Source: Thermodesulfovibrionales bacterium | GTDB lineage: Bacteria; Nitrospirota; Thermodesulfovibrionia; Thermodesulfovibrionales; UBA6898 | Length of the DNA: 64,000 bases | Assembly (NCBI GenBank): GCA_044450345.1 | Contig: JBIOIY010000003.1 | Location: 96,001 to 160,000, forward strand | Reading direction: 5' to 3' | Shown here: in pieces, positions 1 to 64,000 of the stretch | Numbering within the stretch: the stretch's first letter is position 1 | How the letters are laid out: the number at the start of each line of letters is the position of its first letter | Notes under the pieces: model-generated | Database searches by the model: none | The model's input: only the letters and a program-made list of their open reading frames with translations | Told to the model about the DNA's origin: nothing | Translations under genes and position numbers: made by a program

Positions 1-7
1 TATTACA

Positions 8-1897
8 TTGCAGAGCCCTGCTGCGGTCGTCCCTCTCTACAGGGACAATACGCTGACCCTTTTGACCAAACCTGAAGAACCGGTCACCCTGACCCAGGAA
101 AAAACTGAAGAAAAGGTGGAGTCGAAAGAGACGACCGACGTTGCAGCCGCCGTGAGTCCGCCGGAGCCTGCAGCGGAATCAAAGCCCTCTGAAACGACGG
201 CACCTGAAGTAAAAGAAGCAGAGGCCCCTGAAAAAAAATCTGCCGACAGCGGCGCTGCGCTGTCAAGGGCGAAGTCTATTGACCGCATCGAGCTCAAGAA
301 ATCGGCAGCGGCGCTGAAGATATTGATAATCGGCGACGGGACCATGACGCCCAATGTCTTTCCCATCGATGAAAGAATAGTTATAGATATCCCCAATGTG
401 TCAACGCATGCCTCACTTCCTTCAAGTGTCGTGTCGCCTTTAAAGGGTATCAGGATCGGCAAGCACAGGGACAAGGTTAGACTTGTGCTGGACCTCAGGG
501 AAAAGACGGCTTTCGATGTTTCAGCAGTAGGAAATACCATAGAAGTTTTGCTGAAGAGCAAGGAGCGTCCAGTTGTCCAGTTTGAGCACAAGGCGGTCCG
601 AAAAGAGATTGCCCTGAAAGAACTTTCATCCAAAGAGGCAGTCCAAATAGAGGCGCCGCCTCCTCTTGTACAGGAGGCCAAGGCAGAGGGGAGATATAGG
701 GGGAAAAAGATATCGCTCGATTTCCAGGATGCCGAGGTAGGCCCTATTTTCAGACTTCTTGCCGACGTCAATGACTACAATCTGGTGCTGGACCCTGCGG
801 TGAAGGGCAAGATCACGATCAAGCTTATGAACGTCCCCTGGGACCAGGCCCTCGATATTATTCTCAATCAGACGCATCTCAACTACCGCGTAGACGGAAA
901 CATATTGTGGATCGCACCTGTCACTGTTTTTGACCAGATTGCCAGTGAAAGGGCGAAGTCGAAGGAGACGGAAGAGAAGTCCGAGGAACTGGTGCAGGAG
1001 GTCTTGAGGGTGAACTATGCGGCTGCCGCCGAAGTGCAGACTGCCATTAACAGCGGGAAACTGCTCAGCACACGCGGCACTATCACCCCGGACGCCAGGA
1101 TGAACACCCTTATCATCAAGGATACCCAGAAGAGCATCGAAAACATAAAAGAACTTGTGAAGATAATGGACCTCGCGAAGCCCCAGGTTATGATAGAGGC
1201 GAAGCTCGTCGAGGTGGGCACGACATACAGCGAATCGCTCGGCATACGGTGGGGAGGCAGTTTCTCTTCGCAGACTTTCCCCAGTAGCCTCCTAGGCAAT
1301 TTCTCGGTCAATACGCCGACGGTGAGCGCCGGGCCTTCAACGTCAAATGCCGGAGGCGCCATGAATTTGACCTTGGGGCATGCAAACAGCTTGAGCGTAA
1401 ACTTGTCGCTTTCGGCGCTTGAATCCATAGGCAAGTCCAAGACGTTGTCGAACCCGAAGATATTGACGATGGACAACGAGTCCGCAACCATCCAGCAGGG
1501 TACTACATTTTTTATCCCGACGGTAAGCCAGTCAGGTACCCAGACCCAGTCGCAGACTGCAACTCTGAGCCTGACAGTGACCCCCAAGATCACGCCTGAC
1601 GGTTATATCCAACTGAAGGTCAATGCTACCGACAACAGTCTTCAGCCGGGGACGGCCGGGGCCACGGCGGTAGTCAACACGAAGAGCCTCACGACCCAGG
1701 CGCTTGTCAAGAATGGAGAGACCCTGGTGATAGGAGGCATTTACAGGATGGACGATAGCGAAACCAGTGATGCCGTACCCGTCCTCGGCAGGATACCGGG
1801 ACTCGGCTGGCTATTTAAGACCAAGGACCGCGTAGGGCCGAACATCAAGGAACTGCTCATATTTATTACACCGATCATAGTCAGCCAGCCTATGTAA
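8..1897 (+). CDS. pilQ: Type IV pilus secretin PilQ (5' end probably outside the window)
   Basis: AMIN-like domain (RIVIDIP...VRLVLDL), 'YRGKKISLDFQDA', 'NVPWDQALDIIL', 'PQVMIEAKLVEV' and secretin C-terminus 'VPVLGRIPGLGWLFK...ELLIFITP'; typical location upstream of aroC/aroK/aroB. Confidence 0.93.
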   Translation: MQSPAAVVPLYRDNTLTLLTKPEEPVTLTQEKTEEKVESKETTDVAAAVSPPEPAAESKPSETTAPEVKEAEAPEKKSADSGAALSRAKSIDRIELKKSAAALKILIIGDGTMTPNVFPIDERIVIDIPNVSTHASLPSSVVSPLKGIRIGKHRDKVRLVLDLREKTAFDVSAVGNTIEVLLKSKERPVVQFEHKAVRKEIALKELSSKEAVQIEAPPPLVQEAKAEGRYRGKKISLDFQDAEVGPIFRLLADVNDYNLVLDPAVKGKITIKLMNVPWDQALDIILNQTHLNYRVDGNILWIAPVTVFDQIASERAKSKETEEKSEELVQEVLRVNYAAAAEVQTAINSGKLLSTRGTITPDARMNTLIIKDTQKSIENIKELVKIMDLAKPQVMIEAKLVEVGTTYSESLGIRWGGSFSSQTFPSSLLGNFSVNTPTVSAGPSTSNAGGAMNLTLGHANSLSVNLSLSALESIGKSKTLSNPKILTMDNESATIQQGTTFFIPTVSQSGTQTQSQTATLSLTVTPKITPDGYIQLKVNATDNSLQPGTAGATAVVNTKSLTTQALVKNGETLVIGGIYRMDDSETSDAVPVLGRIPGLGWLFKTKDRVGPNIKELLIFITPIIVSQPM

Positions 1898-1951
1898 GGA
1901 GCAGACCGGATTGAGAGAACATATATTTAATATTCACTTCGAGGAGGTTAA

Positions 1952-2425
1952 ATGAAGAACCATATAATGCTGCTGTTGTGTGTAATCGTGTTATCGGGTT
2001 GCGGGGCCAGAGGCGGAAGCGCACCTCCTGGTTCTACGATAACTATAGGGTCTTTTGATAGTGTGACAAACGCAAATACGACGAAACAGCGCGACAGTCA
2101 AACAGTGCAGGTCATCATAAAATCGGGTGGCAATGGAGTAAACAATGCAAATATCGATATTTCATTCGATTATACGTCGCCACCCGTTAAGACTGTGACA
2201 AATCCTGATGGATCCACTACGAGAACATTCCCTGATCCGGCAAGCGTTGTTACGTTGTGCGGCGGCGCCCAGATCTTAAACGCAACCGTCCAGGCGAAGA
2301 CCGACGACTGGGGTGTTTATTACCTATGCATTGAATATGATAACGGGGGTGGGCTCGCTTACGCGGGGAACGTAAAGGTCTTGAGCGGCGATCAGTCGGT
2401 TTCGACTGCGTTGACCGTCCAATAG
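1952..2425 (+). CDS. Hypothetical lipoprotein, probably an Ig-like beta fold
   Basis: GAGGAGG SD; lipobox VLSGC; beta-rich T/S/G composition. Confidence 0.7.
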   Translation: MKNHIMLLLCVIVLSGCGARGGSAPPGSTITIGSFDSVTNANTTKQRDSQTVQVIIKSGGNGVNNANIDISFDYTSPPVKTVTNPDGSTTRTFPDPASVVTLCGGAQILNATVQAKTDDWGVYYLCIEYDNGGGLAYAGNVKVLSGDQSVSTALTVQ

Positions 2426-2475
2426 GCTGTTGGGATGGGTGTCTTGAAATTGGATATTTTCCAGGAGGATCATTT

Positions 2476-5400
2476 ATGAAAATTATGAGGATTACGTTCT
2501 GCCTCTTCTTGATAGCTTACCTGTTCGGCTGTTCAGGAGAGCCGACCCAGACAGGCGGCGCCAGCAGGGGAGCGGCAAAGGTCCTGGCAGATGACCTGCA
2601 GATAACCTCGGACCCGAACGACCAGACCCAGCCAAATGTTGCATACGATACGGTCAATAAGAGATACCTTGTCGTCTGGACTGACTACAGAAACGTGAAC
2701 ACGAGTTGTTCCGGGACCGCCCTCTGCGGCACTGACATCTTCGGCAAGTTCTGTACCGGCTCCGGGACCGGGACAGACACGACCATGACTTGCGGGAGCG
2801 AGTTCCTCATTTCGAATATAACAGGGGGCCCCGTGCCGGGCAATCAATCTCAGCCAAAGGTCGCGTTCAACAGCCAAAACCAGAATTATCTTGTGGTCTG
2901 GACCGATTCACGGAGCGGGGCAAACGGTCAGATCTTCGGTCAGCTCATGACAAAGGACGGGACCTTCTCGGGGGACAACTTTGCCATCTCTACCATTACC
3001 GCAGGCGTGGACATTAACCAGTTTGAGCCTGACGTCATATACGACGCTGTGACCAACAACTTCGTGGTGGCGTGGGTCGATGTGACTGTCGCGGACACAA
3101 ATAATCAGATGGTCCTCAGGGGCGGGGGCTGCTTTAACACTCAGAACGTGACGTTTATCCCTCTGCCCCAGGCTGATAACAACATGGTCAGGACGGCAGA
3201 GGTGAGTCCGACCGGCGCGGTATCAAACAGAAAGAACGCCTCTGCGCTTCTGGCGACAGACCCTGTGCATGATACGGGGACCAACTCTTTCACCGGCACA
3301 TGGTCTGTGCAGTTCAACGAGGCAAAGCCGAAGCTAATCTATAGCAGCATCACGGGAGATTATTTCGTCGGCTGGAGCGGCATGAACCATTCGGTAACCT
3401 TCAATATGGACTATATCCCGGGAGCCCTGGGGAACGTGTTTAAGGTCTTTAACGGGACGGGTTCTGTACCCAATCCGGCGCCTCCCCCCGCAAACCTCCC
3501 GGCCTGGCGAGCGACCGATACAGCCACTATTTCAGGAGCGGTGACGACGATAGTCGCAGCGACCGCAACGAAGAGTGACGGAACCGCGGCGACCGGGCTC
3601 ACTTTCACGGGCTTTGGAACGACCTCGCTCAAGATCACGATCAATGCTGTATCAAATGTCATCGGCGACACGAACCCGCTCACGATAACGGTCACCTATG
3701 ATTTTCCTAATGTCTGTGAATATAAGGTGCAGACATTCACCTCAACGGACAAGGACGCCGGCCTTCCCAAGGTGAAGTTCAGAAAGGGGTCCGGACTCGG
3801 ACTCTTCCAGGACTTCAGCTTCGGCACAAATGCGACTGCGCTCGCATTGTCGACGGACCCAAATACTAACCGCGCGCTGATCGCATGGGAAGAGAATACC
3901 GCGACCGGAAAGGACATACTGGGACAGCTCGTTGATCTTAACAATTTCGTGTCTTACGGCAACGGCATAACCATATCCAACGCCCCCGGCGATCAGTCAT
4001 CTCCTGCGGTCTCGTATGACAACGCCAACCAAAGGTTTCTTGTTGTATGGGAAGACGCGAGGAACCAGAGCGCAAATATCTCCAACATCGACATCTTCAG
4101 CCAGTTCGTCGACCCGCAGGGCAATTTAAGCGGCGCAAACGCCCCTGTGACGGTTGCGCCGGGCAACCAGCTTGCCCCTGCCCTGGCCTTCGGGGATGTC
4201 GACTTCAGAAAATTCCTTGTTGTCTGGGCGGACGGCCGCCAGCCGAGCAATGCAGACATCTTCGGCCAGTTGATGGAATTTTCATTGTCATCTCAGCTCT
4301 TGATAGAGGACGGAGCCGGGAACCCGATCTTTAACAGCGCGATCGATTTCGGGAACTTCCCGATCGGCCTGACCGGCGGGGTGCTCAACTCTACGACGTT
4401 ACCGTTTAAGATCTGCAATAACGGTAATACCCAGCTCACCATAAACAGCATGAGCCAGCCGGACGCCCCGTTCTCGATCACTACGCCGATCCCGGTTACC
4501 ATAAGCCCCGGCGTTTGTTCCGACATGGCAGTCCAGTTTGCGCCTATAGCTGCGGGTTCTTTTGCAGGGAATTCCTCGAACAATTTCAAGACGACGATTG
4601 ATTCAAGCGGCGGAAAGGTGACGCTCTATTTCAGCGGAAGCGGAACAGGTACCCAAACGTTAAGAGTTCTTACCACAAGTCTTCCCGATGGCGACACATT
4701 GACTGCTTATAACCAGCCTCTCCTGGGATTCGGCGGTGTCTTCCCCTTCACCTGGAGCGTAAGCGCGGGGACCCTTCCCCCTGGGATGACAATAGATTCT
4801 ACCTCCGGCCGTATAAGCGGCCAGCCGACCGCATCCGGATCCTTCACCTTTACGGTGAGGGTTACTGATAATGGCGGACATACCGCAACGAGAGAGCTTA
4901 CGATTAATGTGAGCGTACTTACGATTACGAATATAAATACGACATTGAAGCAGTGGACAGTAGGACAGGAATACGGAACCCCCCCTGTCGAACAGATAAC
5001 CGCTGCGGGCGGCGCAGCGCCTTATACCTGGAGCATAAGCGGAGGCAATTTGCCGAACGGGCTCTCGATAGACCCCTCAACGGGCAGGATTTTCGGCGTG
5101 CCGAGCCAGAGCGGGCAGTTCCTGTTTACGGTGAAGGTCACCGAAAGCGGCGGACAGATCGCAACAAAGAGTTTCATGATAAGCATTAACTCCGCACCGT
5201 CCATTCAGACAACCAGCCTTCCTGCCGGGAGAAGCGGAATTGAGTATCAACAGACACTGAAGGAAGTTGGCGGAACGCCGACCATTACTTGGGCTATTGG
5301 CTCGGGGTCACTGCCCCCGGGACTATCGATCGATACTGCGACCGGGATAATAAGCGGGACGCCGACAAGTGAAAGTAAAAACAGTTTTACGATAACGGCA

Positions 5401-5613
5401 ACCGACGCTGCGGGGGCCTCGGTCTCCAAGGACCTTGCAATTGAGGTCACTGCTGCCGGTGCTGGTGGCGGAGGAGCGGCCTCAAATTCCGGAGGCGGGT
5501 GTTCTATCGGGAGAAAGCAGAACGGGCCGACACAGGTTGCGGACGCCCTAGTAATGCTGGCGCCGCTGTTTGCGATAATCGCGCTCAGGAATTTCAGGCG
5601 GAAGAAAAAATAG
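2476..5613 (+). CDS. Large surface lipoprotein: 7-bladed beta-propeller, ASH/choice-of-anchor-D-like domain, three putative-Ig (He_PIG-like) repeats and a C-terminal GGGC-TM-basic sorting signal
   Basis: Lipobox LFGC; seven 'Q..P.VAY.....YLVVW.D' repeats; 'IDFG...FKICNNGNTQLTI'; three 'W....G.LP.G.SID..TG.ISG.P' repeats; tail SNSGGGCSIG...LVMLAPLFAIIALRNFRRKKK. Confidence 0.85.
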   Translation: MKIMRITFCLFLIAYLFGCSGEPTQTGGASRGAAKVLADDLQITSDPNDQTQPNVAYDTVNKRYLVVWTDYRNVNTSCSGTALCGTDIFGKFCTGSGTGTDTTMTCGSEFLISNITGGPVPGNQSQPKVAFNSQNQNYLVVWTDSRSGANGQIFGQLMTKDGTFSGDNFAISTITAGVDINQFEPDVIYDAVTNNFVVAWVDVTVADTNNQMVLRGGGCFNTQNVTFIPLPQADNNMVRTAEVSPTGAVSNRKNASALLATDPVHDTGTNSFTGTWSVQFNEAKPKLIYSSITGDYFVGWSGMNHSVTFNMDYIPGALGNVFKVFNGTGSVPNPAPPPANLPAWRATDTATISGAVTTIVAATATKSDGTAATGLTFTGFGTTSLKITINAVSNVIGDTNPLTITVTYDFPNVCEYKVQTFTSTDKDAGLPKVKFRKGSGLGLFQDFSFGTNATALALSTDPNTNRALIAWEENTATGKDILGQLVDLNNFVSYGNGITISNAPGDQSSPAVSYDNANQRFLVVWEDARNQSANISNIDIFSQFVDPQGNLSGANAPVTVAPGNQLAPALAFGDVDFRKFLVVWADGRQPSNADIFGQLMEFSLSSQLLIEDGAGNPIFNSAIDFGNFPIGLTGGVLNSTTLPFKICNNGNTQLTINSMSQPDAPFSITTPIPVTISPGVCSDMAVQFAPIAAGSFAGNSSNNFKTTIDSSGGKVTLYFSGSGTGTQTLRVLTTSLPDGDTLTAYNQPLLGFGGVFPFTWSVSAGTLPPGMTIDSTSGRISGQPTASGSFTFTVRVTDNGGHTATRELTINVSVLTITNINTTLKQWTVGQEYGTPPVEQITAAGGAAPYTWSISGGNLPNGLSIDPSTGRIFGVPSQSGQFLFTVKVTESGGQIATKSFMISINSAPSIQTTSLPAGRSGIEYQQTLKEVGGTPTITWAIGSGSLPPGLSIDTATGIISGTPTSESKNSFTITATDAAGASVSKDLAIEVTAAGAGGGGAASNSGGGCSIGRKQNGPTQVADALVMLAPLFAIIALRNFRRKKK

Positions 5614-5641
5614 TCTCTGTATACAAAGTGATGCAAATCTC

Positions 5642-5675
5642 AAAGAGAGGGGCTATAGCCCCTCTCTTTATTTGT
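5642..5675. terminator. Perfect hairpin, probable intrinsic (possibly bidirectional) terminator
   Basis: aaagagaggggc-tata-gcccctctcttt followed by a T-rich tract. Confidence 0.7.
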
Positions 5676-5691
5676 TCTTGAGGAAGATTTA

Positions 5692-6234
5692 TTGGACGTG
5701 AAGAAAAAACCCCTGCTCGCGTATGCCATACTTCTCATGCTGGTTTTTTCAGCGCATGCCTTTCAGCTGCGCTTCTTCGATTATCTTGTCCCCATTTATC
5801 TTCTGGCAGTCCCGGTGGTCTTGAAGAGCAGGACAAATATCGGTTTTTCGATGAGGCATATTCTCCTTGGCCTGCTTGTGTCAATCATAGTTCTCTTGCC
5901 GTTCTTTGCGGTCTTTCCGCCGGCGAAAAAATTTGCAGCCCCGGAGCTGGGTGCGGCCCTGTTCCAGCTTCTCGGCGTTGCCTTTCCGGAGGAGGTTTTT
6001 TTCAGGGGGTTCCTGCAAGAAGCGTTCGGCAATAATCTCAGGGGCGCTGTGGTGGTGAGTCTCCTGTTTGCGGGGGCACACCTTCCGGGATTGTTTTTCT
6101 ACGGCGACCTCTATGCACTGCTGACATTCTTTCCTTCCCTCATCATGGGCCTCCTCTACATGCGTACGTCAAACGTTGCACCCTCGACGATCTTTCACTT
6201 CTTCTCAAATATCATGTACCTGGGGTCTTTGTGA
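5692..6234 (+). CDS. CPBP (CAAX/Abi) family intramembrane glutamic protease, candidate sortase-like processing enzyme (myxosortase/JDVT-CTERM-type)
   Basis: EExxxR motif 'PEEVFFRGFLQ', 'FAGAH', 'TFFPSLIMG' and 'FHFFSN'; hydrophobic; lies between two CTERM-tailed genes. Confidence 0.85.
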   Translation: MDVKKKPLLAYAILLMLVFSAHAFQLRFFDYLVPIYLLAVPVVLKSRTNIGFSMRHILLGLLVSIIVLLPFFAVFPPAKKFAAPELGAALFQLLGVAFPEEVFFRGFLQEAFGNNLRGAVVVSLLFAGAHLPGLFFYGDLYALLTFFPSLIMGLLYMRTSNVAPSTIFHFFSNIMYLGSL

Positions 6235-6298
6235 TATACTCTAAACTGGTTTGAAGACTGGAATCCGGCATGTTCACTTTGCAATTGAGGAGTTACGA

Positions 6299-8110
6299 AT
6301 GAAGAAAATCATTCTTGTACTGGTGACATTACTTTTGGCTTCGTGCGGGAATGAGAAGACCGCAGTCTTGTCTTCTGATGAAGGCAGAACCGCTGCGATA
6401 GAAAAAACGGCCCCGATAGTGTCGATGCAGTCAATCCTTGCCGGTGCGGAAAAGGGCAACTACAGGGAAGGTGAAATTATTGTCAAGCTCAAACCCGGTG
6501 TCCGCAATGCGTCTTCACTGGGTGCGCATCTGGCATTGGGGGCGGCGGTACTCCGGAGGCTCTCTCTGTTAAATGCAGATCATGTTAAACTGCCTGCTGG
6601 TGTGACGGTAAGAGAGGCGATCATACGGTATATGCAGGACCCCGACGTCGAATACGCCGAACCGAATTATGTAAGGTCGGCCCGTTCTACCGTGCCGAAC
6701 GATCCGCTTTTTCCGTTGCAGTGGGCCCTCCAGAATACCCAGGGTTCGAACATTAGAATGCCCTCTGCATGGGACATTATCACCGGCAACAGGGGACTCG
6801 TCATCGCGGTTGTCGACTCCGGGGTAGACTATACCCACCCTGATCTTGCCGGCAATATGTGGGCCAACCCAGGCGAACCCAACTGCTCCTCTGCGAACGA
6901 CAACGACCATGATGGATATGTTGCCGACTGCAGGGGATGGAATTTTGTGAGCGATAATAATAACCCGATGGATGACGACGGACACGGCACGCATGTGAGC
7001 GGCACGATAGGCGCAGCAGGGAATAACAACCTCGGTGTTGCAGGGGTGATGTGGGAAGTGAAAATCATGCCTTTGAAGATCCTCGACAACAACGGGAACG
7101 GTACGGTGGCGGACGAGGTAGCTGCCATTCAGTACGCCATTACGAAAGGTGCAAAAATAATAAATGCCAGCTTTGCCGGGGACCAATTTTCGAACGCGGA
7201 ATTCGATGCGATCACTGCGGCAAATGCGGCCGGTATTCTGTTCGTGACCGCTGCAGGCAACGGGAATAACAATGCGATTGGGAGCGACAACGACACATTG
7301 CCGGTCTATCCCGGAAATTATAACCTTCCAAATATTATTTCGGTGGCAGCAACGGACCAGAATGACAATCTGGCCTCATTCAGCAACTTCGGCCCCGATA
7401 CAGTGCACGTTGCCGCCCCGGGGGTGTTGATCCTGAGCACCGTCCCCCCGAGCTTGAGCTTTTCGTTTTGCGGAAGCTCGCCTCTTATCGGTTATGAATA
7501 TTGCGACGGCACTTCGATGTCCACACCTCATGTTACGGGACTTGCAGGTCTCATATCAAGCTACTACGCCGGTCTGACGCCATCGCAGTTGCGGGCGATG
7601 ATCATGAGGTATGTCGATACGCTTCCGGCACTTCGGGGGGCCGTCAAGAGCGGGGGCAGGATAAACGCGTATAAGACTGTGTCGGCCCTGCTGGCCCCAT
7701 CCGGACTCTCTGCAAATGCACAATCTTCGACCAAGATAGCATTGACATGGAACGACAACGCCACAGGGGAGGATGGATACAAGATTGAGAGGGAGGCGCC
7801 TGGCGGAGACTTTGTCGAGATCGCTGAAACCGGACCTGACGTTACGACCTTTACCGACAGCGGACTCAATCCCGTGAATGCGTATACATACAGGGTGCGC
7901 GCCTTCAACACGATCCCCGTTGATTCAGGGTATTCCAATGAGGCGTCGGCCACGACCTTGTCAGGTCCCGGCCCTTCATCCGGAGGGGGTGGGGGAGGCT
8001 GTTCAGTGCTGAGAAAGACGCATCGACCTTCAGAGGGGGACGTCTTACTGGTCCTGATGCCCATACTTGCGGCCGCGGCATTGTATCGCCGCAGGCGAAA
8101 GAAAAAATAG
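6299..8110 (+). CDS. S8 subtilisin-like serine protease lipoprotein with prodomain, Fn3 domain and C-terminal GGGGC-TM-basic sorting signal
   Basis: Start moved to ATG 6299 (GAGGAG SD, lipobox LLASC); catalytic motifs VVDSG, HGTHVSG and GTSMSTPHV; Fn3 'LTWNDN...YTYRVRAFN'; tail SSGGGGGGCSV...LLVLMPILAAAALYRRRRKKK. Confidence 0.9.
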   Translation: MKKIILVLVTLLLASCGNEKTAVLSSDEGRTAAIEKTAPIVSMQSILAGAEKGNYREGEIIVKLKPGVRNASSLGAHLALGAAVLRRLSLLNADHVKLPAGVTVREAIIRYMQDPDVEYAEPNYVRSARSTVPNDPLFPLQWALQNTQGSNIRMPSAWDIITGNRGLVIAVVDSGVDYTHPDLAGNMWANPGEPNCSSANDNDHDGYVADCRGWNFVSDNNNPMDDDGHGTHVSGTIGAAGNNNLGVAGVMWEVKIMPLKILDNNGNGTVADEVAAIQYAITKGAKIINASFAGDQFSNAEFDAITAANAAGILFVTAAGNGNNNAIGSDNDTLPVYPGNYNLPNIISVAATDQNDNLASFSNFGPDTVHVAAPGVLILSTVPPSLSFSFCGSSPLIGYEYCDGTSMSTPHVTGLAGLISSYYAGLTPSQLRAMIMRYVDTLPALRGAVKSGGRINAYKTVSALLAPSGLSANAQSSTKIALTWNDNATGEDGYKIEREAPGGDFVEIAETGPDVTTFTDSGLNPVNAYTYRVRAFNTIPVDSGYSNEASATTLSGPGPSSGGGGGGCSVLRKTHRPSEGDVLLVLMPILAAAALYRRRRKKK

Positions 8111-8183
8111 TGTCTTCGGTATTACGTCGTTTGATATATATTCTAGATATGACAAGCAAAAAATTTTAGCGTGGAGCGATAGT

Positions 8184-9395
8184 ATGACTAATCTAAGGTT
8201 TCTCACATCCGGGGAATCTCACGGCAGGGCGCTGACAGGTATTATTGAAGGCATACCCTCGGGCGTCTCACTTTCTTCTGAAGATATCGATCGTGACCTC
8301 AGGAGACGGCAGGGAGGTTATGGCAGAGGCGGCAGGATGAAGATTGAGACCGATCATGCGCAAATAATCTCCGGTGTCCGGCTGGGGAAGACGATCGGTT
8401 CTCCGATAAGTCTTATGATTGAAAACAAGGACTGGGAGAACTGGCAGGAGGTCATGAGCCCGGACGCCGGAACCCTGCGTTCGGCGACAAAAGACAAAAG
8501 GCTGGACCCCGTCACACGCCCCAGACCAGGGCACGCGGACCTTGCCGGCGCGATAAAATTTGATCATCGTGACGTCCGTAATATCCTCGAACGTTCGAGC
8601 GCCAGGGAAACTGCGATGCGGGTGGGCCTCGGCGCAATCGCGAAGAAGTTGTTGTCGGAATTCGGGATAATAATCGGCAGCCACGTGATACAGATCGGTA
8701 ACCATAAGGCAGAAATTTACGGCATGGACCGGGAAAATCTCGCGGAGATTTTTGAGAAGGCCGAAGGGTCTCCTGTTCGATGCGCCGACGGAGGAGCTTC
8801 GAAGAAGATGACGAGACTAATTGACAGGGCGGCCAGGGAAGGCGATTCCCTGGGCGGGGTGTTTGAGGTCTTCGCAACGGGTGTGCCGGTCGGGCTCGGA
8901 AGTCATATCCAGTGGGACCTGAAGCTCGACGGGATGCTCGCGCAGGCGGTGATGAGCATACAGGCTATCAAAGGCGTCGAGATAGGACGCGGCTTTAAAA
9001 TGGCGGACGAATTCGGTTCTCATGTCATGGACGAGATTTTTTACGGCAGGGCTGAGATTAAATCAAAAGGCATGAAGTTCTACAGGAAGACGAACAACGC
9101 AGGAGGTATGGAGGGAGGAATGTCTAACGGCATGCCCATTATCATCAGGGCGGCAATGAAGCCTATCCCCACTTTAAGGAGGCCTCTTATGTCTGTCGAT
9201 ATCAGGACGAAAAAGGCATTCGGGGCTGCCTATGAACGTTCCGATGTCTGTGCGGTGCCGGCGGCGGCAGTTGTTGCCGAGGCGATGACAGCCCTGGTCC
9301 TGGCTGACGCCTTCCTCAGAAAGTTCGGAGGCGACAGCGAGAAGGAAGTGAGAAGAAACTACAAGTCCTATAGTTCTTACGTAAACGGTTTTTGA
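8184..9395 (+). CDS. aroC: Chorismate synthase
   Basis: LRFLTSGESHG, RPRPGHAD, ERSSARETA, SIQAIKGVE, MKPIPTL and ERSDVC motifs; start moved to ATG 8184. Confidence 0.97.
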   Translation: MTNLRFLTSGESHGRALTGIIEGIPSGVSLSSEDIDRDLRRRQGGYGRGGRMKIETDHAQIISGVRLGKTIGSPISLMIENKDWENWQEVMSPDAGTLRSATKDKRLDPVTRPRPGHADLAGAIKFDHRDVRNILERSSARETAMRVGLGAIAKKLLSEFGIIIGSHVIQIGNHKAEIYGMDRENLAEIFEKAEGSPVRCADGGASKKMTRLIDRAAREGDSLGGVFEVFATGVPVGLGSHIQWDLKLDGMLAQAVMSIQAIKGVEIGRGFKMADEFGSHVMDEIFYGRAEIKSKGMKFYRKTNNAGGMEGGMSNGMPIIIRAAMKPIPTLRRPLMSVDIRTKKAFGAAYERSDVCAVPAAAVVAEAMTALVLADAFLRKFGGDSEKEVRRNYKSYSSYVNGF

Positions 9396-9511
9396 TTTTC
9401 TATGAAACTGAAAAAAGCATTTAACCGCCTTTTCTTTGCGGCTTTGCGCGAACGATTGCCTTTTTTAGGTTAATTAGCAAAAAAGTAATCACGGGTGCAT
9501 CTGAAATTATA

Positions 9512-10024
9512 ATGATGAAAAATATTATTTTGACCGGGTTTATGGGCACAGGGAAGACAGCGGTGGGGCGGGAGCTTTCGAGGCTTCTGAACATGCGACT
9601 TGTAGATGTCGACGCGGAGATCGAAGACAGCAGGAAGATGAAGATAACCGATATCTTCAAGAACTTCGGTGAACCTTTTTTCCGCGACCTCGAGACGGAG
9701 ATGATAAGGAAACTTGCACATGCTAAGAACGCGGTTATTTCGACAGGGGGAGGCGCAGTCTTGAGGCAGGAGAACATGGAGGCGCTGCGGACAACGGGTG
9801 TAGTTTTTTGTCTCTATGCGGACCCGGAGACGATCATCGCCCGCGTTGGGAGCAGTAATGACAGGCCTCTTCTGGCTGTGGAAGACCCGCTGGCGAAGAT
9901 CAAGGAGCTTTTACGGGCCAGGATGCCTTTTTACGAAAAGGCAGGCATCATGATAGATACGAACGGCAGGACGCCGTTGGAAGTCGCAGAAGAGATAGCG
10001 GGTATAATCGGATGCAAAAGATAA
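9512..10024 (+). CDS. aroK: Shikimate kinase
   Basis: GFMGTGKT Walker A, GEPFFRDLE, STGGG and RPLL. Confidence 0.96.
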   Translation: MMKNIILTGFMGTGKTAVGRELSRLLNMRLVDVDAEIEDSRKMKITDIFKNFGEPFFRDLETEMIRKLAHAKNAVISTGGGAVLRQENMEALRTTGVVFCLYADPETIIARVGSSNDRPLLAVEDPLAKIKELLRARMPFYEKAGIMIDTNGRTPLEVAEEIAGIIGCKR

Positions 10025-11097
10025 GGGTTGAGCTGGGTGAGAGGAGCTATGAGATTTCGATAGACTCCGGGATTCTGGCAGACCTCGGAAAGAGTCTGGA
10101 GAAATTCGGTTTCAGCAGGCAAACGGCGCTCGTGACCAACCCTACGGTATATGGTCTCTACGGTGACCGCGTAACTGGATCGATGAAGGATGCGGGATTC
10201 GAAGTTTCCGTCACGGTGGTCCCCGACGGCGAAGAATATAAGAACCTGTCCTCCGTGGAAGGGATCTATAGCGAGATGCTCGCCGCAAAGCTCGACAGAA
10301 AATCGGCCATCATAGCATTGGGGGGCGGAGTCATAGGGGACATCGCCGGTTTCGCCGCGTCAACTTACATGCGGGGGATCGATTTTATTCAGGTCCCTAC
10401 TACGCTTCTTTCCCAGGTCGACAGCTCAGTAGGAGGCAAGACCGGGGTCAACCACCCGATGGGAAAGAACATGATCGGGACATTCTGGCAGCCTAAACTC
10501 GTCTGGATCGACATCGATACCCTGAAGTCTCTGCCCCCGAGGGAATTTCTCTCGGGACTTGCAGAGGTCATTAAATACGGCGTGATCCGGGATGAAGGGT
10601 TCTTCCGTTTTCTCGAAGAAAACAGAGACAAGGTCATGGGCCTCGATCGCAATACCCTCGCCTACATTGTCCGGACGTCATGCGAGATCAAGGCGAGCGT
10701 GGTATCACAGGACGAAAGGGAGTCGGGACTGCGCGCGATATTGAACTACGGCCACACCATGGGGCATGCGATCGAGACCGCCACCGGCTACAAGAGGTAT
10801 CTCCACGGCGAGGCGGTTGCGATCGGGATGTATGCCGAGGCAAGGCTTTCGAGATATCTCGACCTGCTCGACGGCGGACAGCTGGCGCGGATAAAGGCCT
10901 TGATAGAGGCATACGACCTCCCCGCTTCATTGCCTGAAGAGATAGATTTCCGGCTGCTCCTTTCGTCGATGAAGCTCGACAAAAAGACGGTCTCAGGAGA
11001 TATTGCGTTCATATTACCCGAAAAAATCGGAAAGGTCAGGATACAGAGAGGGCTTTCTGTGAAGGAGATGGAGAAGGCATTCGGCATTAGAGATTAA
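10012..11097 (+). CDS. aroB: 3-dehydroquinate synthase
   Basis: GGGVIGD, PTTLLSQVDSSVGGKTGVN, LNYGHTMGHAIE and HGEAV. Confidence 0.97.
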   Translation: MQKIRVELGERSYEISIDSGILADLGKSLEKFGFSRQTALVTNPTVYGLYGDRVTGSMKDAGFEVSVTVVPDGEEYKNLSSVEGIYSEMLAAKLDRKSAIIALGGGVIGDIAGFAASTYMRGIDFIQVPTTLLSQVDSSVGGKTGVNHPMGKNMIGTFWQPKLVWIDIDTLKSLPPREFLSGLAEVIKYGVIRDEGFFRFLEENRDKVMGLDRNTLAYIVRTSCEIKASVVSQDERESGLRAILNYGHTMGHAIETATGYKRYLHGEAVAIGMYAEARLSRYLDLLDGGQLARIKALIEAYDLPASLPEEIDFRLLLSSMKLDKKTVSGDIAFILPEKIGKVRIQRGLSVKEMEKAFGIRD

Positions 11098-11118
11098 GAG
11101 CACATATAGCGGCAATAA

Positions 11119-13272
11119 TTGGACAGGGCGGAGATGGGACACGAGCTGATTCATAACACGAATAAAAAGCTATCCGGGGGAAGATACTATCCCCTCGGCG
11201 CCGTCCCTTCCGAGGAAGGCGTCAATTTCGCTCTTTACTCAAAGCATGCGTCCGAGGTCTTTCTTCTCCTTTTCGACAGCCCTGAAGGGGAGCCCACAGA
11301 TGTGATCAGACTTGAAAACCGGACCAAATATATATGGCACGTCTTTGTCAACGGGGCGAGGACCGGACAGTTATACGGATACAAAGTGGGAGGTGATTTT
11401 ATCCCTGGACAGGGTCTGAGGTTCAATGAAAACAAGCTCCTCCTCGATCCTTATGCGAAGGCCGTTACGACCAAGTTCAGGAATATGGACAATCTGCTCC
11501 TCTCCTACGATCCGAATTTCCCCGGTCTGGGCCTTTCGCTGGATACCCGGGACAACACGCACATCGTACCTAAATCGATTGTGATGGACGACGCGTTTGA
11601 CTGGCAGGGCGACGCCTGTCCGGACATTCCGCTTGAAAGGCTCATCATTTATGAGGTCCACCTGAAAGGCTTTACCGCCCACAGTTCTTCAGGTGTGATG
11701 CACCCCGGGACCTATCTCGGTTTCATCGAAAAGATACCCTATCTGAAGGAATTAGGGGTTAATGCGGTAGAGCTTCTGCCATTACAGGAGTTCTATGTCG
11801 AGGATAGTCTTATCGAAAAAGGGCTGACGAATTACTGGGGTTATAATACGATAGGCTTTTTTGCCCCCGAATCTTCCTATTGTACGCAGAGCTATTACGG
11901 GTGTCAGGTCCAGGAGTTCAAGACCCTTGTGCGCGAACTTCACAGGGCGGGCATCGAGGTGATACTTGACGTTGTTTACAACCATACCGGCGAGGGGAAT
12001 GAACTGGGGCCTACGATATGCTTCAGAGGTGTGGACAATCCTACTTACTATCTGCTCACAGGCCCGCCTTCGGAACCCTGCCGTTCTTATGTTAACTATA
12101 CCGGAACCGGAAACAGCATCAATATCGCCAATACCCATGTGATACGGTTCGTCATGGACTCGTTGAGATATTGGGTGGAACGCATGCATGTCGACGGGTT
12201 CAGGTTCGATCTCGCCTCGGTGCTCGGCCGTGAGGAAGGGATATTCCATAAATCCTCCGGCTTTTTCGACGCCATATCCCAGGACCCGGTTTTAAACAGG
12301 GTGAAGCTGATCGCCGAGCCCTGGGACCTCGGCACATATCAAGTAGGGAACTTTCCGATCGACTGGTCCGAGTGGAACGGCAGGTTCAGGGACACGATGA
12401 GGAAGTTCGGAAAAGGGGACGGCAGCCAGATTCGAGATCTCGGATGGAGGTTGACAGGATCTGCCGACCTGTATCGCGAGGACGGACGGTCAGCTTACAA
12501 CAGCATCAATTTCATTACGTGCCATGACGATTTCACTCTGAACGATCTCGTCTCTTATAATTACAAACACAATGAGGCGAACCTCGAAGACAATAGGGAC
12601 GGTGCCGACGACAACAATTCCTGGAACTGCGGAGTCGAGGGCGAGACGGACGATACGGATATCATAAGGCTGAGACGGCGGCTGATCAAAAACTTTGCCT
12701 GCTATCTCCTCTTTTCCTCCGGCACCCCTATTGTCCTGGGCGGCGACGAGTTCTTGAGGACGCAAAAGGGCAATAACAACGCATATTGCCAGGACAATGA
12801 AGTGAGCTGGTTCAACTGGCATTTTGTAGACGAAAACTCCGATATTCTCACGTTCTTCAAGAAGGCGATCGCATTTACCAAGAGATATACGATCCTCCAG
12901 AGAAGAAAATTTTTTTCGGGAAGGGACGAGGACGGCGACACGATACCCGACATCATGTGGTTCGGCAAGGACCTCGGCAAGCCTCAATGGGACGACCCCG
13001 ACCTACGCACACTTTGTTATCAGCTGGACGGAGGAGAAGAACGGACCGAAATCGGCGATTATCAACTCTTTGTCATACTGAATTCCGATTTTAGGGTTCA
13101 AAGGGTGGGCGTCCCCCAACTCCCCGGAGGTAAGAGATGGTATAGGGTAGTAGATACAAGCCTCATGAGCGGAGACGATTTTCTTCGTGAAGGAGACGAG
13201 GTGCTGCTGGACCCTCCCGACCATTATCTCGCCAATCCGAGGAGCACGGTCGTTTTGCTGGGGAAGGGCTGA
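11119..13272 (+). CDS. glgX: Glycogen debranching enzyme / isoamylase (GH13)
   Basis: NYWGY, DVVYNHTGEG, DGFRFDLA, KLIAEPWD and GNNNAYCQDNE; the start may be ATG 11134. Confidence 0.93.
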   Translation: MDRAEMGHELIHNTNKKLSGGRYYPLGAVPSEEGVNFALYSKHASEVFLLLFDSPEGEPTDVIRLENRTKYIWHVFVNGARTGQLYGYKVGGDFIPGQGLRFNENKLLLDPYAKAVTTKFRNMDNLLLSYDPNFPGLGLSLDTRDNTHIVPKSIVMDDAFDWQGDACPDIPLERLIIYEVHLKGFTAHSSSGVMHPGTYLGFIEKIPYLKELGVNAVELLPLQEFYVEDSLIEKGLTNYWGYNTIGFFAPESSYCTQSYYGCQVQEFKTLVRELHRAGIEVILDVVYNHTGEGNELGPTICFRGVDNPTYYLLTGPPSEPCRSYVNYTGTGNSINIANTHVIRFVMDSLRYWVERMHVDGFRFDLASVLGREEGIFHKSSGFFDAISQDPVLNRVKLIAEPWDLGTYQVGNFPIDWSEWNGRFRDTMRKFGKGDGSQIRDLGWRLTGSADLYREDGRSAYNSINFITCHDDFTLNDLVSYNYKHNEANLEDNRDGADDNNSWNCGVEGETDDTDIIRLRRRLIKNFACYLLFSSGTPIVLGGDEFLRTQKGNNNAYCQDNEVSWFNWHFVDENSDILTFFKKAIAFTKRYTILQRRKFFSGRDEDGDTIPDIMWFGKDLGKPQWDDPDLRTLCYQLDGGEERTEIGDYQLFVILNSDFRVQRVGVPQLPGGKRWYRVVDTSLMSGDDFLREGDEVLLDPPDHYLANPRSTVVLLGKG

Positions 13273-13361
13273 ACGGGTCGAGTCTGGCCGGCTGAGGTTG
13301 CCAGGTGTTTTATTTGACATAGTCCCTTAAATCTTTTAATCTAACAGGCGGTAAGGAAGAC

Positions 13362-13979
13362 ATGAAATTTTTTTCCAAAGAAATAAATTTTTTTGAGATC
13401 TTCGATAAGACCTCTCTGAACATCACGAAGGCCGCTTCCCATCTCGTCGATCTCATGGAAAACTTCGACAACCTCGAAGCAAGGGCGAAGGAGATCCACG
13501 AGATCGAGCAGGACAGCGACATGCTAACCCATGACATAATGAAAAAGCTCAATAAGACCTTTATTACCCCGATCGACAGAGAAGACCTTTACGGCCTTGC
13601 GTCGAGAATGGACGATGTCATAGATCTGATATGGGCCGTCGCCGACAGGATCGTCGTATTCAAGGTAAAGGAACCGATGCCGGAGGCAATTGTCATGTCG
13701 AAGGATATTCTGACGACTGCCGAGGTCATGCACAAGGCGGTCAAGAAACTCAAGGAAAAGAACTATGCCCACGTACAGGAATACTGCATCGAGATAAACA
13801 GGCTTGAAAACAAGGTAGACAGGGGTTTCAGGGATGCACTCGGGAAGTTGTTCGATGATGTCAAGGACCCCATCCTCATCATAAAATGGAAAGAGATATA
13901 CGAGCATCTCGAAGATGCATCGGACAGATGTGAGGACGTTGCAAACGTCCTGGAAGCCATAGTCCTCAAATATGCATGA
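13362..13979 (+). CDS. DUF47 / PhoU-like Pit accessory protein
   Basis: 'LNKTFITPIDREDL' and 'IKWKEIYEHLEDASDRCEDVANVLE' signatures; TTGACA-17-TAATCT promoter upstream. Confidence 0.9.
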   Translation: MKFFSKEINFFEIFDKTSLNITKAASHLVDLMENFDNLEARAKEIHEIEQDSDMLTHDIMKKLNKTFITPIDREDLYGLASRMDDVIDLIWAVADRIVVFKVKEPMPEAIVMSKDILTTAEVMHKAVKKLKEKNYAHVQEYCIEINRLENKVDRGFRDALGKLFDDVKDPILIIKWKEIYEHLEDASDRCEDVANVLEAIVLKYA

Positions 13980-14092
13980 CACCTTGCTACTACCGCTTTT
14001 TTAAGGCTGCCGCCGTACGTTGTGACCGCAGTTTTATCTGTTTCCCAAAGCCTTCGCGTAAATTGATTTAGAGAATAGCCGGATAGTATTTC

Positions 14093-15085
14093 TTAACGGA
14101 CCAGGGAATCGGCTGCGAAATAGGAAATGGCGGCTATGCCTGCTGAACAGGGGATGGTAAGGATCCAGGCCCAAACGATGGTGCCTGCTACACCCCAGCG
14201 TACCGCACTGAGTCTTTGAAGTGATCCGATACCCATGATCGAGCCGGTAATGGTATGGGTCGTGCTTATCGGGACCCCCAGAAGGGAGGAAATAAAGAGC
14301 ATAATGGCCGCGCCCGATTCGGCACAAAAACCATCGACGGGTTTAAGTTTCGCCACTTTTTGACCCATGGTTTTGACAATGCGCCAGCCTCCGAACATGG
14401 TACCCAGGGCAATGGAAGCATGGCAGGCAATGACGACCCAAAAAGGAATATGAAATTTATTTCCGAGAAGTCCCGCACTAAAAAGCAGGCTCGCTATAAT
14501 ACCCATGGTTTTTTGCGCATCATTCCCGCCGTGACCGAGGCTATATAATGCCGCAGAGACCAGTTGGCCTTTTTTGAAGATATGATCCACTATTGCGCGC
14601 TGGCTATTCCTGAAGAGCCCGTAAACAACCAACCCGAGCCCAAGGCCCAAAAGAAGGCCGACGGTAGGAGAAATAACAATGAATGCTACCGTTTTTATAA
14701 TCCCCGGCATTACAAGCGCTTTAGGGCCCGTTTTCACGAGGGCAGAGCCGATCATCCCGCCTATCAGGGCATGAGAAGAACTTGTGGGCAGGCCAAAATA
14801 CCACGTGATCAGGTTCCAACCGCACGCACCGACCAGAGTGCCGAAGATGATTGTCTTATCCACGATTGCGATATCGATAATTCCTTTTCCGATTGTATTC
14901 GCAACATGAAGTCCGAAGAAGAGGAAGGCAATAAAATTAAAGAAGGCCGCCCAAGCCACGGCAATCCTCGGCGTGAGCACGCGAGTGGAAACCACGGTTG
15001 CAATTGAATTCGCCGAATCATGAAACCCGTTTAAGAAATCAAAGGTTAGAGCCAAAAAAACGAGGCCAAGGACTGCAACTGTCAT
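14093..15085 (-). CDS. pit: Inorganic phosphate transporter, PiT family
   Basis: NGFHDSANSIAT, GLPTSSSHA, HGGNDAQKTMG and PISTTH signatures. Confidence 0.93.
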   Translation of the reverse strand: MTVAVLGLVFLALTFDFLNGFHDSANSIATVVSTRVLTPRIAVAWAAFFNFIAFLFFGLHVANTIGKGIIDIAIVDKTIIFGTLVGACGWNLITWYFGLPTSSSHALIGGMIGSALVKTGPKALVMPGIIKTVAFIVISPTVGLLLGLGLGLVVYGLFRNSQRAIVDHIFKKGQLVSAALYSLGHGGNDAQKTMGIIASLLFSAGLLGNKFHIPFWVVIACHASIALGTMFGGWRIVKTMGQKVAKLKPVDGFCAESGAAIMLFISSLLGVPISTTHTITGSIMGIGSLQRLSAVRWGVAGTIVWAWILTIPCSAGIAAISYFAADSLVR

Positions 15086-15336
15086 GATCTAGACTTGATC
15101 GGCATGGACGGATTCGTCGGTATAGGGAGTGACTTCTAAGTTAGTCGGTATGGATAAGGGAAAAATATTTTTTGACATACAAAAGGATACCATGTGAAAA
15201 AGAAATTATCAATACAACTGTATCGCTTCCACTGAGAAAACTCGGCTCCGAACATTGTCCTTTAAATAAAGGCAAAAAGGGGGAAGGCCCCATCTCTTCT
15301 GGAAACTTTCTGGCGAATCGTGGTATAACTTAAACT

Positions 15337-16038
15337 ATGGCCGAACGGCGAAAAGTCCTTGTGGTTGACGACGAGGCGGACCTCCTGGATCTGATCTCAT
15401 ACAATTTAAGTAAGGAAGGGTATGAGGTATCAACCGCTTCGGATGGCGGGGAGGCGCTTTCCGAGATCCGGAAGAGGCGTTTCGATCTCGTGATACTTGA
15501 TCTCATGCTTCCCGGCATCCAGGGGATGGAACTCTGCCGTATTCTCAGGAGCGATCCGAAGACGGAGACGATCCCCATCATCATGCTCACTGCAAAAGGC
15601 GAAGAAGTAGACAGGGTTTTGGGACTTGAGATGGGGGCCGACGATTACATCACAAAACCCTTCAGCCCGCGCGAGCTTATTGCACGAATCAAGGCTGTCC
15701 TGCGGAGGACCGGTGAAAAATCCAAAGGAGGCAAGGTACTCCGGATAGGCAACCTCGTGATCGATACGGAAAACTACACCGTTACCAAGAAAGATGCCCC
15801 GCTGGATCTCAGCGCAACGGAATTCAGGCTTCTCCTTTATCTTTCTGAGAGGAAGGGGAAGGTCTTTAGCCGGGAGCAACTGCTGGATGCAGTATGGAAA
15901 AACGAGGCGTTCGTCGAACCGAGGACAGTCGATGTCCACATAAGAAGGTTGAGGGCGCAGATAGAAGATGACCCTTCGAATCCGGCTTATATAAAGACGA
16001 AGAGGGGTATCGGATATTACGTAGAAGCGGAAACGTGA
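15337..16038 (+). CDS. phoB: OmpR-family response regulator PhoB/PhoP (copy 1)
   Basis: VVDDE, LDLMLP, GADDYITKPFSP, RTVDVHIRRLR and TKRGIGY; overlaps phoR. Confidence 0.88.
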   Translation: MAERRKVLVVDDEADLLDLISYNLSKEGYEVSTASDGGEALSEIRKRRFDLVILDLMLPGIQGMELCRILRSDPKTETIPIIMLTAKGEEVDRVLGLEMGADDYITKPFSPRELIARIKAVLRRTGEKSKGGKVLRIGNLVIDTENYTVTKKDAPLDLSATEFRLLLYLSERKGKVFSREQLLDAVWKNEAFVEPRTVDVHIRRLRAQIEDDPSNPAYIKTKRGIGYYVEAET

Positions 16039-17771
16039 GAAAAGGGATTTTCAGGAAAATCTTCCTTGTGTATGCCGGTGTGCTTTTGCTGGCGATGTCT
16101 TTTGTCGAAATTTATATCACGACCACCGTCAGGGACAATTATGTCGATAACTTGAAGGGGCACCTTGCCGGCACGATAACCCTTATCGCAAAGACGGTGC
16201 TTTTCGACAAGGCCGGCATCGATGATCTCTGCAGGGCGCTGAAGAAAGATGCCGGGGCACGGGTGACCGTCATTCGCAGTGACGGGAGGGTCATCGGAGA
16301 TTCCGACCATGATTCGGCCGATATGGAAAACCACGCAAACCGTACCGAGGTGCAGCAGGCGGTCCTGCGCGGCACGGGGGCCGCAATCAGGCATAGTGAT
16401 ACGCTGAATTATGATTTCCTCTACGTCGCGAAAAAGATCGTCCATGACGGGGCAGAAGAGGGGTTTATCAGGCTTGCAGTGCCCCTGAAGGACATCGATG
16501 GGGCGGTGAACCTCATCAGGATAAAGATCATCCTTGTTATGCTCGCTGTATTATTCGTGACGTGGTTCGTTTCGGTCTGGCAGACGGACCATCTCAGAAG
16601 GCTCCTGAAACAGATCACGGATTTTTCGAGGTCTTTGTCGAAGGGGGAGATCGACAAGAGGCTCTTTCTCGACGGGGCAGGGGAATTCGGCGAGATTGCG
16701 GACAACCTCACCTCTATGTCTGCGAAGCTGCAAGATATGATGGCGCAGAGCGAGGAGGAGAGGAACCGCCTGAACGTGATCCTCAGAAGTGTGCCTGATG
16801 CCCTCCTGATAATCGACTCACGAGGGATAATAACGCTTTCGAGTTCTTCCGCCAAGGACTTTTTCGGCGATGTTCCAATGGTACACATGCGGTTCGCAGA
16901 GGTCGTAAGAAACCATGAATTCTCGGATCTTGTGGAGCATGTTCGAAAGGACCTCTCACCTGGTATGACTGCTTTCCGGATAGAGTATCCGGAAGAAAAA
17001 TATCTCAGTGTTAGGGTCTCGCCTCTTTTCTATAAAAAAGAGGATGAGCTTTCCGGTTTTGTGGCTGTTTTCCATGACATCACTCAGATCGAAAAACTTG
17101 AGCAGGTGAGAAAGGACTTTGTGGCCAATGTATCACACGAAATAAAGACCCCTGTCACCGCGATCAAGGGGTTTGCCGATACCCTCCTTGAAGGCGCCCT
17201 CGACGACAGGGAAAACGCGGCCAGATTTATCCAGACCATAAAGTCAAACAGCGAACGCCTGAACAGCCTTGTCGACGACCTCATGACGATTTCCAAAATT
17301 GAGCTGGGCGTGATCAAGGTCGAAAAGACAATGATTGATCTTGAGGAAGTTTTCGAGAATATCATGGAGATATTCAGGGCAAAAGCCGCTGTCAGGAAAC
17401 TCTCATTGAAAGTATCTCAAGGGCCGGAGCTGGAGCACATTAACGCAGACAAGAACCGGCTTATTCAAATATTGACCAACCTCATCGATAACGCGATCAA
17501 GTTTACCGAAACAGGAGGCGTGACCTTCGGCATCGATAAAGAAGGGGAGAAGACTTTTATGTTCGTTGAAGATACCGGCATAGGAGTGCCTCCCAAGCAT
17601 CTGGGGAGGCTGGGAGAGAGGTTTTACCGGGTCGACCCCGCCCGATCGAGAAAGATGGGAGGCACGGGACTCGGCCTTGCGATCGTCAAGCACCTCGTGA
17701 AAGCACACGGCTGGAGCATGCAGATCGCGAGCGTTCCAGGCAAAGGGACAACAGTCAGGATTTTTTTGTAA
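16035..17771 (+). CDS. phoR: Phosphate sensor histidine kinase PhoR (TM-sensor-HAMP-PAS-HisKA-HATPase)
   Basis: 'MENHANRTEV', 'RKDFVANVSHEIKTP', 'NLIDNAIKF' and 'ERFYRVDPARSRKMGGTGLGLAIVKH'. Confidence 0.9.
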   Translation: MRKGIFRKIFLVYAGVLLLAMSFVEIYITTTVRDNYVDNLKGHLAGTITLIAKTVLFDKAGIDDLCRALKKDAGARVTVIRSDGRVIGDSDHDSADMENHANRTEVQQAVLRGTGAAIRHSDTLNYDFLYVAKKIVHDGAEEGFIRLAVPLKDIDGAVNLIRIKIILVMLAVLFVTWFVSVWQTDHLRRLLKQITDFSRSLSKGEIDKRLFLDGAGEFGEIADNLTSMSAKLQDMMAQSEEERNRLNVILRSVPDALLIIDSRGIITLSSSSAKDFFGDVPMVHMRFAEVVRNHEFSDLVEHVRKDLSPGMTAFRIEYPEEKYLSVRVSPLFYKKEDELSGFVAVFHDITQIEKLEQVRKDFVANVSHEIKTPVTAIKGFADTLLEGALDDRENAARFIQTIKSNSERLNSLVDDLMTISKIELGVIKVEKTMIDLEEVFENIMEIFRAKAAVRKLSLKVSQGPELEHINADKNRLIQILTNLIDNAIKFTETGGVTFGIDKEGEKTFMFVEDTGIGVPPKHLGRLGERFYRVDPARSRKMGGTGLGLAIVKHLVKAHGWSMQIASVPGKGTTVRIFL

Positions 17772-17780
17772 GGACGAGTC

Positions 17781-19127
17781 TTACCTGGATACGAGAGGCA
17801 CGTAGTCTTTTCTCAGTCCCGGTAATGATGAGTAATACGAGGGCCTTATCAGCTTTCCCTGGATGATCTCCTCTATCCTATGGGCTGACCAGCCTGCCAC
17901 CCTCGACATCGCAAAAATGGGAGTGAATAGCTCTTTCGGTATGCCCATGGACCTGTATACGAAACCTGAATAGAAATCGACGTTTGCCGACGCCACTTTC
18001 CCTTTTTTCTTTTCAACTATCCCGGGCGCCAGCCTGGCGATTCTCTTTAGAAGGTCAAACTCTTTGTCCATTTTGTTCTTTTTTGCGATCGCGGCAGCCT
18101 TCTTTTCGAGGACCACCGCCCTCGGGTCTGATTTGGTGTATACGGCATGCCCTATACCGTATATTTTCCCCGATTTATTGTTGGCCTTCTTGTCGAGGAT
18201 CTTTCCAAGGTAGTTTGCTACTTCATCGTCGTCGTCCCAGTTTTTTACGTGAGCTTTTATGTTTTCCAACATGCCTTCGACCGCTTCATTGGCGCCCCCG
18301 TGCAGATGTCCGGAAAGCGACGCTATCCCGGAGCATATGGCCATGTAGCTGTTCGCACCCGAGGATGACACGGTCCTGACAGTAAAAGTGGAATTGTTGC
18401 CGCCGCCGTGTTCGGCGTGAAGGACGAGCATCATGTCGAACAAGTTTGCAGTCAGTCTGTCCGGTTTTTTCCCCTGAAGCATGTAAAGGAAATTCTCCGC
18501 ATGGCTGAAATCCTCCCTGGGCTCGATGAGTTCGGGCAGCTTCTTGCCGCGGCAGGCCAATGCCCGGTAGTTGTATGCAACGATGGTGGGAACCTTTGCT
18601 ATCAAATCTATGCACTGCCTCGAAAGATCTTTTATGTTGGTGGAGTTGGGGTCGCCGTCAAAAAGGTGCATCGCAGATACCATGGTGTGAAGAGAACCCA
18701 TCTGGTCTTCATTGGAGGGGCTGTTGAGAATCATGGCTTTGGCTTCTTCGGGCAGGTGTCTTCTCTGGGCAAGCTCGGCCGTAAAGACATCAAGGTGCTT
18801 TTTTGTCGGCAGCTCTCCGGTAAGAAGGAGGTATGCTGTTTCTTCATAGCCGAACCTACCCTCCTCCTGTTGATGTCTGACGAGGTCTTTTACGCTATAA
18901 CCGCAATAGTATAGTTCGCCATCGAGGTCCAATTTCTTCTCGCTGCCGTCCCCCTGAATCTCTTTTTTATATCCGATTACCTGCCCTTTGCTCGTTATGC
19001 CCACGAAGACCCCCGTGCCGTCTTCGTTCCGAAGTCCGAGCTTTATGTTTTTATCCCTGACAAGCTCCGGCGAAATCTTGTCGTGTTCAAGTGCCAATTT
19101 TTCGATTATACTTAGAACGTTTTTCAT
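17781..19127 (-). CDS. gltA: Citrate synthase
   Basis: HAEHGGGNNSTF, LHGGAN, GIGHAVY, DPRA, NVDFYSG and FAMSRVAGWSAH. Confidence 0.92.
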   Translation of the reverse strand: MKNVLSIIEKLALEHDKISPELVRDKNIKLGLRNEDGTGVFVGITSKGQVIGYKKEIQGDGSEKKLDLDGELYYCGYSVKDLVRHQQEEGRFGYEETAYLLLTGELPTKKHLDVFTAELAQRRHLPEEAKAMILNSPSNEDQMGSLHTMVSAMHLFDGDPNSTNIKDLSRQCIDLIAKVPTIVAYNYRALACRGKKLPELIEPREDFSHAENFLYMLQGKKPDRLTANLFDMMLVLHAEHGGGNNSTFTVRTVSSSGANSYMAICSGIASLSGHLHGGANEAVEGMLENIKAHVKNWDDDDEVANYLGKILDKKANNKSGKIYGIGHAVYTKSDPRAVVLEKKAAAIAKKNKMDKEFDLLKRIARLAPGIVEKKKGKVASANVDFYSGFVYRSMGIPKELFTPIFAMSRVAGWSAHRIEEIIQGKLIRPSYYSSLPGLRKDYVPLVSR

Positions 19128-19313
19128 ATGTCTTACCTCAATATACTGTTATTACACTTCCGCAAGATCGGAGGCTAAGTAGTTTAACACATCTTTGCAT
19201 CTTGTATTGAGGTTACTGAGCGGTAACATATTTTTTATTTCAGATATGGAACACACCTCCTTATCCGCGGGCGCGAAGGAAATAAGCGACTTTCTCGCGC
19301 AGGTCGAAGAGGC

Positions 19314-19586
19314 CTTGTCGGTAAATTTGGCGGCTTTACTCAAGAGATTCGTAAGTATTTGCCTGACCTTGATAGGATCCAGCACTACATAGTGATTACT
19401 TGGATCAGCGATGACTTCTACATCCACTGGCTTGTTTCCCAGAAGTACGCGTGTTGTCTCACCGACCTCGCGCAGGGTCTCCGAGAGATCAAAACATTCA
19501 TAGATGACCTCCATCTTGCCGGCTTCGATCTTCGAAAGGTCGAGGATATTGGTGATAATCGCCCTGAGGTTGGTTGCGCTGAACAT
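19314..19586 (-). pseudogene. Internal fragment of a sensor histidine kinase (end of HisKA to N-box)
   Basis: 'IITNILDLSKIEAGKMEV...DPIKVRQILTNLLSKAAKFT'; no H-box or G-boxes, and the N-box Asn is replaced by Lys. Confidence 0.7.
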
Positions 19587-19623
19587 CAGGAGCGTCAGGC
19601 GGGTCCTCCCGTATAAAAGGTGA

Positions 19624-19815
19624 TCAGGCTGCCTTGATGTCGGCCTTGCAAGGCCCTCCGATGTATTCATCATTATTGTCAAAGAAAAACTGGGAATTAT
19701 AGGTATTACAATTTGTCCATCCGTCGCCATTGCAATTTTCTATCCTGGCACATTCCAGATGCCTCGGGCTCATTCCGACCATATCACAAATTGTTTCTTT
19801 CATATAGGGACACAT
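19624..19815 (-). CDS. Small Cys-rich protein (C-P-x6-C-x17-C-x7-C family), 63 aa
   Basis: AAAGGAG SD before ATG 19815; MCPYMKETIC...ENCNGDGWTNCNTY; Cys spacing shared with other ORFs in the window. Confidence 0.7.
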   Translation of the reverse strand: MCPYMKETICDMVGMSPRHLECARIENCNGDGWTNCNTYNSQFFFDNNDEYIGGPCKADIKAA

Positions 19816-19874
19816 TTTGTTATCTCCTTTGATCATTTCGTTAAGGATTTGCTCGTCAAATGATTCGCAGAATA

Positions 19875-19918
19875 AGGTTAGCATACTCACGTTACATGAG
19901 TATGTCGGTTATATGAAA
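19875..19918 (-). promoter_or_regulatory. Partial Pho-box-like promoter for the Cys-rich ORF
   Basis: Minus strand TTTCAT-N5-CGACAT-N5-TGTAAC-N10-TAACCT. Confidence 0.5.
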
Positions 19919-20020
19919 TTTTGAAGGCCTTTTGAAGAGAGCAGGTCTTGGCCGTTTTCCTCAGCCTGAGAAAAGCAAAAAAGCCTTCTCTTACGACAGC
20001 GGTAGTCCGATGTATGGTCT

Positions 20021-20075
20021 CTTAACGTAATTATAACGTTCACTTCATCATCCTGTAATAAAGAGTAATTACCAT
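20021..20075 (+). promoter_or_regulatory. Pho-box-like promoter (dedA-DUF3047)
   Basis: CTTAAC-N5-TATAAC-N5-CTTCAT-N5-TGTAAT-N10-TACCAT. Confidence 0.75.
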
Positions 20076-20096
20076 ATAAGCAATGAGGCGGCATTC

Positions 20097-20732
20097 GTGA
20101 GCGAATTATTTGCACTGGTTGAGCGGTTTCCCGGTATTGCATTATTTATCCTCCCTATTCTCGGAAGTATTGGACTCCCAATTCCCGAGGACGCTATATT
20201 ATTTTTGTGCGGCATATTGATTTCAAAAAAAAGCGTTTTACCCCTTCCCGGGCTTATGTCGGTATATGCCGGCATTTTGCTCAGTGATTTTCTTATCTAT
20301 TCCTTCGGGCGGAAATATGGCCGCTGGATTGTTACGCATAAGATATTCCTGAAAATACTTCCCCCCGAGAAGCTTGTCCAGTTGGAACGTGGATTCATCC
20401 GTTCGGGTCCTCTTATCATCCTGTTTGCCCGGCAATTCTTTTGGCTGCGCGCAAAAGTTTTTCTCGCAGCGGGCATAATGAAAATGCCGGTTAAAAAATT
20501 CCTGTTTATGGACGGCATCGCAGCCTTGTTTACGATCGGTGTTATCGTAACGCTTGGATATACAGGGGGGACTTTTCTGTCATATTTCAACCGTATTTTA
20601 CCTCAAATCGGCCGGATAAGCGGGATAGTGGTTGTTGTCATTGCGAGTATGGCTTTTATCTACTGGCTCTTAATCTTGCGAAACAGAAAAATATCTAAAG
20701 AGTCCAGGCTCCAGCTGAGCTGGCATAGGTGA
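20097..20732 (+). CDS. DedA family membrane protein
   Basis: 'GLPIPEDAILFLCG', 'SDFLIYSFGRKYG' and 'ILFARQFFWLRAKVFLAAG'. Confidence 0.85.
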   Translation: MSELFALVERFPGIALFILPILGSIGLPIPEDAILFLCGILISKKSVLPLPGLMSVYAGILLSDFLIYSFGRKYGRWIVTHKIFLKILPPEKLVQLERGFIRSGPLIILFARQFFWLRAKVFLAAGIMKMPVKKFLFMDGIAALFTIGVIVTLGYTGGTFLSYFNRILPQIGRISGIVVVVIASMAFIYWLLILRNRKISKESRLQLSWHR

Positions 20733-21439
20733 AAACCGGGTGTGAAATACTGCGTAGACTTCTTCTGGCGACGATCATTGCTTCTTTGTTTTTCATTGAA
20801 GCAGACGGGGCCGCGGCGGGCCTGCCATCTCAACTTTTAATCGGCTTTGACGGACCAACACGGGATAATGGTATGCCTCAGCAGCCGTGGACCGTCAGAC
20901 TCAGGGAAGGAAAAGCCGGCGCGAGGGTGACATCGGACGGAGAGAGAAAAGTGCTCCATCTGAAATGCCTGAACTCGTCTTTTGCCGTTGAACGGAGCCT
21001 TGCTGTTGTCCCCAGCGAGTACCCTCTGGTAAGTTGGGAATGGAAGGCGGTGAAACTGCCGGCATCCGGTGATCTTAGGGAAAAAAGGCGGAATGACCAG
21101 GCAATGCAGATACTACTCGTCTTTGAAGGGAACAGAGTCATCAGTTACGTCTGGGACTCCAATGCCCCTGAGGGGACGATCAGAGATGAGTCTATCGGAT
21201 GGCCGCTTAACCTTCGGGTCAAGGTACTTGTAGTAAAGTCAGGGCATGAAGGCGTTGATACATGGCTTACGGCAATGCGGAATATTTACGAAGACTATAA
21301 GGCCTTGTTTCACGAAGAGCCTCTCCGACTTGTGGGACTGCGGGTCCAGATGAACACACAATACACGAAAGACAGTGCCGAGGGCTTCGTGGGGAAGATC
21401 GCATTTTCTCAGGATTACAGGGCTGCGGTGAGCCGGTAA
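20729..21439 (+). CDS. Exported DUF3047-like protein
   Basis: Signal peptide; 'YPLVSWEWK', 'ISYVWDS' and 'RNIYEDYKALF.EEP'. Confidence 0.7.
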   Translation: MKTGCEILRRLLLATIIASLFFIEADGAAAGLPSQLLIGFDGPTRDNGMPQQPWTVRLREGKAGARVTSDGERKVLHLKCLNSSFAVERSLAVVPSEYPLVSWEWKAVKLPASGDLREKRRNDQAMQILLVFEGNRVISYVWDSNAPEGTIRDESIGWPLNLRVKVLVVKSGHEGVDTWLTAMRNIYEDYKALFHEEPLRLVGLRVQMNTQYTKDSAEGFVGKIAFSQDYRAAVSR

Positions 21440-21496
21440 CCGGCTTATTCAAGATCTCTCGATTTCTGCATGCAAGCCTGCCGGGGAGCTCACGTT

Positions 21497-21551
21497 CTTC
21501 ATGATAATTTCATCAGGTTGTAATAATGACTTAACAAAAAGCGCGTATTAT
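21497..21551 (+). promoter_or_regulatory. Pho-box-like promoter (metallophosphoesterase)
   Basis: CTTCAT-N5-TTTCAT-N5-TGTAAT-N5-CTTAAC-N10-TATTAT. Confidence 0.75.
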
Positions 21552-21727
21552 TGGTATGCGAGAGTTTGTTCTTCTCAGCAGACGTTTAATCAACGAGAAA
21601 TATTCTGGGTCTTCCGGTAGAGGGGAGGAGGCGAGGGAACCGAAAATCAACTGCGGAAGGTAGAGGCGGCATGACAGGAGCAACTGGCAGGAAAACCAAT
21701 GTAAGCAGGCGAAGGAGGAATTTTGTA

Positions 21728-22885
21728 ATGTACCAAGAGAAGAAGGTATTTCGTTTCAAATCGGTAGTTACGTTTTCACTAAGCATGATAATGATCGCAG
21801 TGATGATGGTGAGTCTCGGCGGCTGTGGCAGTTCGTCCGATCCTCAGCCAGTGTTTAAGTTTGCCGTCTTCGACGACAGCCGGGCAGCCTCCGGCGCGAC
21901 GGGGACAAAAAACGGCGACAATAACGGTGCCGCGGCGCTCGTGGTGAACACCATTGCAAAGGACATTGCTACCCAGGGCGTAGATTTCGTTTTGTTTCCC
22001 GGCGACATGGTCAGCGGATATACCGACTCGACCACGTTAAGCTCTGAGTTGGACACCTGGAAAACAGCCATGGCGCCTGTCTACAGTGCCAACATCCCCG
22101 TCTATACCACTCGCGGAAACCACGAGTACGACGATCTGACCAATGGCACCGGCAACCCGGCTGATCCCAGCAGGGCGCCGTATCTGGCCCATTTCTCGAT
22201 GCCTACAAACGGACCGACGACCGGAGCTAACGGACTGAGTGAAGCGGGACTGACCTACTCCTTCACCTGGAAGAATGCGAAGATCATCGGGTTCGACCAA
22301 TATGCCGGTCGCAGCGCAACAACCTTCAACAACACCCTCTATGCGCCGGGTTCCAATAAAGGGCAGATGATGAACCCCTGGGTCCTCAACGAGGTCAATA
22401 ACTCCACCGCCGGCCTGACCTTTGTCATGGCCCACGAGGGTTTGTGGCCCACCAAGTCCCATCCCGACACCCTGGCCAACGACCCCGACAGCCGTGACGC
22501 CCTGGTGACCGCTTTGGCCGCAAAGAACGGCACGTATCTGGCCGGACATGACCACATGTTCCTCCGCGCCGTCACGAACAACGGCAGCGGCGGCAAGGTC
22601 CCGACGTTGGTCGTGGGCAGCGGCGGCGGAGGCAACTACGACTATGCCGAAGTGCCCTCCACTGTTTATAACGGCTACACCGGCAAGACTAATTACACTG
22701 TACAGAAGCACTTTGACAACAGCGCTAACCCATATTTCGGGTACGTGGTGATCACCGTCTATTCCGACAACACATGGAAAGGAGAATTCCACGGTTTCCA
22801 GTTCAACAAATGGAATGACGCAACAGACCACTCACTAACGCCGATCACGGTAATGGACTCATTCACTAGCGCTGACTTTAAATAA
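21728..22885 (+). CDS. Calcineurin-like metallophosphoesterase lipoprotein
   Basis: AAGGAGG SD before ATG 21728; lipobox LGGC; motifs FDDSR, PGDMV, RGNHE, MAHE and AGHDH. Confidence 0.85.
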   Translation: MYQEKKVFRFKSVVTFSLSMIMIAVMMVSLGGCGSSSDPQPVFKFAVFDDSRAASGATGTKNGDNNGAAALVVNTIAKDIATQGVDFVLFPGDMVSGYTDSTTLSSELDTWKTAMAPVYSANIPVYTTRGNHEYDDLTNGTGNPADPSRAPYLAHFSMPTNGPTTGANGLSEAGLTYSFTWKNAKIIGFDQYAGRSATTFNNTLYAPGSNKGQMMNPWVLNEVNNSTAGLTFVMAHEGLWPTKSHPDTLANDPDSRDALVTALAAKNGTYLAGHDHMFLRAVTNNGSGGKVPTLVVGSGGGGNYDYAEVPSTVYNGYTGKTNYTVQKHFDNSANPYFGYVVITVYSDNTWKGEFHGFQFNKWNDATDHSLTPITVMDSFTSADFK

Positions 22886-22924
22886 ACAGACACGATGGCC
22901 CTGAAGGGTTCGGCTTGCAACGAG

Positions 22925-22958
22925 AAAGCCGCCGGGAAGATCCCCGGCGGCTTTTATT
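22925..22958. terminator. Intrinsic terminator between convergent genes
   Basis: aaagccgccggg-aagatc-cccggcggctttt. Confidence 0.8.
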
Positions 22959-23033
22959 GTCTGGATACGACGGAAGATACGTGAGGCCGGAGGCGCAGAG
23001 GTCCAGACCGGAGACCTCTGCCGGGGCATGATT

Positions 23034-24392
23034 CTATAACAATTTTGCGCCCTGCTGGGCCAACCGGGACCTTACGCTCTCGCTCAGATTCAGGAAACAG
23101 AAGTTCTCCTCCTGTATGAACTTACTGATCAGATATGCGAGTCCGTTGCTCATGGCATCCAGATAAGGTGTATCTATCTGATCGAGGTCGCCGGTGAAGA
23201 CGATTTTAGTCCCCTCGCCGCATCTCGTGATGATCGTTTTGACATCCAACGGCCGGAGGTTCTGGGCCTCATCAATGATGAAGTATCTCCTCGGCAGGCT
23301 TCTTCCCCGGATATAGGTAAGGGCCTCGATCTGGAGCACGCCTGAATCGATCAAATATTGAAAACTCTTATATCCATAGAGGGCGGTATTGTCCTTTACC
23401 TGGTCTTTCGGCGTGCGTACTATGACCTCGAGACTATCGAAGATCGGCTGCATCCAGGGCGCAAGTTTCTCGCCCACATCTCCGGGAAGGTAGCCGATAT
23501 CATTTCCCATAGGAACAATCGGTCTTGCCACGACTACCTGCTCGTAGAGGGGCGATTTTTTCGTTGTCTGATGTATTGCGGCGGCCAGAGCGAGGAGGGT
23601 TTTGCCTGTTCCCGCGGTTCCGGTCAACGCCACAACCTCGATATCGGGGTTGATCAGGGCATCGATTGCGCATCGCTGCTCGATGTTCTTCGGAGATATG
23701 CCATCGAGCGATTTGCCATTTCTGATCTTTGATGCGCCGTCCCTTCCAATCAGCCGATATATATCATCGGCTTCTTTCAGATACCTGACGGAATGAATGC
23801 CGTTACGGTAATCACCATCGTTCAGAACTTTCCCGTACTGTTTGAATATCGATGTCTTGTCGTTTTTGTAATCCTCCGCATTAAGACCGAAAGACTCGGC
23901 CTTTATTCTTACCGCAGTGTCCTTTGACACCAGTATCACGCGAGGCGCCACCCCGTTTTTGTCCAGGGATTCAGATCTGGCGATTGAAAGGGCGGTGCTG
24001 ATGATCTGGTTGTCCTCAACGCTGCAGTCAAGGGTAGAAGGCGCCGCCTCATTCTGCCCGGTGCTGACTAAAAGGACACCGCCCTGCTTCAGGGTTATCC
24101 CGGACGAGAGAGAACCTCTTTCCCTCAGGGAGTCTATTATCCTCAAGACCTTCCTCGCAGAAGCTGCAATTTCTCCCGGGCCTTTTTTTAGCCTGTCAAG
24201 CTCTTCGATTACGACAAAGGGGATTACAATATCGTTCTCATCGAACCTGAAGATCGAACTTGGATCGTGAATCAGGACATTGGTATCGAGCACGAAGATT
24301 TTTTTTGTCTCTTCCGGTTCCCTTTCACCGCAATAGTGATGCAAGGGACTTTTCAATTCGGACACCTTGTTCATAGGACCCTCCGTAGACAT
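23034..24392 (-). CDS. phoH: PIN-PhoH (PhoH2/YlaK-type) protein
   Basis: PIN motif 'FVLDTNVLIHDP'; Walker A GTAGTGKT; 'IGYLPG', 'YIRGRSL', 'IIDEAQNL' and 'GDLDQID'. Confidence 0.9.
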   Translation of the reverse strand: MSTEGPMNKVSELKSPLHHYCGEREPEETKKIFVLDTNVLIHDPSSIFRFDENDIVIPFVVIEELDRLKKGPGEIAASARKVLRIIDSLRERGSLSSGITLKQGGVLLVSTGQNEAAPSTLDCSVEDNQIISTALSIARSESLDKNGVAPRVILVSKDTAVRIKAESFGLNAEDYKNDKTSIFKQYGKVLNDGDYRNGIHSVRYLKEADDIYRLIGRDGASKIRNGKSLDGISPKNIEQRCAIDALINPDIEVVALTGTAGTGKTLLALAAAIHQTTKKSPLYEQVVVARPIVPMGNDIGYLPGDVGEKLAPWMQPIFDSLEVIVRTPKDQVKDNTALYGYKSFQYLIDSGVLQIEALTYIRGRSLPRRYFIIDEAQNLRPLDVKTIITRCGEGTKIVFTGDLDQIDTPYLDAMSNGLAYLISKFIQEENFCFLNLSESVRSRLAQQGAKLL

Positions 24393-24538
24393 ATTTTATT
24401 TAAAGCGGGAAAGTGCCGGAAAATAAATCGACAGGGGAATAAAGCATACTGCAGGCCGCAGGGAAATGCGTCATGGCCGAAAATTCTTGCAGCGGCGCTA
24501 TGTAACTGAGTCAAGATAGCTGCCATTCAATTAGTTAC

Positions 24539-24571
24539 ATTATGGCATACAATTGTTACAGTAACGTTACG
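24539..24571 (-). promoter_or_regulatory. Pho-box-like promoter (phoH), two in-phase repeats
   Basis: Minus strand CGTAAC-N5-TGTAAC-N10-CATAAT. Confidence 0.6.
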
Positions 24572-24681
24572 TTTCTGATAAATTACATCTTCGAAAAATA
24601 AAATCCTTGATAAATCTTATTAATTTCCGCTGCGGTATTGAAGGACCTCGACGGATCAAGCAGGTAAACACGGCCTCGCGA

Positions 24682-24736
24682 TTTCATGGATGTGTAACGG
24701 CATCGTCATCGAATGGTAAAGTTGCCGGTGTATAGT
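24682..24736 (+). promoter_or_regulatory. Pho-box-like promoter (mgsA)
   Basis: TTTCAT-N5-TGTAAC-N5-CGTCAT-N5-GGTAAA-N10-TATAGT. Confidence 0.72.
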
Positions 24737-24768
24737 ACATGGTAACTACCAGGAAAGGGGAGTGACAT

Positions 24769-25254
24769 ATGGATAAGAAGACAAAGGAGATTTTCATGAG
24801 AGAGCGGAAGAAGATAGCCCTCGTTGCTCATGACAACAAGAAAAAAGACCTGCTCGAGTGGGTGCTTTATAACAAGGACGTGCTGTTGGCGCATGATTTG
24901 TACGCGACAGGAAGTACCGGAAGCATGCTCTCGGGAGCTTTGGATACCCCCGTATACTGCTTCAAAAGCGGGCCCCTCGGTGGAGACCAGCAGATAGGGG
25001 CGAAGATTGCTGAAGGAGAGATTAATCTCGTTATTTTTTTCTGGGACCCCCTGGAGCCCCATCCCCACGATGTCGACGTAAAGGCCCTTCTCAGAATAGC
25101 CGTTGTGTACAATATTCCTATCGCTTGCAACAGGGCATCGGCCGACTTTATCATTTCCTCACACCTCCTGAACGAACAATACCCGAGGATCGTGGTTGAT
25201 TACGAAAGTGTCCAGATTGCCAGGAACAATGAATTGAATGATCCGTCCCGATAA
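24769..25254 (+). CDS. mgsA: Methylglyoxal synthase
   Basis: IALVAHDNKK, ATGSTG, SGPLGGDQQIG, FFWDPLEPHPHDVDVKALLR and CNRASAD. Confidence 0.96.
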   Translation: MDKKTKEIFMRERKKIALVAHDNKKKDLLEWVLYNKDVLLAHDLYATGSTGSMLSGALDTPVYCFKSGPLGGDQQIGAKIAEGEINLVIFFWDPLEPHPHDVDVKALLRIAVVYNIPIACNRASADFIISSHLLNEQYPRIVVDYESVQIARNNELNDPSR

Positions 25255-25333
25255 TGTGAAGTGAGTCGGCCGGACAGCGGTGAGGGCGGGAATCGGTAGC
25301 TCGGCGTAGGCCCGTCAAAGTCCGCAAGACATT

Positions 25334-25388
25334 TGTAATAGAAATGTAATGTTTCCTTCACACTGCGGTAATATTTGTCCTTTACACT
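25334..25388 (+). promoter_or_regulatory. Pho-box-like promoter (second phoB)
   Basis: TGTAAT-N5-TGTAAT-N5-CTTCAC-N5-GGTAAT-N10-TACACT. Confidence 0.78.
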
Positions 25389-25428
25389 AATCATACCCTA
25401 TGACACCTGATCTTAACATATAGGCATT

Positions 25429-26124
25429 ATGCCTGATATTCACAAAATTCTTGTTGTTGACGACGAACCTGATATTGTCGATTTGGTGTCCTACAATCTC
25501 AAAAAAGAGGGTTTTACCGTATCCACGGCATCTGACGCGGAAGAGACATTGGAAAAAATCAGGACGGGGGACTTTTCCCTTATTCTCCTCGATCTGATGC
25601 TCCCCGGCATGCAGGGCATGGAACTCTGCCGGATCCTCAAGAAGGACGCCAAAACAGAAAATCTCCCCATTATCATGCTTACGGCAAAGGTCGAAGAAGT
25701 CGACAGGGTCCTCGGCCTTGAGTCCGGCGCTGACGACTATATCACAAAGCCCTTCAGCCCAAGGGAACTGGTTGCGCGTGTCAAGGCAGTCCTGAGGAGG
25801 TCGGCCTCGAAGGCCGCAGATGAGGATATTATTCGGATCGGAGAACTCATCATCAACAAGGGAACCTATACGGTGACAAAGGGTGATTCACTCTTAGATC
25901 TCAGCGCCACCGAGTTTAAACTGCTTCTCTATCTTATAGAAAAAAAAGGGAAGATATGCGACCGGGAGCATCTGTTGAAGGCCGTATGGAAATACGATGC
26001 CTACGTTGAACCGAGGACAATCGATGTTCACATAAGAAGGCTTAGGACACAACTTGAAGACGACCCTGCAAATCCCAGGCATATCAAAACGAAGAGGGGG
26101 ATCGGTTATTATTTTGAGGCATGA
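25429..26124 (+). CDS. Orphan PhoB/PhoP paralog (copy 2)
   Basis: Close paralog of 15337..16038 (LDLMLPG.QGMELCRIL, LDLSATEF, EPRT.DVHIRRLR, KTKRGIGYY); no adjacent kinase. Confidence 0.88.
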   Translation: MPDIHKILVVDDEPDIVDLVSYNLKKEGFTVSTASDAEETLEKIRTGDFSLILLDLMLPGMQGMELCRILKKDAKTENLPIIMLTAKVEEVDRVLGLESGADDYITKPFSPRELVARVKAVLRRSASKAADEDIIRIGELIINKGTYTVTKGDSLLDLSATEFKLLLYLIEKKGKICDREHLLKAVWKYDAYVEPRTIDVHIRRLRTQLEDDPANPRHIKTKRGIGYYFEA

Positions 26125-27380
26125 CAAACCCTAACAAGAGAACTTCTTCCGACACTGGATTCCTCTGGGGTGTAGCAACATCCGCCTTTCAACTCGAAGG
26201 CTCGCCCTATGCGGACTGGACGACGTGGGATGAAATACTAAGTGAAAAGCCCGACATCACCAATCATTACATCCTCTATAAGGAGGACCTGGCCTTATTA
26301 AAAGACCTCGGCGTAAACGCCTACCGTTTTTCTCTCGAATGGAGCAGGATACAGCCGCGCGAAAGAGTCTGGGACGAGAAGGCGATAAGACATTATCAGG
26401 AAATTGTCGAGATACTCGTGGACAACCACATTGAACCGATGCTTACCCTGAATCACTTCACTCATCCCTTCTGGTTCATGAAAAAATATCCATGGCATGA
26501 AGATGCATCGGTCGAAAAATTCCTCATCTTTGTGGAAAAGATGGTCCGGACATTTGAAGGGGTGAGGTATTGGATCACATTCAATGAACCGTATGTGCTT
26601 GTCCTCGCCGGCTATTTTGAGGGCTGTACGCCCCCCGCTATCAAAGATGCATCGCTGGGGGTGAAAGCCTTGACGAACATCCTTAAGGCCCATGGGCGGG
26701 CCTATGATGTAATCCATTCACATATTCCGGATGCGATGGTGAGCATAGCGCACAATATGGCATCATTTGCCCCATGGAGCAAATGGAACCCCCTTGACAG
26801 ACTCCTCGTAAAGATCGCGAAACACTTTTACAACCATTCCCTTCTGGATGCTTTTCTGAGCGGCTCCCTAAGTATCAAATTCCCATTCAGGAAGGCGATC
26901 GAAATCGCAGTCCCTATCAAGGGTAAGCTGGACTTTTTCGGCGTCAACTACTACACAAGGATGCATCTTCGCTTCAATCCATTAAAAAAAATGGGGATTG
27001 AGATGAGACACAGGGACATCGACGGGCACGGACTTACCGACATGGGATGGGAAATCCACCCTCGAGGGCTCGAAAAGGTCCTGCGCAACGCGTCGAAACT
27101 AAACGTTCCCCTGATAATTACGGAAAACGGCATTGCCACCCGCGACAGTCAGAAGAAGATACGGTTTATGCAGCGGCACATTGATGTTCTGGAGAAGTGC
27201 AGACGGGAAGGGAGGGACATCAGAGGATATTTTTACTGGACCCTGATCGACAACTACGAATGGCTCCAAGGGCTTGATTCGCGGTTTGGGCTGTATACCG
27301 TTGACTTTCAGACCCTGGAACGCAGACCGACGAACGCAGCTGCATACTATTCATATCTTATTAAGAGCAGAAAGCTCTGA
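26121..27380 (+). CDS. Glycoside hydrolase family 1
   Basis: FLWGVATSAFQLEG, YRFSLEWSRI, TFNEP (acid/base), ITENG (nucleophile) and DNYEW. Confidence 0.92.
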   Translation: MTNPNKRTSSDTGFLWGVATSAFQLEGSPYADWTTWDEILSEKPDITNHYILYKEDLALLKDLGVNAYRFSLEWSRIQPRERVWDEKAIRHYQEIVEILVDNHIEPMLTLNHFTHPFWFMKKYPWHEDASVEKFLIFVEKMVRTFEGVRYWITFNEPYVLVLAGYFEGCTPPAIKDASLGVKALTNILKAHGRAYDVIHSHIPDAMVSIAHNMASFAPWSKWNPLDRLLVKIAKHFYNHSLLDAFLSGSLSIKFPFRKAIEIAVPIKGKLDFFGVNYYTRMHLRFNPLKKMGIEMRHRDIDGHGLTDMGWEIHPRGLEKVLRNASKLNVPLIITENGIATRDSQKKIRFMQRHIDVLEKCRREGRDIRGYFYWTLIDNYEWLQGLDSRFGLYTVDFQTLERRPTNAAAYYSYLIKSRKL

Positions 27381-27409
27381 TCTGCTGCTTTTTCTTCCTC
27401 ACCCGTAAT

Positions 27410-27464
27410 CTTAACAAGAATGTAATCCTTCCTTAATGATGCCGTAACGATCATATCGTAAGCT
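27410..27464 (+). promoter_or_regulatory. Pho-box-like promoter (PHP-glycosyltransferase operon)
   Basis: CTTAAC-N5-TGTAAT-N5-CTTAAT-N5-CGTAAC-N10-TAAGCT. Confidence 0.8.
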
Positions 27465-27502
27465 AACAACAGTATGGTAAACAAATTGAGAATTAGGCCG
27501 TA

Positions 27503-28195
27503 ATGCTGCTGTGTGATTTCCATATCCACACTACCTATTCAGACGGCTCGGTGGAGCTGAGAAGGACAATCGATTTATTCGGACAGGCAGGCTTCGATGT
27601 CATTGCAATAACAGACCATGTGGTGAATGGTGATAATCCACTGGGCAAACTTGCACATCGTTTTAAGTATTCTGTAACAGCCGCTAACTTTGGCAAATAT
27701 ATCTCCCACATAAAAGAAGAAGCGGAAAGGGCCCAGGACAAATATGACATGCTCGTCATCCCCGGAATTGAAATAACCAAAAACCATCTCAGCCCGGACA
27801 ACTCAGCCCACATGCTGATCATCGATATCCAGGACTTTATCCCCGCCTGCATGGGGTATGAAGAGATATTCCTGGCGGCGAAGAAACAGAAAGCCCTGAC
27901 GATAGCTTGCCACCCGCATTATATGTCGGCGAAGAGCGACCGGGACACGCTTTTTCTCTGGAACAACAGGGAAAAATATGCACGCTACATCGATGCCTGG
28001 GAGATCGCTAACAGAGATGACGTCTTCAATGTTATTAGCCTGAAAAAGTATCCTTATATCGCAAACAGCGACTTCCATAAGCCCAGACATCTTTACTCCT
28101 GGAAGACGCTTCTGAATTGCGCGAAGGGCATAGACTCCATAAAGCAGTGCATCAGACATAACAAGGGTGTTGCATTGACGCTCTTCAGAAATTAG
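27503..28195 (+). CDS. PHP-domain phosphoesterase
   Basis: DFHIHTTYSDG, AITDH, PGIEIT, CHPH and ANSDFH. Confidence 0.88.
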   Translation: MLLCDFHIHTTYSDGSVELRRTIDLFGQAGFDVIAITDHVVNGDNPLGKLAHRFKYSVTAANFGKYISHIKEEAERAQDKYDMLVIPGIEITKNHLSPDNSAHMLIIDIQDFIPACMGYEEIFLAAKKQKALTIACHPHYMSAKSDRDTLFLWNNREKYARYIDAWEIANRDDVFNVISLKKYPYIANSDFHKPRHLYSWKTLLNCAKGIDSIKQCIRHNKGVALTLFRN

Positions 28196-28198
28196 GAG

Positions 28199-29413
28199 GT
28201 GAACATGATTTTATTCTGGATCTTTGCAGGCATTACCTGCTTTGGGATGATCGGATATCTGCTTCAAATTGTCGCGGTCCGGTCATATACGGCTCCCCCC
28301 AACTCAGGGGAAAGCATGCGCTTTCCCCGATCTTTTTCTCCTGTCTCAATCCTTAAACCGCTCAAAGGTCTTGATGACGGCCTGTTCGACAACCTCGAAA
28401 GCTTCTGCAATCTTGATTATCCTCACTATGAGATCATCTTTGCACTGCAGAACCAGAATGACCCGGCCCATAAAGTGGTAAGGAAGATAAAGGAGAAATA
28501 CCCTTTAAAAGACATAACCATTGTCGTCGAACATTGCGATGAGGGGCTGAACCCCAAAGTAAACAATCTTATCCCGGCGTACAAAAGGGCCAAATATGAC
28601 CTTATATTGATCAGCGACAGTAATGTCCGCGTGGGAAAAGACTATCTGGCGGATATTTCTCAGCACATGGATGACCCGTCTGTGGGGCTTGTCAGCAATA
28701 TGATCAGGGGCGTAAGCGGTCGGTCCCTTGGCGCCGTTATGGAAAATCTCCACCTGAACTCCTTTATAGTGGGAAGCGTCTGCTTCCTCGACAAATATCT
28801 CAAGATGCCTTGTGTCGTGGGCAAGTCAATGCTGATGAGGAAGACCGACCTCGAAGCTATAGGGGGTTTCTCGTCCGTAAAGGACTTTCTTGCGGAGGAC
28901 TACATCATCGGCGAAAGAATTCACGCGCTCGGCAAAAGGGTCGTCCTTTCCTGTCATCTTATCAATAATGTCAATGAATACTGGGGCGTAAAGAGGTTTT
29001 TAAACCGTCATACAAGATGGGGAAAGCTGAGATGGCACATCGGAGGCGCAAAGTATTTCTCTGAATTGGCCGGCAATGCCGTGTTCATGTCCTTTATGCC
29101 GGTGGTCATAATGCCGATGTCCAAAGTGTCTTTATTGTTGGCTGCGGCCGTCAGTTCCCTGAAAATAGTTCATGATTTCTACATCGGCAAAAAACTTCGT
29201 GCTGATATGAATCCCCTTCTCTATTTGTTGTCCCCTGTCAAGGACCTTATTATCGGATTCGTATGGTTTGTGCCGATCCTGAGCAACACCGTGGCCTGGA
29301 GAGGCAACAGATATATCATCGGCAAGGACTCGGTGCTCTCACGCTATCCCGATGACAGTTTCTGGTCGTGGCGGTACAGGATCATGGACGTAATAAAAAC
29401 AAGGATTGCATAG
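28199..29413 (+). CDS. Ceramide-glucosyltransferase-like (GT21/HpnI-like) lipid glycosyltransferase
   Basis: N-terminal TM; 'VSILKPLKG', 'NPKVNNL', 'ISDSNV', 'LAEDY' and 'RHTRWGKLR'. Confidence 0.85.
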   Translation: MNMILFWIFAGITCFGMIGYLLQIVAVRSYTAPPNSGESMRFPRSFSPVSILKPLKGLDDGLFDNLESFCNLDYPHYEIIFALQNQNDPAHKVVRKIKEKYPLKDITIVVEHCDEGLNPKVNNLIPAYKRAKYDLILISDSNVRVGKDYLADISQHMDDPSVGLVSNMIRGVSGRSLGAVMENLHLNSFIVGSVCFLDKYLKMPCVVGKSMLMRKTDLEAIGGFSSVKDFLAEDYIIGERIHALGKRVVLSCHLINNVNEYWGVKRFLNRHTRWGKLRWHIGGAKYFSELAGNAVFMSFMPVVIMPMSKVSLLLAAAVSSLKIVHDFYIGKKLRADMNPLLYLLSPVKDLIIGFVWFVPILSNTVAWRGNRYIIGKDSVLSRYPDDSFWSWRYRIMDVIKTRIA

Positions 29414-29437
29414 CGCATGCATGATAAGGAGGTGCCA

Positions 29438-29647
29438 GTGCATTGCTCGCTCAATCAAATCCCGACTGACAATCGGTTGCACGCGGACCATTCCTGCTGC
29501 CCTTACAATGGTGCAGCCACCGGCATATGTTCCGCATCCCTTTCTACAATGATGATTGTTCCAAGCATGAGGGAAGGATATTGCGAAAATGAGAATTACG
29601 ATAATTGCCCTATTTTCTTATCCAAAATCCTGAGAAAAAAGACATAA
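29438..29647 (+). CDS. Small Cys-rich protein (C-P-x8-C-x17-C-x7-CPIF)
   Basis: AAGGAGG SD before GTG 29438 (alternative ATG 29417); shared Cys spacing. Confidence 0.72.
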   Translation: MHCSLNQIPTDNRLHADHSCCPYNGAATGICSASLSTMMIVPSMREGYCENENYDNCPIFLSKILRKKT

Positions 29648-29674
29648 TCCGTGTCTTCTTATATGGAGGTGTGC

Positions 29675-30046
29675 GTGACGCAACAGAAAAAGATACTTAT
29701 CATCGATGACGACATCCGATATCTTGTTGATGCGAAACGCTGTTTGCAGTCTCGTGGCTATGCGGTGAGTATCCATGAGTATTCAGCCGGCTCGCCTGTC
29801 ATGATCAGAAATATGAAGCCGGATGTTGTGTTACTCAATATCAGAATGGGTGACCTGTCCGAGGAGAAACTATCATACCTCCTCGGTGCAAACCGGCATG
29901 CACGGGGAGTTCCCGTGGTATTCTATTCCTCCCATGACGAGGAAGGCCTCAGGAATGCCGCCGTCCGCCACGAGGCCGAGGGATATATCCGCAAAGGCGA
30001 CGTCTCCCTGCTTTGCGATGAGATAGGTGTTTTTTGTCCCCATTGA
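29675..30046 (+). CDS. Stand-alone receiver domain with the phospho-acceptor Asp replaced by Asn
   Basis: 'KILIIDDD', 'PDVVLLNIRM', 'PVVFYSS' and 'GYIRK'; GGAGG SD before GTG 29675. Confidence 0.75.
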   Translation: MTQQKKILIIDDDIRYLVDAKRCLQSRGYAVSIHEYSAGSPVMIRNMKPDVVLLNIRMGDLSEEKLSYLLGANRHARGVPVVFYSSHDEEGLRNAAVRHEAEGYIRKGDVSLLCDEIGVFCPH

Positions 30047-30096
30047 ATCGAGAAACAAGATTTACTTGAGGAGATCAAAAGGTGGAGAAGAGAAGC

Positions 30097-30651
30097 ATGG
30101 ATAAAATCGCAATCATTGATATAGACAATACTTTGTGGCAGTTCAGCGATGCCTTCTTTGAAGAACTGAGAAAGATAAACAAGGACTTCCCGACACCGGA
30201 AAACTGGACACATTGGTGGAGTATATGGCAGGGATATTGTACTGAGCAGGATTTTTATGGGGCGATAAATGCTATTCACATGAAGCAAGACAGCGACAAT
30301 TATCAGCCCTATCCTGAAGCCAAAAGCTTCCTTTCGGGGATGAAACAAAGTGGCTATCATATCACCATAGCGAGTCACCGTTCCCCTGAGTTTATGGACC
30401 AGACTGAGAGATGGCTGAAAAAGCACGGATTGCTGCATGACGATATCTACCTGTCCCACCATAAGACCGAGTTATTCAATACAGAGACAAATGTGGTGGT
30501 GGACGATGCACCAGAGGTATTGGAGAGGGCAGTTGAGAATGGAGCGTTAGCAACGGGATTATTATTTCCCTGGAATCGTGCCTTTCGTAATAATGGGTTC
30601 AGGCTTTGCAGTAACCTTGATGAGATATTGGATGGTATCCTGAAGCAGTGA
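30097..30651 (+). CDS. HAD-superfamily phosphatase (5'(3')-nucleotidase NT5C-like)
   Basis: DIDNT motif I, 'ASHR', 'VVDDAP' and 'FPWNR'. Confidence 0.78.
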   Translation: MDKIAIIDIDNTLWQFSDAFFEELRKINKDFPTPENWTHWWSIWQGYCTEQDFYGAINAIHMKQDSDNYQPYPEAKSFLSGMKQSGYHITIASHRSPEFMDQTERWLKKHGLLHDDIYLSHHKTELFNTETNVVVDDAPEVLERAVENGALATGLLFPWNRAFRNNGFRLCSNLDEILDGILKQ

Positions 30652-30973
30652 GTATATCTATCCCGGAAAAAACCGGTGTTCAACAAGGATGGTGATTTAA
30701 TCTGGTATACGGAGGCAGCTACCTTTTGTTGAAACGTATAGAAAGATTGATCGCTATTATAATTGATCTGTTAAAAAGCCTTGCATTGCTTGAGTATTCG
30801 GTTGATATCCTTGAATCGGTCGAAAAAACCCACGGGGGCGGAATTAATTCTTCTGATTAATGTTTGCAGTACGTGCACGAGAGACGCAAAATCATTTCTC
30901 CAACAGGAAAGCATGATATATCAAGTCGTCTTTCAATTTAATGACCCGTGCATCCTTGGTTTTAAAGCAGGTG

Positions 30974-31585
30974 TTATATTTTGACCAGATCGAGTGTCAC
31001 CTTGATAGCCGCTCCGATCAGTGCGGCTTCTTCTTTGCTCATCTCGCCCAGGCTACCGCGTCTTTCTGTCATTCTCCGGAAACGCGTGAAGTCCGTCGGT
31101 AGTGCTTCGGTGTCTATCAAATACGCGATCCCCTGAATAATCTCGCCTATTCTTTCCGGAGATTTTGCTTCTCCTTCCAGTTTGGCGAAATACTGAACCT
31201 TGATTTTCGCCCTGGTGACGTCATAGTCCACGTCCTTCACGCGATGAAGCGCCAGAATTGCGTAATCGCCTAGGGCTTGCCAGAATAGTTCGTCATATTC
31301 TTGCCACTTTGGCAGCGAGAAGCGCAGTAACGCGGGCCTTTTTCTTCCTATCTGCGGGATGCATTTTTCAAGCGCGACAACTAAATCCCCAACCTTGTTC
31401 TTGTCTATCTGATCAAGCATCTCATATAGCTTGCGCCGCTGATGTCTCCGAAGGAGCTTCTCGATCTGCTCCAATACGTTCCCCTGTCCAGGGTGCGTGC
31501 CTAATTTATCGAGAACATTGTTCGTTGATTTATCCATGACATTCCTTCCCGGGACGCTGTCTTTTCTAGATGATACTTGACACAT
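30974..31585 (-). CDS. Hypothetical protein (start may be the Met of MDKSTN)
   Basis: 203-codon ORF with plausible helical composition; no recognised motif. Confidence 0.5.
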   Translation of the reverse strand: MCQVSSRKDSVPGRNVMDKSTNNVLDKLGTHPGQGNVLEQIEKLLRRHQRRKLYEMLDQIDKNKVGDLVVALEKCIPQIGRKRPALLRFSLPKWQEYDELFWQALGDYAILALHRVKDVDYDVTRAKIKVQYFAKLEGEAKSPERIGEIIQGIAYLIDTEALPTDFTRFRRMTERRGSLGEMSKEEAALIGAAIKVTLDLVKI

Positions 31586-31640
31586 CGGGATGAGTCAAGC
31601 GGTGAATGGTTTGGGTAGAGAGACTCACCTTTGTCCGCCC

Positions 31641-31710
31641 GGCAGGGCTCAAACCGGAACAGGTGGCCCGGCTAAATCGGAATCAATAGTCTGAATACTC
31701 CGAAAAATGC
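31641..31710. mobile_element. Possible degenerate IS21-family terminal repeat remnant
   Basis: ~23-bp internal repeats 'aaaccggaac aggtggcccggctaaatcggaat ... ccgaaaaatgc' resemble the GTGGCCG..AAATCGGAAT repeats at IS21 ends; no transposase nearby. Confidence 0.35.
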
Positions 31711-31744
31711 TTTTCCCCTTGATGTAATAAGAAACATTTATACA

Positions 31745-31800
31745 TGTAACAGAAAATTAACACTCCTTTAATAATCCATTAACAGACCGTTTGCTATGCT
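31745..31800 (+). promoter_or_regulatory. Pho-box-like promoter (Cys-rich ORF)
   Basis: TGTAAC-N5-ATTAAC-N5-TTTAAT-N5-ATTAAC-N11-TATGCT; an extra in-phase TGTAAT at 31723. Confidence 0.78.
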
Positions 31801-31819
31801 ACTGACCAGGGAGGCAACT

Positions 31820-32008
31820 ATGAATATACAATACATTATCTGTCCCCATCTTAAAGGCAGTTATGACGGAGCGGTCTGCAGCAGCGTCAGCAAGTTGATC
31901 AAGAACATAGAAGACGTCACCATTAAATTGTGTATGGGCAGGCATTACGAGGTATGCTCGATATATCGGGAGTCTCTGCTCCCTCAGGAGCCTGTCAGTG
32001 CCATTTAA
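31820..32008 (+). CDS. Small Cys-rich protein (C-P-x10-C-x17-C-x7-CSIY), 62 aa
   Basis: GGGAGG SD before ATG 31820; shared Cys spacing. Confidence 0.75.
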   Translation: MNIQYIICPHLKGSYDGAVCSSVSKLIKNIEDVTIKLCMGRHYEVCSIYRESLLPQEPVSAI

Positions 32009-32122
32009 GATATGACGCGGACAAGGAAGTCAGTTAGGCCTCTTTGGCATTTCACGGATTGCCGATGTGTCGATCTTACTCGCCGTCGCCTTGCAAAATT
32101 CAGTTCGGACCAGCCGGAAAAA

Positions 32123-32178
32123 TTTCATATTCCCTTAACTTAAATGACATCATGCCGTAAAAACCAAAATGATATCCT
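32123..32178 (+). promoter_or_regulatory. Pho-box-like promoter (HMA-like and two Cys-rich ORFs)
   Basis: TTTCAT-N5-CTTAAC-N5-TGACAT-N5-CGTAAA-N11-TATCCT. Confidence 0.65.
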
Positions 32179-32212
32179 TAAACTGGATTGTATTTGGAAG
32201 AAGGAAACTCGA

Positions 32213-32506
32213 ATGATCACCTATATCATCAAACATCATGTCCCGGGGCAGATAAGGCTGGATGTTCCTGTATTGAGAAAAATTGCCGAGTATCGGCTAA
32301 AAAAGATATCGAAGGCCGTGACAAGGCTTCCCGTCTTTACGGGAATAAGAGACCTTACGGTAAATCCAGGGAACGGCAGCGTAGCTATTGAATATGACAC
32401 CGAAGTTGTCGATATCATAGATTATCTGGAAGACATGGCAGTTATTGTCGAAACGCTGGATTGTCTGGAAGGACAAACGCTGGATTGTCCGGAAGGACAC
32501 CGATGA
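32213..32506 (+). CDS. Cys-less HMA-like (HMA2-type) domain protein
   Basis: 'KHHVPGQIRLDVP...GIRDLTVNPGNGSVAIEYD'; AAGGA SD before ATG 32213. Confidence 0.7.
   Translation: MITYIIKHHVPGQIRLDVPVLRKIAEYRLKKISKAVTRLPVFTGIRDLTVNPGNGSVAIEYDTEVVDIIDYLEDMAVIVETLDCLEGQTLDCPEGHR
32451..32498 (+). repeat. 24-bp tandem duplication with 1 mismatch
   Basis: aaacgctggattgtctggaaggac / aaacgctggattgtccggaaggac. Confidence 0.9.
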
Positions 32507-32517
32507 AGGAGAAAGAT

Positions 32518-32679
32518 ATGGCTTGTATTGATTATCTGGAGACAGAGGCAAGGTGTTCGAGAGGGATCCCGGTCGCGCATCTTTTCAGGCGTTTCTTCTG
32601 TGAGTCAAAGCCTGAAAAATGCCCGATTGTCTTGTGGGAAGTATCTTCTCGGGCGATAGATAACACTAAATCATCCTAA
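32518..32679 (+). CDS. Small Cys-rich protein, divergent member (C-x9-C-x14-C-x6-CPI)
   Basis: AAGGAG SD before ATG 32518; MACIDYLETEARC...FFCESKPEKCPIV. Confidence 0.6.
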   Translation: MACIDYLETEARCSRGIPVAHLFRRFFCESKPEKCPIVLWEVSSRAIDNTKSS

Positions 32680-32689
32680 GGAGGAAGCC

Positions 32690-32869
32690 ATGCAGTGCCC
32701 GAATCTTTTGAAATGGGTAATATCATCATGCAAAGCCGTGGAGAGACCCTATGTCCCGAGCCTTTTTGAGCTGGAGGAGTATTGTAGCACCGGAGATCAC
32801 AGGAAGTGTCCTTTTTACATGAGAGACATCGTCAGGCCCAATACTGTGAGGGATAAAGTGTCCGCATAA
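32690..32869 (+). CDS. Small Cys-rich protein not in the ORF track, 59 aa (C-P-x9-C-x17-C-x7-CPFY)
   Basis: AAGGAGG SD; translated by hand as MQCPNLLKWVISSCKAVERPYVPSLFELEEYCSTGDHRKCPFYMRDIVRPNTVRDKVSA*. Confidence 0.8.
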   Translation: MQCPNLLKWVISSCKAVERPYVPSLFELEEYCSTGDHRKCPFYMRDIVRPNTVRDKVSA

Positions 32870-33129
32870 CATCTCAAGACTTAGTCTGATAATCCCACTT
32901 CTATGGAGAAAAAGGCAGCGTTAAAGAGGGCTCGCGTGGGTCTCAGGTGTACGCGGTAACCCCTTCATGCATCGCTGACCACTACCATTAAATAGTATCC
33001 CCGGCATGAATAAAGTGCCACGGTTTTGCGGCAGAGCTTAATAGGTAAGTAATGAAAGAAGTGTTAGACAATGTGCCGTTTCAGGCGATAGACTGAACTA
33101 TATATTAAGGATTCAAGGAGAGTATTCGT

Positions 33130-33423
33130 ATGGGATTGCTTGATGATGTATTTAAAGGCGGCAATGTTATAACGGGCTTGGCTATCGGCATCGGAGCAGC
33201 GGTGCTTGGACCGGTTGTATTGCCTATATTGGCCGGGGCTGCGAAACCTTTGGCAAAGGCCGCGATAAAGGGCGGCCTTGCGCTGTGTGCAAAAGGAAAG
33301 GAGTCAGCTGCCGAGTTCGGCGAGGTCTTTGAAGATATTGTTGCAGAAGCGAAAGCGGAACTCGCGGAAGAGCACGAAAAGGCAATTCCTGTTCCGCCTA
33401 CCGAAGCGGAACAAAGTGTCTAA
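33130..33423 (+). CDS. DUF5132-like small GxxxG membrane protein (FezA-like)
   Basis: 'GLAIGIGAAVLGP...KPLAKAAIKGG...GEVFEDIVAEAKAE'; TAGACA-17-TAGACT promoter and AAGGAG SD. Confidence 0.75.
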   Translation: MGLLDDVFKGGNVITGLAIGIGAAVLGPVVLPILAGAAKPLAKAAIKGGLALCAKGKESAAEFGEVFEDIVAEAKAELAEEHEKAIPVPPTEAEQSV

Positions 33424-33901
33424 TATCCCGGAAGCATTTATAGGCCATAAGATGACGGGCAGGTTGAGACTAAGGGTCCCGTCGAGAAGAGGAGATGGCG
33501 CATATCTGGGAAAAATCACTGAGGAATTCTCATCTCTCCCGGGCATTGCGCAGGTAATCGTGAACACCGAAACATCGAGCGTTCTCTTCCTGCATAATCT
33601 TTCAGAAGACGCAATTATGGGACATCTCAGTGCAAGCGGTCTGTTCAGAATTTCGGGGGCTCCCACAGGTCAAGGAGACGTGCATAGCGGAGTCAAAGGA
33701 TGTTTTCGGGAGATGTCCCGCAAAGTCGAGAAGGCGACGGGAGGAACGATGGGTATCAGTGAAGTTGCCTTCCTTGCGCTGTTCGGCGCCGGGGTCATGC
33801 AGATAGGTCGGGGGAATTTTACTGCGATCCCCTGGTACACGGCATTTTGGTATGCGCTTAATATCTTTCTGAAATCAGACGCACAGAAGGCCGGGGAATA
33901 G
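33416..33901 (+). CDS. HMA-like domain with C-terminal hydrophobic segments (FezC-like)
   Basis: GTG 33416 overlaps the upstream stop; 'HKMTGRLRLRVP...VNTETSSVLFLH'; C-terminus 'FLALFGAGVMQI...PWYTAFWYA'. Confidence 0.72.
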   Translation: MSNIPEAFIGHKMTGRLRLRVPSRRGDGAYLGKITEEFSSLPGIAQVIVNTETSSVLFLHNLSEDAIMGHLSASGLFRISGAPTGQGDVHSGVKGCFREMSRKVEKATGGTMGISEVAFLALFGAGVMQIGRGNFTAIPWYTAFWYALNIFLKSDAQKAGE

Positions 33902-34029
33902 CTGTACTCATCCTGTCTGAAGGTGAAGGCGCAATAAACCCGGAGAGTTCTATTTTTTCATCAGCCTTTTGAAAAAGATGAATGGCTCAGTCAAAAAGTA
34001 ACTTTTCTCAACAGAGAAGGAGGTCAGTT

Positions 34030-34710
34030 ATGTCTCAGGAAAAAGTCATGCGCGGCACTCGTTACGCAGAAGAGGTAAGCGAGGCCGGGACGACCGTAAA
34101 AGAGGGCGTAGTCAGCAGCCTTAAAGGTCTCAATGAGATTGAGGCGGAAATCGTGAGCCTCGTGAGGAACACGGTTTCCAACACTTTGCGTGCAACGGGA
34201 GAGGTGGCGATCGAAAGTATCTCCATTTCGAAAGACGTCATCAAGGGGGCTATCCAGGCCACAGAGGAGGTTGGAACAGGACTTATCCTGAGCACGAAAA
34301 GTGTTGCCAAAGGGGTGATCATGGGGGTGAGTGATGTAGGCGGCGATGTGGTAGCTGTTGCAGGCCAGACAGTAAAAGGCGCGGTAAAGGGGGCCGCTGA
34401 AGTCGGCGCGGATGTCGCCCTTGTTGCAAGGAGAGCGGTCGATGGCGTCATCGAGGCAACAAAGGAGATAGGGGGGAATGTGGAAGATGTCGCGAAAGTG
34501 GCAGTCGGAGGGGCGATTGAGGCTGCAGGGACAATAGGTAATACGGCGGTGAAGGCTGTTAGGGAGATGCTCGTCGGCGTGGTCGAGGGCGTAAAGGAGA
34601 TTGCGAGCGCAGCTCTGCCTAAACCGAGGACCTCCACACCGGAGACAAAAGCGCCTGCATCAAAACCGGTTGTTGCGGAAAAAGCGGCTGCGACCAGGAA
34701 AAAGAAGTAA
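34030..34710 (+). CDS. Gly/Ala/Val-rich 22-residue helical repeat protein with a Lys/Ala/Pro tail
   Basis: AAGGAGG SD before ATG 34030; at least 7 tandem 22-aa units; paralog at 42706. Confidence 0.8.
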   Translation: MSQEKVMRGTRYAEEVSEAGTTVKEGVVSSLKGLNEIEAEIVSLVRNTVSNTLRATGEVAIESISISKDVIKGAIQATEEVGTGLILSTKSVAKGVIMGVSDVGGDVVAVAGQTVKGAVKGAAEVGADVALVARRAVDGVIEATKEIGGNVEDVAKVAVGGAIEAAGTIGNTAVKAVREMLVGVVEGVKEIASAALPKPRTSTPETKAPASKPVVAEKAAATRKKK

Positions 34711-34722
34711 GAATAATACCCC

Positions 34723-37700
34723 GTGGTTCGGCCTGTACACGTTGCGGTAAGAGGAAGGGCCCGCTTTAAAGTAGCGGGCCTTTATCGGTCTCCCTTACTC
34801 AAAGATCGGATTGAACTCACCCTTAATTCACTTGACGGAATAAGAGAGGCATCGGCCAACACACATACAGGCAATGTTCTTGTATATTTCAATTCTGACA
34901 ATACTCCCGGGTCAATCGCATCGGCAATAGCAGCGGCAGTGTATGGCTACAGATCTCAGCATTGTAACAATCATTCTCCGGAAAATAAAGAAGACGCAGA
35001 CGGCATCATACCCTATCGGCGGAAAGAAGCTCCCGGAGAGCAAGGCAGGCCTGTTGTTACGAGGAGGAAATTAAGGAAGAGCATCATCAAGGCAGAGGAA
35101 CAGAATCCTGATCCCTGGCACCAGATGGATGCGCGTGAAGTGGCGGGAAAGTTTGGCACATCCCAGCACTACGGGCTTCCCAATGACATCGCAAAGACGA
35201 ATCTGAAGCGGTATGGTCCCAATGTCCTTCCGGAGGCGGTGCCCCGCTCCGGGTTAAGCATTTTCCTCGGCCAGTTTAACTCACTTCCTGTGGCACTGCT
35301 CGGCGTTGCTGCCGGGATTTCTATAGCCACGGGAGGCGTCGCCGATGCGATCGTAATTGCCGGCGTGGTGGTCATCAACGCAGTAATAGGGTATGGGACC
35401 GAAACCCAGACCGAAAAGACCATCCATGCATTGAAAAGCCTTGTCAGACCTTCTGCCACGGTCAAGCGGGATGAACAAATTATAGAACTCGGAGCAGAGG
35501 AAGTCGTCCCAGGAGATCTGCTGATCCTCAGACCGGGCAGTTACGTGCCGGCAGACGCAAGACTGCTGGAGACGTATCACCTGAGTATCGACGAGTCCGC
35601 ACTTACGGGAGAGAGTCTCCCTGTGATCAAAACAAGTTTGCCTTGCGAGGTTGAAGAAATCCCCCTTGCAGACAGGGTCAATATGGTCTATATGGGGACA
35701 CTCGTGACCGGCGGGCAAGGGATCGCCGTGGTCGTGGCAACGGGCAGGTTTACCGAGATAGGAAAGATCCAGGCGCTTGTAGGAGAGGCAGAATCTCCGG
35801 ACACCCCGATGGAGCGGCAGCTTCATAAAATGGGCACACAGCTTGTCTTTATAAGCGGAGCTGTCTGCGGACTTGTCTTTATCGTCGGACTTCTGCGCGG
35901 ATACGGCTTTTTAGAGATGCTCAAGAGTTCCATATCTCTTGCCGTTGCCGCAGTCCCGGAGGGACTCCCTACTGTTGCAACTACAACCCTCGCCTTAGGT
36001 ATAAGGGACATGAGGCGGCATAACGTGCTCATCAGGCATCTTAATGCGGTCGAAACACTGGGGGCCGTACAGACGATCTGTCTTGACAAGACGGGAACAA
36101 TCACGATGAACAGGATGTCGGTAGTCGCCGTCCATACCGGCATGAAACGATATGAAGTCTCAAATGGGGCGATCACGGCTTCCCGGGAGAAGGTGAGCCC
36201 CTATTCAGTCGACGAACTCCTTAGGCTGCTGCACGTGAGCGTGCTCTGCAGCGAGAGCGAGGTCGAAAGAGAAAAGGGTACTTATGCGGTCAGCGGCTCT
36301 CCGACCGAAAACGCCCTGATCTATATGGCGTTGAACGCCGGTATCAATGCCGTTTCTCTTAGAGAGAGCTTCCCCGTGTTGAGCATCACTCATCGTTCGG
36401 AAAGTCGCAATTACATGTCTACCGTCCACAAATCCGAGAGTGGACCAGTCATCATTGCGGTAAAGGGGAGCCCCGGCGAGGTCCTTTCAATCTGCAACTG
36501 GCACATGAAGGGCGGAGAGAAGCTTCCGTTGACGGAGGAGGACATGCTTCTCATAGAGACGGAAAATGAACGCATGGCCGGTCAGGCGCTCAGGGTCCTC
36601 GGCGTTGCCTATTCATCGCGGGACGATGAGGAAGCCCTCTCCGAAGATAGAAAAGATCTTCATGAAGACCTGATATGGCTCGGCCTCGTCGGCATGGCAG
36701 ACCCCATCAGGGAAAATGTGAAAGAACTGGTCCACGGGTTCCACGAAGCCGGAATCGATACGGTCATGATAACGGGAGACCAGAGCCCCACCGCATATGC
36801 TATTGGAAAGGAATTGAATCTGAGCAATAACGGACACCTCGAAATCCTTGATTCTACGCACCTTGCGAATATCGAGCCCGAGGTCATGAAGGCCCTCTGT
36901 GAGAGGATACACGTCTTTGCCCGCGTCAGTCCTGCACATAAGCTCCAGATTGTCCAAGCGCTCCAGTCCGCCGGGAAAGTGGTTGCGATGACCGGAGACG
37001 GTATCAACGACGGCCCGGCGCTCAAGGCAGCGGATATAGGGATCGCCATGGGCCACACAGGCACTGATGTCGCCCGCGAGGTGGCTGACGTGATTATTGA
37101 AGACGACAATCTCGAAACAATGCTTATCGCGGTAAGCAGGGGAAGGACAATCTATAACAATATCCGGAAATCAGTCCACTTCCTGCTGTCCACAAACCTC
37201 AGCGAGATCATGGTGATGTTCACGGCGATCTCGACAGGTCTTGGCCAGCCGCTCAATGCGATGCAGCTTCTCTGGATCAATCTTATCACGGACATTGCTC
37301 CGGGACTGGCCCTTGCCCTTGAACTTCCGGAGCCGGATGTGTTGAGCCGTCCCCCCCGGGACCCACACGAGCCGATTGTCAGAAATTCCGATTTCAAGCG
37401 GATAGCTTTCGAGTCGGCAATGCTTTCCGCGGGCTCCCTGGGGGCTTACGGGTATGGCATTGCACGCTATGGAATAGGACCGCGGGCTGGTTCGGTTGCA
37501 TTCCTCAGCCTTACGGCAGGACAGCTCCTTCACGCTCTGAGCTGCCGCTCTGAGCAACACAGCATGTTCAGCGCCGAGAGACTGCCACGGAACAAGTATC
37601 TTGAAGTGGCACTGGGCGGTTCCTTTGCGCTCCAGATACTGGCGATGACTGTCCCCGGGCTGAGGAGACTTTTGGGAATAGGTCCAATCAGTATCCTCGA

Positions 37701-37782
37701 TGCTCTTGTGATCGGCGGAAGCGCTGCTTTTCCGCTTCTCGTAAACGAGGCGACAAAATCCCCCTTGAGGTTGGCAAGATGA
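34723..37782 (+). CDS. P2A-type (Ca2+-like) cation-translocating P-type ATPase with an extra N-terminal HMA-like domain
   Basis: TGES, AVAAVPEGLP, DKTGT, GDGINDGPAL, STNLSE and QLLWINLITD; N-terminus 'VHVAVRGRARFKV...SANTHTGNVLVYFN'. Confidence 0.92.
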   Translation: MVRPVHVAVRGRARFKVAGLYRSPLLKDRIELTLNSLDGIREASANTHTGNVLVYFNSDNTPGSIASAIAAAVYGYRSQHCNNHSPENKEDADGIIPYRRKEAPGEQGRPVVTRRKLRKSIIKAEEQNPDPWHQMDAREVAGKFGTSQHYGLPNDIAKTNLKRYGPNVLPEAVPRSGLSIFLGQFNSLPVALLGVAAGISIATGGVADAIVIAGVVVINAVIGYGTETQTEKTIHALKSLVRPSATVKRDEQIIELGAEEVVPGDLLILRPGSYVPADARLLETYHLSIDESALTGESLPVIKTSLPCEVEEIPLADRVNMVYMGTLVTGGQGIAVVVATGRFTEIGKIQALVGEAESPDTPMERQLHKMGTQLVFISGAVCGLVFIVGLLRGYGFLEMLKSSISLAVAAVPEGLPTVATTTLALGIRDMRRHNVLIRHLNAVETLGAVQTICLDKTGTITMNRMSVVAVHTGMKRYEVSNGAITASREKVSPYSVDELLRLLHVSVLCSESEVEREKGTYAVSGSPTENALIYMALNAGINAVSLRESFPVLSITHRSESRNYMSTVHKSESGPVIIAVKGSPGEVLSICNWHMKGGEKLPLTEEDMLLIETENERMAGQALRVLGVAYSSRDDEEALSEDRKDLHEDLIWLGLVGMADPIRENVKELVHGFHEAGIDTVMITGDQSPTAYAIGKELNLSNNGHLEILDSTHLANIEPEVMKALCERIHVFARVSPAHKLQIVQALQSAGKVVAMTGDGINDGPALKAADIGIAMGHTGTDVAREVADVIIEDDNLETMLIAVSRGRTIYNNIRKSVHFLLSTNLSEIMVMFTAISTGLGQPLNAMQLLWINLITDIAPGLALALELPEPDVLSRPPRDPHEPIVRNSDFKRIAFESAMLSAGSLGAYGYGIARYGIGPRAGSVAFLSLTAGQLLHALSCRSEQHSMFSAERLPRNKYLEVALGGSFALQILAMTVPGLRRLLGIGPISILDALVIGGSAAFPLLVNEATKSPLRLAR

Positions 37783-38990
37783 AAAAAGACTTCATATTTA
37801 CATCCGAATCGGTTACCGAAGGCCATCCTGACAAACTCTGTGACCAGATCAGCGACGCACTTGTCGACCACTTCCTTCAGCAGGACCCCTTTTCGCGGGT
37901 CATTGCCGAGTGCGCCGTATCAACAGCGATCATTTTCATCGCCGCGAGGTTTTCATCCGACGCCAGTGTCGATTTCCCGAATATCGCCAGACAGGTCATC
38001 AACCAGATCGGGTATGACCAGCAGGCTTTTAACGCGAAGACCTGCAGCATCGTCACAAGCCTCAAAGAACTGCCCTCCGCAGAGGACCAGCGCTTTGACG
38101 AGAGGAATCTGACGGAAGATGAAATTGACGCTATCCCCGTCCGTAATCAGGTCACCGTATTCGGATTTGCCTGCAACCAGACACCCTCGCTAATGCCCCT
38201 TCCGATCTGGCTCGCCCATCGACTGGCACGAAAACTTACCGCAGTGAGACTCCAAAAAGTGCTTCCCTATCTGGCGCCCGACGGAAAAACCCAGGTCAGC
38301 GTGGAGTATAAGAATGGAAAGCCCTACCGGATCCACACCATAACGGTCATAGCCAGTCAGAACAAGACGGAGAAGTCGGGCGGTCCAGACCTTAAGAGAC
38401 TTTATGATGATATGCTGGATACCGTCATTCGTCCCGCCTTTCTTGACGAGGAGATCAGACCCGATGCCGGCACAAGGATATTCATAAACCCCGATGGTCC
38501 TTTTATCACGGGCGGACCCTCAGTGCATTCAGGGCTCACAGGGAGGAAGAATGCGATCGACACCTATGGTGAATATTCCCGGCAAAGCGGCGCGGCCCTC
38601 AGCGGCAAGGACCCTCTTCGGATAGACAGAATCGGCGCGTATGCCGCCCGGTATGCGGCAAAGAATATCGTTGCCGCGGGCATCGCCGACGAATGTGAAA
38701 TTCAGTTGAGCTATTCCATAGGGCTGTCCCGTCCAGTAAGCATTCAGGTAGAGACATTCGGCACAGGTCGGATTTCCGACGAAGAGATTTCCAGAATTAT
38801 CGAAGGCCTGTTTGATTTCCGCCTCGCAGGGATTGTCCGCCAGTTCAACCTCAGATTTCTCCCCTCCATAATCAAGGGAGGCTTTTACAGGAAACTTGCC
38901 TCTTATGGTCATGTTGGCAGAATGGATATCGGTCTTCCCTGGGAATTGACGGATAAGGCCGGCATACTTCGTGACGAAGTTGCCGGGTGA
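37779..38990 (+). CDS. Divergent S-adenosylmethionine synthetase (MetK) paralog
   Basis: FTSESVTEGHPDK, PDGKTQV, GLTGRK, SGKDP and YGHVGR are retained; GAGDQG is replaced by VRNQV; ATGA overlap with the ATPase gene. Confidence 0.9.
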   Translation: MKKDFIFTSESVTEGHPDKLCDQISDALVDHFLQQDPFSRVIAECAVSTAIIFIAARFSSDASVDFPNIARQVINQIGYDQQAFNAKTCSIVTSLKELPSAEDQRFDERNLTEDEIDAIPVRNQVTVFGFACNQTPSLMPLPIWLAHRLARKLTAVRLQKVLPYLAPDGKTQVSVEYKNGKPYRIHTITVIASQNKTEKSGGPDLKRLYDDMLDTVIRPAFLDEEIRPDAGTRIFINPDGPFITGGPSVHSGLTGRKNAIDTYGEYSRQSGAALSGKDPLRIDRIGAYAARYAAKNIVAAGIADECEIQLSYSIGLSRPVSIQVETFGTGRISDEEISRIIEGLFDFRLAGIVRQFNLRFLPSIIKGGFYRKLASYGHVGRMDIGLPWELTDKAGILRDEVAG

Positions 38991-39083
38991 GAGACTTATG
39001 ATAGCCGGGTACGTGTCGATCCTTCCGGTGGCCCGTTAAGAAGGCATCTACCGGTTGTAAGCGCCCCGCTTTTTTTGTTCTCC

Positions 39084-39139
39084 TGTAACGAAAACTTCAC
39101 GGTAGCGTCAACTTCCCTTAACGTTCCATCCGTTACAAT
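39084..39139 (+). promoter_or_regulatory. Pho-box-like promoter (olsB/olsA-like pair)
   Basis: TGTAAC-N5-CTTCAC-N5-CGTCAA-N5-CTTAAC-N11-TACAAT. Confidence 0.75.
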
Positions 39140-39173
39140 TCACCTGTCAATTTCTTCGACAGGGAGGTGCGAC

Positions 39174-39968
39174 ATGTATCACGATGCCAAAACGAATTTT
39201 ATGATGACGCAGGGTCGCTTTCTGGTAAAGCTGGCGGAGGACCGAAGTGAGTTGGAAAAGGCTCTGAAACTCAGATTTGAGGTGTTCAATCTCGAACTCA
39301 AGAAAGGGCTCGCCATATCCTACCTTAATGGGATGGACACGGATGAATATGATAAGTACTGCGCCCATCTCATCGTAATCGACGCTGACTTCGACAGGGT
39401 GGTCGGGACCTACCGGTTATTACCTGGTTTTGTTGCTGAATTCAATGTCGGATACTATTCGGAAAACGAGTTCGATATGACCAACATAAAGAACCTGCAA
39501 GGGGAAAAACTTGAGCTCGGCCGATCATGCGTGCACAGGGACTATCGAAACGCCCAGGTCATTAACCTGTTGTGGGCGGGTATTGCAAGGTACGTGGAAT
39601 TGTATAACATCCGTTATTTATTCGGATGTGCAAGCCTTTGTTCCTCGGTCACGGAAGAGGTCAGCCTTGTCTATTCCTACCTCTCCCGTCATCACCCTGC
39701 CGAACCTCGTTATTCCGTATATCCGCTGCAGAAAGTAACTGGACTGCGCATGCTCCAGGTCGAAGACCGGAGAGAGGCATTGAAAATGCTGCCGCCGCTC
39801 ATAAAAGGGTATACGTCCCTTGGCGCAAACATTTGCGGAAAGCCATCGTACGATGCCATTTTCGGAACTGCTGATTTCTTCGTTCTCCTCCAGACGGAAA
39901 AAATTATGGCCCGCTACCGGAAGAAGTATTTCCAGGAACAAGAGGAAGCGTTGTGCCCCGTATCATGA
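39174..39968 (+). CDS. OlsB-like GNAT N-acyl amino acid synthase
   Basis: 'LRFEVF..E', 'DTDEYDKYCAHL', 'VVGTYRLL', 'YYSENEFD', 'LELGRSCVHRDYR', 'LFGCAS' and 'PPLIKGY'; GGGAGG SD before ATG 39174. Confidence 0.85.
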   Translation: MYHDAKTNFMMTQGRFLVKLAEDRSELEKALKLRFEVFNLELKKGLAISYLNGMDTDEYDKYCAHLIVIDADFDRVVGTYRLLPGFVAEFNVGYYSENEFDMTNIKNLQGEKLELGRSCVHRDYRNAQVINLLWAGIARYVELYNIRYLFGCASLCSSVTEEVSLVYSYLSRHHPAEPRYSVYPLQKVTGLRMLQVEDRREALKMLPPLIKGYTSLGANICGKPSYDAIFGTADFFVLLQTEKIMARYRKKYFQEQEEALCPVS

Positions 39969-40759
39969 GGGCGGGCAAAGCACTGTGCTTGGCGGTGTTG
40001 CATCTCGCATGTCTGTTGACCGGGTTGGTCATCGCGGTCCCCTTTCTTGTCAGCCGCGACCGGAAGGCCAGAGCAAGGGCCGGGGGTATGATGATCTGGG
40101 CAAGATGCGCGTGTTGGATACTGGGCATAAGGATTCATCGCACGGGTTCATGTCCTCCCGTCAAGGGCATGTTTGTGGTCAGCAACCATAGCAGTTATCT
40201 CGATATCATTGTTCTCGGAAGTTTATTTCCCGCAGTTTTTTTGGCGAAGAAGGAAGTCGGGTCCTGGCCCCTGATCGGGTGGCTTGCGCGGCTTGCAGGT
40301 ACGCGCTTTGTCGTGCGGGAATCGAGAAAGTCCACAGCGGACGCGCTTGAAAATATAAAACGGCTACTGGATTCCGGAATGAATGTGATCGTTTTTCCTG
40401 AGGCTACTACCAATGATGGGACAATGGTCAGGGACTTCAAGAGTTCCCTTTTTAAAGCTCCTGTTGACATGAAGATACCGGTGCTGCCGGTCAGCGTCAT
40501 GTACTCGCACGTGAACTCAATCGCCATGACCCCGGAGATGCGGGACTCTGTTGCGTGGTACGGGGAAATGGACCTTATTCCTCATCTTTGGGATGTGCTT
40601 GGCCTGAAGCGGATTGATGTCAGGGTGCACCGCTGCCCTGTGATACGGGAGGTCCTGGCTGAGGACAGCTCCAAAACCAGGAAGATACTAGCCGCTTTCG
40701 CCCATAGCGAAGTCATGTCAGGATTGGAAAGTCTGAGACTTGAGATATCCTCTTCCTAA
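39953..40759 (+). CDS. Lysophospholipid/lyso-ornithine lipid acyltransferase (PlsC/OlsA-like)
   Basis: NHSSYLD (HX4D), FLAKKEV, FPEATT and FKSSLF. Confidence 0.88.
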   Translation: MPRIMRAGKALCLAVLHLACLLTGLVIAVPFLVSRDRKARARAGGMMIWARCACWILGIRIHRTGSCPPVKGMFVVSNHSSYLDIIVLGSLFPAVFLAKKEVGSWPLIGWLARLAGTRFVVRESRKSTADALENIKRLLDSGMNVIVFPEATTNDGTMVRDFKSSLFKAPVDMKIPVLPVSVMYSHVNSIAMTPEMRDSVAWYGEMDLIPHLWDVLGLKRIDVRVHRCPVIREVLAEDSSKTRKILAAFAHSEVMSGLESLRLEISSS

Positions 40760-40793
40760 GTTTAGACAGAAGTGCTCAATGACAGCCCCACAC

Positions 40794-41132
40794 TCATTCT
40801 TCGCCAAATCCACCTTCAACAGCCTCGATTACCTTTTCCGCAACTCCCAGGGCTTTTTCCGTTGTTTTCTCTACCCGCTCGTCGCACGTTTCTGCCTCGG
40901 TTAGACGGAAATAGCCGTTTTTTTCGAGAATCCCGATGATCTGTTCGCAATTGATTTTTTTCTCATCAAAGTGAATTATCGCACTTCCAGTAGCAGCATG
41001 AATCTCTGTCGCCGATATGCCATTAAGTCCTTTTATGAATGTTTCAAACTCTTTCGTTTTTACGGCATTATCATGAAGTATGGGTGATTCAATTCTCATC
41101 CTGCCAGGAACGTAATGAATATAGTATTTCAT
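40794..41132 (-). CDS. Cys-less HMA-like (HMA2-type) protein
   Basis: 'MKYYIHYVPGRMRIESP...ATGSAIIHFD...ILEKNGYF'; paralog of 50993..51361. Confidence 0.72.
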   Translation of the reverse strand: MKYYIHYVPGRMRIESPILHDNAVKTKEFETFIKGLNGISATEIHAATGSAIIHFDEKKINCEQIIGILEKNGYFRLTEAETCDERVEKTTEKALGVAEKVIEAVEGGFGEE

Positions 41133-41243
41133 ATATAACCATGATACCACTCCACTTATATCAAATGATAGAATTTATTGAATGTCATAATCCTCCCTTC
41201 TACAGGCCTTCTGCAATGTCTACTATAAAGGTCCCAACGCTGA

Positions 41244-41861
41244 TTAAATGATCTGTTCTATCCCTATGGCAATCAATAAGAGACCCGCCACAACCGAGGC
41301 CTTTTTGGATATATTCCATTTTATAAAGAATTCTGCGACGTAGTTCCCCGCCCATAGAGCAAGAAAACTGAGCACCGCAGACAAAAATCCTACCCAAAAT
41401 GAGTTAAGTCCAATCATCCCGGCGCTTACCCCTCCTCCTACATTGTTTATCGAAAGCGCAATGCCAAGGAAAGTTGCTTCTCTGAAATCGATATGTTTTG
41501 AATTATCCATATCAGCCTTTTTGGGATCCATCAAAACATGAAAGGCACTTTTCTTGTTTGCCTGGACAGACTCGGCAGAACAATCATTGTTTTTTTTCAG
41601 GTATGGTTCTAATATCATCCACAAGCCGATGGCGGTAAGCAGCAACATCGCTATCAGAGAGGATAGTTGCTTACTGATAACTCCTGATATTATTGTTCCT
41701 GAGAAAGCTGCAACGAATGAAATGACAAAGGTAATTACAGAAATCCAAAGATTTATCGGAGTGGATATCCTCACTCCTCGAATGCTATAGGCGATTCTGA
41801 CACCTATATTGTCAAAATTATTCATTAAGGCAATAAAAAACGTATAAAAAAAATGATGCAT
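41244..41861 (-). CDS. YtaF/MntP-family membrane protein (putative Mn2+ efflux)
   Basis: Two repeats 'ALMNNFDNIGV..AY' and 'GIALSINNVGGGVSAG'; 'KADMDNSKHIDFREA'. Confidence 0.7.
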   Translation of the reverse strand: MHHFFYTFFIALMNNFDNIGVRIAYSIRGVRISTPINLWISVITFVISFVAAFSGTIISGVISKQLSSLIAMLLLTAIGLWMILEPYLKKNNDCSAESVQANKKSAFHVLMDPKKADMDNSKHIDFREATFLGIALSINNVGGGVSAGMIGLNSFWVGFLSAVLSFLALWAGNYVAEFFIKWNISKKASVVAGLLLIAIGIEQII

Positions 41862-42119
41862 TACATTGGTCCTTTCAGTGCGGAAACACACTCTAGAGTG
41901 GGATATTAATTTTTCTCAGGTCGCGGAAATACCGCCCGCATATTGTGGGCTACTTAACAATAGCCGGAGCTCACCATAATTTTGTCTAAGTCCTCAACGA
42001 CCTGTTGTTTCCCAAGTATATCAGTTGTCGAGTTGATCTAGAGTATATCCATAGGCAAGTAATGAAAAAATCCTTGCTCACGCCCGAAACTCCGGATAAA
42101 GCATACTCCGGAAAATGCA

Positions 42120-42344
42120 TTATATTGCTATGGCCAAAACAAAAGGCGAGATTAAAAGGATAAATCCGGTCCAGAAAATCCATCTCTCTTTTACTGATAG
42201 ATTGCTCCAGTATATCTCAAGTAAAGAGTTTTCACCCGATTTAATAGCCCCCGCTTTTGAAATGATCCGGCTCTCAACATAGCTTACTTCTATAGCGCCT
42301 ATTGCGCACAAGCTACTAATTATTATTTCTGCAGTTTTTACCAT
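42120..42344 (-). CDS. Small hypothetical membrane protein
   Basis: Two hydrophobic segments; lies in an AT-rich stretch. Confidence 0.35.
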   Translation of the reverse strand: MVKTAEIIISSLCAIGAIEVSYVESRIISKAGAIKSGENSLLEIYWSNLSVKERWIFWTGFILLISPFVLAIAI

Positions 42345-42705
42345 ATTGTATCGCCCCGATACAAAATTATTAAGGCGCCTTTCTCAGATCGACTCTTCAT
42401 CGCAGAACGTGAAAAACAAAGAGTATTCGGTCTCTTCATAAGTAAAGAATAACAATTTTAACTATCAAATTGAATGCAATCATAGGCAGATAATGAAAAA
42501 ACAGCAAAGGTTATCTCACATCGTCAGGAGCTTTGGTGATACACTTTAATCAGGAGAACAGATAAAGCCAAAGCCTCCCGGGAGGGAGGAGAAGAGTCGG
42601 GTACTACAAGCAGAGTTCGGCGCCTTTTCAGTGGATAAGGCAATGACAATTCGGCCTAGTCACGTATAAACATTTTTTTGTGCCTATTGTAGGCGGGGGT
42701 GTGTA

Positions 42706-43302
42706 ATGAAAGCTGAAGCAACCAGTAACGTAAATGTTCGTGAAGAAATCGGCAAGGCGGGAACGACCGTCAAAGACGGAATGATCAGCAGCTTGAAAGG
42801 GATTAATGAGATCGAAGCAGAGATTGTAAGCCTGGTCCGAAACACAGTATCCCATACGTTTCATGCAGGCGGCGAAGTCGCACAGGAGAGTCTCTCACTC
42901 ACCAGGGAGGTGGTGAAAGGCGCAATAACTGCCGCTGAGGAAGTCGGCACAGGCCTGATCATGAGCACAAAAAGTGTAGCAAAAGGGATAGTGATGGGAG
43001 TAAGCGATGTCGGCGGTGATGCGGTTGCTGCCGCAAGCCAGACTGTAAAAGGCGCGGTAAAGGGAGCCGCGGAGGTCGGCGCTGATGTTGCGCTGGTAGC
43101 CAGGAGAACAGTTGATGGCGTCATCGAGGCGACCAAAGAAATAGGTGGAAATGCGGAAGACGTTGCGAAAGTGGTTGTGGAGGGTGCAATCGAAGCTGCG
43201 GGCAGTATCGGAAACACTGCGGTGAAAGCGGTAAGGGAAATGTTGGTCGGCGTTGTTGAGGGAGTAAAGGAAGTTGCAAATGCGGCCCTTCCGAAGCGAT
43301 AA
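42706..43302 (+). CDS. Second 22-residue Gly/Ala/Val repeat protein, lacking the basic tail
   Basis: Near-identical stretches to 34030..34710 (NEIEAEIVSLVRNTVS; QTVKGAVKGAAEVGADVALVARR). Confidence 0.82.
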   Translation: MKAEATSNVNVREEIGKAGTTVKDGMISSLKGINEIEAEIVSLVRNTVSHTFHAGGEVAQESLSLTREVVKGAITAAEEVGTGLIMSTKSVAKGIVMGVSDVGGDAVAAASQTVKGAVKGAAEVGADVALVARRTVDGVIEATKEIGGNAEDVAKVVVEGAIEAAGSIGNTAVKAVREMLVGVVEGVKEVANAALPKR

Positions 43303-43387
43303 CATGCAATAGAAGGGCGATGACGGAGGAGTCTTCTCGCTTTCCAATGGTTGTCTTCACTCTTGTTTTTGTAAGAATGAGGGAGTC

Positions 43388-43609
43388 ATGACAGGTGTAT
43401 GCCAGTACGATAATGATGCGGAAGAGAGACAACATTCCAAGGCTATCCAAATGCTCGCAGGGCAATTAGGCATGCCCGAGAAGGAGATAAGAGAACTTTA
43501 CGAGGAAATTCTCTGTAGTATCAAAGAAGGGGCAAGGATAAAGGATTATCTCACCGTTCTGGTGAGTCGCAACGTAAGAGATTCGATAAGAAGGAGTACC
43601 CTTCAGTAA
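43388..43609 (+). CDS. DUF3562-like small three-helix protein
   Basis: 'ARIKDYLTVLVSRNVR' signature; GGAG SD. Confidence 0.6.
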   Translation: MTGVCQYDNDAEERQHSKAIQMLAGQLGMPEKEIRELYEEILCSIKEGARIKDYLTVLVSRNVRDSIRRSTLQ

Positions 43610-43680
43610 AATTCGGGAATGAAGCCGGCTGAGATGGAAGCCATTGGGAGAGGGAACGCGCTACTATTGACAGCCCGACT

Positions 43681-44064
43681 TCACTTTACGGTTTTTTTGA
43701 GCGTTTCTTTTGCCTTCCTTAGGGGCTTTTTTCTGGGCGTCGCGTTGTTGCGCTTTGGTTCAGGTTTACCTTCAAGTTTTAGGACCTGCATTTCGAGTTT
43801 TTTGATTCCGGCTTTAATTGCTTTCACCTTGTTATTGAGCATGGGATTTTTGACTTTTCCGCTCAACGCATACACTGTTCCGCCCAGTTCTGAAAATTCC
43901 TTTTGCACTTTTGTCTTCAGCTCATAAAGCTGATACCGACGTTTCCCTTCCTCGGTGAGTTCTTCTGCCTTTTTCTTTACAACGGAAGCCCCCTCCTTCA
44001 CAATAGCGATGCCTTCTTCGACGCCTTTTTGCAAATCATCCCTAATTTTTGTCCAAAAATCCAT
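43681..44064 (-). CDS. Coiled-coil hypothetical protein with a Lys-rich tail
   Basis: AAAGGAG SD before ATG 44064; MDFWTKIRDDLQKG...; tail RKKPLRKAKETLKKTVK. Confidence 0.7.
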   Translation of the reverse strand: MDFWTKIRDDLQKGVEEGIAIVKEGASVVKKKAEELTEEGKRRYQLYELKTKVQKEFSELGGTVYALSGKVKNPMLNNKVKAIKAGIKKLEMQVLKLEGKPEPKRNNATPRKKPLRKAKETLKKTVK

Positions 44065-44443
44065 TTGTTCTCCTTTGCTCTCATTCATCAATAGACAGTC
44101 AATGATTTGACGGCACCCTACACAAATACCTCATCATCTGCTTTCAATAAGGCTATCATATAATTCAAAGCTCTGCAATCGCGATAGCCGGCCATGATGA
44201 GCGCAGACGACTCTTTGCACGTTCTTTTTGAAATCACCGATACAAAAATTTCTGCCCCCCCCTTCGGGAGCATGCGCTGCCTCTTACTCAGCAGTGTCGT
44301 ATTCTGAACCCGTCAAGGTCACTGATGTCATTGCTCCGGAAGGAAACGCCTTCCATTTTCGGCCGATAGAACTTCCTGAGAGGCACCTGCAAATTTGAAC
44401 GTCAGCACCTGGATTGTTTTACAATTTTTTCCCTGTGCTCGGT

Positions 44444-44953
44444 TCAGTTGAAAAAAAGGTAGTCGCTACCTTTTTTGTCCCCATGACACGATATGCAGCT
44501 TTCCGGCTTGCCCGATTCCAGCACGTATCCGTTAAGGGAATCATACTTTACCCAGAACCAGTCACCCGCCTCAGGATTATAGCCTTTCACCTTAAACATC
44601 ACGGTCAGCGCCTTCAGTTTCTTGTCGGCGGCATATTCTTCATTGATAATGCAGGCTCCATCAGGCATTTCCTTAATCTCCTTGATGGAGGCGAACGCGG
44701 CATCGTTCACATAGGTTGTCTGGAACGGACTGTGGGGATCATTACCCGCATGCAGTTTGCCTGTTCCCGGCCAGAGATTAAACCTCTCGTAATAAGGTTT
44801 AGGTAGCGTCATAAATTTGTAAAGCTTTGCAGCATCGGAACCGGGGTAAACAGTCTTGGTGCCGTCCACTTGGGTTTGATGGATAGCGTATGCACTATAC
44901 ACGCCACCAAGAACTAGAACTATCACCAGAAAAGTCAACAATGTCTTTCTCAT
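44444..44953 (-). CDS. Cytochrome P460 / c'-beta family periplasmic c-type cytochrome
   Basis: GAGGAGG SD before ATG 44953; signal peptide; 'TYVN...MPDG', 'VMFKVKGYNPEAGDWFW' and a C-terminal CISCH. Confidence 0.8.
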   Translation of the reverse strand: MRKTLLTFLVIVLVLGGVYSAYAIHQTQVDGTKTVYPGSDAAKLYKFMTLPKPYYERFNLWPGTGKLHAGNDPHSPFQTTYVNDAAFASIKEIKEMPDGACIINEEYAADKKLKALTVMFKVKGYNPEAGDWFWVKYDSLNGYVLESGKPESCISCHGDKKGSDYLFFN

Positions 44954-45123
44954 CTTATTAACCTCCTCAGATTTTTTTTTCGTGTCTCTCATGGAGAGCT
45001 CTCGTCGCATACCCGAAATCAAGCAGAGCGGCCCCAACGAATACTGCCATCGCAATCTTCTCACCGTGAACCCCTCTCATCGCTGCCTTTCAGCCGCAAA
45101 ATACTCTACCTCCCATTAACTTC

Positions 45124-45178
45124 AGTGTAGCATTCCATTGTTACAGGAACATATCAGAACTGTTAAATGAGCGTTAAA
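45124..45178 (-). promoter_or_regulatory. Pho-box-like promoter (cytochrome P460-like gene)
   Basis: Minus strand TTTAAC-N5-TTTAAC-N5-TGATAT-N5-TGTAAC-N10-TACACT. Confidence 0.7.
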
Positions 45179-45180
45179 TT

Positions 45181-45432
45181 ATGGGCGAGGTCATTCATCC
45201 CGAGATGGTAAGCATTGCCGGAGGCCTTCGAGTGCTCATAGTCGAAGATGAAGCTCATCGGCCCGATGAGAACAAAGAATCGTCGTATCTATTCGAAATT
45301 GAGTTGCAATCGGAGGCAAGTAATGAAAATTTTGGAAGGCACATTACTGTTCCCTTCGGGCGGCTCACCAAGAAGGGGGCACTTAAACTGGCTCCAGCAG
45401 CGGTTAAATATGCTCTCAAGAGACAAAAATAA
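45181..45432 (+). CDS. Small hypothetical protein
   Basis: 83-codon ORF with no SD or motif; weak support. Confidence 0.3.
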   Translation: MGEVIHPEMVSIAGGLRVLIVEDEAHRPDENKESSYLFEIELQSEASNENFGRHITVPFGRLTKKGALKLAPAAVKYALKRQK

Positions 45433-45525
45433 CGAAGACAACTAAGATATTTAAATTTGTAATAATTCCAATAAATACTTCTAAATTGAAAAATATCTGA
45501 TGGCGTGATAACTTGAATCAAGAGG

Positions 45526-45718
45526 ACCGATAAAGCCAAACCTTCTGCGAAGAGGGGGCGGAAAGCGGCGGGTCTTGCCCCTCTTCCGAAGCCGCGAATG
45601 GAAAAAGGATCACCTGAGGCACATTCTTCTTTTACCGGAGGGGAACTCGGCAAAGCCGTTATAAGGAAGACGAGGCAGAAAAAATCGAAATGAACGTTGT
45701 GACTCAGCGGTTTGCAGC
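45526..45718 (+). ncRNA. c-di-GMP-I (GEMM-I)-like riboswitch with an atypical or extended 3' half
   Basis: 'cgataaagccAAACCttctGCGAagagGGggcGGAAAGcggcGGGTC' matches the GEMM 5' half (AAACC, GNRA loop, GxAAAG); a possible 3' strand 'gactcagcggtttgcag' lies ~125 nt later. Confidence 0.5.
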
Positions 45719-45809
45719 TGGAGGCGCGTGGCAAGACGCAGATTAGTGAGGAAGATACCTACTGCTCGCCTTTCTTGCTGCACCTGAAAAAACAGAGAGA
45801 AAAGAATTC

Positions 45810-46556
45810 ATGCAGATAGTATCAGTAGCAAACCATAAGGGTGGAGTCGGGAAGACTACCTCGGCAGTCAATATTGCCGCCTGTTGGGGAGAGACGGGGC
45901 AAAGGGTTCTCCTTGTTGATCTCGACCCTCAGGGAAGTGCAAGCATGTCTTTCGGCATAGAGAATGACGGAAACGATATCCTGCAGGCATTACAGAAGAC
46001 CATAGCATTGCCTGTAGTGAGTACTCAAGCCGAAGGCGTGGACCTGGTTCCTGCCGGGCCTCATCTCGCGTCCGCCAGACAGAGATTTACCGGGGCAATA
46101 GGCAAGGAACTGCTGCTTCGTTGCCTGAAACAAATGCAGGATGGTTGGGACAGGGTAATTATAGATTGCCCGCCCAGTTTAGGGATTCTCACCATGGCTG
46201 CTTTGTGGGCAAGCAATCATGTCATTATCCCTGTTGAAGCAAACTATTTGGCGATGAGCGGCCTTAAACAGATGGTGGATACCGTTAAATCTGTGGGAAA
46301 TGATCACCCTGGCATCGCTATCAGGGCCGTCATACCATGCCGGGCTCACCCAAGGCGCAGAGTTCATCAGGCGGTCATGGAACAGGTTGAAAAGCTTTTC
46401 CCGGAGAAAGTCTCGCCGATCGTCCGGGAGAACGCAGCTCTGGCCGAAGCTCCCGGACGCGGGCGGCCGATCATACTTTCTGCCCCTAAATCCCACGGGG
46501 CCGAAGATTACCGACAAGTTGCATTATGGTTGTCTGACCATATCGGGAAGATCTGA
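45810..46556 (+). CDS. Orphan ParA/Soj-family ATPase
   Basis: NHKGGVGKTT, DLDPQG, IDCPPSLG and VRENAALAEAP; no parB adjacent. Confidence 0.9.
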   Translation: MQIVSVANHKGGVGKTTSAVNIAACWGETGQRVLLVDLDPQGSASMSFGIENDGNDILQALQKTIALPVVSTQAEGVDLVPAGPHLASARQRFTGAIGKELLLRCLKQMQDGWDRVIIDCPPSLGILTMAALWASNHVIIPVEANYLAMSGLKQMVDTVKSVGNDHPGIAIRAVIPCRAHPRRRVHQAVMEQVEKLFPEKVSPIVRENAALAEAPGRGRPIILSAPKSHGAEDYRQVALWLSDHIGKI

Positions 46557-46632
46557 CAATAGGGACTATTCCCTGTATTTCCGATTAGCCGGCCGGCAAG
46601 TCACGCTGTGGTTTTTTCCGCACAGCATACAA

Positions 46633-46687
46633 TTTCACAGAGGTTTAATAAAATCGTAATGATAAGGTAATTTGAGGATTGTAAAAT
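46633..46687 (+). promoter_or_regulatory. Pho-box-like promoter (DUF2934 operon)
   Basis: TTTCAC-N5-TTTAAT-N5-CGTAAT-N5-GGTAAT-N10-TAAAAT. Confidence 0.75.
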
Positions 46688-46752
46688 TGCAATATGGATT
46701 CAAATGTTTTCCTCGGAGGGAACCAAAATGGAGGACACTGGGAAAGGAGGAG

Positions 46753-46932
46753 ATGTCAATGAATGTGGACCTGCATGATTTAATACAGCAGCTTGCATGC
46801 GAACTCTATTTGAAAAGCGAAAAAGCCGAGGGTCATGATCTTAACAACTGGATCGAGGCGGAATGGATTGTAAAAAATCGCTTCGAGCGCACCAAAGATC
46901 TCAACAATATCCTGGCAGAAGAGACGGGGTAA
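46753..46932 (+). CDS. DUF2934-like small protein
   Basis: 'IQQLACELY.....EGHDLNNWIEAE'; AAGGAGG SD. Confidence 0.7.
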   Translation: MSMNVDLHDLIQQLACELYLKSEKAEGHDLNNWIEAEWIVKNRFERTKDLNNILAEETG

Positions 46933-46985
46933 TTAAAGTCGCTCTATAGTCCGGTGACAACGGTCCAGCGATTAAGGAGGATACT

Positions 46986-47192
46986 GTGTGGGAATATAGC
47001 CATATCGACGAGCGGTTCGAAGTATCAATCAGGATAATGCATGATCCTCGTATCGATGCGCAGACGCTTAATGAGGTCTCACAGTCCATTAGCGACCTTG
47101 TGGACGAATTTGCAACAAGGGTTCGCACTCTGGTGGAGTATGAGGACAGGGATGGCAGGGAAAGCTCAAGTCTGAGCCATGATCGTTCTTAA
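46986..47192 (+). CDS. Small hypothetical protein
   Basis: Strong TAAGGAGG SD before the GTG start. Confidence 0.5.
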   Translation: MWEYSHIDERFEVSIRIMHDPRIDAQTLNEVSQSISDLVDEFATRVRTLVEYEDRDGRESSSLSHDRS

Positions 47193-47224
47193 AAAATGCT
47201 GCTCACTTAATAGTTAGGAGGCAT

Positions 47225-47701
47225 ATGTTGACAAAGGATGGATTGAAGGAATCAGCAAAAGGAAAATCGGCAAAGCCGGTTTCTCCCATCGCAACCAAAC
47301 AAAATCATGTCAAGAAGGATCCAATAAAAAAGGGGAGGGGCCTACAAGAGATAGCGTCTGAGCATGAGACTCAAAGCAAGTCGGAAAAAGGAAATGGAGG
47401 CATCGAGAGAGAGTATTCATCCCCGGCCTCTTCCTGCAAGGTAACCTTTCGACTGCCCAGGGAAGTAGCCGGCGCTGCCAAAAAGGCTTCACTCGTCGGA
47501 GACTTCACCCACTGGGAAAAAGGCGCGCAGCCGATGAAGAGGCTCAAAAGCGGTCATTTTGAAATAACGCTTGAGTTACCGTCCAACGCGGAATATAGGT
47601 TCCGGTATCTCATTGATGATTGTCGCTGGGAGAATGATCGGCATGCCGATGCATTCAAACCAAATCCCTATGGATGTGAGGACTCGGTAATTATTTTGTG
47701 A
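47225..47701 (+). CDS. Isoamylase early-set / CBM48 (AMPK glycogen-binding-like) domain protein
   Basis: 'CKVTFRLP', 'LVGDFTHW', 'YRFRYLID..RWEND..AD....NPYG.EDSV'. Confidence 0.82.
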   Translation: MLTKDGLKESAKGKSAKPVSPIATKQNHVKKDPIKKGRGLQEIASEHETQSKSEKGNGGIEREYSSPASSCKVTFRLPREVAGAAKKASLVGDFTHWEKGAQPMKRLKSGHFEITLELPSNAEYRFRYLIDDCRWENDRHADAFKPNPYGCEDSVIIL

Positions 47702-47842
47702 ATAGTGAGATTCTTTTTTCATGTTGGTCCTTATTTGGATTAGGGAAGTAATGAGTAAAAATGAGAATAAATATTGACTTGAAGTTAGGATCGTGCTTAA
47801 ATATTTTAGCCGCATAGAAAGAACTTGAGGGAGGTGATGTTA

Positions 47843-47953
47843 ATGGACGCTGGCCCAGGTAGTCATAGTAGTTACGGCGAAAAACTGATGGGTCGGATAC
47901 TTGCGTGTTCATTACTCACCTCTACCTTGAATCTCTCCTGCCCCCTGTCCTGA
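47843..47953 (+). other. Candidate 36-aa leader ORF whose SD and ATG can be sequestered in a hairpin
   Basis: GGAGGTGA SD, then MDAGPGSHSSYGEKLMGRILACSLLTSTLNLSCPLS*; 47831-47850 is largely complementary to 47903-47922. Confidence 0.4.
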
Positions 47954-48049
47954 CACGCGTACTATCCTAACCCCTTAAGACGTATAGCGCAGTATTTTAC
48001 CCGCTTTTTTTAAATGCGGCTGCAGCTTGCTTATTAAGGAGACTGTACA

Positions 48050-49318
48050 ATGAATATTTTCACTCGGCTTTATTACGGGTACCGTAAAATCTGGAAGGCG
48101 ATCATGCTTTATTTCATGATTGCAGGTCCTGGCATCGTGGTGATGGTGGCTGATAATGACGCCGGCGGGATTACCACCTATGCCGCTACCGGAGCAAAAT
48201 ACGGCTATCATCTTACGTGGTTTCTGATTATTCTTATCCCCGTCGCCTATTATGTTCAGGAAATGACCGTGAGGCTCGGGGCAGTTACTAAACGTGGCCA
48301 CGCCGAGGCGATCTTTGCGGGTTTCGGGGCATTCTGGGGTTGGTTTTCTCTGCTAGATCTTATGCTGGTTAATTGGTTGACCCTGGTGACCGAATTCATC
48401 GGCATGACTGCGGCCCTCAAAATCTTCGGCATTCCCGCATATTTGACGGTGATGGCTGTATGCATTTTCATGGGTATTATGGTGGTTAGTGGCCGCTATT
48501 GGACATGGGAGAAGCTTGCCTTGCTCTTCTGCGCAGTCAATCTGATTTACATCCCTGCCGCCTTCATGGTTAATCCATCTGTATCCCAAATCGTCGGCGA
48601 TGGCTTAATTCCTCACTTCCCAGGAGGATTCAACAACGAAATGTTCTTTTACCTTATGGCCAATATCGGCACCACAATCGCTCCATGGATGCTCTTTTTC
48701 CAGCAGAGCGCGGTCGTAGACAAGGCAATGAAGGAGAAAGATATTCCCTGGGGCCAGTTGGATACGTTTATCGGCGCAGTCATGACCGTGGTGGTGGCGG
48801 TATTTATCACTATCGTTACAGGAACTGTCTTGAAGGGAATGAATATTGATGATGCGGCACAGGCCTCAAAGGTCTTGCTTGGCATTAACAGGAAGGTGGG
48901 CACCTTTATGGCCATCGGTCTCTTCGACGCAGGACTTCTCGGAGCCATTTGCATTTCACTGGCCAGTTCCTGGGCCTTCGGCGAAGTCTTTGGCTGGGCG
49001 CACTCCCTGAATAACAAGATAAAGGAGGCTCCCTGGTTCTACGCCAATTATTTTCTGACTCTTATCAGCGCCGGCTGCGTAGTGTTGATCCCGAAGGCGC
49101 CCCTGGTGCTCATCACTCTTTTTGTGCAGGTGATCGCGGTAACGCTTCTGCCTGCAGCACTGGTTTTTTTGATCCTGCTCCTCAACAACAAAAAAACCAT
49201 GGGTGACCACACTAACACTCTTTGGCAGAATGTCGTAAACTCTGTTATAGTCGTGGCGATTGTGATTTTGTCGAGTTTATACGGCATCAGCACCCTGTTT
49301 CCGGACATATTTAAATAG
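48050..49318 (+). CDS. NRAMP-related Mg2+ transporter (NrmT/NRMT-type)
   Basis: 'GPGIVVMVADNDAGGITTY' (DNDAG in place of DPGN) and 'GTTIAPWMLFFQQS'. Confidence 0.85.
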   Translation: MNIFTRLYYGYRKIWKAIMLYFMIAGPGIVVMVADNDAGGITTYAATGAKYGYHLTWFLIILIPVAYYVQEMTVRLGAVTKRGHAEAIFAGFGAFWGWFSLLDLMLVNWLTLVTEFIGMTAALKIFGIPAYLTVMAVCIFMGIMVVSGRYWTWEKLALLFCAVNLIYIPAAFMVNPSVSQIVGDGLIPHFPGGFNNEMFFYLMANIGTTIAPWMLFFQQSAVVDKAMKEKDIPWGQLDTFIGAVMTVVVAVFITIVTGTVLKGMNIDDAAQASKVLLGINRKVGTFMAIGLFDAGLLGAICISLASSWAFGEVFGWAHSLNNKIKEAPWFYANYFLTLISAGCVVLIPKAPLVLITLFVQVIAVTLLPAALVFLILLLNNKKTMGDHTNTLWQNVVNSVIVVAIVILSSLYGISTLFPDIFK

Positions 49319-49333
49319 TGAAGGAGGACGACA

Positions 49334-49510
49334 ATGATAAAGAATTTTTTCAGCCACAATTACGCTAAGATCCGCGAGATCAATGAAAAGTACGCGACCC
49401 CAAACGTTGAGATGTCCAAGTGGGTGAAGATTTCATTGTTATCATTGCGGTTTTATCTTATTTTTCTTGTAGGCTTATTGATTTATAAATTTATCACCTT
49501 ATTGAGATAA
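49334..49510 (+). CDS. Small single-TM protein not in the ORF track, 58 aa
   Basis: AAGGAGG SD; MIKNFFSHNYAKIREINEKYATPNVEMSKWVKISLLSLRFYLIFLVGLLIYKFITLLR*; fills the gap in the operon. Confidence 0.75.
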   Translation: MIKNFFSHNYAKIREINEKYATPNVEMSKWVKISLLSLRFYLIFLVGLLIYKFITLLR

Positions 49511-49522
49511 GGGAGGCATATT

Positions 49523-50797
49523 GTGAACAATACAGTTGATAAGAAACAGGAGCAGATCGAAGTAGTGTATTTCCTGAGCGATATCATCGGTATAAAGGTC
49601 TTTAATCATGACAGGAAGATCGGGAAACTGCGGGATATCGCCATCCGCGAACATGAGAAACTCCCCACGGTGACCCATTTTATCGTCCATCGGCCGTTTG
49701 GCCACAAGCCGTTGATGGTCCCCTGGGAACGGGTGAGTTTGGTCAATCTCAGGGAAATCATAGTCAATCTCGATTCTGTCGAACAGTATGAAGGAGAACC
49801 TGCTGAATTCCAAGTGCTGCTGAATGACCACGTTTTGGACAAGAAAGTCCTCGACATGGACGACAATGAGATCGATATTGTCTACGACGTCAAACTGGTA
49901 TTACGTAACAGGATACTTTACGTTACTGATGTGGATTTCAGCAGATACGCCCTACTGAAAAGGCTCGGGCTCAAACCGCTCGCGAAACTGCTGGGCAACT
50001 CCGACCTCCTGAAGAAAGAGACCCTCTCCTGGTCCTACGTCCAGCCGCTTCCGGAGAACATTGGCATCTTTAAAGGCAATGTAAAACTGAATGTCCTGAA
50101 AGAGAAACTCCCGGAGATTCATCCGGTTGATCTCGCCGACATCCTGGAGGAACTGAACGAAGAACAGCGACTTGCCATCTTTAACGAATTGGAGACGGAG
50201 CATGCGTCGGACACTCTGGAAGAGATAGAGCCTCGTGTCCAGAGAGAACTGATCTCCTCCATCAAGAAAGAGAGGGCTGCGGAATTGATCAATGATATGA
50301 CGCCTGCCCAGGCTGCCGATATCCTTGCTGTCCTTCCTGCGGCTGATGCCGACGATATACTGAAATTGATCGACAGGGAGAATGCACAGAAGATTCAGTA
50401 CTTGCTCGACAAACACGATGAGAAGATCGTCAACTTCTCGACGTCACATTTTATCAAACTCCCTCCTCGCACCCAGGTCAGTCAGGTCCTTCTTCAGTAC
50501 CGCGAGATCGCAAAGGACAAGGATGAGATCATGTATCTCTATGTTGTCGATGAAAAAGACACTCTGCTGGGTATCGTGGATCTGAAAGAGGTATTGCAGG
50601 CAAAAGTCGACGATAAACTTAAGGACATCATGACAACTGGTATCATCCATCTGAATCCGGAGAATACCCTCCTTGAGGCCTCCGAAATGTTTTCGCGTTA
50701 TAGCTTCCGGGCTATTCCAATTACCGACGACAACGATATCATCCTCGGTGTTGTCCCTTATCGAGACATCATGAATCTCAAACACAGGTTTGTATAG
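49523..50797 (+). CDS. Soluble PRC-barrel + MgtE N-terminal + CBS-pair protein
   Basis: 'IHPVDLADILEEL', 'IMYLYVVD...LLGIVDL', 'RYSFRAIPITD'; no TM domain. Confidence 0.85.
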   Translation: MNNTVDKKQEQIEVVYFLSDIIGIKVFNHDRKIGKLRDIAIREHEKLPTVTHFIVHRPFGHKPLMVPWERVSLVNLREIIVNLDSVEQYEGEPAEFQVLLNDHVLDKKVLDMDDNEIDIVYDVKLVLRNRILYVTDVDFSRYALLKRLGLKPLAKLLGNSDLLKKETLSWSYVQPLPENIGIFKGNVKLNVLKEKLPEIHPVDLADILEELNEEQRLAIFNELETEHASDTLEEIEPRVQRELISSIKKERAAELINDMTPAQAADILAVLPAADADDILKLIDRENAQKIQYLLDKHDEKIVNFSTSHFIKLPPRTQVSQVLLQYREIAKDKDEIMYLYVVDEKDTLLGIVDLKEVLQAKVDDKLKDIMTTGIIHLNPENTLLEASEMFSRYSFRAIPITDDNDIILGVVPYRDIMNLKHRFV

Positions 50798-50992
50798 TGT
50801 AGTGTCTTGACCCACTCGGCGACGTTGCTGTTTATGCACCATTCGCGAACGAGGTCGTGGACTGGACGTGCGTGGCATTGATTGACATTATTAGCGAAGG
50901 GATAAAGAGTGAGTTTTTGAGAAGAACTGTCTTCTTATTTTCCAGACAAACTAAAGGAGGCCCGGTAAGCGCAGAGAACAAAAGGAAATCGG

Positions 50993-51361
50993 TTACAAAA
51001 GGATTCCCAGTAATGACAACGCAGTGCCCTCAAATGCCCTGTCCACAAAAACCCCGAAAGCGGCCCTACCCAGGACCTTCCCTGCCTTGGATGCCGCTGT
51101 CTGGATATACTGGTCGTTTGATATAGCCTTAGTCTCATCGAAATAGCCCGCCCTCTGAAGGGTATTGATTATGTCTTTGTCATTGATTTGGGATGCATTG
51201 TAGTGTATCGTCAGGCTTCCGGTGGTGTTGTTGATATCGATTGTGGCTATTCCTATGAGGCCGGAAAGCAACATTTTTATATGATCGTGGGTATTTTTGT
51301 TCTTGAACAGAGGGTTCTTCAGGCGTAATCTCCCCGGCGTGGTGTGAATGTAATAGTTCAT
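50993..51361 (-). CDS. Cys-less HMA-like (HMA2-type) protein with a hydrophobic C-terminus
   Basis: 'MNYYIHTTPGRLRLKNP...NNTTGSLTIHYN...LQRAGYF...LSLLGILL'; GGAGGAGG SD. Confidence 0.75.
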   Translation of the reverse strand: MNYYIHTTPGRLRLKNPLFKNKNTHDHIKMLLSGLIGIATIDINNTTGSLTIHYNASQINDKDIINTLQRAGYFDETKAISNDQYIQTAASKAGKVLGRAAFGVFVDRAFEGTALSLLGILL

Positions 51362-51362
51362 G

Positions 51363-51662
51363 CTATTTATCCTCCTCCTTCATTCTGAACTTCCTGAAAT
51401 GCTTGCAATCAGGATATCCTGAACACCGGAATCTGATCACGTCACCTTCTAATTTGTAGACGTGCATGGGCTTGCCGCATTCCTTACATATAGGTTTCCC
51501 CTTGACTTCAGAAACCTTTGATCCATTTGTGAACTGCTTCCCGCAAATTATGCAGAGAAACCTCTGTTTCCCGGTCCCTGCCTTGCCATACCGGTATACT
51601 GCCTCCGAGTTACAGGAGGGACAGGACGTGTCCGCGTTTACCTTCTCAAGCACACTAATCAT
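51363..51662 (-). CDS. Double zinc-ribbon protein (IS1 InsA-like finger plus topoisomerase-C4-like finger)
   Basis: CPSC...YRYGK..GKQRFLC..CGKQF, then CKECGKPM...FRCSGYPDC. Confidence 0.75.
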   Translation of the reverse strand: MISVLEKVNADTSCPSCNSEAVYRYGKAGTGKQRFLCIICGKQFTNGSKVSEVKGKPICKECGKPMHVYKLEGDVIRFRCSGYPDCKHFRKFRMKEEDK

Positions 51663-51668
51663 GGTTAC

Positions 51669-51724
51669 ATTATATATCGATAGGTGTTACATTCAAGTGA
51701 AGGCAATGTTACATTTCGGTTAAA
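51669..51724 (-). promoter_or_regulatory. Pho-box-like promoter (zinc ribbon and HMA-like genes), probably leaderless
   Basis: Minus strand TTTAAC-N5-TGTAAC-N5-CTTCAC-N5-TGTAAC-N11-TATAAT; the ATG starts 7 nt after the -10. Confidence 0.78.
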
Positions 51725-51843
51725 TTTTTGGCTATGTGGTGCCCAATTCGATATGGAAAAAGTCGGTACCATTGTGCAGGAATAATTTTTCACATGCGAA
51801 TATTTTTGATACCACCTCTCTTTTGACATTTTCATCCACTTTT

Positions 51844-51898
51844 TATAACGCAAACTTAATATTTCCTTAATATTGTTGTAACAATGCAATGCTATTTT
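51844..51898 (+). promoter_or_regulatory. Pho-box-like promoter, distal to pstS
   Basis: TATAAC-N5-CTTAAT-N5-CTTAAT-N5-TGTAAC-N10-TATTTT. Confidence 0.7.
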
Positions 51899-51981
51899 AG
51901 ATCACGTGGCCGATCTGCGTGAGTCTTGCTATCGTGAGTCTGAGGCGATAAAATGAAGGAGGAGGTGAGATTGTCAGGGGA

Positions 51982-52036
51982 TGTAATATGAATTTAACTT
52001 CCTTGTAACATTCTTGTAATAATTGGGCTGTATCCT
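51982..52036 (+). promoter_or_regulatory. Pho box and promoter of pstS
   Basis: TGTAAT-N5-TTTAAC-N5-TGTAAC-N5-TGTAAT-N10-TATCCT immediately upstream of pstS. Confidence 0.85.
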
Positions 52037-52064
52037 TAAGAATAACATTTAAAAAGGAGAAAAA

Positions 52065-53075
52065 ATGAGAGCGTTCTTCAAATTAACCTTGGCAATAGCG
52101 GTGATCTTGATGTTTACCAATGTGTATGCGGCAGAAACACTTAACGGAGCAGGAGCGACTTTCCCTTATCCTGTTTATTCTGCATGGGCCTTCGACTACA
52201 GCAAGGTTGCAGGAATGCAACTGAACTACCAGTCCATAGGTTCCGGCGGCGGCATCAGGCAGATTACAGAGAGGACCGTTGATTTCGGCGCATCCGATGC
52301 GCCCCTAAAGCCTGAGCAACTTACCAAAGATAAGCTGCTGCAGTTCCCGGCAGTTATCGGCGGCGTGGTCCCCGTGATCAATGTTTCAGGAGTGAAAGCC
52401 GGTGAGCTTAAACTCGATCCTGACGCCCTCTGCAAGATATACCTGGGAGACATTAAATACTGGGACGACAAAACGATTAAGTCTTTGAATCCCAAACTGA
52501 ATCTCTCGCATGACGAAATTACGGTAGTCCACAGGTCGGACGGTTCAGGAACTACTGCGATATTTACAGAATATCTCAACTCGGTATGCCCCGACTGGAA
52601 AAGCAAGGTTGGCGCGGGGACTTCGGTGAAGTGGCCCGTCGGCATAGGCGGCAAGGGAAACGAGGGCGTGGCGAACTATACAAAGAGGACCGCAAACTCC
52701 ATAGGATATGTCGAGTTTGCGTATGCAAAGCAAAACAAGCTTGAGCATGTCCAGCTTAAGAACAAGGCGGGAAATTTTATACAGCCTAGTTTCGAGAGTT
52801 TCGAAGATGCGGCAGACACAGGTGACTTTGATGCAAAGAAAGACTTTCATCTCTGGCTGGTCAACGCGCCGGGCAAAGGCTCATGGCCTATCGCAGGAGC
52901 GACATTCATTTTACTGGCGAAAGAGAAGACCGACTCAAACAAAAAAGTGGTAACATTTTTTGACTGGGCCTTTAAAAACGGAGACAGCAAGGCAAAAGAA
53001 CTGGTTTACGTCCCTTTACCGAAATCTTTAAAGGACAAGATAAGGGGTTACTGGAAGGCAAACGGTCTGCAATAA
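52065..53075 (+). CDS. pstS: Phosphate ABC transporter substrate-binding protein
   Basis: GAGATFPYP, YQSIGSGGG, DFGASD, HRSDGSGTT and GKGNEGV. Confidence 0.97.
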   Translation: MRAFFKLTLAIAVILMFTNVYAAETLNGAGATFPYPVYSAWAFDYSKVAGMQLNYQSIGSGGGIRQITERTVDFGASDAPLKPEQLTKDKLLQFPAVIGGVVPVINVSGVKAGELKLDPDALCKIYLGDIKYWDDKTIKSLNPKLNLSHDEITVVHRSDGSGTTAIFTEYLNSVCPDWKSKVGAGTSVKWPVGIGGKGNEGVANYTKRTANSIGYVEFAYAKQNKLEHVQLKNKAGNFIQPSFESFEDAADTGDFDAKKDFHLWLVNAPGKGSWPIAGATFILLAKEKTDSNKKVVTFFDWAFKNGDSKAKELVYVPLPKSLKDKIRGYWKANGLQ

Positions 53076-53086
53076 TCATTCGGGAG

Positions 53087-53123
53087 AATTGGGGCAGGGC
53101 ACAAAGCCTGCCCCAATTTTTTT
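53087..53123 (+). terminator. Stem-loop after pstS (partial terminator or mRNA stabiliser)
   Basis: aattggggcagg-gcacaaag-cctgccccaatt followed by a T run. Confidence 0.75.
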
Positions 53124-53155
53124 ATAAAGGATTGGCTGAAAAGGTGGCAATATAA

Positions 53156-54097
53156 ATGGCAAGAACGGCGAGGAAGAATCCGGTGGACATGTCCTTTTCC
53201 GTTATCACCGGTATCGCTTCTTTTTCAGTTGTCATTTTTATTATCGGAATTCTTTATGTGCTTATATCGGAGTCTTCCCTCGCAATAGGGAAATTCGGGG
53301 TCATTAAGTTTCTTACTTCGACAGACTGGGACCCGGTGAAAGAGTCTTTCGGAGCTCTGACGAATATTTACGGGACTGCTGTAACGACGATCCTATCCCT
53401 TATTATCGCGATCCCCGTTGCCATAGGAATTGCGATATTCGTCACCGAAATATCCCCGAATTTTCTGAAGGGACCAATCGGGATAGCGATAGAGCTCCTG
53501 GCGGCAATACCGAGCATTATTTACGGCATGTGGGGACTTTTCACCCTTTCGCCGATAATGAGCAATCACATAGAGCCTTTCCTCAAGAAGATCTTCGGGT
53601 CCATCCCCCTTGTGGGGATACTTTTCCAGGGTACGCCGATGGGGATCGATATCCTCACGGCGAGTATTATTTTGAGTATCATGATCATCCCTTTTACCGC
53701 AAGCATATCGCGGGATTCATTCAATCTCACGCCGGCGGTGGTGAAGGAGTCGGCATATGCGATCGGCGCCACAAAGTGGGAGGTGGTAAAGAATGTCATT
53801 CTGCCGTATTCAAAGCTCGGCGTTTTCGGAGGGGTGGTTCTTTCTCTCGGGCGGGCGCTCGGAGAAACAATGGCAGTCGCCTTTGTGCTCGGCAATAACC
53901 ACAGGATCACGACATCCCTTTTTGATGCCGCCGCGACCATTACGGTAACACTTGCAAATGAGTTTACCGAGGCGGACAAGGACGTTTACCTTTCCTCGCT
54001 GTTTTATCTGGCATTAGTACTCTTCGTGATGAGCTTTATTACCCTGGCCATCGCAAAATATTTTCTCCTTAAGGCAGAAAGGAAATATTCGAGATGA
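53156..54097 (+). CDS. pstC: Phosphate ABC transporter permease
   Basis: ELLAAIPSIIYGMWG, ESAYAIGATKWE and LGRALGETMAV. Confidence 0.96.
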   Translation: MARTARKNPVDMSFSVITGIASFSVVIFIIGILYVLISESSLAIGKFGVIKFLTSTDWDPVKESFGALTNIYGTAVTTILSLIIAIPVAIGIAIFVTEISPNFLKGPIGIAIELLAAIPSIIYGMWGLFTLSPIMSNHIEPFLKKIFGSIPLVGILFQGTPMGIDILTASIILSIMIIPFTASISRDSFNLTPAVVKESAYAIGATKWEVVKNVILPYSKLGVFGGVVLSLGRALGETMAVAFVLGNNHRITTSLFDAAATITVTLANEFTEADKDVYLSSLFYLALVLFVMSFITLAIAKYFLLKAERKYSR

Positions 54098-54933
54098 CTA
54101 GGGAACAAAAAAGAAAAGTGGAAGGGACTATCGCACTATTCCTGAGCACCATGGCCGCCTTTTTCGGCCTGTTCTGGCTTGTCTTTATACTGGGAGATGT
54201 ACTTGTCCATGGAATAAAGGCTTTGAATCCAGGCCTTTTCATGAATGACCCTGTGCCGCCGGGCGTTGAGGGAGGGGGGCTGAGAAACGCTTTTGTGGGG
54301 CAGCTTATGATAACCATACTTGCAACATTTATCGGGGTTCCAATCGGCGTGCTCGGGGGGACGTTTCTTGCCGAGTATGCACGGGGCAGAAAGATCGCAA
54401 GAATGATCAGTATACTCGCCGACATCATGGTGAGCGTTCCCTCTATCGTTATAGGTACATTCATCTACGCGATTCTTGTGAAACCTGTGGGACACTTCAA
54501 TGGATGGGCAGGCGCAGTTGCACTGGCGATCATCATGGTTCCTGTAGTGCTCAGGACGACCGAGGACATGCTTTCCCTCGTGCCGTGGACTTTGAGAGAA
54601 GCCGCTTTTGCCCTGGGTGCGCCCTATTACAAAGTGATCACCCAGGTGGTTTACCGGGGGGCGGCAACAGGGATTCTTACCGGTATCCTCCTCTCGATCG
54701 CAAGGGTGGCAGGAGAGACTGCGCCTCTTCTGTTCACTTCATTCAATAACTCTTTTTTCTCTCTAAACATGCAGCAGCCTATTGCTTCTCTTACTGTAAC
54801 GATCTTTCAGTATGCCATGGGACCGTATGATAGCTGGCATACGCAGGCATGGGCCGCAGCATTCGTGATTACGATATTCATACTCATCCTGACAATCACG
54901 GGAAGACTGATCATCAAGTGGAGGTACAAATAG
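54094..54933 (+). CDS. pstA: Phosphate ABC transporter permease
   Basis: [17 protein letters not shown] and [13 protein letters not shown]. Confidence 0.96.
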
Positions 54934-55697
54934 TGTCCGAGACTGTTGAAATAGAAGTAAAAGACTTGAACTTCCATTACGCCGGGGATATTCACGCCCT
55001 TAAAGAAGTAAATCTGGCGGTCTATAAAAACGCGGTTACCGCGCTGATAGGTCCGTCCGGCTGCGGCAAGACTACCTTGCTCAGATGTTTCAACCGGATG
55101 CATGACCTCTATCCGAAGAACAGGTATGAGGGGGAGATACATTTTCAGGGGAGCAACATCCTATCGAAAGAGACCGATCTCATACACCTCAGGAGCCGCA
55201 TAGGGATGGTCTTTCAGAAGCCGACCCCGTTTCCGATGAGTATCTTTGATAATATCGCGTACGGTCTTAAACTGAACGGGGTGGGCAGAAGATCGGATTT
55301 GGCGGAAAAGGTGGAGAAAGCCCTTGTGCATGCTGCCCTGTGGGACGAGGTGAAAGACAAACTCGGCGCGAGCGCCTATGAACTGTCGGGGGGACAACAG
55401 CAGAGGCTCGTTATCGCGAGGGCACTTGCGGTGAACCCTGAAGTGCTGCTCTTTGATGAACCGACTTCCGCACTGGACCCTATTTCGACTGCAAAGATAG
55501 AGGAACTTGCTACGGCCTTGAAAAAGGAGATTACTATAGTTATAGTTACGCACAACATGCAGCAGGCTGCGAGGATATCAGACTGGACCGGCTTCTTAAT
55601 GCTGGGGGAATTGATCGAGTTCGGCAGGACCGATAAGATTTTTACCGCACCATCTGAAAAACTCACAGAAGACTATGTAACGGGGAGGTTCGGTTGA
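54933..55697 (+). CDS. pstB: Phosphate ABC transporter ATPase
   Basis: [38 protein letters not shown] and YVTGRFG; start moved to GTG 54933. Confidence 0.96.
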
Positions 55698-56365
55698 TGA
55701 CTGTTTTTGATGAGGAATTACAGCACCTGAAAGAGAAGCTGCTCAAGATGGGGTCCCTTGTCGAGGACGCTATCAAGAATTCGGTCCTGTCCCTCGTGGA
55801 GAGGGACAACGACCTTGCGCGGAGGGTCATCGATAATGACCGCCTCGTAAACACCCTAGACGTCGAGATCGACGAGGAATCGATCCGGCTCATTGCACTG
55901 AGACAGCCGATGGCAGGCGATCTCAGGTTTATCACAACAGCCATGAAGATTACCACCGATCTCGAGAGGATGGGAGACCTCGGGGTAAATATAGCGGAAA
56001 GGGCACTCGAACTCAACCAGGAGCCTATATTGAAGCCCTATATCGACATCCCTAAAATGAGGGAGATTGCCCAGGGGATGACAAGGGACGCACTCGACGC
56101 CTTCGTGAGAAAAGACAAGAAGCTCGCTATGGATGTGATCATGCGGGATGATGAGGTCGACGATCTCAAACACGCAGTCTTACAGGAGCTGGCCTTTTTT
56201 ATGGTCCAGGACCCTACTACGGTAACCCGGGCGATGAAGATAAGCTTTGTTGCTCAATATCTTGAAAGGATCGCGGACCATGCTACCAACGTCGCAGAGA
56301 TGGTCATATATCTGATTGAAGGGAAAATAATCAGGCATATGACGTTGCCCCCAGAAAATATGTAG
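55694..56365 (+). CDS. phoU: Phosphate signalling protein PhoU
   Basis: [15 protein letters not shown] and [13 protein letters not shown]. Confidence 0.96.
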
Positions 56366-56523
56366 CGAGCTTCCGCTGTCCCGAGGCGTTTGCCTGGAAA
56401 GTGCCGCTCGCCGGCTGTCCGTATTCCCCTGACCCTGTCCATATTTACCGATTTTGGGATATAATACATTCTTTCCGGGGCTTTATATAAAGCCATATAA
56501 AGACACGGGCTTAGCAGAAAGAG

Positions 56524-57726
56524 GTGCTTGAAATTAAAAAATTGCGCGGCAGAAAAGGCTATTTCGGAGAGTACGGCGGACGTTTTGCGCCCGAGACCCT
56601 CATCCCGGCGCTCGAGGAACTCGAGACGGCCTATAATGACTTGAAAAAGGACAGGGAGTTTCAGCGGGAGCTTGCCTATCTCATGAAGAATTATGTAGGA
56701 AGACCGACGCCGCTCTATTTTGCGAAGAGGCTGACAGAGTCCCTCGGAGGGGCAAAGGTCTATCTCAAGCGCGAAGACCTTGCGCATACCGGGGCCCATA
56801 AGATCAATAACGCCCTCGGTCAGGCCCTCCTGGCTAAGAAGATGGGTAAAAAGAGGCTGATTGCCGAGACGGGCGCCGGCCAGCACGGCGTGGCGACCGC
56901 GACAGGGGCCGCCCTCTGCGGTCTTGAATGCGAGATTTATATGGGGTCTGACGATATCGCGAGGCAGTCCCTGAACGTCTTCAGGATGAAACTGCTCGGC
57001 GCTGAAGTGGCCGAGGTCTCGGTCGGGTCTCGGACGCTGAAGGACGCGATCAATGAAGCGATGCGGGACTGGACAGCGAATGTCGCAACTACACATTATG
57101 TCCTGGGAACTGTGTTCGGCCCTCATCCCTTCCCGACGATCGTGAGGGACCTGCAGTCTGTAATCGGGAAAGAGGCAAAAAAACAGATCCTCGATGAAGA
57201 GGGAAGGCTGCCGGATTATCTGATAGCCTGCATCGGCGGAGGGAGCAATGCGATGGGGCTGTTCCATCAGTTCATTAAAGATAAAGACGTGAATATGATC
57301 GGAGTGGAGGCCGGGGGGAGGGGAATAGTCCCCGGTGAGCATGCAGCGCGGTTCGCGGGGGGATCGGTCGGCATACTCCAGGGGACCAAGAGTTTTCTTC
57401 TCCAGGACGATGACGGCAACATCCTCGGCACCCATTCTGTTTCGGCAGGTCTTGACTATGCGGCGGTAGGACCGGAACATTCTTTTCTCAGAGACTCAGG
57501 AAGGGTCGCTTATACCTATGCCACCGACGAAGAGGCGCTCAGCGCGTTTGAACGTCTCTCAAGGACAGAGGGCATCATTCCCGCCCTGGAGTCTTCCCAT
57601 GCCCTTGCCGAAGCGGTCAAGCTGGCCCCCGGACTTTCCAAAGACAAGGTGATCATCGTCAATCTCTCCGGCCGCGGCGACAAGGATGTGCAGCATGTCG
57701 CCCGGATAAAAGGGATAGAGCTGTGA
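56524..57726 (+). CDS. trpB: Tryptophan synthase beta chain
   Basis: [24 protein letters not shown] and NLSGRGDKD. Confidence 0.97.
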
Positions 57727-58502
57727 TGTCCCGTATAGAGAAAAAATTCAAGGAAGTCCTCCGACGCAAGGGAAAGGCATTTATCCCTTATATTATGGCC
57801 GGTGATCCCAATCTCGAACGGACGAGGGAACTGGTCGGGATACTCGAGGAATGCGGGGCCGACGTCATCGAACTCGGGGTGCCTTTTTCAGACCCCCTTG
57901 CAGACGGCCCTACGATACAGAAGGCGGCCCAGCGTGCGCTCAGTGAAGGGGTCACCCTGGGAAAGGCGATCGAGTTTGTCGGCTCTCTCAGAAGGACAAC
58001 TCAGATCCCTATTGTGCTGATGACTTACTATAACCTGATATTTCGGTACGGGGAGGAGAGGTTTGTGCGGGAAGCGTATACCGCCGGCGTAGACGGGATA
58101 ATAGTACCTGATCTGCCTCCGGACGAAGCCGGACCACTGCTGTCTTTTTCGAAGAATACAGGCTTCGACGTCATCTTCCTTGTTGCCCCCACGTCCACCG
58201 GCGAAAGGATAAAAAAAGTGGCGAGGGCGTCGCGGGGCTTTATCTATTACGTCTCTATCACAGGGATAACCGGCTCGAAACTTTCAGTAGATGCATCCAT
58301 CGGATCACACATCGAAAAGATAAGACAGATAAGCAGGAAACCTGTTGCGGTCGGGTTCGGCATTGCGACGCCCGAGGAGGCTTCAGAGATCGCCAAAATC
58401 GCTGATGGCGTGATAGTCGGAAGCGCGATCGTGAAACGGGTGGAGGATACAGATGAAAATCTGAAGCAGTATCTCATCTCATTGAGAAAGGCGATATCAT
58501 GA
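57723..58502 (+). CDS. trpA: Tryptophan synthase alpha chain
   Basis: [22 protein letters not shown] and VGFGI. Confidence 0.97.
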
Positions 58503-59260
58503 AGCTTAGGGTCCTGGGGAGCTCCGGCGCTGAATTCCCCGGATACAATGCTCCCGCCTTTCTCATCGACAGCAGGCTCCTTCTTGACGGCGGCACGATA
58601 GGCTCCCGACTGAGCGAGTCTGAACAGTGGAAGATAAAAAATATCCTGATAACCCACTCCCATCTTGACCATATAAAGGGGATACCCTTTCTTGCCGACA
58701 ACATCGTAATCAAGAACAGGAGGCACAGCATCACGCTCCTCGGCATCGGCGAGACGCTCACGGCCCTGCGGGAGAATTTATTGAACGACAAACTCTGGCC
58801 TGATTTTACCAGGACATCGGCCGCGATCGATCCGGTGATAAGGCTGAAGAGCATTTCCGAGTGCAAGGCCTTTAAAATCGACGGCTATACGATCAAGGCA
58901 TGCCGGGTGGACCATACCGTCCCTGCAGTGGGCTATATAATAAAAGATCTTAGCGGCAGGGTGCTGCTTTACACCGGTGATACGGGGCCGACAAATGACA
59001 TCTGGCGTGCAGCTCCCAGGGTCGATGTAGTCATCGGCGAGGTCTCTTTCCCGAACAATCTGGAGGCGCTCGCGATAAAGACGGGGCACCTGACCGCAGG
59101 GCTCCTTGCCGGAGAACTTGAAAAGATGACAAATTTTCAGGGACGGATCTTTGTGACCCACCCCAAACCCCAGTACATCGATCGCATCAGAAAAGAGATA
59201 CACAGGATCGGAAGACGGCGGATTGAGATGCTGAAAGACGGGAAGGTATATGAGATCTGA
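58499..59260 (+). CDS. Metallo-beta-lactamase-fold 3',5'-cyclic-nucleotide phosphodiesterase (class II-like)
   Basis: THSHLDHI, ND.LWPDFT, VDHTVP, GDTGP and GHLT. Confidence 0.8.
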   Translation: MKLRVLGSSGAEFPGYNAPAFLIDSRLLLDGGTIGSRLSESEQWKIKNILITHSHLDHIKGIPFLADNIVIKNRRHSITLLGIGETLTALRENLLNDKLWPDFTRTSAAIDPVIRLKSISECKAFKIDGYTIKACRVDHTVPAVGYIIKDLSGRVLLYTGDTGPTNDIWRAAPRVDVVIGEVSFPNNLEALAIKTGHLTAGLLAGELEKMTNFQGRIFVTHPKPQYIDRIRKEIHRIGRRRIEMLKDGKVYEI

Positions 59261-59367
59261 AAATAAAGGCGGTGCTGCAGCCCGGGTCTCCCGGCCGCAC
59301 ATACATGAGGTAATTTTTTGCGGTATTACTGTGAATGAGAATTTGTGAGTGATAAGAAGGTAAATGA

Positions 59368-60201
59368 ATGGCCTGGTTTAAAAAGAGCAAAGAGATAAAG
59401 ACCGATAAAAAAGTGAAGATCCCCGAGGGGCTCTGGGTAAAGTGCGAGAGCTGCCGCGAGATCGTCTATAAGAAGGAAATAGACAAGAACCTCAAGATAT
59501 GCCCCAAGTGCAATTATCATTTCAGGATCAGCGCCAGAGAGCGTCTCAAGCTCCTTGTGGACGAAGGCAGCTTCGCCGAGATGGACGCAGGCCTGTTTTC
59601 CAATGACCCCCTGAAGTTCAGGGACAAGGTCTTATATAAGGAGAAGCTCGAAGAAAACAAGAGGAAGACCGGTCTTGAAGACGCCGCCATTTCAGGGGAG
59701 GCGATGGTCGAGGGACATCCGATTATCCTCGTAATTATGGATTTTGCCTTTATCGGAGGGAGCATGGGGTCCGTTGTCGGAGAGAAGATCGTAAGGGCCG
59801 CGGAGGCCGCCGTCGAGTCGGACAGGCCCCTTGTGACAGTTGCTTCCTCCGGCGGCGCGAGGATGCAGGAAGGTATCTTTTCCCTCATGCAGATGGCGCG
59901 GGTATCGGCGGCCGTGGGCAGATTAAGGGACAGCGGACAGCTTTATATTTCTGTCCTGGCCGATCCGACGTTCGGAGGGGTGACCGCCAGTTTCGCGATG
60001 CTCGGGGACGTGATCCTCGCTGAGCCGAAGAGCCTCATAGGGTTTGCGGGAAGGGGCGTTATCGAGCAGACTATCAAGCAGCAACTCCCGGAAGACTTCC
60101 AGCGGGCCGAGTTTCTCCTCGAACATGGCTTTATAGACAAGATCGTCGATAGGAAAGATATCAAGAAGACCGTTGCAAAGATCATAGAATTGCTTGTATG
60201 A
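59368..60201 (+). CDS. accD: Acetyl-CoA carboxylase carboxyltransferase beta subunit
   Basis: PEGLWVKC..C zinc finger, GGSMGSVVGEK, SGGARMQEG and FQRAEFLLEHG. Confidence 0.97.
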   Translation: MAWFKKSKEIKTDKKVKIPEGLWVKCESCREIVYKKEIDKNLKICPKCNYHFRISARERLKLLVDEGSFAEMDAGLFSNDPLKFRDKVLYKEKLEENKRKTGLEDAAISGEAMVEGHPIILVIMDFAFIGGSMGSVVGEKIVRAAEAAVESDRPLVTVASSGGARMQEGIFSLMQMARVSAAVGRLRDSGQLYISVLADPTFGGVTASFAMLGDVILAEPKSLIGFAGRGVIEQTIKQQLPEDFQRAEFLLEHGFIDKIVDRKDIKKTVAKIIELLV

Positions 60202-61505
60202 GCTACCCGACCACGATCGATTATCTTTACGGCCTTCAAAAGTTCGGGATGAAGTTCGGCCTGGATAATATCCGGAAACTCATGTCCGTCTTTCATAATC
60301 CCCAGGACTCTTTCCGGTCAGTCCACGTAGCCGGGACCAATGGAAAGGGTTCCACCTCGGCGATGATAGAATCCATCCTCCGGACCGCAGGCATAAGGAC
60401 CGGCCTTTTTTCGTCTCCCCACCTCATCAGCTTTACGGAAAGGATCAGGATAGACGGGGAGGAGATAACCGAAAAGGACGTAGTGGCGCTTGCCGGGGAG
60501 GTGAGGGCGGCTGCGGAAAAGATCGGGGATTTTTCTCCTACTTTTTTTGAGGTGGTCACCACCATGGCCTTTCTTCATTTCAGAAAGGCGGGGGTCGAGT
60601 GGGCGGTGATCGAAACGGGCTTGGGAGGAAGGCTAGACGCAACGAACATCATCATGCCCGAGGCGGCCGTCATTACGAGGATCGGTCTTGATCACTGTGA
60701 ATTTCTCGGCAAGACCCTGGGGGAGATCGCTTCGGAAAAGGCGGGCATCATAAAGGACGGCGTCCCTGTCGTGTCGGCCGCCCAGGAGGCCCCGGCGATG
60801 CAGGTCATCGAGAAGAAGGCAAAGGAGAAGGACTCGCCGCTCTTCACGTATGGAGACTCATTCGCGTCGGAGCTGACGTCTGAAACATTCGAAGGGACAT
60901 CGTTTCGTTATTCCGGAGAAAGGCATAACAGAGACTTTGCCTTGCCATTGGCCGGCAGACACCAGATGATCAACGCGTCGATGGCCGTAAAGACGGCTGA
61001 GATACTTATGGGGAAATATCCGGGGATGAAGTGCGATATAGGGAAGGGACTCTCCAATGTAAGGTGGCCGGGGAGGATGGAGATGGTGAATGACGCCCCC
61101 CCGGTCCTTATTGACGGCGCCCATAATCCCCAGGCAGCATTAGCCCTCTCGGGATACCTGAAAGAGGTTGCGCTTTCGAGATATAAGAGGATCGTCCTGG
61201 TAATCGGTGTGATGGGGGACAAGGATATCGAGGGTATACTGGGCCCCCTTCTGCCGGTTGCTTCAGAGATGATTTTTGCAGCGCCTGCGTACGGCAGGTC
61301 GGCCCGGCCTGAGAGGCTTGCAGCGCTTGCGGCCGCGAAGGGATATTCGTCGCTGGTTGCGCCGAGCGTAGCGGATGCCGTGAAAAAGGCGGTGGAAATA
61401 TGCCTTCCCGGAGACCTTGTCGTGGTTACCGGATCTTTCTACACAATCGGCGAGGCCAAGGAGTCCTTCGGAAATAAAGGAGTGCTAACGAGGCTCAGGG
61501 AATAA
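60198..61505 (+). CDS. folC: Folylpolyglutamate synthase / dihydrofolate synthase
   Basis: AGTNGKGST, ETGLGGRLDATN, WPGR, DGAHN and TGSFY. Confidence 0.96.
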   Translation: MSYPTTIDYLYGLQKFGMKFGLDNIRKLMSVFHNPQDSFRSVHVAGTNGKGSTSAMIESILRTAGIRTGLFSSPHLISFTERIRIDGEEITEKDVVALAGEVRAAAEKIGDFSPTFFEVVTTMAFLHFRKAGVEWAVIETGLGGRLDATNIIMPEAAVITRIGLDHCEFLGKTLGEIASEKAGIIKDGVPVVSAAQEAPAMQVIEKKAKEKDSPLFTYGDSFASELTSETFEGTSFRYSGERHNRDFALPLAGRHQMINASMAVKTAEILMGKYPGMKCDIGKGLSNVRWPGRMEMVNDAPPVLIDGAHNPQAALALSGYLKEVALSRYKRIVLVIGVMGDKDIEGILGPLLPVASEMIFAAPAYGRSARPERLAALAAAKGYSSLVAPSVADAVKKAVEICLPGDLVVVTGSFYTIGEAKESFGNKGVLTRLRE

Positions 61506-61726
61506 AGACAATAAACCTTATTGTTGCATTGCAGCAGACAAAAACACCTCAGAAGCTCTGCAATGACAACATGATTTAATTAAACATCACGTAAACGCAG
61601 ACATAACTATGGGTTGTAATTCAGAAAGACGATTGGCAGCCCCGCTTAAGGGCTGTAAAGTGTTGCAGGCAGCGCTTTTTCGGCGTTCCTGTCTGCTGCG
61701 AATTGATTATTCTATGCAACTGTAAG

Positions 61727-61855
61727 GTAAGCAGTAAGTAGTGAGAAGTTAATCTATATGTGAAAGGTGAAAGTCAGAGGTGAAAGGCAAAATAACACGC
61801 AATCGTCTGTTGTTTTTTGTTTCACTATTCGCTGTTCACTATTTACTATCTGCTG
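61727..61855. repeat. Degenerate heptamer repeats in both orientations around the lptD start
   Basis: gtaagca gtaagta gtgagaa / gtgaaag gtgaaag upstream; ttcacta ttcgctg ttcacta tttacta tctgctg at 61821-61855. Confidence 0.55.
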
Positions 61856-63765
61856 CTGTCTGTTTTGCCGGGGATGCCAACAATACCGTCATCACTTCGG
61901 ATAAGCTCGAATATTTCGGCGAGACAAAGAAATATGTCGCCACAGGGTCGGCAACGGTTGAAAAAGGCGGCGCTGTACTGAAATCCGACGAAATAACGTT
62001 CCACGAGGACACTTCCGATGCGTTCGCCGTCGGCGGGATGAGGTACGAGGACCCCGACTCCTCTATAAAAGCGGCCAGGGCCGAGATGAATCTCGATGCC
62101 AAGACCGGGACGCTCTTCGATGCCGAGGTGTTATATAAGAAATACAATTATCACATCCGGGGAAAGGAGATAGAGAAGAGGGCAGAAGATTACTATTACA
62201 GTCCCGATGCCACGTTTACCACCTGCGACGCGCCTGTACCTGACTGGTGCTTCAAAGGAAAGGACGTCAATGCCGTGGTCGAAAAAAAGGTGATCGCAAG
62301 AAGCGCGACCTTCCGGATCCTGGACCTTCCTGTCTTCTATACGCCATATCTGTATGCCCCCCTCATGAAAGAACGGCAGACCGGTCTTTTGATCCCCCTT
62401 GTTTCAAACAGCACGGCTCGCGGGGTGTCGCTGACCCTTCCGTTTTATTGGGCGATTGCGGAAAACAGAGACGCCACGGTCATCATCGACGCTTACAGCA
62501 AGCGCGGTTTGGGCACAGGGATCGAATACCGCTTCGCTGAACCGGGCGGGGCGACCGGCAACTGGTGGGCCTATAACATAAAAGATACCTTACTTGAGAA
62601 GGATTTCTTTGAGGTCAGAGGCCTTTACGAAAACCGTCATGCCGACGGGCTAGGCGGTTATCTCAACATCAATTACGTCAACGATAAGACGTTTTATCAG
62701 CAATTCAGCACACGCCGGGACATTCGTAATCTCCGTTATCTCGAATCCACCGGCGAGTTGAACCTGCCCCTGAATGATTCGAGGCTTTATCTTCTTTCTC
62801 AATACTGGCAGGACATGCTGAACGATACCTCTTCCGTCCCCCAGAAACTCCCGGAGGCCGGATACGTCCTGAATTACACTCCCTTAGGCGACTTCATGAT
62901 CTCTGCGGCCGTTAACGCAGCCAACCTTTGGAGGGAGAGCGGGACATCGGCAGAGAGGATCGATGTGTATCCGCGAATACTGCATTCCGTGGGGAAGGAT
63001 GTGGTCCTGACCCAGGCGGTTGCGCTGAGGGAGACCGCATATTCCTTTTACAAAGACCAGGATGCGGACAACTTCAGACAGAGAGAGGCGTTCGAATACG
63101 ATGCGATTTTGCATACAAGGCTTTATAAGACATATTCTGCATTCACCCATATTATCGAGCCTTCGGTGCGGTATCACTTTATCTACAGTTCAAGCGATGA
63201 TCTTCCTCTTTTCGATTCCACCGAACTCTTCGGGAAGACCTCGAACATAGAACTGGCCGTTTTAAACAGGGTCGTGGCGAAAGGCACGGAACTGTTTGCG
63301 GTGCGGCTTACCGAGCCGGTCGACACTTATAGTGGAAAACCCTTCCAGCCCCTGAGTCTCGAAGTCTCTGTCAAATCCCCTGTCCCTCTGACGATGGAGG
63401 CAACCTATGACATGTACTCAGGCAGTCTCGATACCGTTACCTCTCTCATCACTTTCCAGGCATTTAAGGCGAACTTTACCCTCGGTGAAAGGTATAACAG
63501 GAAGGACGATATTCTGATGTTTACCGCCTATGCCGGCTTCAGCCCGCTTAAGTCCCTGCAGATATCCGGACAGATGTGGTACGACGCAAAGGGGCCGGGA
63601 CTCAGGGACCTCGTCATGGATGTAAAATACCAAAGACAGTGCTGGGGAGTGCGGTTTGAAGCGGTGAAAAGCCCGGGTGATTTCACGATGAAGGTCCTCT
63701 TCGACATTACGGGAATAACATCGAGGTCTCAGATGAAGATCAGGGAGTATTCTCCCACGCTCTGA
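61780..63765 (+). CDS. lptD: LPS-assembly protein LptD
   Basis: OstA-like N-domain, 'FTTCD...PDW', 'RQTGLLIP', 'PFYWAI..NRDAT' and 'Y.RQCWG'. Confidence 0.88.
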   Translation: MKGKITRNRLLFFVSLFAVHYLLSAAVCFAGDANNTVITSDKLEYFGETKKYVATGSATVEKGGAVLKSDEITFHEDTSDAFAVGGMRYEDPDSSIKAARAEMNLDAKTGTLFDAEVLYKKYNYHIRGKEIEKRAEDYYYSPDATFTTCDAPVPDWCFKGKDVNAVVEKKVIARSATFRILDLPVFYTPYLYAPLMKERQTGLLIPLVSNSTARGVSLTLPFYWAIAENRDATVIIDAYSKRGLGTGIEYRFAEPGGATGNWWAYNIKDTLLEKDFFEVRGLYENRHADGLGGYLNINYVNDKTFYQQFSTRRDIRNLRYLESTGELNLPLNDSRLYLLSQYWQDMLNDTSSVPQKLPEAGYVLNYTPLGDFMISAAVNAANLWRESGTSAERIDVYPRILHSVGKDVVLTQAVALRETAYSFYKDQDADNFRQREAFEYDAILHTRLYKTYSAFTHIIEPSVRYHFIYSSSDDLPLFDSTELFGKTSNIELAVLNRVVAKGTELFAVRLTEPVDTYSGKPFQPLSLEVSVKSPVPLTMEATYDMYSGSLDTVTSLITFQAFKANFTLGERYNRKDDILMFTAYAGFSPLKSLQISGQMWYDAKGPGLRDLVMDVKYQRQCWGVRFEAVKSPGDFTMKVLFDITGITSRSQMKIREYSPTL

Positions 63766-63823
63766 CCCGGAAGAATCTTGCTTCCCCTCTTATCTCGGCA
63801 TGCCGAAAATTGTATAATAGTAT

Positions 63824-64000
63824 ATGAAGTGTAAATATCTGGAGAAACATTTTTCCGAAACTACCGGCAAACTTCATATCCCCTGCCCTTACAGGCAAAG
63901 TACGTGTGTCGATGTGCATGTGGTGATAAAAGACGGCTACTGCTACCGTTCGGAGGATTGCATGGTCATCAAGTGCAAATTCAACCGCATGCAGTCAGAT
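63824..64000 (+). CDS. Partial Cys-rich hypothetical ORF running off the window end
   Basis: MKCKYLEKHFSETTGKLHIPCPYRQSTCVDVHVVIKDGYCYRSEDCMVIKCKFNRMQSD...; TATAAT just upstream. Confidence 0.5.
   Translation, partial: MKCKYLEKHFSETTGKLHIPCPYRQSTCVDVHVVIKDGYCYRSEDCMVIKCKFNRMQSD

Follow-up and report, generated by a model that had tools for sequence, protein, structure and literature searches.

What are the five small, cysteine-containing proteins that a Nitrospirota lineage carries, in up to five copies of one unnamed family, at the core of its phosphate-starvation regulon, and what might they do there? Few bacterial stress responses have been studied as thoroughly as the phosphate-starvation regulons, annotation systematically misses small proteins, and the lineage includes both nitrite oxidisers and sulfate reducers that live in soils, peat and groundwater. 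The question was addressed in one stretch of DNA of 64,000 nucleotides, referred to here in its entirety as the window. A preliminary description had listed five short ORFs in it, here called D, F, E, G and B, and all five were present at the coordinates given there (Table 1).

Table 1. Features of the window. Array scores derive from a Pho matrix trained on units picked by eye in the window and are therefore circular inside it.
Feature	Position	Strand	Details
D-type four-cysteine protein	19624..19815	-	63 aa; C-P-x6-C-x17-C-x7-C-NTY
Weak Pho-box-like array upstream of D	19890..19929	-	score 13.0
Pho-box array before VTT/DedA gene (20097-20732), intergenic region shared with D	20021..20060	+	score 26.1; units in training
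Pho-box array before PhoB-like regulator and GH1 operon	25334..25373	+	score 31.7
Pho-box array before PHP-GT21-F operon	27410..27449	+	score 31.1
PHP phosphoesterase, upstream of GT21 and F	27503-28195	+	Pfam
GT21 glycosyltransferase, just upstream of F	28199-29413	+	Pfam
F-type four-cysteine protein	29438..29647	+	C-P-x8-C-x17-C-x7-C-PIF
Stand-alone receiver-domain protein directly after F	29651..30046	+	Pfam Response_reg
Strong Pho-box array, end 35 nt upstream of E	31745..31784	+	score 34.5
E-type four-cysteine protein	31820..32008	+	62 aa; C-P-x10-C-x17-C-x7-C-SIY
HMA_2 (CoBaHMA-type) protein, heads run with G and B	32144..32506	+	Pfam HMA_2
G-type small protein	32518..32679	+	53 aa; C-x9-C-x14-C-x6-C-PIV
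B-type four-cysteine protein	32690..32869	+	59 aa; C-P-x9-C-x17-C-x7-C-PFY
DUF5132, second HMA_2, 242-aa protein without family, P-type ATPase with HMA_2 N-terminus	33130..37782	+	Pfam
Pho-box array before pst operon	51982..52021	+	score 37.0, highest in genome
pstS-pstC-pstA-pstB-phoU with its Pho-box array	51982..56365	+	NCBIfam

Translations and a regular-expression search showed that ORFs D, F, E and B have the pattern C-P-x6-10-C-x17-C-x7-C-x2-[YF] in common. The x17 and x7 spacing, the leading CP and the aromatic residue three positions after the last cysteine, all previously claimed, were read in these four, and the claim that the members share little sequence agreed with pairwise identities of 16-27% among the paralogs of the genome. 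ORF G had been called a shortened fifth member, a fair label for its x14/x6 form, which is without the leading CP and without the aromatic residue at that position. In the six frames of the 3,192,456-base genome, the strict pattern C-x6-12-C-x17-C-x7-C-x2-[YFW] occurred six times, always with a CP start; four matches lie in the window and the others at C20:18603-18839(-) and C27:2563-2751(-). Six shuffled genomes contained it 0, 1, 1, 0, 1 and 1 times, and CP occurred in none. AGGAG/GGAGG-like motifs were found about 4-8 nt upstream of each of the five starts, in agreement with the Shine-Dalgarno sites reported earlier; the start of F is a GTG preceded by AAGGAGG, with an alternative ATG at 29417. 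The cysteine module begins at residue 2-3 in D, G and B, and no signal peptide was recognized by eye. The D protein also contains an extra fifth cysteine (C22 of the 63-aa form), which had not been mentioned before and is invariant in 8/8 D-type sequences; the x17/x7 frame is kept by Cys 2, 4 and 5 of its five invariant cysteines.

Comparison with orthologs revealed purifying selection on all five genes, with dN/dS values between 0.04 and 0.42 (D 0.09-0.10; F 0.04; E 0.18; G 0.42 and 0.12; B 0.10-0.33). As judged from these substitution patterns, D, F, E, G and B are real, conserved coding genes. Every subtype had close homologs (15 for B; 107 with a profile built from all paralogs), and 666 small-protein clusters (50% identity) matched the family profile at E<=1e-3 when 1.84 billion representatives were searched. 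Almost all of the best 150 of these 666 profile matches were 55-130 aa long, and the x17/x7 spacing was retained in 127 of the 149 best matches; the first gap in the family is x6-11, followed by x17 and x7. Matches were present in 31 of 41 relatives, including 22/24 genomes of the window's own bacterial family, and in 102 of the 251 genomes drawn from across the phylum Nitrospirota. When compared by hhalign with the F/A type, the largest subfamily (118/256 sequences), B reached 97% (E 1e-10), E 80% (E 1.4e-5) and D 79% (E 1.7e-5), each with all four cysteines aligned, in support of B, D, E and F being homologous. Profile comparison leaves the membership of G doubtful (24% vs B, 6% vs F); still, the order of its conserved positions is similar, and a G-type gene always precedes a B-type gene directly. 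This arrangement was seen in seven loci, in one of which (L013) both are found within one ORF. An expanded paralogous family outside the named ones had been proposed, and searches of Pfam, NCBIfam and PDB with the family profile and its members yielded no relatives of the four-cysteine family or of its 666 clusters. By these profile searches, the family is large, undescribed and without a family name.

The Pho-box arrays consist of 7-nt units in 11-bp phase, with the unit [TC][GT]TAA[CT]A, a sequence similar to both the E. coli Pho box and the TT(A/T/C)ACA repeats of PhoP in Bacillus. PstS, PstC, PstA, PstB and PhoU each scored over a curated NCBIfam cutoff, and the array at their operon anchors the repeat as a Pho box. 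The regulator following the array at 25334-25373 had PhoB as its best NCBIfam match (267 bits vs a cutoff of 296) and is accompanied in the island by a PhoR/PnpS-like kinase. Four-unit arrays scoring at least 20 occurred 13 times in the entire genome, ten of them in the window, where the circularity of the scores applies; one, not in the training set, is located about 215 nt before the A-type copy of contig C20. All five genes had been described as Pho-boxed, a claim that stood for E, with its own array directly upstream (34.5), and for F, which has none of its own but is reached via the array of the PHP-GT21 operon (31.1). For D the array was weak (13.0, where a score of 12 was reached by 20/3124 background ORFs), and for G and B the claim failed in its direct form, as no array was found directly upstream of either and the first gene of their run, HMA_2, scored 6.2. 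Lacking a box of their own, G and B could be under Pho control only if transcription from E reads through into them; the plus strand from 32008 to 32869 showed no terminator-like site.

The tie of the family to Pho boxes and Pho genes, as previously proposed, was seen both in the window and in other genomes. Of the 63 family ORFs in 39 fetched loci, which apart from L064 come from other genomes, 21 had their own array within 300 nt of the start, vs 7/3124 background ORFs, and 29/63 had one when the head of the same-strand run was counted. The array before E was at the same position in L013, L019, L021, L023 and L031. The PHP-GT21-F order was repeated in L013, L019, L020, L021, L022 and L029, the layout with an array before this operon likewise recurred in other genomes, and in L025 an alkaline phosphatase gene was inserted between GT21 and F. 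Family genes sit among pst, phoU, phoH, psiE, phosphatase and lipid-remodelling genes, the neighbours being pstSCAB-phoU, PHP-GT21, GH1, PhoH, PsiE, alkaline phosphatase, LMWPc and metallophosphoesterases; such Pho neighbours were found in families f1, f4, f5, f6, f9, f11, f12, f15, f17, f18 and f20. Read from their arrays, many Nitrospirota members, including E and F, are predicted to be transcribed from promoters with PhoB-type Pho boxes, and D is probably under such a promoter as well.

C-type and some B-like genes showed no Pho link and were located behind sigma-54 or LuxR-type two-component systems. C-type genes directly followed pairs of a PAS-kinase and a sigma-54 regulator (C27, L014, L027, L030, L062, L063, L071), and in L052 and L055 B-like genes were found after a LuxR-type regulator and next to a sigma-70 gene. 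A B-type module and a receiver (REC) domain were encoded in one ORF in three genomes belonging to two genera (L071:2671-3240, L070:1281-1832 and L072:1051-1617); the L071 and L070 fusions matched Pfam Response_reg at E 1e-24 to 1e-25, and the L072 fusion was recognized by eye only. F adjoins a stand-alone REC gene in the window and in L013, L026, L059 and L061. The REC after F in the window has an Asn at the position of the phospho-acceptor Asp, which is retained in the aligned orthologs of L026, L059 and L061. The three B-type fusions and the recurrent adjacency of F and REC suggest small partner modules of two-component signalling. All the fusions come from a single bacterial family and occur in the sigma-54 context, outside the Pho context, the REC beside F belongs to a different subfamily with 17-20% identity to the fused RECs, and a REC neighbour is absent from most Pho-linked copies. 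A dedicated search for fused homologs of greater length was negative; as evidence this is weak. Median net charge differs widely between subtypes, from -4.5 (D) to +7 (G), so that a single common target is not obvious. The earlier idea that the proteins regulate neighbouring enzymes and transporters was not specifically supported, given that the neighbours differ between loci; it is receiver domains that recur as partners.

With a confidence just short of even, we favour the reading that these proteins form an undescribed, Pho-linked cytoplasmic superfamily of metal-centred docking or adaptor modules for signalling proteins. Its members, of about 55-75 residues, would be built on one module, C-P-x(6-11)-C-x17-C-x7-C-P/x-x-[FY], in which the four invariant cysteines probably hold a single metal centre (Zn, Fe-S or Fe) that folds the mini-domain. 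Both AlphaFold2 models were of low quality (pLDDT 52 and 55), and the search for a matching fold was negative. More speculatively, the modules might be non-enzymatic and act on signalling proteins, above all on two-component REC domains, so that phosphate starvation might produce small partners that tune the downstream response. In other subtypes a sigma-54 or LuxR-type system may be the trigger in place of phosphate starvation, and different subtypes may often be produced in pairs (G with B, F with E or D, C with B). A bolder proposal, to which we give a low probability, is that the module is a new metal- or redox-dependent output or partner domain of RECs of the PhoR-PhoB, sigma-54 and LuxR types, acting in cis (B-REC) or in trans (hetero-pairs) and coupling phosphate starvation to metal/redox state and to other regulons.

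Alternatively, the proteins might handle metals or metalloids as small thiol carriers, buffers or redox partners, e.g. for As(III)/arsenate entering via Pst or for the cation of the HMA_2/P-type ATPase, and be Pho-induced since phosphate starvation admits arsenate or shifts metal demand. An LMWPc gene follows E in L013, L020, L021, L022 and L023 and heads the pst operon of L048; that of L013, read by eye, has a CX5R loop and a later Cys pair, features typical of arsenate reductases coupled to thioredoxin. The HMA_2/DUF5132/ATPase run encloses G and B both in the window (its leading HMA_2 at Pfam E 8.6e-7, 29.5 bits vs a cutoff of 30) and in L013, and the same set adjoins four-cysteine and pst genes in L047, L048, L050, L053 and L065. 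However, E is retained in the window genome although LMWPc is missing at that place, and many family copies occur without LMWPc and without the HMA_2 set. Moreover, with just four conserved cysteines per ~60 residues, and with Pro, Tyr, Glu and Phe also conserved at certain positions, the proteins look like a folded domain and not like a metallothionein-like buffer. We consider metal handling unlikely.

Accessory subunits of Pho-induced enzymes or transporters, with F acting as subunit or regulator for the GT21 glycolipid synthase and B as partner for Pst or PhoU, are quite improbable. F does stand directly after GT21 in the window and in the six loci with the PHP-GT21-F order, and B or F adjoins pstS in L019, L025, L026, L031, L062 and L065, but F occurs without GT21 in L026, L050, L051, L053, L054, L059, L061 and L062, B is present in sigma-54 and LuxR loci too, and there is no constant enzyme neighbour. 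The products are small and contain cysteine, as precursors of ribosomally made, cysteine-modified peptides would, and in one locus, L054, an F-type gene is directly preceded by a B12-binding radical SAM gene. Across the 39 loci, however, there is no recurring maturase, protease or exporter gene, and conservation extends from residue 2-3 to where the module ends, with neither a variable core nor a leader; we regard peptide precursors as very improbable. The ORFs are short, as would fit chance reading frames or a stretch of non-coding regulatory DNA in the Pho island. With dN/dS far under 1, hundreds of homologs with invariant cysteines, a strict-pattern count above that of the shuffles and a Shine-Dalgarno motif ahead of each start, the probability of this alternative is negligible, and the dN/dS values and profile matches already contradict it.

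The 666 clusters with their fixed cysteine frame are a clear target for a new Pfam entry and pose a biochemical question (which metal?) as well as a regulatory one (which binding partners?). If the link to receiver domains is true, the family would represent a new class of small modulators of two-component signalling.

Weak matches to Pfam PF25208 (DUF7838) were obtained for 18/81 members (best E 0.0017), none of them among the five window proteins. They covered the first ~30 residues of A/F-type members bearing an extra CPxC-like knuckle, and the entry was rejected at a best score of 19.3 bits vs a gathering cutoff of 28.5, over profile positions 2-41 of 55 only. Among small cytoplasmic zinc or Fe-S proteins with four cysteines and similar size are the rubredoxin/zinc-ribbon knuckles, DksA/TraR C4 fingers, ZAS and WhiB-like proteins; a regulatory or protein-binding role is likely for them as for the four-cysteine family. 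Unlike all of these, the module is without any CxxC pair, each cysteine standing alone. DksA-type fingers likewise place about 17 residues between their two pairs of cysteines. The defining motifs of these families are missing from the module. Rubredoxins and zinc ribbons were rejected, as the two CxxC (CPxCG-like) knuckles are lacking and no Pfam match to either reached the cutoff. WhiB-like Fe-S proteins follow C-x(14-22)-C-x2-C-x5-C, instead of which the family has x6-11, x17 and x7, and ZAS anti-sigma domains have an H-x3-C-x2-C motif that is missing from the alignments; neither gave a Pfam match (zf-HC2 for the latter).

The PhoB/PhoP regulons (pstSCAB-phoU, phoH, psiE, phosphatases) provide the same frame as the window, with 7-nt units at 11 bp just upstream of its genes and the arrays near a PhoB-like regulator, a PhoR/PnpS-like kinase and a pst operon. 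Unlike them, the window island holds up to five four-cysteine copies, and no description of such a family in a Pho regulon was found in literature searches on the Pho regulon and small or cysteine-rich proteins. The two-component connectors PmrD, SafA, MzrA and Sda are small proteins that are made under one signalling system and bind a kinase or regulator belonging either to it or to a different system. To our knowledge, none of the known connectors is a cysteine module or belongs to a large paralogous family, and the four-cysteine family, whose partner binding is putative, has no sequence relation to them; its REC fusions and its REC and kinase neighbours nevertheless fit with a role of this kind.

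Every one of the five small ORFs of the preliminary description was present at its assigned position with its cysteine spacing, G being a shortened form with x14/x6 instead of x17/x7 residues between Cys 2-3 and Cys 3-4. An AGGAG- or GGAGG-like motif was found 5′ of each gene, paralog-to-paralog identity was 16-27%, and alignment of the D-type sequences revealed a fifth cysteine that is invariant (8/8). A six-frame regular-expression search of the 3.19-Mb genome gave six matches to the strict pattern, all led by Cys-Pro, four of them in the window and the rest on contigs C20 and C27; six shuffled genomes yielded 0-1 matches each, none led by Cys-Pro. Profile searches added a C-type copy (x14/x6) adjoining the C27 copy and another on contig C26, so that both searches together gave nine copies in this genome. 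The C26 copy has x17/x7 spacing, with leucine replacing the aromatic residue at +3.

Coordinates of the small ORFs and associated features (window positions unless a locus or contig is named; dN/dS against orthologs from other genomes)
Feature	Location	Strand	Layout or content	dN/dS
D	19624-19815	-	C-P-x6-10-C-x17-C-x7-C-x2-[Y/F]	0.09-0.10
GT21 gene	28199-29413
F	29438-29647 (in-frame ATG also at 29417)		C-P-x6-10-C-x17-C-x7-C-x2-[Y/F]	0.04
Receiver gene	29651-30046		3′ of F
E	31820-32008		C-P-x6-10-C-x17-C-x7-C-x2-[Y/F]	0.18
Site of missing LMWPc gene	32009-32143		43-aa ORF left (32012-32143)
HMA_2 gene run	32144-38990		HMA_2, DUF5132, second HMA_2, 242-aa protein without family, P-type ATPase with HMA_2 N-terminus, SAM-synthetase-like
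G	32518-32679		C-x9-C-x14-C-x6-C-P; no leading CP, no aromatic residue	0.42 and 0.12
B	32690-32869		C-P-x6-10-C-x17-C-x7-C-x2-[Y/F]	0.10-0.33
OlsB/OlsA-like genes	39075-40759		Acetyltransf_5, Acyltransferase
Strong array	45139-45178	-
Strong array	46633-46672	+
Strong array	51685-51724	-
Strong array	51844-51883	+
Gene nearest 3′ of array	44444-45064	-
Gene nearest 3′ of array	47225-47701	+
Gene nearest 3′ of array	50993-51361	-
pstS, pstC, pstA, pstB, phoU	52065-56365
Ninth family copy	G000 (genome of the window) C26:32702-32917 (= L064:5003-5218)
LMWPc gene of close relative	L013:15412-15840		between E and HMA_2
B-receiver fusion	L071:2671-3240		3′ of sigma-54 response regulator and C-type gene
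B-receiver fusion	L070:1281-1832		3′ of sigma-54 response regulator and C-type gene
B-receiver fusion	L072:1051-1617		3′ of sigma-54 response regulator and C-type gene
Joined ORF	L067:3418-6210		family ORF into oxidoreductase
Joined ORF	L073:909-1469	-	F-like module, further segment

That these are chance ORFs is excluded by the pairwise Nei-Gojobori dN/dS values and by the number of homologs. For B, 15 homologs of 52-85 aa share 18 invariant positions. A profile of eight paralogs retrieved 107 proteins of 52-105 aa, all unnamed or 'hypothetical' and without a Pfam domain, and a profile of 81 members, run against 1.84 billion cluster representatives, retrieved 666 at E-values ≤1e-3 and 31 at ≤1e-10; among the best 149 representatives, 127 had x17/x7 and 11 had x14/x6 spacing. 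In profile-profile comparisons the four cysteines of B (97%, E-value 1e-10), E (80%, 1.4e-5) and D (79%, 1.7e-5) aligned with those of the F and A subtypes. Scores of G were low, 24% (E-value 8.2e-4) with B and 6% (6.8e-3) with F/A, and its membership therefore rests on its like layout and its constant place directly 5′ of the B gene, which was seen in the window, L013, L020/L004, L022, L040, L045 and L046; in L013, G and B share one open frame. The four-cysteine small proteins are thus a real, conserved, unnamed superfamily.

The earlier statement that no named family fits was borne out by all searches. The five window proteins and the 81 aligned members gave nothing above cutoff in Pfam and NCBIfam. 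DUF7838, the sole recurrent weak match, was rejected because its 19.3 bits lie below the cutoff of 28.5; it covers the N-terminal knuckle of some A/F-type members only. The best match of a PDB profile search was a eukaryotic zinc finger (E-value 0.19), limited to the N-terminal flank, and the nearest ESM Atlas clusters were unnamed and mostly from Nitrospirota, with no usable match when the search was restricted to named clusters. AlphaFold2 predicted a hairpin and two helices at pLDDT 52 (superfamily alignment) and 55 (B-type alignment), models too poor to interpret, for which Foldseek found no PDB match at E-value ≤0.001. A modelled complex of B, G and two Zn scored 0.01 and was counted neither for nor against binding. 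None of the papers that literature searches listed dealt with the four-cysteine family.

Records of related loci retrieved with a family alignment bore titles naming Nitrospirota, Thermodesulfovibrionales and 'Candidatus Sulfobium'. Matches were found in 31 of 41 relatives, with up to 10 per genome and often in tandem; these 31 include 22 of the 24 that belong to the same bacterial family as the window's genome. A phylum-wide sample gave matches in 102 of 251 genomes, for example in 49/60 and 16/19 genomes of bacterial families f20 and f6; no match was found in the genomes searched of f10 (0/10), f25 (0/28) and f27 (0/17). Sequencing runs matching DNA of the window came from peat and soil metagenomes and contained at most 0.48 of its words, and no RNA run was among those listed.

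The window is a phosphate island, in which the five pst and phoU genes each exceed the curated NCBIfam cutoff. Two PhoB-like regulators, at 15337-16038 and 25429-26124, and one PhoR/PnpS-like kinase are also encoded, with best NCBIfam matches (PhoB, PnpS) just below cutoff, together with PhoH, metallophosphoesterase, GH1, PHP, GT21, HAD and OlsB/OlsA-like genes. For the GT21 protein the best NCBIfam match was HpnI, a hopanoid glucosamine glycosyltransferase, at 247 bits, below the cutoff of 310. The OlsB/OlsA-like pair suggests ornithine-lipid synthesis; in L019 such genes separate a B-type gene from pstS.

Upstream regions of the island contain 7-nt units of the form [TC][GT]TAA[CT]A, one per 11 bp. 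Four-unit arrays were scored with a matrix built from 22 units picked by eye, which is circular for the window's own genes; of 13 arrays scoring at least 20 genome-wide, ten were inside the window. One lies about 215 nt 5′ of the A-type copy on C20, a contig absent from matrix training. Other genomes and the genomic background served as independent tests. The first 20 loci (224 kb) contained 50 arrays, typically 15-60 nt 5′ of pstS, PHP, a regulator gene or family genes, and the placement was the same in a further set of loci, drawn from additional families and classes. Across 39 loci, all but L064 from other genomes, 63 family ORFs remained after removal of three regular-expression false positives; 21 had an array of their own within 300 nt of the start, and 29 when the head of the same-strand run was counted, against a background of 7 among the 3124 ORFs of the window's genome that reach 150 aa. 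Pfam analysis of 243 neighbour ORFs (95 + 148) placed pstSCAB-phoU, PHP-GT21, GH1, PhoH, PsiE, alkaline phosphatase, LMWPc, metallophosphoesterases and HMA_2/DUF5132/P-type-ATPase beside family genes.

All five window genes had been proposed to lie directly behind a Pho-like box or in a Pho-boxed operon. This held for E, which has a strong array of its own at 31745-31784, and for F, which sits within a PHP-GT21 operon boxed at 27410-27449, and agrees with the enrichment in other genomes; D has only a weak array at 19890-19929 (score 13.0), and none was found directly upstream of G and B. These two would depend on read-through from E, which is possible, since no terminator-like site lies between them. 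The Pho link is thus supported: judged from the sequences, the four-cysteine family belongs to the core of the phosphate-starvation regulon in Nitrospirota. Not all of its members share this link. Four more strong arrays were observed in the window, and the genes nearest 3′ of them had no NCBIfam match.

Several members were found outside the Pho context. C-type genes without an array lie 3′ of genes for a PAS kinase and a sigma-54 response regulator on C27 and in L014, L027, L030, L062, L063 and L071, and the B-like genes of L052 and L055 follow a LuxR-type regulator and adjoin a sigma-70-family gene. A-type copies of L016 (16.1) and L017 (20.0, just at the threshold in one scan and missing from the arrays of the other) have no strong array, and a B-type copy of L032 scored -1.6. 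The C26 copy lies 3′ of a group II intron reverse transcriptase, with a best upstream array of only 12.2.

In several genomes E is followed by an LMWPc gene, and the HMA_2/ATPase gene set lies near family genes; both suggest, as a rival reading, a function in metal or arsenic handling. HMA_2 is called CoBaHMA in a preprint (bioRxiv 10.1101/2024.07.07.602159). In the close relative L013 the LMWPc product has an arsenate-reductase-like cysteine pattern. The window's genome, however, has lost this gene there and kept E: about 430 bp are missing in comparison with L013, and tblastn found no good copy elsewhere in the 91%-complete genome. In L047, L048, L050, L053 and L065 the same HMA_2/DUF5132/ATPase set neighbours pst/phoU genes or Pho boxes. 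Many family copies lack GT21 and Pst neighbours, which weakens the proposal that the proteins are subunits of either, and a peptide precursor is disfavoured by the lack of a recurrent maturase gene in the 39 loci. Nucleic-acid binding by charge was not supported, as the subtypes span acidic to basic.

Links to receiver domains were found at several loci. A single ORF of 184-189 aa carries both a B-type module and a receiver domain in three genomes, which represent two genera; these fusions were traced via open-frame lengths of genome matches, followed by inspection of the sequences. Pfam identified Response_reg in two of them (E-value ~1e-25) and the third was identified by eye; a homolog search limited to longer proteins gave no match, which is weak evidence. 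A stand-alone receiver gene adjoins F in the window and also in L013, L026, L059 and L061. The proteins encoded there are orthologs, with 37-43% identity between genera and 89% between the window and L013. The acceptor Asp is kept in L026, L059 and L061 and is replaced by Asn (LLN for LLD) in the window and L013, so that the window protein may be a pseudo-receiver. The subtype pairs G-B, F-E, F-D, F-B and C-B recur, and no enzyme neighbour is constant across loci.

Together, the fusions, the receiver neighbours, the subtype pairs and the lack of a constant enzyme favour the view that the family comprises candidate small modules that would serve as partners or adaptors of signalling proteins, rather than enzyme subunits. 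Most simply, the four invariant cysteines would hold one putative metal. The receiver-domain fusions provide the first testable lead to function.

Two further joins were observed, and in both of them two neighbouring genes may simply lack a stop between them. In L067 no stop separates a family ORF from an in-frame Tat-signal molybdopterin oxidoreductase (931 aa); translation of the enzyme itself could begin at an internal Met just 5′ of the twin-arginine motif. In L073 the F-like module continues in frame into a hydrophobic segment that bears a lipobox-like motif, as in a membrane-anchored protein or lipoprotein, and then into some 100 more residues; if it is not two genes, this layout resembles that of membrane-anchored anti-sigma factors.

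Follow-up and report, generated by a model that had tools for sequence, protein, structure and literature searches.

To our knowledge, ferrosomes are so far the sole organelle tied to a toolkit of a CoBaHMA-bearing pump, a hairpin protein and a GxxxG protein. The underlying fez clusters encode a P1B-6 ATPase (FezB), a GxxxG protein (FezA) and a protein combining an HMA domain with two transmembrane segments (FezC), and the pump is defined by the presence of D[Y/F]SCA in the M4 region together with HNxxT (Grant et al., bioRxiv 10.1101/2020.01.10.902569). According to the same source, isolated ferrosomes are enriched in FezA, FezB and FezC, and their formation needs fezBC. The iron of these bodies is described, in the abstract of another preprint, as being stored in the form of iron-phosphate (bioRxiv 10.64898/2026.06.16.732667). 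The neighbourhood of ccyA, a set of candidate genes for the formation of intracellular amorphous CaCO3, provides another point of comparison. In Microcystis aeruginosa PCC 7806, ccyA and cax have DUF5132 and CoBaHMA-hairpin genes on their flanks, and both the adjacent DUF5132 gene and the CoBaHMA-DUF454 gene are co-expressed with ccyA, the marker of biomineralisation (Bruley et al., bioRxiv 10.1101/2024.07.07.602159).

The window analyzed here is a 64-kb stretch of DNA (64,000 nucleotides) from a Thermodesulfovibrionales bacterium, an uncultured member of the Nitrospirota. An earlier note had pointed out a tight same-strand run of five genes in it, and all five were indeed found, in place and on the plus strand, between 33130 and 38990. 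They encode, in this order, a DUF5132 protein (33130..33423), a CoBaHMA (Pfam HMA_2) protein of 161 aa with a linker helix and a helical hairpin, a FezC-like architecture (33416..33901), a protein of eight 22-residue repeats (33982..34710), a P2A-type (Ca2+/Mn2+-type) P-type ATPase of 1019 aa with an N-terminal CoBaHMA domain (34723..37782) and a MetK-derived protein, the second MetK copy, with a remodelled methionine pocket (37779..38990). Between the last gene and the ATPase stop codon there is an overlap of 4 nt, and the gene is translationally coupled to that of the pump. The operon probably ends at a terminator-like hairpin with a T run, found by consensus scan directly after the MetK-like gene (39059..39071, plus strand). 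Although adjacent, the OlsB-like and OlsA-like genes of ornithine-lipid synthesis (39075..40759, plus strand) are probably a separate unit; both stay below their NCBIfam equivalog cut-offs (179.1 vs 320 and 176.8 vs 300, respectively), and an OlsB-like match is present near the module in 15 of 74 related loci. Further downstream, on the minus strand, follow a small single-domain CoBaHMA protein (40794..41150, HMA_2 49 bits) and a YtaF/MntP-family membrane protein (41244..41891, TIGR02840 156.5 bits vs a cut-off of 149.6; Mntp 49.7 bits).

The pump carries the Pfam domains E1-E2_ATPase, Cation_ATPase_N and Cation_ATPase_C as well as the motifs VPEGL (as AVPEGL), STNLSE, INLITD, DKTGT and TGES. 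The CPx motif is absent from its sequence, as are both P1B-6 signatures, D[YF]SCA and HNxxT, with PEGL standing in M4 instead, in line with the original reading of P2A motifs and no P1B-type metal motif. A P1B-6 identity was also considered and rejected, given AVPEGL, the P2-type domains and P1B models scoring far below P2A models. The closest solved relatives are human SPCA1 (8iww, 481.7 bits), Listeria LMCA1 (6zhf, 476 bits) and SERCA1a (414 bits), with which the pump shares the P2-type domain set, DKTGT, TGES, PEGL and the ion-site residues of M5 and M6, and to which it adds an N-terminal CoBaHMA domain and basic linker of ~130 residues. The acidic and polar residues of the Ca2+ site are kept in M4, M5 and M6 (N/E in M5, N/T/D in M6), and among full-length orthologues PEGL is retained in 94/96, DKTGT in 96/96 and the M6 motif WIN-x-x-[ST]-D in 93/96. 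At the level of sequence, this places the pump among SERCA/SPCA/LMCA1-like P2A ATPases. Its ion, on the other hand, stays a candidate, because the curated equivalog level is not reached (624.9 vs 798.3 bits for the PMR1-type and 548.9 vs 703.4 for the SERCA-type model) and because the M8 glutamate of SERCA is replaced by Gln in our manual reading of the alignment. The N-terminal HMA_2 domain scores 26.2 bits here (cut-off 30) and 29-31 bits in orthologues, and its arginine-rich motif is RGRARFKV. The same Pfam family matches the N-termini of P1B-6-type pumps, so the FezB-like, R-rich N-domain that had been claimed for this pump is upheld.

The hairpin protein matches HMA_2 at 41.1 bits (vs 30) over profile positions 10-153 of 154 in the frame 33278-33901 and contains the motif TGRLRLRV. 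Its true start is most likely GTG 33416, since a lead-in of the form M-x-P-E/D-A-x-x-x-H, located upstream of the ATG, is conserved in homologues. An AF2 model (pLDDT 82.6) predicts the order b0-b1-a1-b2-b3-a2, followed by a helix (89-107) and a hairpin (114-132/140-159). CoBaHMA/HMA_2 proteins were recognized by an extra b0 strand with a conserved His, a basic b1, a ferredoxin-like fold and no CxxC; this protein shows these features, with H11, R16 and R18 invariant in 36 sequences and an AF2 fold of b0 plus b-a-b-b-a. The domain is hypothesised to contact anionic lipids (bioRxiv 10.64898/2025.12.07.689555, citing Gaschignard 2024). The DUF5132 protein (PF17195, 55.1 bits vs a cut-off of 25; a single copy in the genome) consists of a hydrophobic, Pro-kinked segment with a GxxxG motif (GLAIG) and a conserved acidic amphipathic helix, and its alignment is invariant at P32, P40, K43, K47, D69, E73 and E77.

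To compare these proteins with fez-type clusters we used P1B-6 clusters picked by the motifs D[YF][SGA]C[AV] and HNxxT, in place of the published FezA/B/C sequences. P1B-6-type pumps with an HMA_2 N-domain were present in eight fetched loci (L165, L168, L170, L171, L174, L175, L176 and L179), and the best HMA_2 protein of the P1B-6 sample (142.8 bits) sits directly upstream of such a pump in L179. The profile of the module's hairpin protein aligned with this FezC-like protein in hhalign at 99.1% (E 4.8e-19, 147 columns), revealing a counterpart beside a P1B-6 ATPase that is new here. The DUF5132 profile aligned with the GxxxG family of the fez-type clusters at 92.1% (6 seeds) and 95.4% (150 representatives), vs 2.9% or less for reversed or shuffled controls. 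DUF5132 is also the commonest Pfam match of that family, in 11 of 150 members with E up to 0.01; on the fez-cluster proteins the Pfam DUF5132 model stays below its threshold. These alignments show, for the first time here, that DUF5132 is remotely related to the GxxxG proteins encoded in P1B-6 (fez-type) clusters, and together they substantiate, for motif-picked clusters, the suggested homology of the accessory proteins to Fez-type proteins.

The module and the fez-type clusters both contain a P-type pump whose N-terminus bears an R-rich CoBaHMA/HMA_2 domain, a protein joining CoBaHMA to a hairpin, a GxxxG protein that includes an acidic helix, and additional small CoBaHMA proteins. This supports a toolkit that the module and ferrosomes would have in common. 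A CPC-type CoBaHMA P1B ATPase likewise occurs both beside P1B-6 pumps (L165, L168, L174, L176) and beside the P2A module (L129, L146, L151, L156). Unlike fez, the module has a P2A pump (PEGL, N/E in M5, N/T/D in M6), adds the 22-mer repeat and MetK-derived proteins, both absent from the fez-type loci examined, and is tied to Pho rather than iron genes. None of the iron-homeostasis genes FeoA/B, Fur and DtxR is found in the 64-kb window; the module is surrounded by Pho, Ols, Nramp and MgtE-like genes instead. The ccyA neighbourhood shares with the module DUF5132 and C-terminal-hairpin CoBaHMA proteins beside a calcium transporter, but this transporter is of the Ca2+/H+ exchanger type (cax) and calcyanin is the central gene; the available portion of the source mentions neither a P-type pump nor a repeat protein or a MetK-like gene there (bioRxiv 10.1101/2024.07.07.602159).

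The repeat protein is rich in Val, Ala and Gly and is the best-conserved gene product of the module (50-81% identity in relatives). Its periodicity is evident from a lag-22 autocorrelation of 1.28 vs a maximum of 0.31 in 500 shuffles. It has no Pfam match, and its AF2 model is all-helical at low confidence (pLDDT 59.9). Its closest named neighbour in the atlas is the cluster "Phasin family protein" with a score of 0.92, a level that chance reaches in 4-10 of 100 cases. The predicted long helices recall phasins and the amphipathic-repeat coats of inclusions, from which the protein differs in the missing Pfam match and the low-confidence model; a coat or phasin-like role is possible, as a lead. 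Among the fez-type loci examined it has no counterpart, its hhalign match to the Gly-rich family of those loci being 3.3%.

The MetK-like protein scores above the TIGR01034 cut-off (375.6 vs 309.4 bits), and a normal MetK is also present in every genome checked (6/6; G000, G001-G005). It had been described as a MetK paralog, and a second MetK copy it is; it is not a plain paralogue, however, because its methionine pocket is remodelled. It has the three-domain fold of MetK/MAT enzymes as well as their triphosphate/metal motifs (GHPDK, GLTGRK, DTYG and xIDR), GHPDK being kept in 91/91 and GLTGRK in 89/91 paralogues. Unlike in MetK, the gating loop is rebuilt and GAGDQG is replaced by P-x-K/R-N-Q-V. 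Of the 145 positions at which six housekeeping MetKs are invariant, 87 are conserved in 90% or more of the 91 paralogues and 33 in fewer than 10%. In human MAT2A methionine is held by Glu70, Gln113 and Asp258, and the tripolyphosphatase activity of MAT is independent of SAM formation (PMC6850014). By our own motif-based mapping, the equivalents of Glu70, Gln113/Ser114 and Asp258 are Arg, Leu/Pro and His, so that all three methionine-contacting positions (Glu, Gln, Asp) are replaced in this copy; across the paralogues the changes are E to R (83/91), Q to L/S/M and D to H (91/91). Retention of the triphosphate motifs along with replacement of the methionine contacts is, as judged from these alignments, new here.

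The same gene order recurs in Nitrospirota, Desulfobacterota, Brocadia, Binatia and the cyanobacterium Chlorogloeopsis, the complete module being present in Chlorogloeopsis fritschii PCC 6912 and in Ca. Magnetominusculus. Flanking DNA was sufficient at 50 loci of ATPase homologues; at 36 of them all four partners occupy their canonical position and strand, and at 48 the MetK-like gene comes after the pump, across several phyla and also in loci without Ols genes; these counts become 37 and 49 of 50 upon addition of locus L031, whose test was spoiled by a split match. Starting instead from DUF5132, 37 of 401 Desulfobacterota genomes gave a match; 34 of 40 fetched loci contained the module with a PEGL pump, and in none of these 40 did a P1B-6 pump lie beside DUF5132. 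The arrangement is far beyond chance, and the expectation that the gene set would be conserved together holds from either side: the five genes form a conserved and horizontally mobile module. The repeat protein is absent from four Magnetominusculus-type loci. A literature search, which did not reach the text of Gaschignard 2024, returned no published description of the module.

As the earlier note had it, the cluster lies inside a Pho island: the window holds PhoU_div with PHO4, PhoB/R-like genes, PhoH and PstSCAB-PhoU. A Pho-box-like motif of direct repeats with an 11-bp period, derived from this window itself and marking putative PhoB sites, detected three arrays in the 64 kb and none in 100 Markov shuffles. 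Two of them are upstream of pstS. The third (31724..31784, plus strand; five [GT]TAA[CT]A hexamers at spacings of 22, 11, 11 and 11 bp) is of the same pstS type and located 1.35 kb upstream of the module, before a series of same-strand genes for a four-Cys protein of 70 aa without a Pfam match or family (31796..32008), a small single-domain CoBaHMA protein (32144..32506) and two more family-less products, a Cys-rich ORF of 53 aa (32518..32679) and a four-Cys protein of 59 aa (32690..32869), the latter conserved beside small CoBaHMA genes in relatives. The CoBaHMA protein scores 29.5 bits with HMA_2, just below the cut-off of 30 (27.7 bits in the HMA_2 search of its own genome), and its likely start is the MITYIIKHHVPGQIRL M at about 32213. 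The operon had been thought to have no Pho box; this is true of the 260 bp directly upstream of DUF5132 (32870-33130), where no array is found, but not of the wider arrangement, since the array at 31724-31784 heads same-strand genes running into the operon. At least the upstream CoBaHMA and small-Cys genes thus appear to stand behind a pstS-like putative Pho-box array. In relatives, an array falls within 450 bp upstream of DUF5132 in just 3 of 54 cases, and 35 of the 71 arrays are found no more than 300 nt ahead of CoBaHMA genes or genes like that of the 70-aa protein. Homologues of the latter occur in 22 of 74 related loci, 13 of them with an array at most 300 nt upstream. The array precedes the first gene of a same-strand run into the operon in four Magnetominusculus-type loci and in Brocadia. 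A promoter scan did not rise above chance (10 sites vs 13.0 ± 3.8 in shuffles).

The widely conserved cluster may build or serve a calcium-handling compartment. The best explanation of the locus as a whole, to which we give slightly less than an even chance, is a phosphate-starvation Ca2+ pump module with a compartment or membrane domain. Under phosphate starvation, the pump would carry Ca2+ (possibly Mn2+) out of the cytoplasm. The destination would be a membrane domain or a small compartment bounded by a membrane, which the DUF5132 and hairpin proteins would shape or mark, in the way envisaged for their relatives in ferrosomes, and which the repeat protein would coat. The CoBaHMA domains would tie the pump and its partners to an anionic surface, and the MetK-like protein would act as an ATP/tripolyphosphate-handling enzyme or regulator and no SAM synthetase. 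Two considerations count against a compartment: a plasma-membrane P2A pump shares the topology of a compartment pump, and we know of no reported inclusions in many of the module-bearing lineages. A strong rival is a regulated plasma-membrane Ca2+/Mn2+ export complex, which we consider possible although we would sooner bet against it. DUF5132 and the hairpin protein would be its small regulatory subunits, much as micropeptides tune SERCA, and CoBaHMA would sense anionic lipids, tuning export when ornithine lipids replace phospholipids under phosphate starvation. LMCA1, among the closest characterized pumps, is a bacterial plasma-membrane exporter, OlsB/OlsA-like genes adjoin the module both here and at some 15 of the 74 related loci, and small CoBaHMA genes are also located beside Nramp and YtaF/MntP-type transporters, which fits a general transporter-adaptor role. 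The proposed contact of CoBaHMA with anionic lipids points the same way (bioRxiv 10.64898/2025.12.07.689555). Such an exporter leaves the conserved 8 x 22-mer repeat protein and the remodelled MetK unexplained, and the homologues of its partners belong to the organelle-forming fez cluster, the one system made of these domains that has been studied (bioRxiv 10.1101/2020.01.10.902569).

The remodelled MetK bears on two further readings. It might hydrolyse tri- or polyphosphate under phosphate starvation in a purely conjectural mobilisation of polyphosphate granules, with the CoBaHMA basic patch docking and the pump clearing the released Ca2+; the basic pocket (E to R, D to H) would then bind the phosphate chain in methionine's place. 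This reading would be in keeping with the strictly conserved swap from an acidic to a basic pocket, with the Pho-type arrays and the Pho island around the cluster, with the separability of MAT tripolyphosphatase from SAM synthesis (PMC6850014) and with the iron-phosphate of ferrosomes (bioRxiv 10.64898/2026.06.16.732667). Yet none of the cluster's assigned genes is a Ppk or Ppx, the membrane hairpin proteins are left unexplained, and we find it improbable. That the gene is an ordinary second SAM synthetase for phosphate-starvation lipid remodelling, placed by chance beside a housekeeping Ca2+ pump, would agree with its TIGR01034 score and with the lipid-remodelling genes nearby. This we regard as very improbable indeed, in view of the replacement of all three methionine-contacting positions, fixed across 91 paralogues, and of the gene's place after the pump in 48-49 of the 50 loci, which span several phyla and include some without Ols.

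Returning to the phosphate-starvation pump module with a compartment, its furthest-reaching form is an unrecognised membrane-bounded Ca (or Mn) body that would occur, as a sister to the ferrosome, in anaerobes and certain cyanobacteria. Phosphate starvation would induce it, the repeat protein would form its coat and the SERCA-like pump would load it, with non-SAM ATP/tripolyphosphate chemistry of the MetK-derived protein at its surface. This version we think rather unlikely. If true, the module could provide the genetic basis still missing for intracellular granules of Ca-carbonate or Ca-phosphate in bacteria without calcyanin, such as magnetotactic Nitrospirota. Should dozens of lineages prove to have the same toolkit wired to a calcium-type pump, organelle building would be modular, with a swap of the pump changing the cargo, candidate genes would be at hand for bacterial intracellular calcification beyond cyanobacteria, and a MetK offshoot with a new activity would come to light. 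If the complex is a regulated exporter instead, it would exemplify in prokaryotes a SERCA-like pump that has small subunits of its own and a link to the remodelling of membranes under phosphate starvation.

Elsewhere in the window, on the minus strand, a zinc-ribbon-like Cys protein of 99 aa (51363-51662) is followed by a small CoBaHMA gene (50993-51361). This pair (50993..51662) adjoins Nramp and is divergent from pstS.

The five closely packed genes of the module (33130-38990, forward strand) encode, in this order, a DUF5132 protein (PF17195, 55.1 bits), a CoBaHMA/HMA_2 hairpin protein (41.1 bits over the whole 154-position Pfam model), a 242-aa repeat protein assigned to no family, a 1019-aa P-type ATPase recognized by domain and family models, and a second copy of MetK, which overlaps the pump stop codon by 4 nt. 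For the hairpin-protein gene the most probable start is GTG 33416, where it overlaps the DUF5132 stop codon, because 36 aligned homologues keep a lead-in M-x-P-E/D-A-x-x-x-H (with an invariant His) upstream of the ATG. A consensus scan placed a terminator-like hairpin 3' of the MetK-like gene (39059-39071). Four small ORFs lie upstream of the module on the same strand (31796-32869): one of 70 aa with four Cys, one for a CoBaHMA protein and two more with Cys. The source genome is a 3.19-Mb MAG (91% complete; the window is part of its contig 3), with Nitrospirota/Thermodesulfovibrionales MAGs as the nearest relatives in the genome-collection scan; five of its six HMA_2 matches and its sole DUF5132 fall in the window. 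Upstream of the cluster, the region 20097-29413 contains a VTT-domain protein, DUF3047, a metallophosphoesterase, PhoH, a second OmpR-type regulator, GH1, a PHP protein and a family-21 glycosyltransferase, and is likely a phosphate-starvation lipid-remodelling block. Genes that may be associated with inclusions or serve in positioning lie just past the cluster (42706-47701): a 198-aa ORF scoring below threshold for Phasin_2 (16.3 bits; cut-off 24.9), a ParA/MinD-like ATPase (45810-46556) and a CBM48 protein (47225-47701).

The P2A motifs attributed to the pump in the earlier note are all present, within VPEGL (M4), STNLSE (M5) and WINLITD (M6). The top NCBIfam models are of the PMR1 type (624.9 bits) and the SERCA type (548.9 bits), both under their equivalog cut-offs, with the heavy-metal P1B models far below the P2A ones, and the best matches among solved structures come from human SPCA1, Listeria LMCA1 and SERCA1a. 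Among 96 full-length orthologues, PEGL is kept in 94 and DKTGT in all 96, and M6 mostly reads WINL-x-SD. The SERCA M8 glutamate corresponds, by our own reading of the alignment, to a Gln in the window pump, a position kept as GQLLHA in the orthologues. Based on the model ranking, these relatives and the M4/M5/M6 motifs, our best guess is that the pump would be specific for Ca2+ (or Ca2+/Mn2+).

The gene neighbourhood recurs, a check that the earlier note had proposed. Cultured carriers of the module include Chlorogloeopsis fritschii PCC 6912 (L194) and Desulforhabdus sp. TSK (L073). The scan with the pump as a query gave 432 relatives, of which 74 loci were kept; by record title these come from Nitrospirota/Thermodesulfovibrionales, Ca. 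Magnetominusculus, Syntrophales, Desulforhabdus, Ca. Brocadia, Binatia, Acidoferrales and Chlorogloeopsis. All four partners were present in the canonical order and strand in 36 of the 50 loci having at least 2.6 kb upstream and at least 1.3 kb downstream of the pump (37 with L031, a locus where a split match defeated the positional test), and the MetK-like gene follows the pump in 48 of them (49 with L031). The repeat protein is absent from all four Magnetominusculus-type loci among the 74. An independent start from DUF5132 identified this family in 37 of the 401 Desulfobacterota genomes sampled; the same PEGL-pump module was present in 34 of the 40 DUF5132 loci fetched from this phylum, and a P1B-6 pump adjoined DUF5132 in none of the 40. 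DUF5132 also occurs in 65 of 401 sampled Nitrospirota genomes, including the source genome, and in none of the 14 other genomes of its own family. This patchy spread suggests that the module has moved by horizontal transfer. The GC content of the operon is 0.54-0.55 vs 0.45-0.48 in the immediate flanks.

Decaying copies of the module were noted at three loci (L041:9959-13154, L128:8493-11650 and L132:2210-3509): the pump is split over two frames at one Chlorogloeopsis locus and over three at one Desulfobacterota locus, and at the third locus the DUF5132, hairpin and repeat genes are intact but followed only by pump and MetK fragments. A domain-fusion search found ATPase and MetK domains joined in 3 of 135 longer MetK-containing proteins (P0151, P0152 and P0177). 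All three are singletons with incomplete domain sets; we take them for products of frameshift or deletion and not for a sign of natural pump-MetK fusion. One of the three, from a record named Richelia sp., places the module in a further cyanobacterial lineage.

In the ferrosome preprint, FezB is a pump of the P1B-6 type that carries D[Y/F]SCA and HNxxT as well as an R-rich motif at its N-terminus; FezC joins an HMA domain to two TM helices, and FezA-like proteins are defined by a hydrophobic GxxxG region (bioRxiv 10.1101/2020.01.10.902569). The fez-type clusters compared here were picked by motif, rather than from published Fez sequences, among HMA_2 matches in 700-800-aa frames of 401 Desulfobacterota genomes. 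Eight fetched loci encode pumps combining DYSCA, DYSCV, DFGCA, DYACA or DYSCG with HNxxT and an H-x-x-P-G-R-x-R N-terminus, one of them adjoined by a two-FeoA-domain protein. In hhalign, the top HMA_2 protein of the sample (142.8 bits, 187 aa), encoded directly upstream of one P1B-6-type pump, scored 99.1% (E 4.8e-19) against the module hairpin profile; the 147 aligned columns span domain and hairpin alike. A family of small proteins from the fez-type loci, with GxxxG and an acidic helix, matched the module DUF5132 profile at 92.1% (E 6.1e-7, 6 seeds), with controls reaching at most 1.0% (reversed), 2.9% (30 column shuffles) and 2.0% (30 half-wise shuffles). A search of 1.84 billion proteins with the GxxxG family profile returned 624 matches at E up to 0.001, and the use of 150 representatives gave 95.4% (E 2e-8). 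These representatives hit DUF5132 more often than any other Pfam family (11 at E up to 0.01); the DUF5132 cut-off was reached by none of the six seeds. A P1B pump of the CPC type, with CoBaHMA at its N-terminus (M4 context VMACPCATVLAAS), adjoins P1B-6 pumps at four loci (L165, L168, L174, L176) and the P2 module at four others (L129, L146, L151, L156); it may be the FezH type of the ferrosome preprint (bioRxiv 10.1101/2020.01.10.902569). Taken at the sequence level, the hairpin-protein match, the DUF5132-GxxxG match and the common CPC-type neighbour tie the module to the fez-type clusters, in agreement with the proposed relation of its accessory proteins to Fez proteins. The two differ in that the fez-type loci encode a Gly-rich family unrelated to the module repeat protein (3.3%), which was therefore rejected as its relative.

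In its AF2 model (pLDDT 82.6), the hairpin protein has a ferredoxin-like core with an additional b0 strand, followed by a linker helix and a hairpin of two helices. Foldseek retrieved nothing for it from the PDB at E up to 0.001, and the weak rows were HMA domains only (e.g. rice HMA, TM 0.61-0.66). The predicted complex of the hairpin protein with DUF5132 scored 0.02 against a mark of 0.32, a value that says nothing for or against binding. In a 190-aa Chlorogloeopsis protein (L194:13828-14400), a DUF5132 region is joined to the C-terminal hairpin portion of the HMA_2 model (positions 89-152), which hints that the two may work side by side.

The repeat protein is the most conserved in the module (50-81% identity across related loci vs 55-71% for the pump). 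It has eight 22-residue repeats (residues 39-214) rich in V (18%), A (14%) and G (13%), and its low-confidence model shows four long helices; among named atlas clusters 'Phasin family protein' comes nearest (0.92), which is a lead only. As for the MetK-like protein, all six genomes checked also encode a normal MetK (541-599 bits vs 368-404 for the module copies). Six housekeeping MetKs have 145 invariant positions in common; across 91 paralogues, conservation is at least 90% at 87 of these and below 10% at 33. The replacements are fixed and include E to R (83/91), D to H in GGPxGD, F to L and K to R (each 91/91), a change of the gating-loop start from Q-S to L-P, and of GAGDQG to P-x-K/R-N-Q-V (D to N in 70/91); GHPDK (91/91), GLTGRK (89/91) and DTYG (89/91) are kept. 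In human MAT2A, Glu70, Gln113 and Asp258 hold methionine, and the tripolyphosphatase activity is independent of SAM formation (PMC6850014). With positions mapped via flanking motifs, we predict an ATP or triphosphate binder that is unlikely to use methionine, because the triphosphate motifs are kept and the methionine-contacting positions replaced.

The earlier statement that the operon lacks a Pho box applies only to the 260 bp immediately upstream of DUF5132, where no array was found. Arrays were defined as three or more [GT]TAA[CT]A hexamers with an 11-bp period, a motif derived from the window's own pstS upstream region. The window contains only three, two before pstS and one of five repeats (31724-31784), with the first small Cys gene 12 bp further on, and none arose in 100 shuffles. 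The 74 related loci hold 71 arrays, 14 of them within 300 nt upstream of homologues of the 70-aa ORF (in 13 of the 22 loci having such a gene) and another 21 upstream of CoBaHMA-domain genes; in the four Magnetominusculus-type loci and in Brocadia, the array-preceded gene heads a same-strand run into the operon. Judged by these motifs, Pho control of the small-gene units is likely, and that of the pump operon by read-through plausible. The plain sigma70-like promoter claimed for the operon carries no weight, the consensus sites being no more numerous than in shuffles (10 vs 13.0 +/- 3.8), and TAGAC repeats near the promoter-like site 33065-33094 were dropped, as they are absent from the pstS and phoH upstream regions. 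An arrangement at 50993-51662 (reverse strand) mirrors the pair of the 70-aa ORF and CoBaHMA gene at 31796-32506: a 99-aa zinc-ribbon-like protein with several CxxC pairs is encoded directly upstream of a small CoBaHMA gene, and three TGTAAC copies at 22-bp spacing, found by eye, precede it in the intergenic region common with pstS.

Chlorogloeopsis fritschii PCC 6912, which forms iACC, has a complete module variant at one locus (DUF5132, a DUF5132-hairpin fusion, a CoBaHMA-P2 pump and the MetK-like gene) and, at a second, a pump-MetK pair with the pump split over two frames. The strain is named in the Ca2+/H+ antiporter discussion of the calcyanin paper. In Microcystis, two DUF5132 genes and a CoBaHMA-plus-hairpin gene adjoin ccyA and a Ca2+/H+ exchanger, and an adjacent DUF5132 gene and CoBaHMA-hairpin gene are co-expressed with ccyA; ferrosomes are unmentioned in the available text of that preprint (bioRxiv 10.1101/2024.07.07.602159). 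Magnetotactic Thermodesulfovibrionales form Ca-carbonate inclusions, in a report whose available sections do not mention P-type ATPases (PMC12710302). These links of the module to calcium biomineralization are associations only.

Since homologous parts are common to the ferrosome clusters and the ccyA neighbourhood, and the repeat protein is coat-like, we lean, at slightly less than an even chance, toward a cation-loading membrane compartment or domain. Downstream of the module are OlsB/OlsA-like genes, one more small CoBaHMA gene and a YtaF/MntP-family gene. A regulated plasma-membrane exporter tied to lipid remodelling is nearly as good an explanation, and a quite possible one; a role in polyphosphate mobilization is bolder and improbable. 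In the literature searched we found no description of a P2A pump with these partners, although P2-type pumps may already figure among the CoBaHMA architectures catalogued by Gaschignard et al. (2024).

The window's Nramp (48050-49318) is 82-84% identical to those of two Desulfobacterota genomes (L178:1784-2995 and L182:8194-9459), and its island looks horizontally shared across phyla. At both of these loci Nramp adjoins a protein of 551-561 aa that begins with a CoBaHMA domain, and CoBaHMA therefore appears to travel also with Nramp.

Follow-up and report, generated by a model that had tools for sequence, protein, structure and literature searches.

We analysed a window of 64,000 nucleotides of a Thermodesulfovibrionales contig, in which a co-directional run of genes on the forward strand includes an open reading frame (ORF) related to the methionine adenosyltransferase (MAT) MetK. 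The first gene of the run is a Cys-rich ORF of 70 residues (31796..32008), which has homologues in other loci and no Pfam family; translation probably begins at the ATG at 31821, which follows a GGAGG. A Pho-box-like array of four direct KTAAY repeats with 11 bp spacing, read from the sequence, lies on the same strand 38 bp 5' of this ATG (31746..31783). Further along the run are a small stand-alone CoBaHMA (HMA_2) protein (32144..32506; PF19991, E 8.6e-07, just under the gathering score), a Cys-rich ORF of 59 residues without Pfam family and with counterparts close to the cassette elsewhere (32690..32869), and a small DUF5132 membrane protein (33130..33423; PF17195, E 7.7e-15). Next comes a CoBaHMA (HMA_2) protein whose C-terminal segment is hydrophobic (33278..33901; PF19991, E 2.3e-10); its true start is uncertain, since the 3' end of the DUF5132 gene lies inside this ORF. 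A Val/Gly/Ala/Glu-rich repeat protein of 242 residues and no Pfam family (33982..34710) then precedes a P2-type ATPase of 1019 residues with an N-terminal CoBaHMA (HMA_2) domain (34723..37782), recognized with Pfam and NCBIfam and falling under every equivalog cut-off of the latter. The TGA stop of this pump overlaps the ATG start of the MetK-like paralog of 403 residues (37779..38990) in the sequence ATGA.

The positions of the DUF5132, CoBaHMA-membrane and repeat proteins are conserved between loci, the repeat protein lying about 3.9 kb upstream of the MetK-like start. Of 86 loci, 70 encode CoBaHMA proteins, with 134 copies in total. An Atlas feature search with the repeat protein returned unnamed clusters and one 'phasin family' cluster (0.92-0.96), which we take as a lead only. 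Between the MetK-like stop and an olsB-like gene, a consensus scan, the sole source for this feature, found a weak terminator-like hairpin with a stem of 5 bp and a T-run (39059..39071, forward strand). OlsB and OlsA were rejected as core cassette members, as they are present in just 6 and 8 of 85 loci, respectively. An Rfam search of the whole window at the gathering threshold gave no matches, and thus detected no SAM or Mn2+ riboswitch.

The MetK-like ORF contains all three MAT domains (Pfam PF00438, PF02772 and PF02773) and aligns with 44% identity to E. coli MetK. The MAT fold is kept in the AF2 model (mean pLDDT 84.6, pTM 0.87), for which MetK structures head a Foldseek search against the PDB (TMq 0.86). 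With TIGR01034 the protein scores 375.6 bits, above the equivalog cut-off of 309.4, and every source that names members of its clade calls them methionine adenosyltransferase. Both observations speak for a protein that is still a SAM synthetase, in the form of a second, divergent MAT providing SAM locally or under phosphate starvation. The active site argues against it.

Residue states were read from an alignment (A1) of the ORF, the canonical MetK encoded in the same genome and the MetK of E. coli K-12, in which the literature residue number equals the alignment position minus 1. Retained are GHPDK (H14, D16), E42, DGKTQV (D163, K165), GRK (R244, K245), GKD (K265), D271 and R272. In MetK, D16 and D271 bind Mg2+, E42 binds K+, and K165, R244, K245 and K265 bind the triphosphate. 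With these seven residues and H14 all present, the protein is expected to bind metal ions along with tripolyphosphate or a nucleoside triphosphate. The two glycine-rich motifs GAGDQG and GGGAFSGKD, which we take to be the PROSITE signatures of MetK, are both altered, to PVRNQV (G117R, D118N, G120V) and SGAALSGKD. In the canonical sets G117, D118 and G120 are invariant, as is the second motif at all checked positions except A261; the changes in the ORF affect G117, D118, G120, G258, G260 and F262, of which G117, G258 and F262 are found in 100% of 35 canonical sequences and are replaced in the clade. GPF replaces GRF (R229P), with F230 staying in place. The ORF also has insertions of five residues (IASQN) and, near the C-terminus, seven residues (FLPSIIK), and its gating loop is longer than the canonical one and remodelled.

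The methionine pocket is rewritten. AARFS replaces GGEIT (E55R), LPSAE replaces QSPDI (Q98L), GGPSVH replaces GGPMGD (D238H) and LRIDR replaces SKVDR (K269R), and the five positions E55, Q98, I102, D238 and K269 read R, L, E, H and R, with the charge reversed at two of them. According to passages of PMC3853416, the methionine amino group is bound by D238 and E55 and the carboxylate by Q98 and K269, and the side chain is touched by I102; the same passages describe H14 as the catalytic acid, F230 as stacking on the adenine, and D163 and D238 as binding the ribose hydroxyls. The residue roles on which the original prediction drew match these passages, and the substitutions and retained motifs that it listed are all present in the alignment, together with changes beyond its list (the second glycine-rich loop, T43C, G253E, the two insertions and the remodelled gating loop). 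It had further proposed an anionic ligand on the strength of acidic-to-basic swaps. E55R, D238H, D118N and G117K/R make this reasonable; the charge argument is not one-sided, however, because new acidic residues also arise (T227D/E, G253E and I102E/D).

These residue states are not a peculiarity of one genome. They recur in 77 of 77 tabulated cassette-type genome loci, and E55R, D238H, K269R and about a dozen other changes are fixed in a set of 85 related loci that spans several phyla and in which the triphosphate and metal ligands are invariant. When 66 clade members were compared with 35 canonical MetKs, counting positions conserved to at least 90% in both groups, 94 positions were the same and 15 different, the latter including E55R, D238H and K269R. 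The uninterrupted frame and the identity of 55-96% between the window protein and members of its clade led us to reject a pseudogene or drifting duplicate. The mean column identity of the clade alignment (A4) is 77%, and by median best-HSP identity the MetK-like protein is the best conserved of the cassette (75%), ahead of the ATPase at 63% and the CoBaHMA-membrane protein at 38%. Judged from these alignments, the residue changes are more than chance and are not drift.

A FastTree phylogeny splits canonical MetK from a superclade of look-alikes with a value of 100 and sets apart a cassette clade, with a value of 98, within which the protein of the window falls. The changes therefore define an ATPase-linked clade apart from canonical MetK, a question that the original prediction had left to a tree. 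In a ligand table of 12 canonical, 16 cassette and 19 distant members (cassette and distant members together forming the superclade, n = 35), H14, D16, E42, R244, K245, K265 and D271 are common to all three groups. Within the superclade H238 and R269 each occur in 34 of 35 members and R or H at position 55 in 31 of 35; the window ORF has this combination together with the kept triphosphate ligands. S99 and R229 are replaced. The adenine-stacking F230 is found in 12 of 16 cassette members and in 2 of 19 distant ones, and as it is mostly lost in the latter, the constant core is the phosphate/metal site and not the adenine site. The cassette clade, in which the catalytic set H14, D16, K165, R244, K245, K265 and D271 is invariant, adds K or R at 117 and N at 118 to what would be a new site, and has a conserved acidic loop of its own (FDER..L...EEID in the A4 consensus).

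The same residues bear on a reaction that would still use adenosine. The TIGR01034 score above cut-off and the retention of D163 and, here, of F230 leave room for such chemistry, in which methionine would give way to another nucleophile, such as an anionic one based on sulfur, selenium or oxygen and bound by R55, H238 and R269, and attack of this nucleophile on C5' of ATP would yield a new adenosyl compound and PPPi. The enzyme would then be an adenosyltransferase with a new acceptor, and it would explain why H14 and the entire machinery for the triphosphate leaving group are kept and why positions 55, 238 and 269 are as conserved as a substrate site would be. The scarcity of F230 among distant members of the pump-linked superclade and the replacement of S99 and R229 fit it poorly, and no gene that makes or uses such a compound recurs nearby. 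We consider a new acceptor unlikely.

The ORF is not the only metK of its genome, and the check for a canonical copy that the original prediction had proposed came out as it expected. A canonical copy lies on another contig (C40) and scores 596.1 bits with TIGR01034, some 220 bits more than the roughly 375 of the MetK-like ORF, and a canonical metK is also present in five of five other cassette genomes tested. Across 401 sampled genomes of the phylum the match scores are bimodal: 56 paralog matches in 55 genomes have at least 63% identity and at least 553 bits, and canonical matches all have at most 50% identity and at most 376 bits. A further MetK-type match exists in 51 of the 55 paralog-bearing genomes. 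In the remaining four, G184, G156, G132 and G198, a bacterial-type canonical metK was not found; G184 and G156 contain an archaeal-type MAT, whereas G132 (89% complete) and G198 (100% complete by markers, in 300 contigs) gave no MAT besides the paralog. The last two genomes speak for SAM synthesis by the paralog, although their assemblies are fragmented or incomplete and relatives of G198 within its genus have a single match, which is at the canonical level. Together with the loss of all five methionine contacts and of both glycine-rich signatures, the second MAT of most paralog-bearing genomes makes a SAM synthetase highly improbable.

The best sequence matches of the partner pump in the PDB are SPCA1 (482 bits), LMCA1 and SERCA, and the motifs PEGLP in M4 and N..TD in M6 align with those of SPCA1. 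We predict from these similarities an SPCA/LMCA1-like pump for a Ca2+/Mn2+-like ion. Every one of the 81 loci that include upstream DNA has a CoBaHMA-ATPase gene immediately upstream of the MetK-like gene and in the same orientation, whereas none of 75 canonical metK loci has this neighbour. The contrast, like the other counts against controls given here, overstates independence because the cassette loci are mutually related and the controls were drawn from other taxa. Of the 54 loci for which 5.3 kb or more of upstream sequence is available, 49 have all four upstream genes in order. The ATGA overlap occurs in 29 of 65 other loci, and gaps of 3-84 nt in 31. A metagenome scan, based on the alignment of distant members (A2) and a peptide pattern common to canonical MetK, gave 80 loci, 8 of them look-alikes. 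In seven of these eight H238/R269 loci the ATPase is upstream, the eighth being too short to tell, and in 0 of the 72 canonical loci, which served as controls, is it adjacent.

The statement that the ORF is probably not a SAM synthetase has thus gained comparative support from the canonical metK elsewhere, the five replaced methionine contacts, the fixed clade and the invariable ATPase link. It is very probable, on this evidence, that the ORF belongs to a distinct subfamily of MetK-fold proteins, spread over several phyla, whose members no longer make SAM.

Pairing with the pump could also mean that the MetK-like protein is a regulatory subunit, non-catalytic or slow, which senses ATP, PPi, PPPi or Pi and gates the pump, for example via the pump's CoBaHMA domain, so that cation transport is coupled to energy or phosphate status. 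The obligate pairing and frequent stop/start overlap agree with this role, as do the conserved basic residues of the pump's N-terminal CoBaHMA domain (H6, G11, R12, R14 and R22) and the clade-specific acidic loop of the MetK-like protein. Binding alone would not obviously need the full catalytic set that is invariant in the cassette clade, and we judge a purely regulatory role improbable. A complex prediction for the MetK-like dimer with pump residues 1-135 (alignments A4 and A3) scored 0.00 and is neutral on binding.

Among 120 longer proteins listed, three join ATPase and MetK-like sequences, each as a single sequence: P0272, P0273 (named Richelia sp.) and P0298. We rejected them as functional fusions, P0273 and P0298 lacking the C-terminal helices of the pump and the N-terminal domain of the MetK-like protein, and P0272 lacking pump segments and the first few MetK-like residues; all three are probably deletions or mis-assemblies. 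Most of the other long proteins contain intein-type domains (PF14528, PF14890) or are fused to unrelated enzymes.

The surroundings of the cassette are rich in genes for phosphate and cations. The window encodes PHO4/Pit, PhoH, OmpR-type regulators, Metallophos, PHP, HAD/NT5C, OlsB/OlsA and GT21 proteins, and the genes that recur around the cassette comprise transporter genes, Pho genes and ones for small proteins without assigned function. Among 59 cassette loci that are 10 kb or longer, 26 have Pst or PhoH genes within 8 kb and 25 have CDF, CorA or MntP genes within this distance; among 32 controls, 0 and 1 do, respectively. Pho-box-like arrays match 17 times in the window, against 0.38 expected. 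Over all loci, the pattern gives 356 matches in 85 cassette loci and 4 in 75 control loci, with at least one array in 62 of 85 and 3 of 75, respectively; the arrays adjoining the core operon are on the opposite strand in most other loci. We infer that the cassette is part of a predicted phosphate-starvation regulon. A search of sequencing runs listed no RNA run, only DNA metagenomes, each with at most 0.27 of the sampled words.

We propose that the MetK-like protein is a non-SAM enzyme that carries out ATP or tripolyphosphate chemistry as a partner of the pump, a reading that as a whole has nearly an even chance of being correct. The equally conserved set R/H55, H238 and R269, in place of the residues that hold methionine, would form a pocket for some other, probably anionic, ligand. 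Made together with the CoBaHMA-tagged P2-type ATPase, often through a stop/start overlap, the protein would be the soluble partner of a Ca2+/Mn2+-like pump in a cassette that also holds the DUF5132, CoBaHMA-membrane and repeat proteins. MetK itself has a tripolyphosphatase half-reaction. The likeliest chemistry, and a tentative choice, is hydrolysis at the triphosphate chain, either as this half-reaction or as conversion of ATP to adenosine and PPPi, and then to PPi and Pi. The release or handling of phosphate would thereby be tied to the export or sequestration of divalent cations.

A more specific version of the proposal, which we regard as rather improbable, is that the MAT fold has been re-tooled as a phosphate-chain enzyme in which an inorganic anion takes the place of methionine. 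Phosphate would attack C5' of ATP to give AMP and tripolyphosphate, or the protein would be a dedicated hydrolase of tripolyphosphate or short-chain polyphosphate. Under Pho control, such an enzyme and a Ca2+-type pump could build or dissolve a store of divalent-cation phosphate in anaerobes in which PPK/PPX were not detected. The polyphosphate version, which was also among the ideas of the original prediction, is weakened because PPK1, PPK2 and PPX/GppA were not found in this genome (91% complete), so that a polyphosphate substrate would have no known source in it; the analysis gave no sign of the ATPase compartment to which the original prediction had linked its hydrolase.

To our knowledge the MAT fold has so far been associated with one reaction, and bacterial-type MetK is treated as a family with one function; annotation pipelines therefore call every member a methionine adenosyltransferase. 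In the searchable literature, which did not extend to Gaschignard 2024 (CoBaHMA), we found no public name or description of the pump-linked MetK-like subfamily. If our proposal is right, an old fold has acquired a new activity and a systematic mis-annotation would be corrected. The MetK-like protein would also be the first enzymatic handle on the uncharacterised CoBaHMA/DUF5132 cassette, the other parts of which have so far been discussed, in the part of the literature covered here, only beside a cyanobacterial calcium-carbonate marker gene. The predicted control by phosphate starvation makes the system of pump and MetK-like protein testable.

Compared with known systems, the protein shares with bacterial MetK the three-domain fold, the catalytic acid and the Mg2+, K+ and triphosphate ligands. 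It differs in the altered methionine ligands and glycine motifs, the remodelled gating loop and the two insertions, and in forming a separate clade that always lies behind a P-type ATPase and is additional to canonical metK. By sequence score the pump-linked clade is unrelated to archaeal-type MAT (PF01941), the other known SAM synthetase lineage and the apparent source of SAM in the paralog-bearing genomes G184, G156 and G217; passages of PMC3853416 describe this archaeal type as a genuine MAT that binds methionine through residues of its own. The pump, like SPCA1 (8iww), LMCA1 (6zhf) and SERCA1a, with which it aligns over about 830 residues, has the motifs DKTGT, TGES, PEGLP and N..TD; unlike them, it carries an extra N-terminal CoBaHMA domain and stays under all NCBIfam equivalog cut-offs. 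We know of no solved or named relative among P2-type ATPases with a MetK-like partner. The cassette resembles the neighbourhood of ccyA (calcyanin) in Microcystis aeruginosa PCC 7806 (bioRxiv 10.1101/2024.07.07.602159), a candidate gene set for amorphous CaCO3 inside cells, where a Ca2+ transporter has beside it a DUF5132 protein and a CoBaHMA protein whose C-terminus carries a membrane hairpin. The passages of that paper on DUF5132, HMA and P-type proteins mention no MetK-like gene, P-type ATPase or repeat protein, and the neighbourhood that they describe is marked by ccyA and has a Ca2+/H+ exchanger as its transporter.

The open reading frame at 37779-38990 (+ strand) encodes a MetK look-alike of 403 residues, with Pfam matches for the N-terminal, central and C-terminal S-adenosylmethionine (SAM) synthetase domains and a score of 375.2-375.6 bits against TIGR01034, the NCBIfam metK equivalog (cut-off 309.4). 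By structure prediction and structural comparison, its fold is that of MAT. Aligned with the annotated MetK of E. coli K-12 and with the canonical copy of its own genome, the look-alike retains H14, D16, E42, D163, K165, F230, R244, K245, K265, D271 and R272 (E. coli numbering). The changes are GGEIT to AARFS (E55R), QSPDI to LPSAE (Q98L), GAGDQG to PVRNQV (G117R, D118N, G120V), GRF to GPF, GGPMGD to GGPSVH (D238H), SKVDR to LRIDR (K269R) and GGGAFSGKD to SGAALSGKD, together with two insertions and a longer gating loop. All retained and substituted residues listed in the original prediction were correct. According to the text available for the E. coli enzyme (EcMAT), H14 serves as catalytic acid, F230 stacks against the adenine, the ribose hydroxyls are contacted by D163 and D238, and methionine is held through its amino group by D238 and E55, its carboxylate by Q98 and K269 and its side chain by I102 (PMC3853416); the available part of a second source agrees for Q98, D238, E55, D163, R229, F230 and S99 (PMC1282579). 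The look-alike belongs to the MAT fold, and because it lacks the methionine-ligand and signature-motif features on which membership of the MAT enzyme family was tested, it falls outside that family in the functional sense.

The look-alike is the last gene of a cassette, preceded by genes for a DUF5132 protein, a CoBaHMA-membrane protein, a repeat protein and a P2-type ATPase (the pump; 34723-37782, + strand). In the window the TGA stop of the pump overlaps the ATG of the look-alike (ATGA); in 65 other loci this junction is an ATGA overlap (29) or a gap of 3-84 nt (31), with five left unassigned by the script. When the window's neighbours were searched by tblastn against 85 look-alike loci, a P-type ATPase was found directly upstream on the same strand in all 81 loci with more than 300 nt of upstream DNA. 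The complete four-gene order is present in 49 of the 54 loci with at least 5.3 kb upstream, the exceptions being L022, L076 and the divergent L085, L086 and L088. No other protein of the cassette is as well conserved as the look-alike. A metagenome scan using an alignment of distant members yielded 80 loci. The H238/R269 signature occurs in eight, whose proteins share 44-77% identity with that of the window; the ATPase lies upstream in seven, and the contig of the eighth is just 1.4 kb long. Canonical motifs mark the remaining 72, none of which has an ATPase next to it; one gives a weak 29% match 6.4 kb away. A partial MetK relative on a metagenome contig of 1412 bases (L131) displays a third motif state (GGPRRD, SGKDPAHVDR), neither canonical nor of the pump-linked type. 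Three single-sequence proteins (P0272, P0273 and P0298, one of them named Richelia sp., a cyanobacterium) have parts of pump and look-alike joined via an internal deletion; they are likely pseudogenes or mis-assemblies, and show the gene pair in further lineages.

At the sequence level, the substitutions in the look-alike are not drift. A word-indexed protein search returned more than 120 clusters with 76-99% identity to it; every cluster with a source name was called MAT or SAM synthetase, and the organisms named were Nitrospirota or Thermodesulfovibrionales MAGs. Scanning one genome per species gave 80 loci, three canonical (50% identity; Gastranaerophilales among these) and 77 of the look-alike type, from Nitrospirota, Thermodesulfobacteriota (Syntrophorhabdus, Syntrophus, Geobacteraceae, Desulfobulbaceae, Desulfuromonadales), Brocadiaceae, Deferrimicrobium and others, and the ligand positions have the same states in 77/77. 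Among positions at least 90% conserved both in 66 clade members and in 35 canonical MetKs, 94 hold the same residue in the two groups and 15 hold different ones (L27V, T43C, G54A, E55R, D238H, I247A, G253E, G258S, F262L, K269R, V270I, A301S, L335F, L344F and I350F). Nine positions that change little or not at all in canonical MetK, including Q98, I102 and G117, are variable in the clade.

An exhaustive representative search revealed more distant look-alikes at ~43-57% identity. With FastTree, the least cautious method, 71 rows (25 cassette-type, 20 odd representatives and 26 canonical) split into canonical MetK (31 rows) and a look-alike superclade (40 rows; support 100), with the cassette clade as a single branch (support 98). 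As the original prediction had envisaged, the substitutions mark a clade apart from canonical MetK in this tree, and that clade is linked to the ATPase in every informative locus. When 12 canonical, 16 cassette and 19 distant members are aligned with L-INS-i, H14, D16, E42, R244, K245, K265 and D271 prove to be retained in all three groups; K165 is K in 8 of the 19 distant members. Throughout the superclade (16 cassette and 19 distant members), D238 is replaced by H in 34/35, K269 by R in 34/35 and E55 by R or H in 31/35, and F230 is retained in 12/16 cassette and 2/19 distant members. Since the phosphate and metal ligands and the basic trio are kept and F230 is not, the constant core of the superclade, as read from this alignment, is the phosphate/metal site plus the new basic trio, and the adenine site lies outside it.

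The genome that contains the window (3.19 Mb, 86 contigs, 91% complete) matches TIGR01034 in two places, and the copy on contig C40 scores 596.1 bits, far above the look-alike. The genome therefore has a canonical metK, with the look-alike as a second, much lower-scoring copy, and the premise that the look-alike is not the only metK of its genome holds. Canonical metK is also present in all five other cassette genomes examined. In a phylum sample of 401 genomes the look-alike occurs in 55, with 56 matches at 63% identity or more and a clean gap to the canonical matches at 50% or less. The other 14 genomes from the family to which the window belongs all lack it, among them a member of its genus, so that its distribution is patchy. 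One genome has, besides a canonical metK, two look-alike copies (G160:C19:203269-204465 and G160:C2:121008-122201) that are 75% and 74% identical to the window protein.

Four carriers (G184, G156, G132 and G198) gave a single match. Two of them encode an archaeal-type MAT (PF01941, 537-539 bits) ~6 kb from the look-alike (G184:C46:3575-4762 and G156:C70:5491-6675). Their congener G217, which has three matches and a bacterial-type metK split in two, encodes such a protein (PF01941; G217:C2:330366-331553) on the same contig as the look-alike, also ~6 kb away. In this genus the archaeal-type MAT may have replaced the housekeeping enzyme. No MAT besides the look-alike was found in G132 (89% complete) and G198 (300 contigs); assembly gaps are the probable cause, but these two genomes still count against the reading that the look-alike is not a SAM synthetase.

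The pump (1019 aa) comprises E1-E2, HAD-type hydrolase and cation-ATPase N- and C-terminal domains and an N-terminal HMA_2 domain (Pfam). The latter is the CoBaHMA domain, in which H6, G11, R12, R14, L20 and R22 are conserved across 66 aligned sequences. The pump scores below every NCBIfam equivalog cut-off (best PMR1-type, 625 bits versus 798), and in the PDB it is closest in sequence to SPCA1, Listeria LMCA1 and SERCA. Its M4 PEGLP and M6 N..TD motifs align with SPCA1, and we infer an ion site of the Ca2+ or Mn2+ type. The 242-aa repeat protein matched no Pfam family; its language-model features place it close to unnamed clusters and to a single 'phasin family' cluster, which is no more than a lead. 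A DUF3562 gene (43388-43609, +) follows a second copy of this family (42706-43302, +; 198 aa, also without a Pfam match). Three small Cys-rich open reading frames of 70, 72 and 59 aa (31796-32008, 32461-32679 and 32690-32869, all +) likewise match no Pfam family, and homologues of two of them accompany the cassette in many loci, mostly from the opposite strand. A small CoBaHMA gene (40794-41150, -; HMA_2, E 8e-13) adjoins a MntP-like putative manganese efflux gene (41244-41891, -), on the strand opposite to the cassette.

Genes related to phosphate and cations surround the cassette. Upstream in the window are PHO4/Pit, an OmpR-type regulator with a histidine kinase, Metallophos, PhoH, MGS-like, a second OmpR-type regulator, PHP, GT21 and HAD/NT5C genes; downstream are OlsB/OlsA, another CoBaHMA protein, MntP, Nramp and a MgtE-N/CBS protein. 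Clustering the open reading frames of 86 loci recovered a zinc-ribbon protein (33 loci; ~+3 kb from the MetK-like start, opposite strand), a DUF3562 protein (27 loci; ~+2 kb, same strand), CDF transporters (15) and CorA (12) immediately downstream of the look-alike, and, at variable positions, PstS-like binding proteins (two clusters, 12 and 6), an ABC permease (17), histidine kinases (16), response regulators (11) and PhoH (8). Restricted to loci no shorter than 10 kb, tblastn places Pst or PhoH genes in 26/59 cassette loci versus 0/32 controls (loci with canonical metK), and CDF, CorA or MntP genes in 25/59 versus 1/32; these contrasts are descriptive and not tests, because the cassette loci are related to one another and taxonomically distinct from the controls. 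The OlsB-/OlsA-like genes (39075-40759, +) and the GT21 glycosyltransferase gene (28199-29413, +) flank the cassette, and OlsB, OlsA and GT21 each occur in 6-8 other loci; the OlsB-/OlsA-like matches are below the equivalog cut-offs for ornithine lipid synthesis. Phosphorus-free lipids fit a phosphate-starvation island.

A pattern of three KTNAY repeats spaced 11 bp apart matches the window 17 times, against 0.38 expected from shuffles (maximum 2 in 100 shuffles). There are about ten arrays of at least three repeats, on the + strand at 19212, 21498-21535, 24683-24709, 25335-25372, 27411-27448, 31746-31783, 46634-46671, 51856-51882 and 51983-52020, and on the - strand at 51686-51723. The array at 31746-31783 has four repeats and lies 38 bp before the ATG at 31821, where a co-directional gene run begins that has the look-alike as its last gene. 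Five arrays precede + strand genes by 38-136 bp (Metallophos, MGS-like, OmpR-type regulator, PHP and a Cys-rich open reading frame). From their pattern and placement, the arrays of the window look like a Pho-box regulon island. The 85 cassette loci contain 356 matches (~9 expected from shuffles), with at least one in 62, and the 75 control loci contain four. In the majority of the other loci, the arrays adjoining the core operon are on the opposite strand, with divergent CoBaHMA and Cys-rich genes, and Pho control of the pump/look-alike pair is therefore plausible only.

MetK has an intrinsic tripolyphosphatase step. Going by its residues, the look-alike would still bind triphosphate with Mg2+ and K+ and would no longer bind methionine, because both amino-group ligands have reversed their charge and the loop that holds the carboxylate has been lost. 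R/H55, H238 and R269, the new residues, would form a site for a different, probably anionic, ligand. As F230 is not kept across the superclade and the phosphate ligands are, we favour chemistry centred on the phosphate chain, with the look-alike acting as a tripolyphosphatase or cleaving ATP to adenosine and PPPi; transfer of the adenosyl group to a new acceptor ranks second. Two findings speak against polyphosphate as the substrate of such phosphate-chain chemistry: new acidic residues are also present in the pocket region, and PPK1 (PF02503), PPK2 (PF03976) and PPX/GppA (PF02541) were not found in the 91%-complete genome of the window, in searches that gave matches in control genomes.

The literature search returned no description of a bacterial MetK look-alike, with supplements and Gaschignard et al. 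2024 (CoBaHMA) outside its scope, which may affect priority, and nothing relevant on a MAT paralog with a P-type ATPase in Nitrospirota. The available text of a paper on intracellular Ca-carbonate in magnetotactic bacteria (PMC11773610) contains neither 'adenosylmethionine' nor 'HMA' and does not mention the cassette. For PF19991/HMA_2, IPR033456 and PF17195, the only relevant source was a preprint on Microcystis. According to its available text, ccyA and a Ca2+/H+ exchanger gene are flanked there by, and co-expressed with, genes for a DUF5132 protein and a CoBaHMA protein with a C-terminal membrane hairpin (10.1101/2024.07.07.602159). The ccyA neighbourhood of Microcystis, as described in that text, thus likewise places DUF5132 and CoBaHMA proteins near a Ca2+ transporter.
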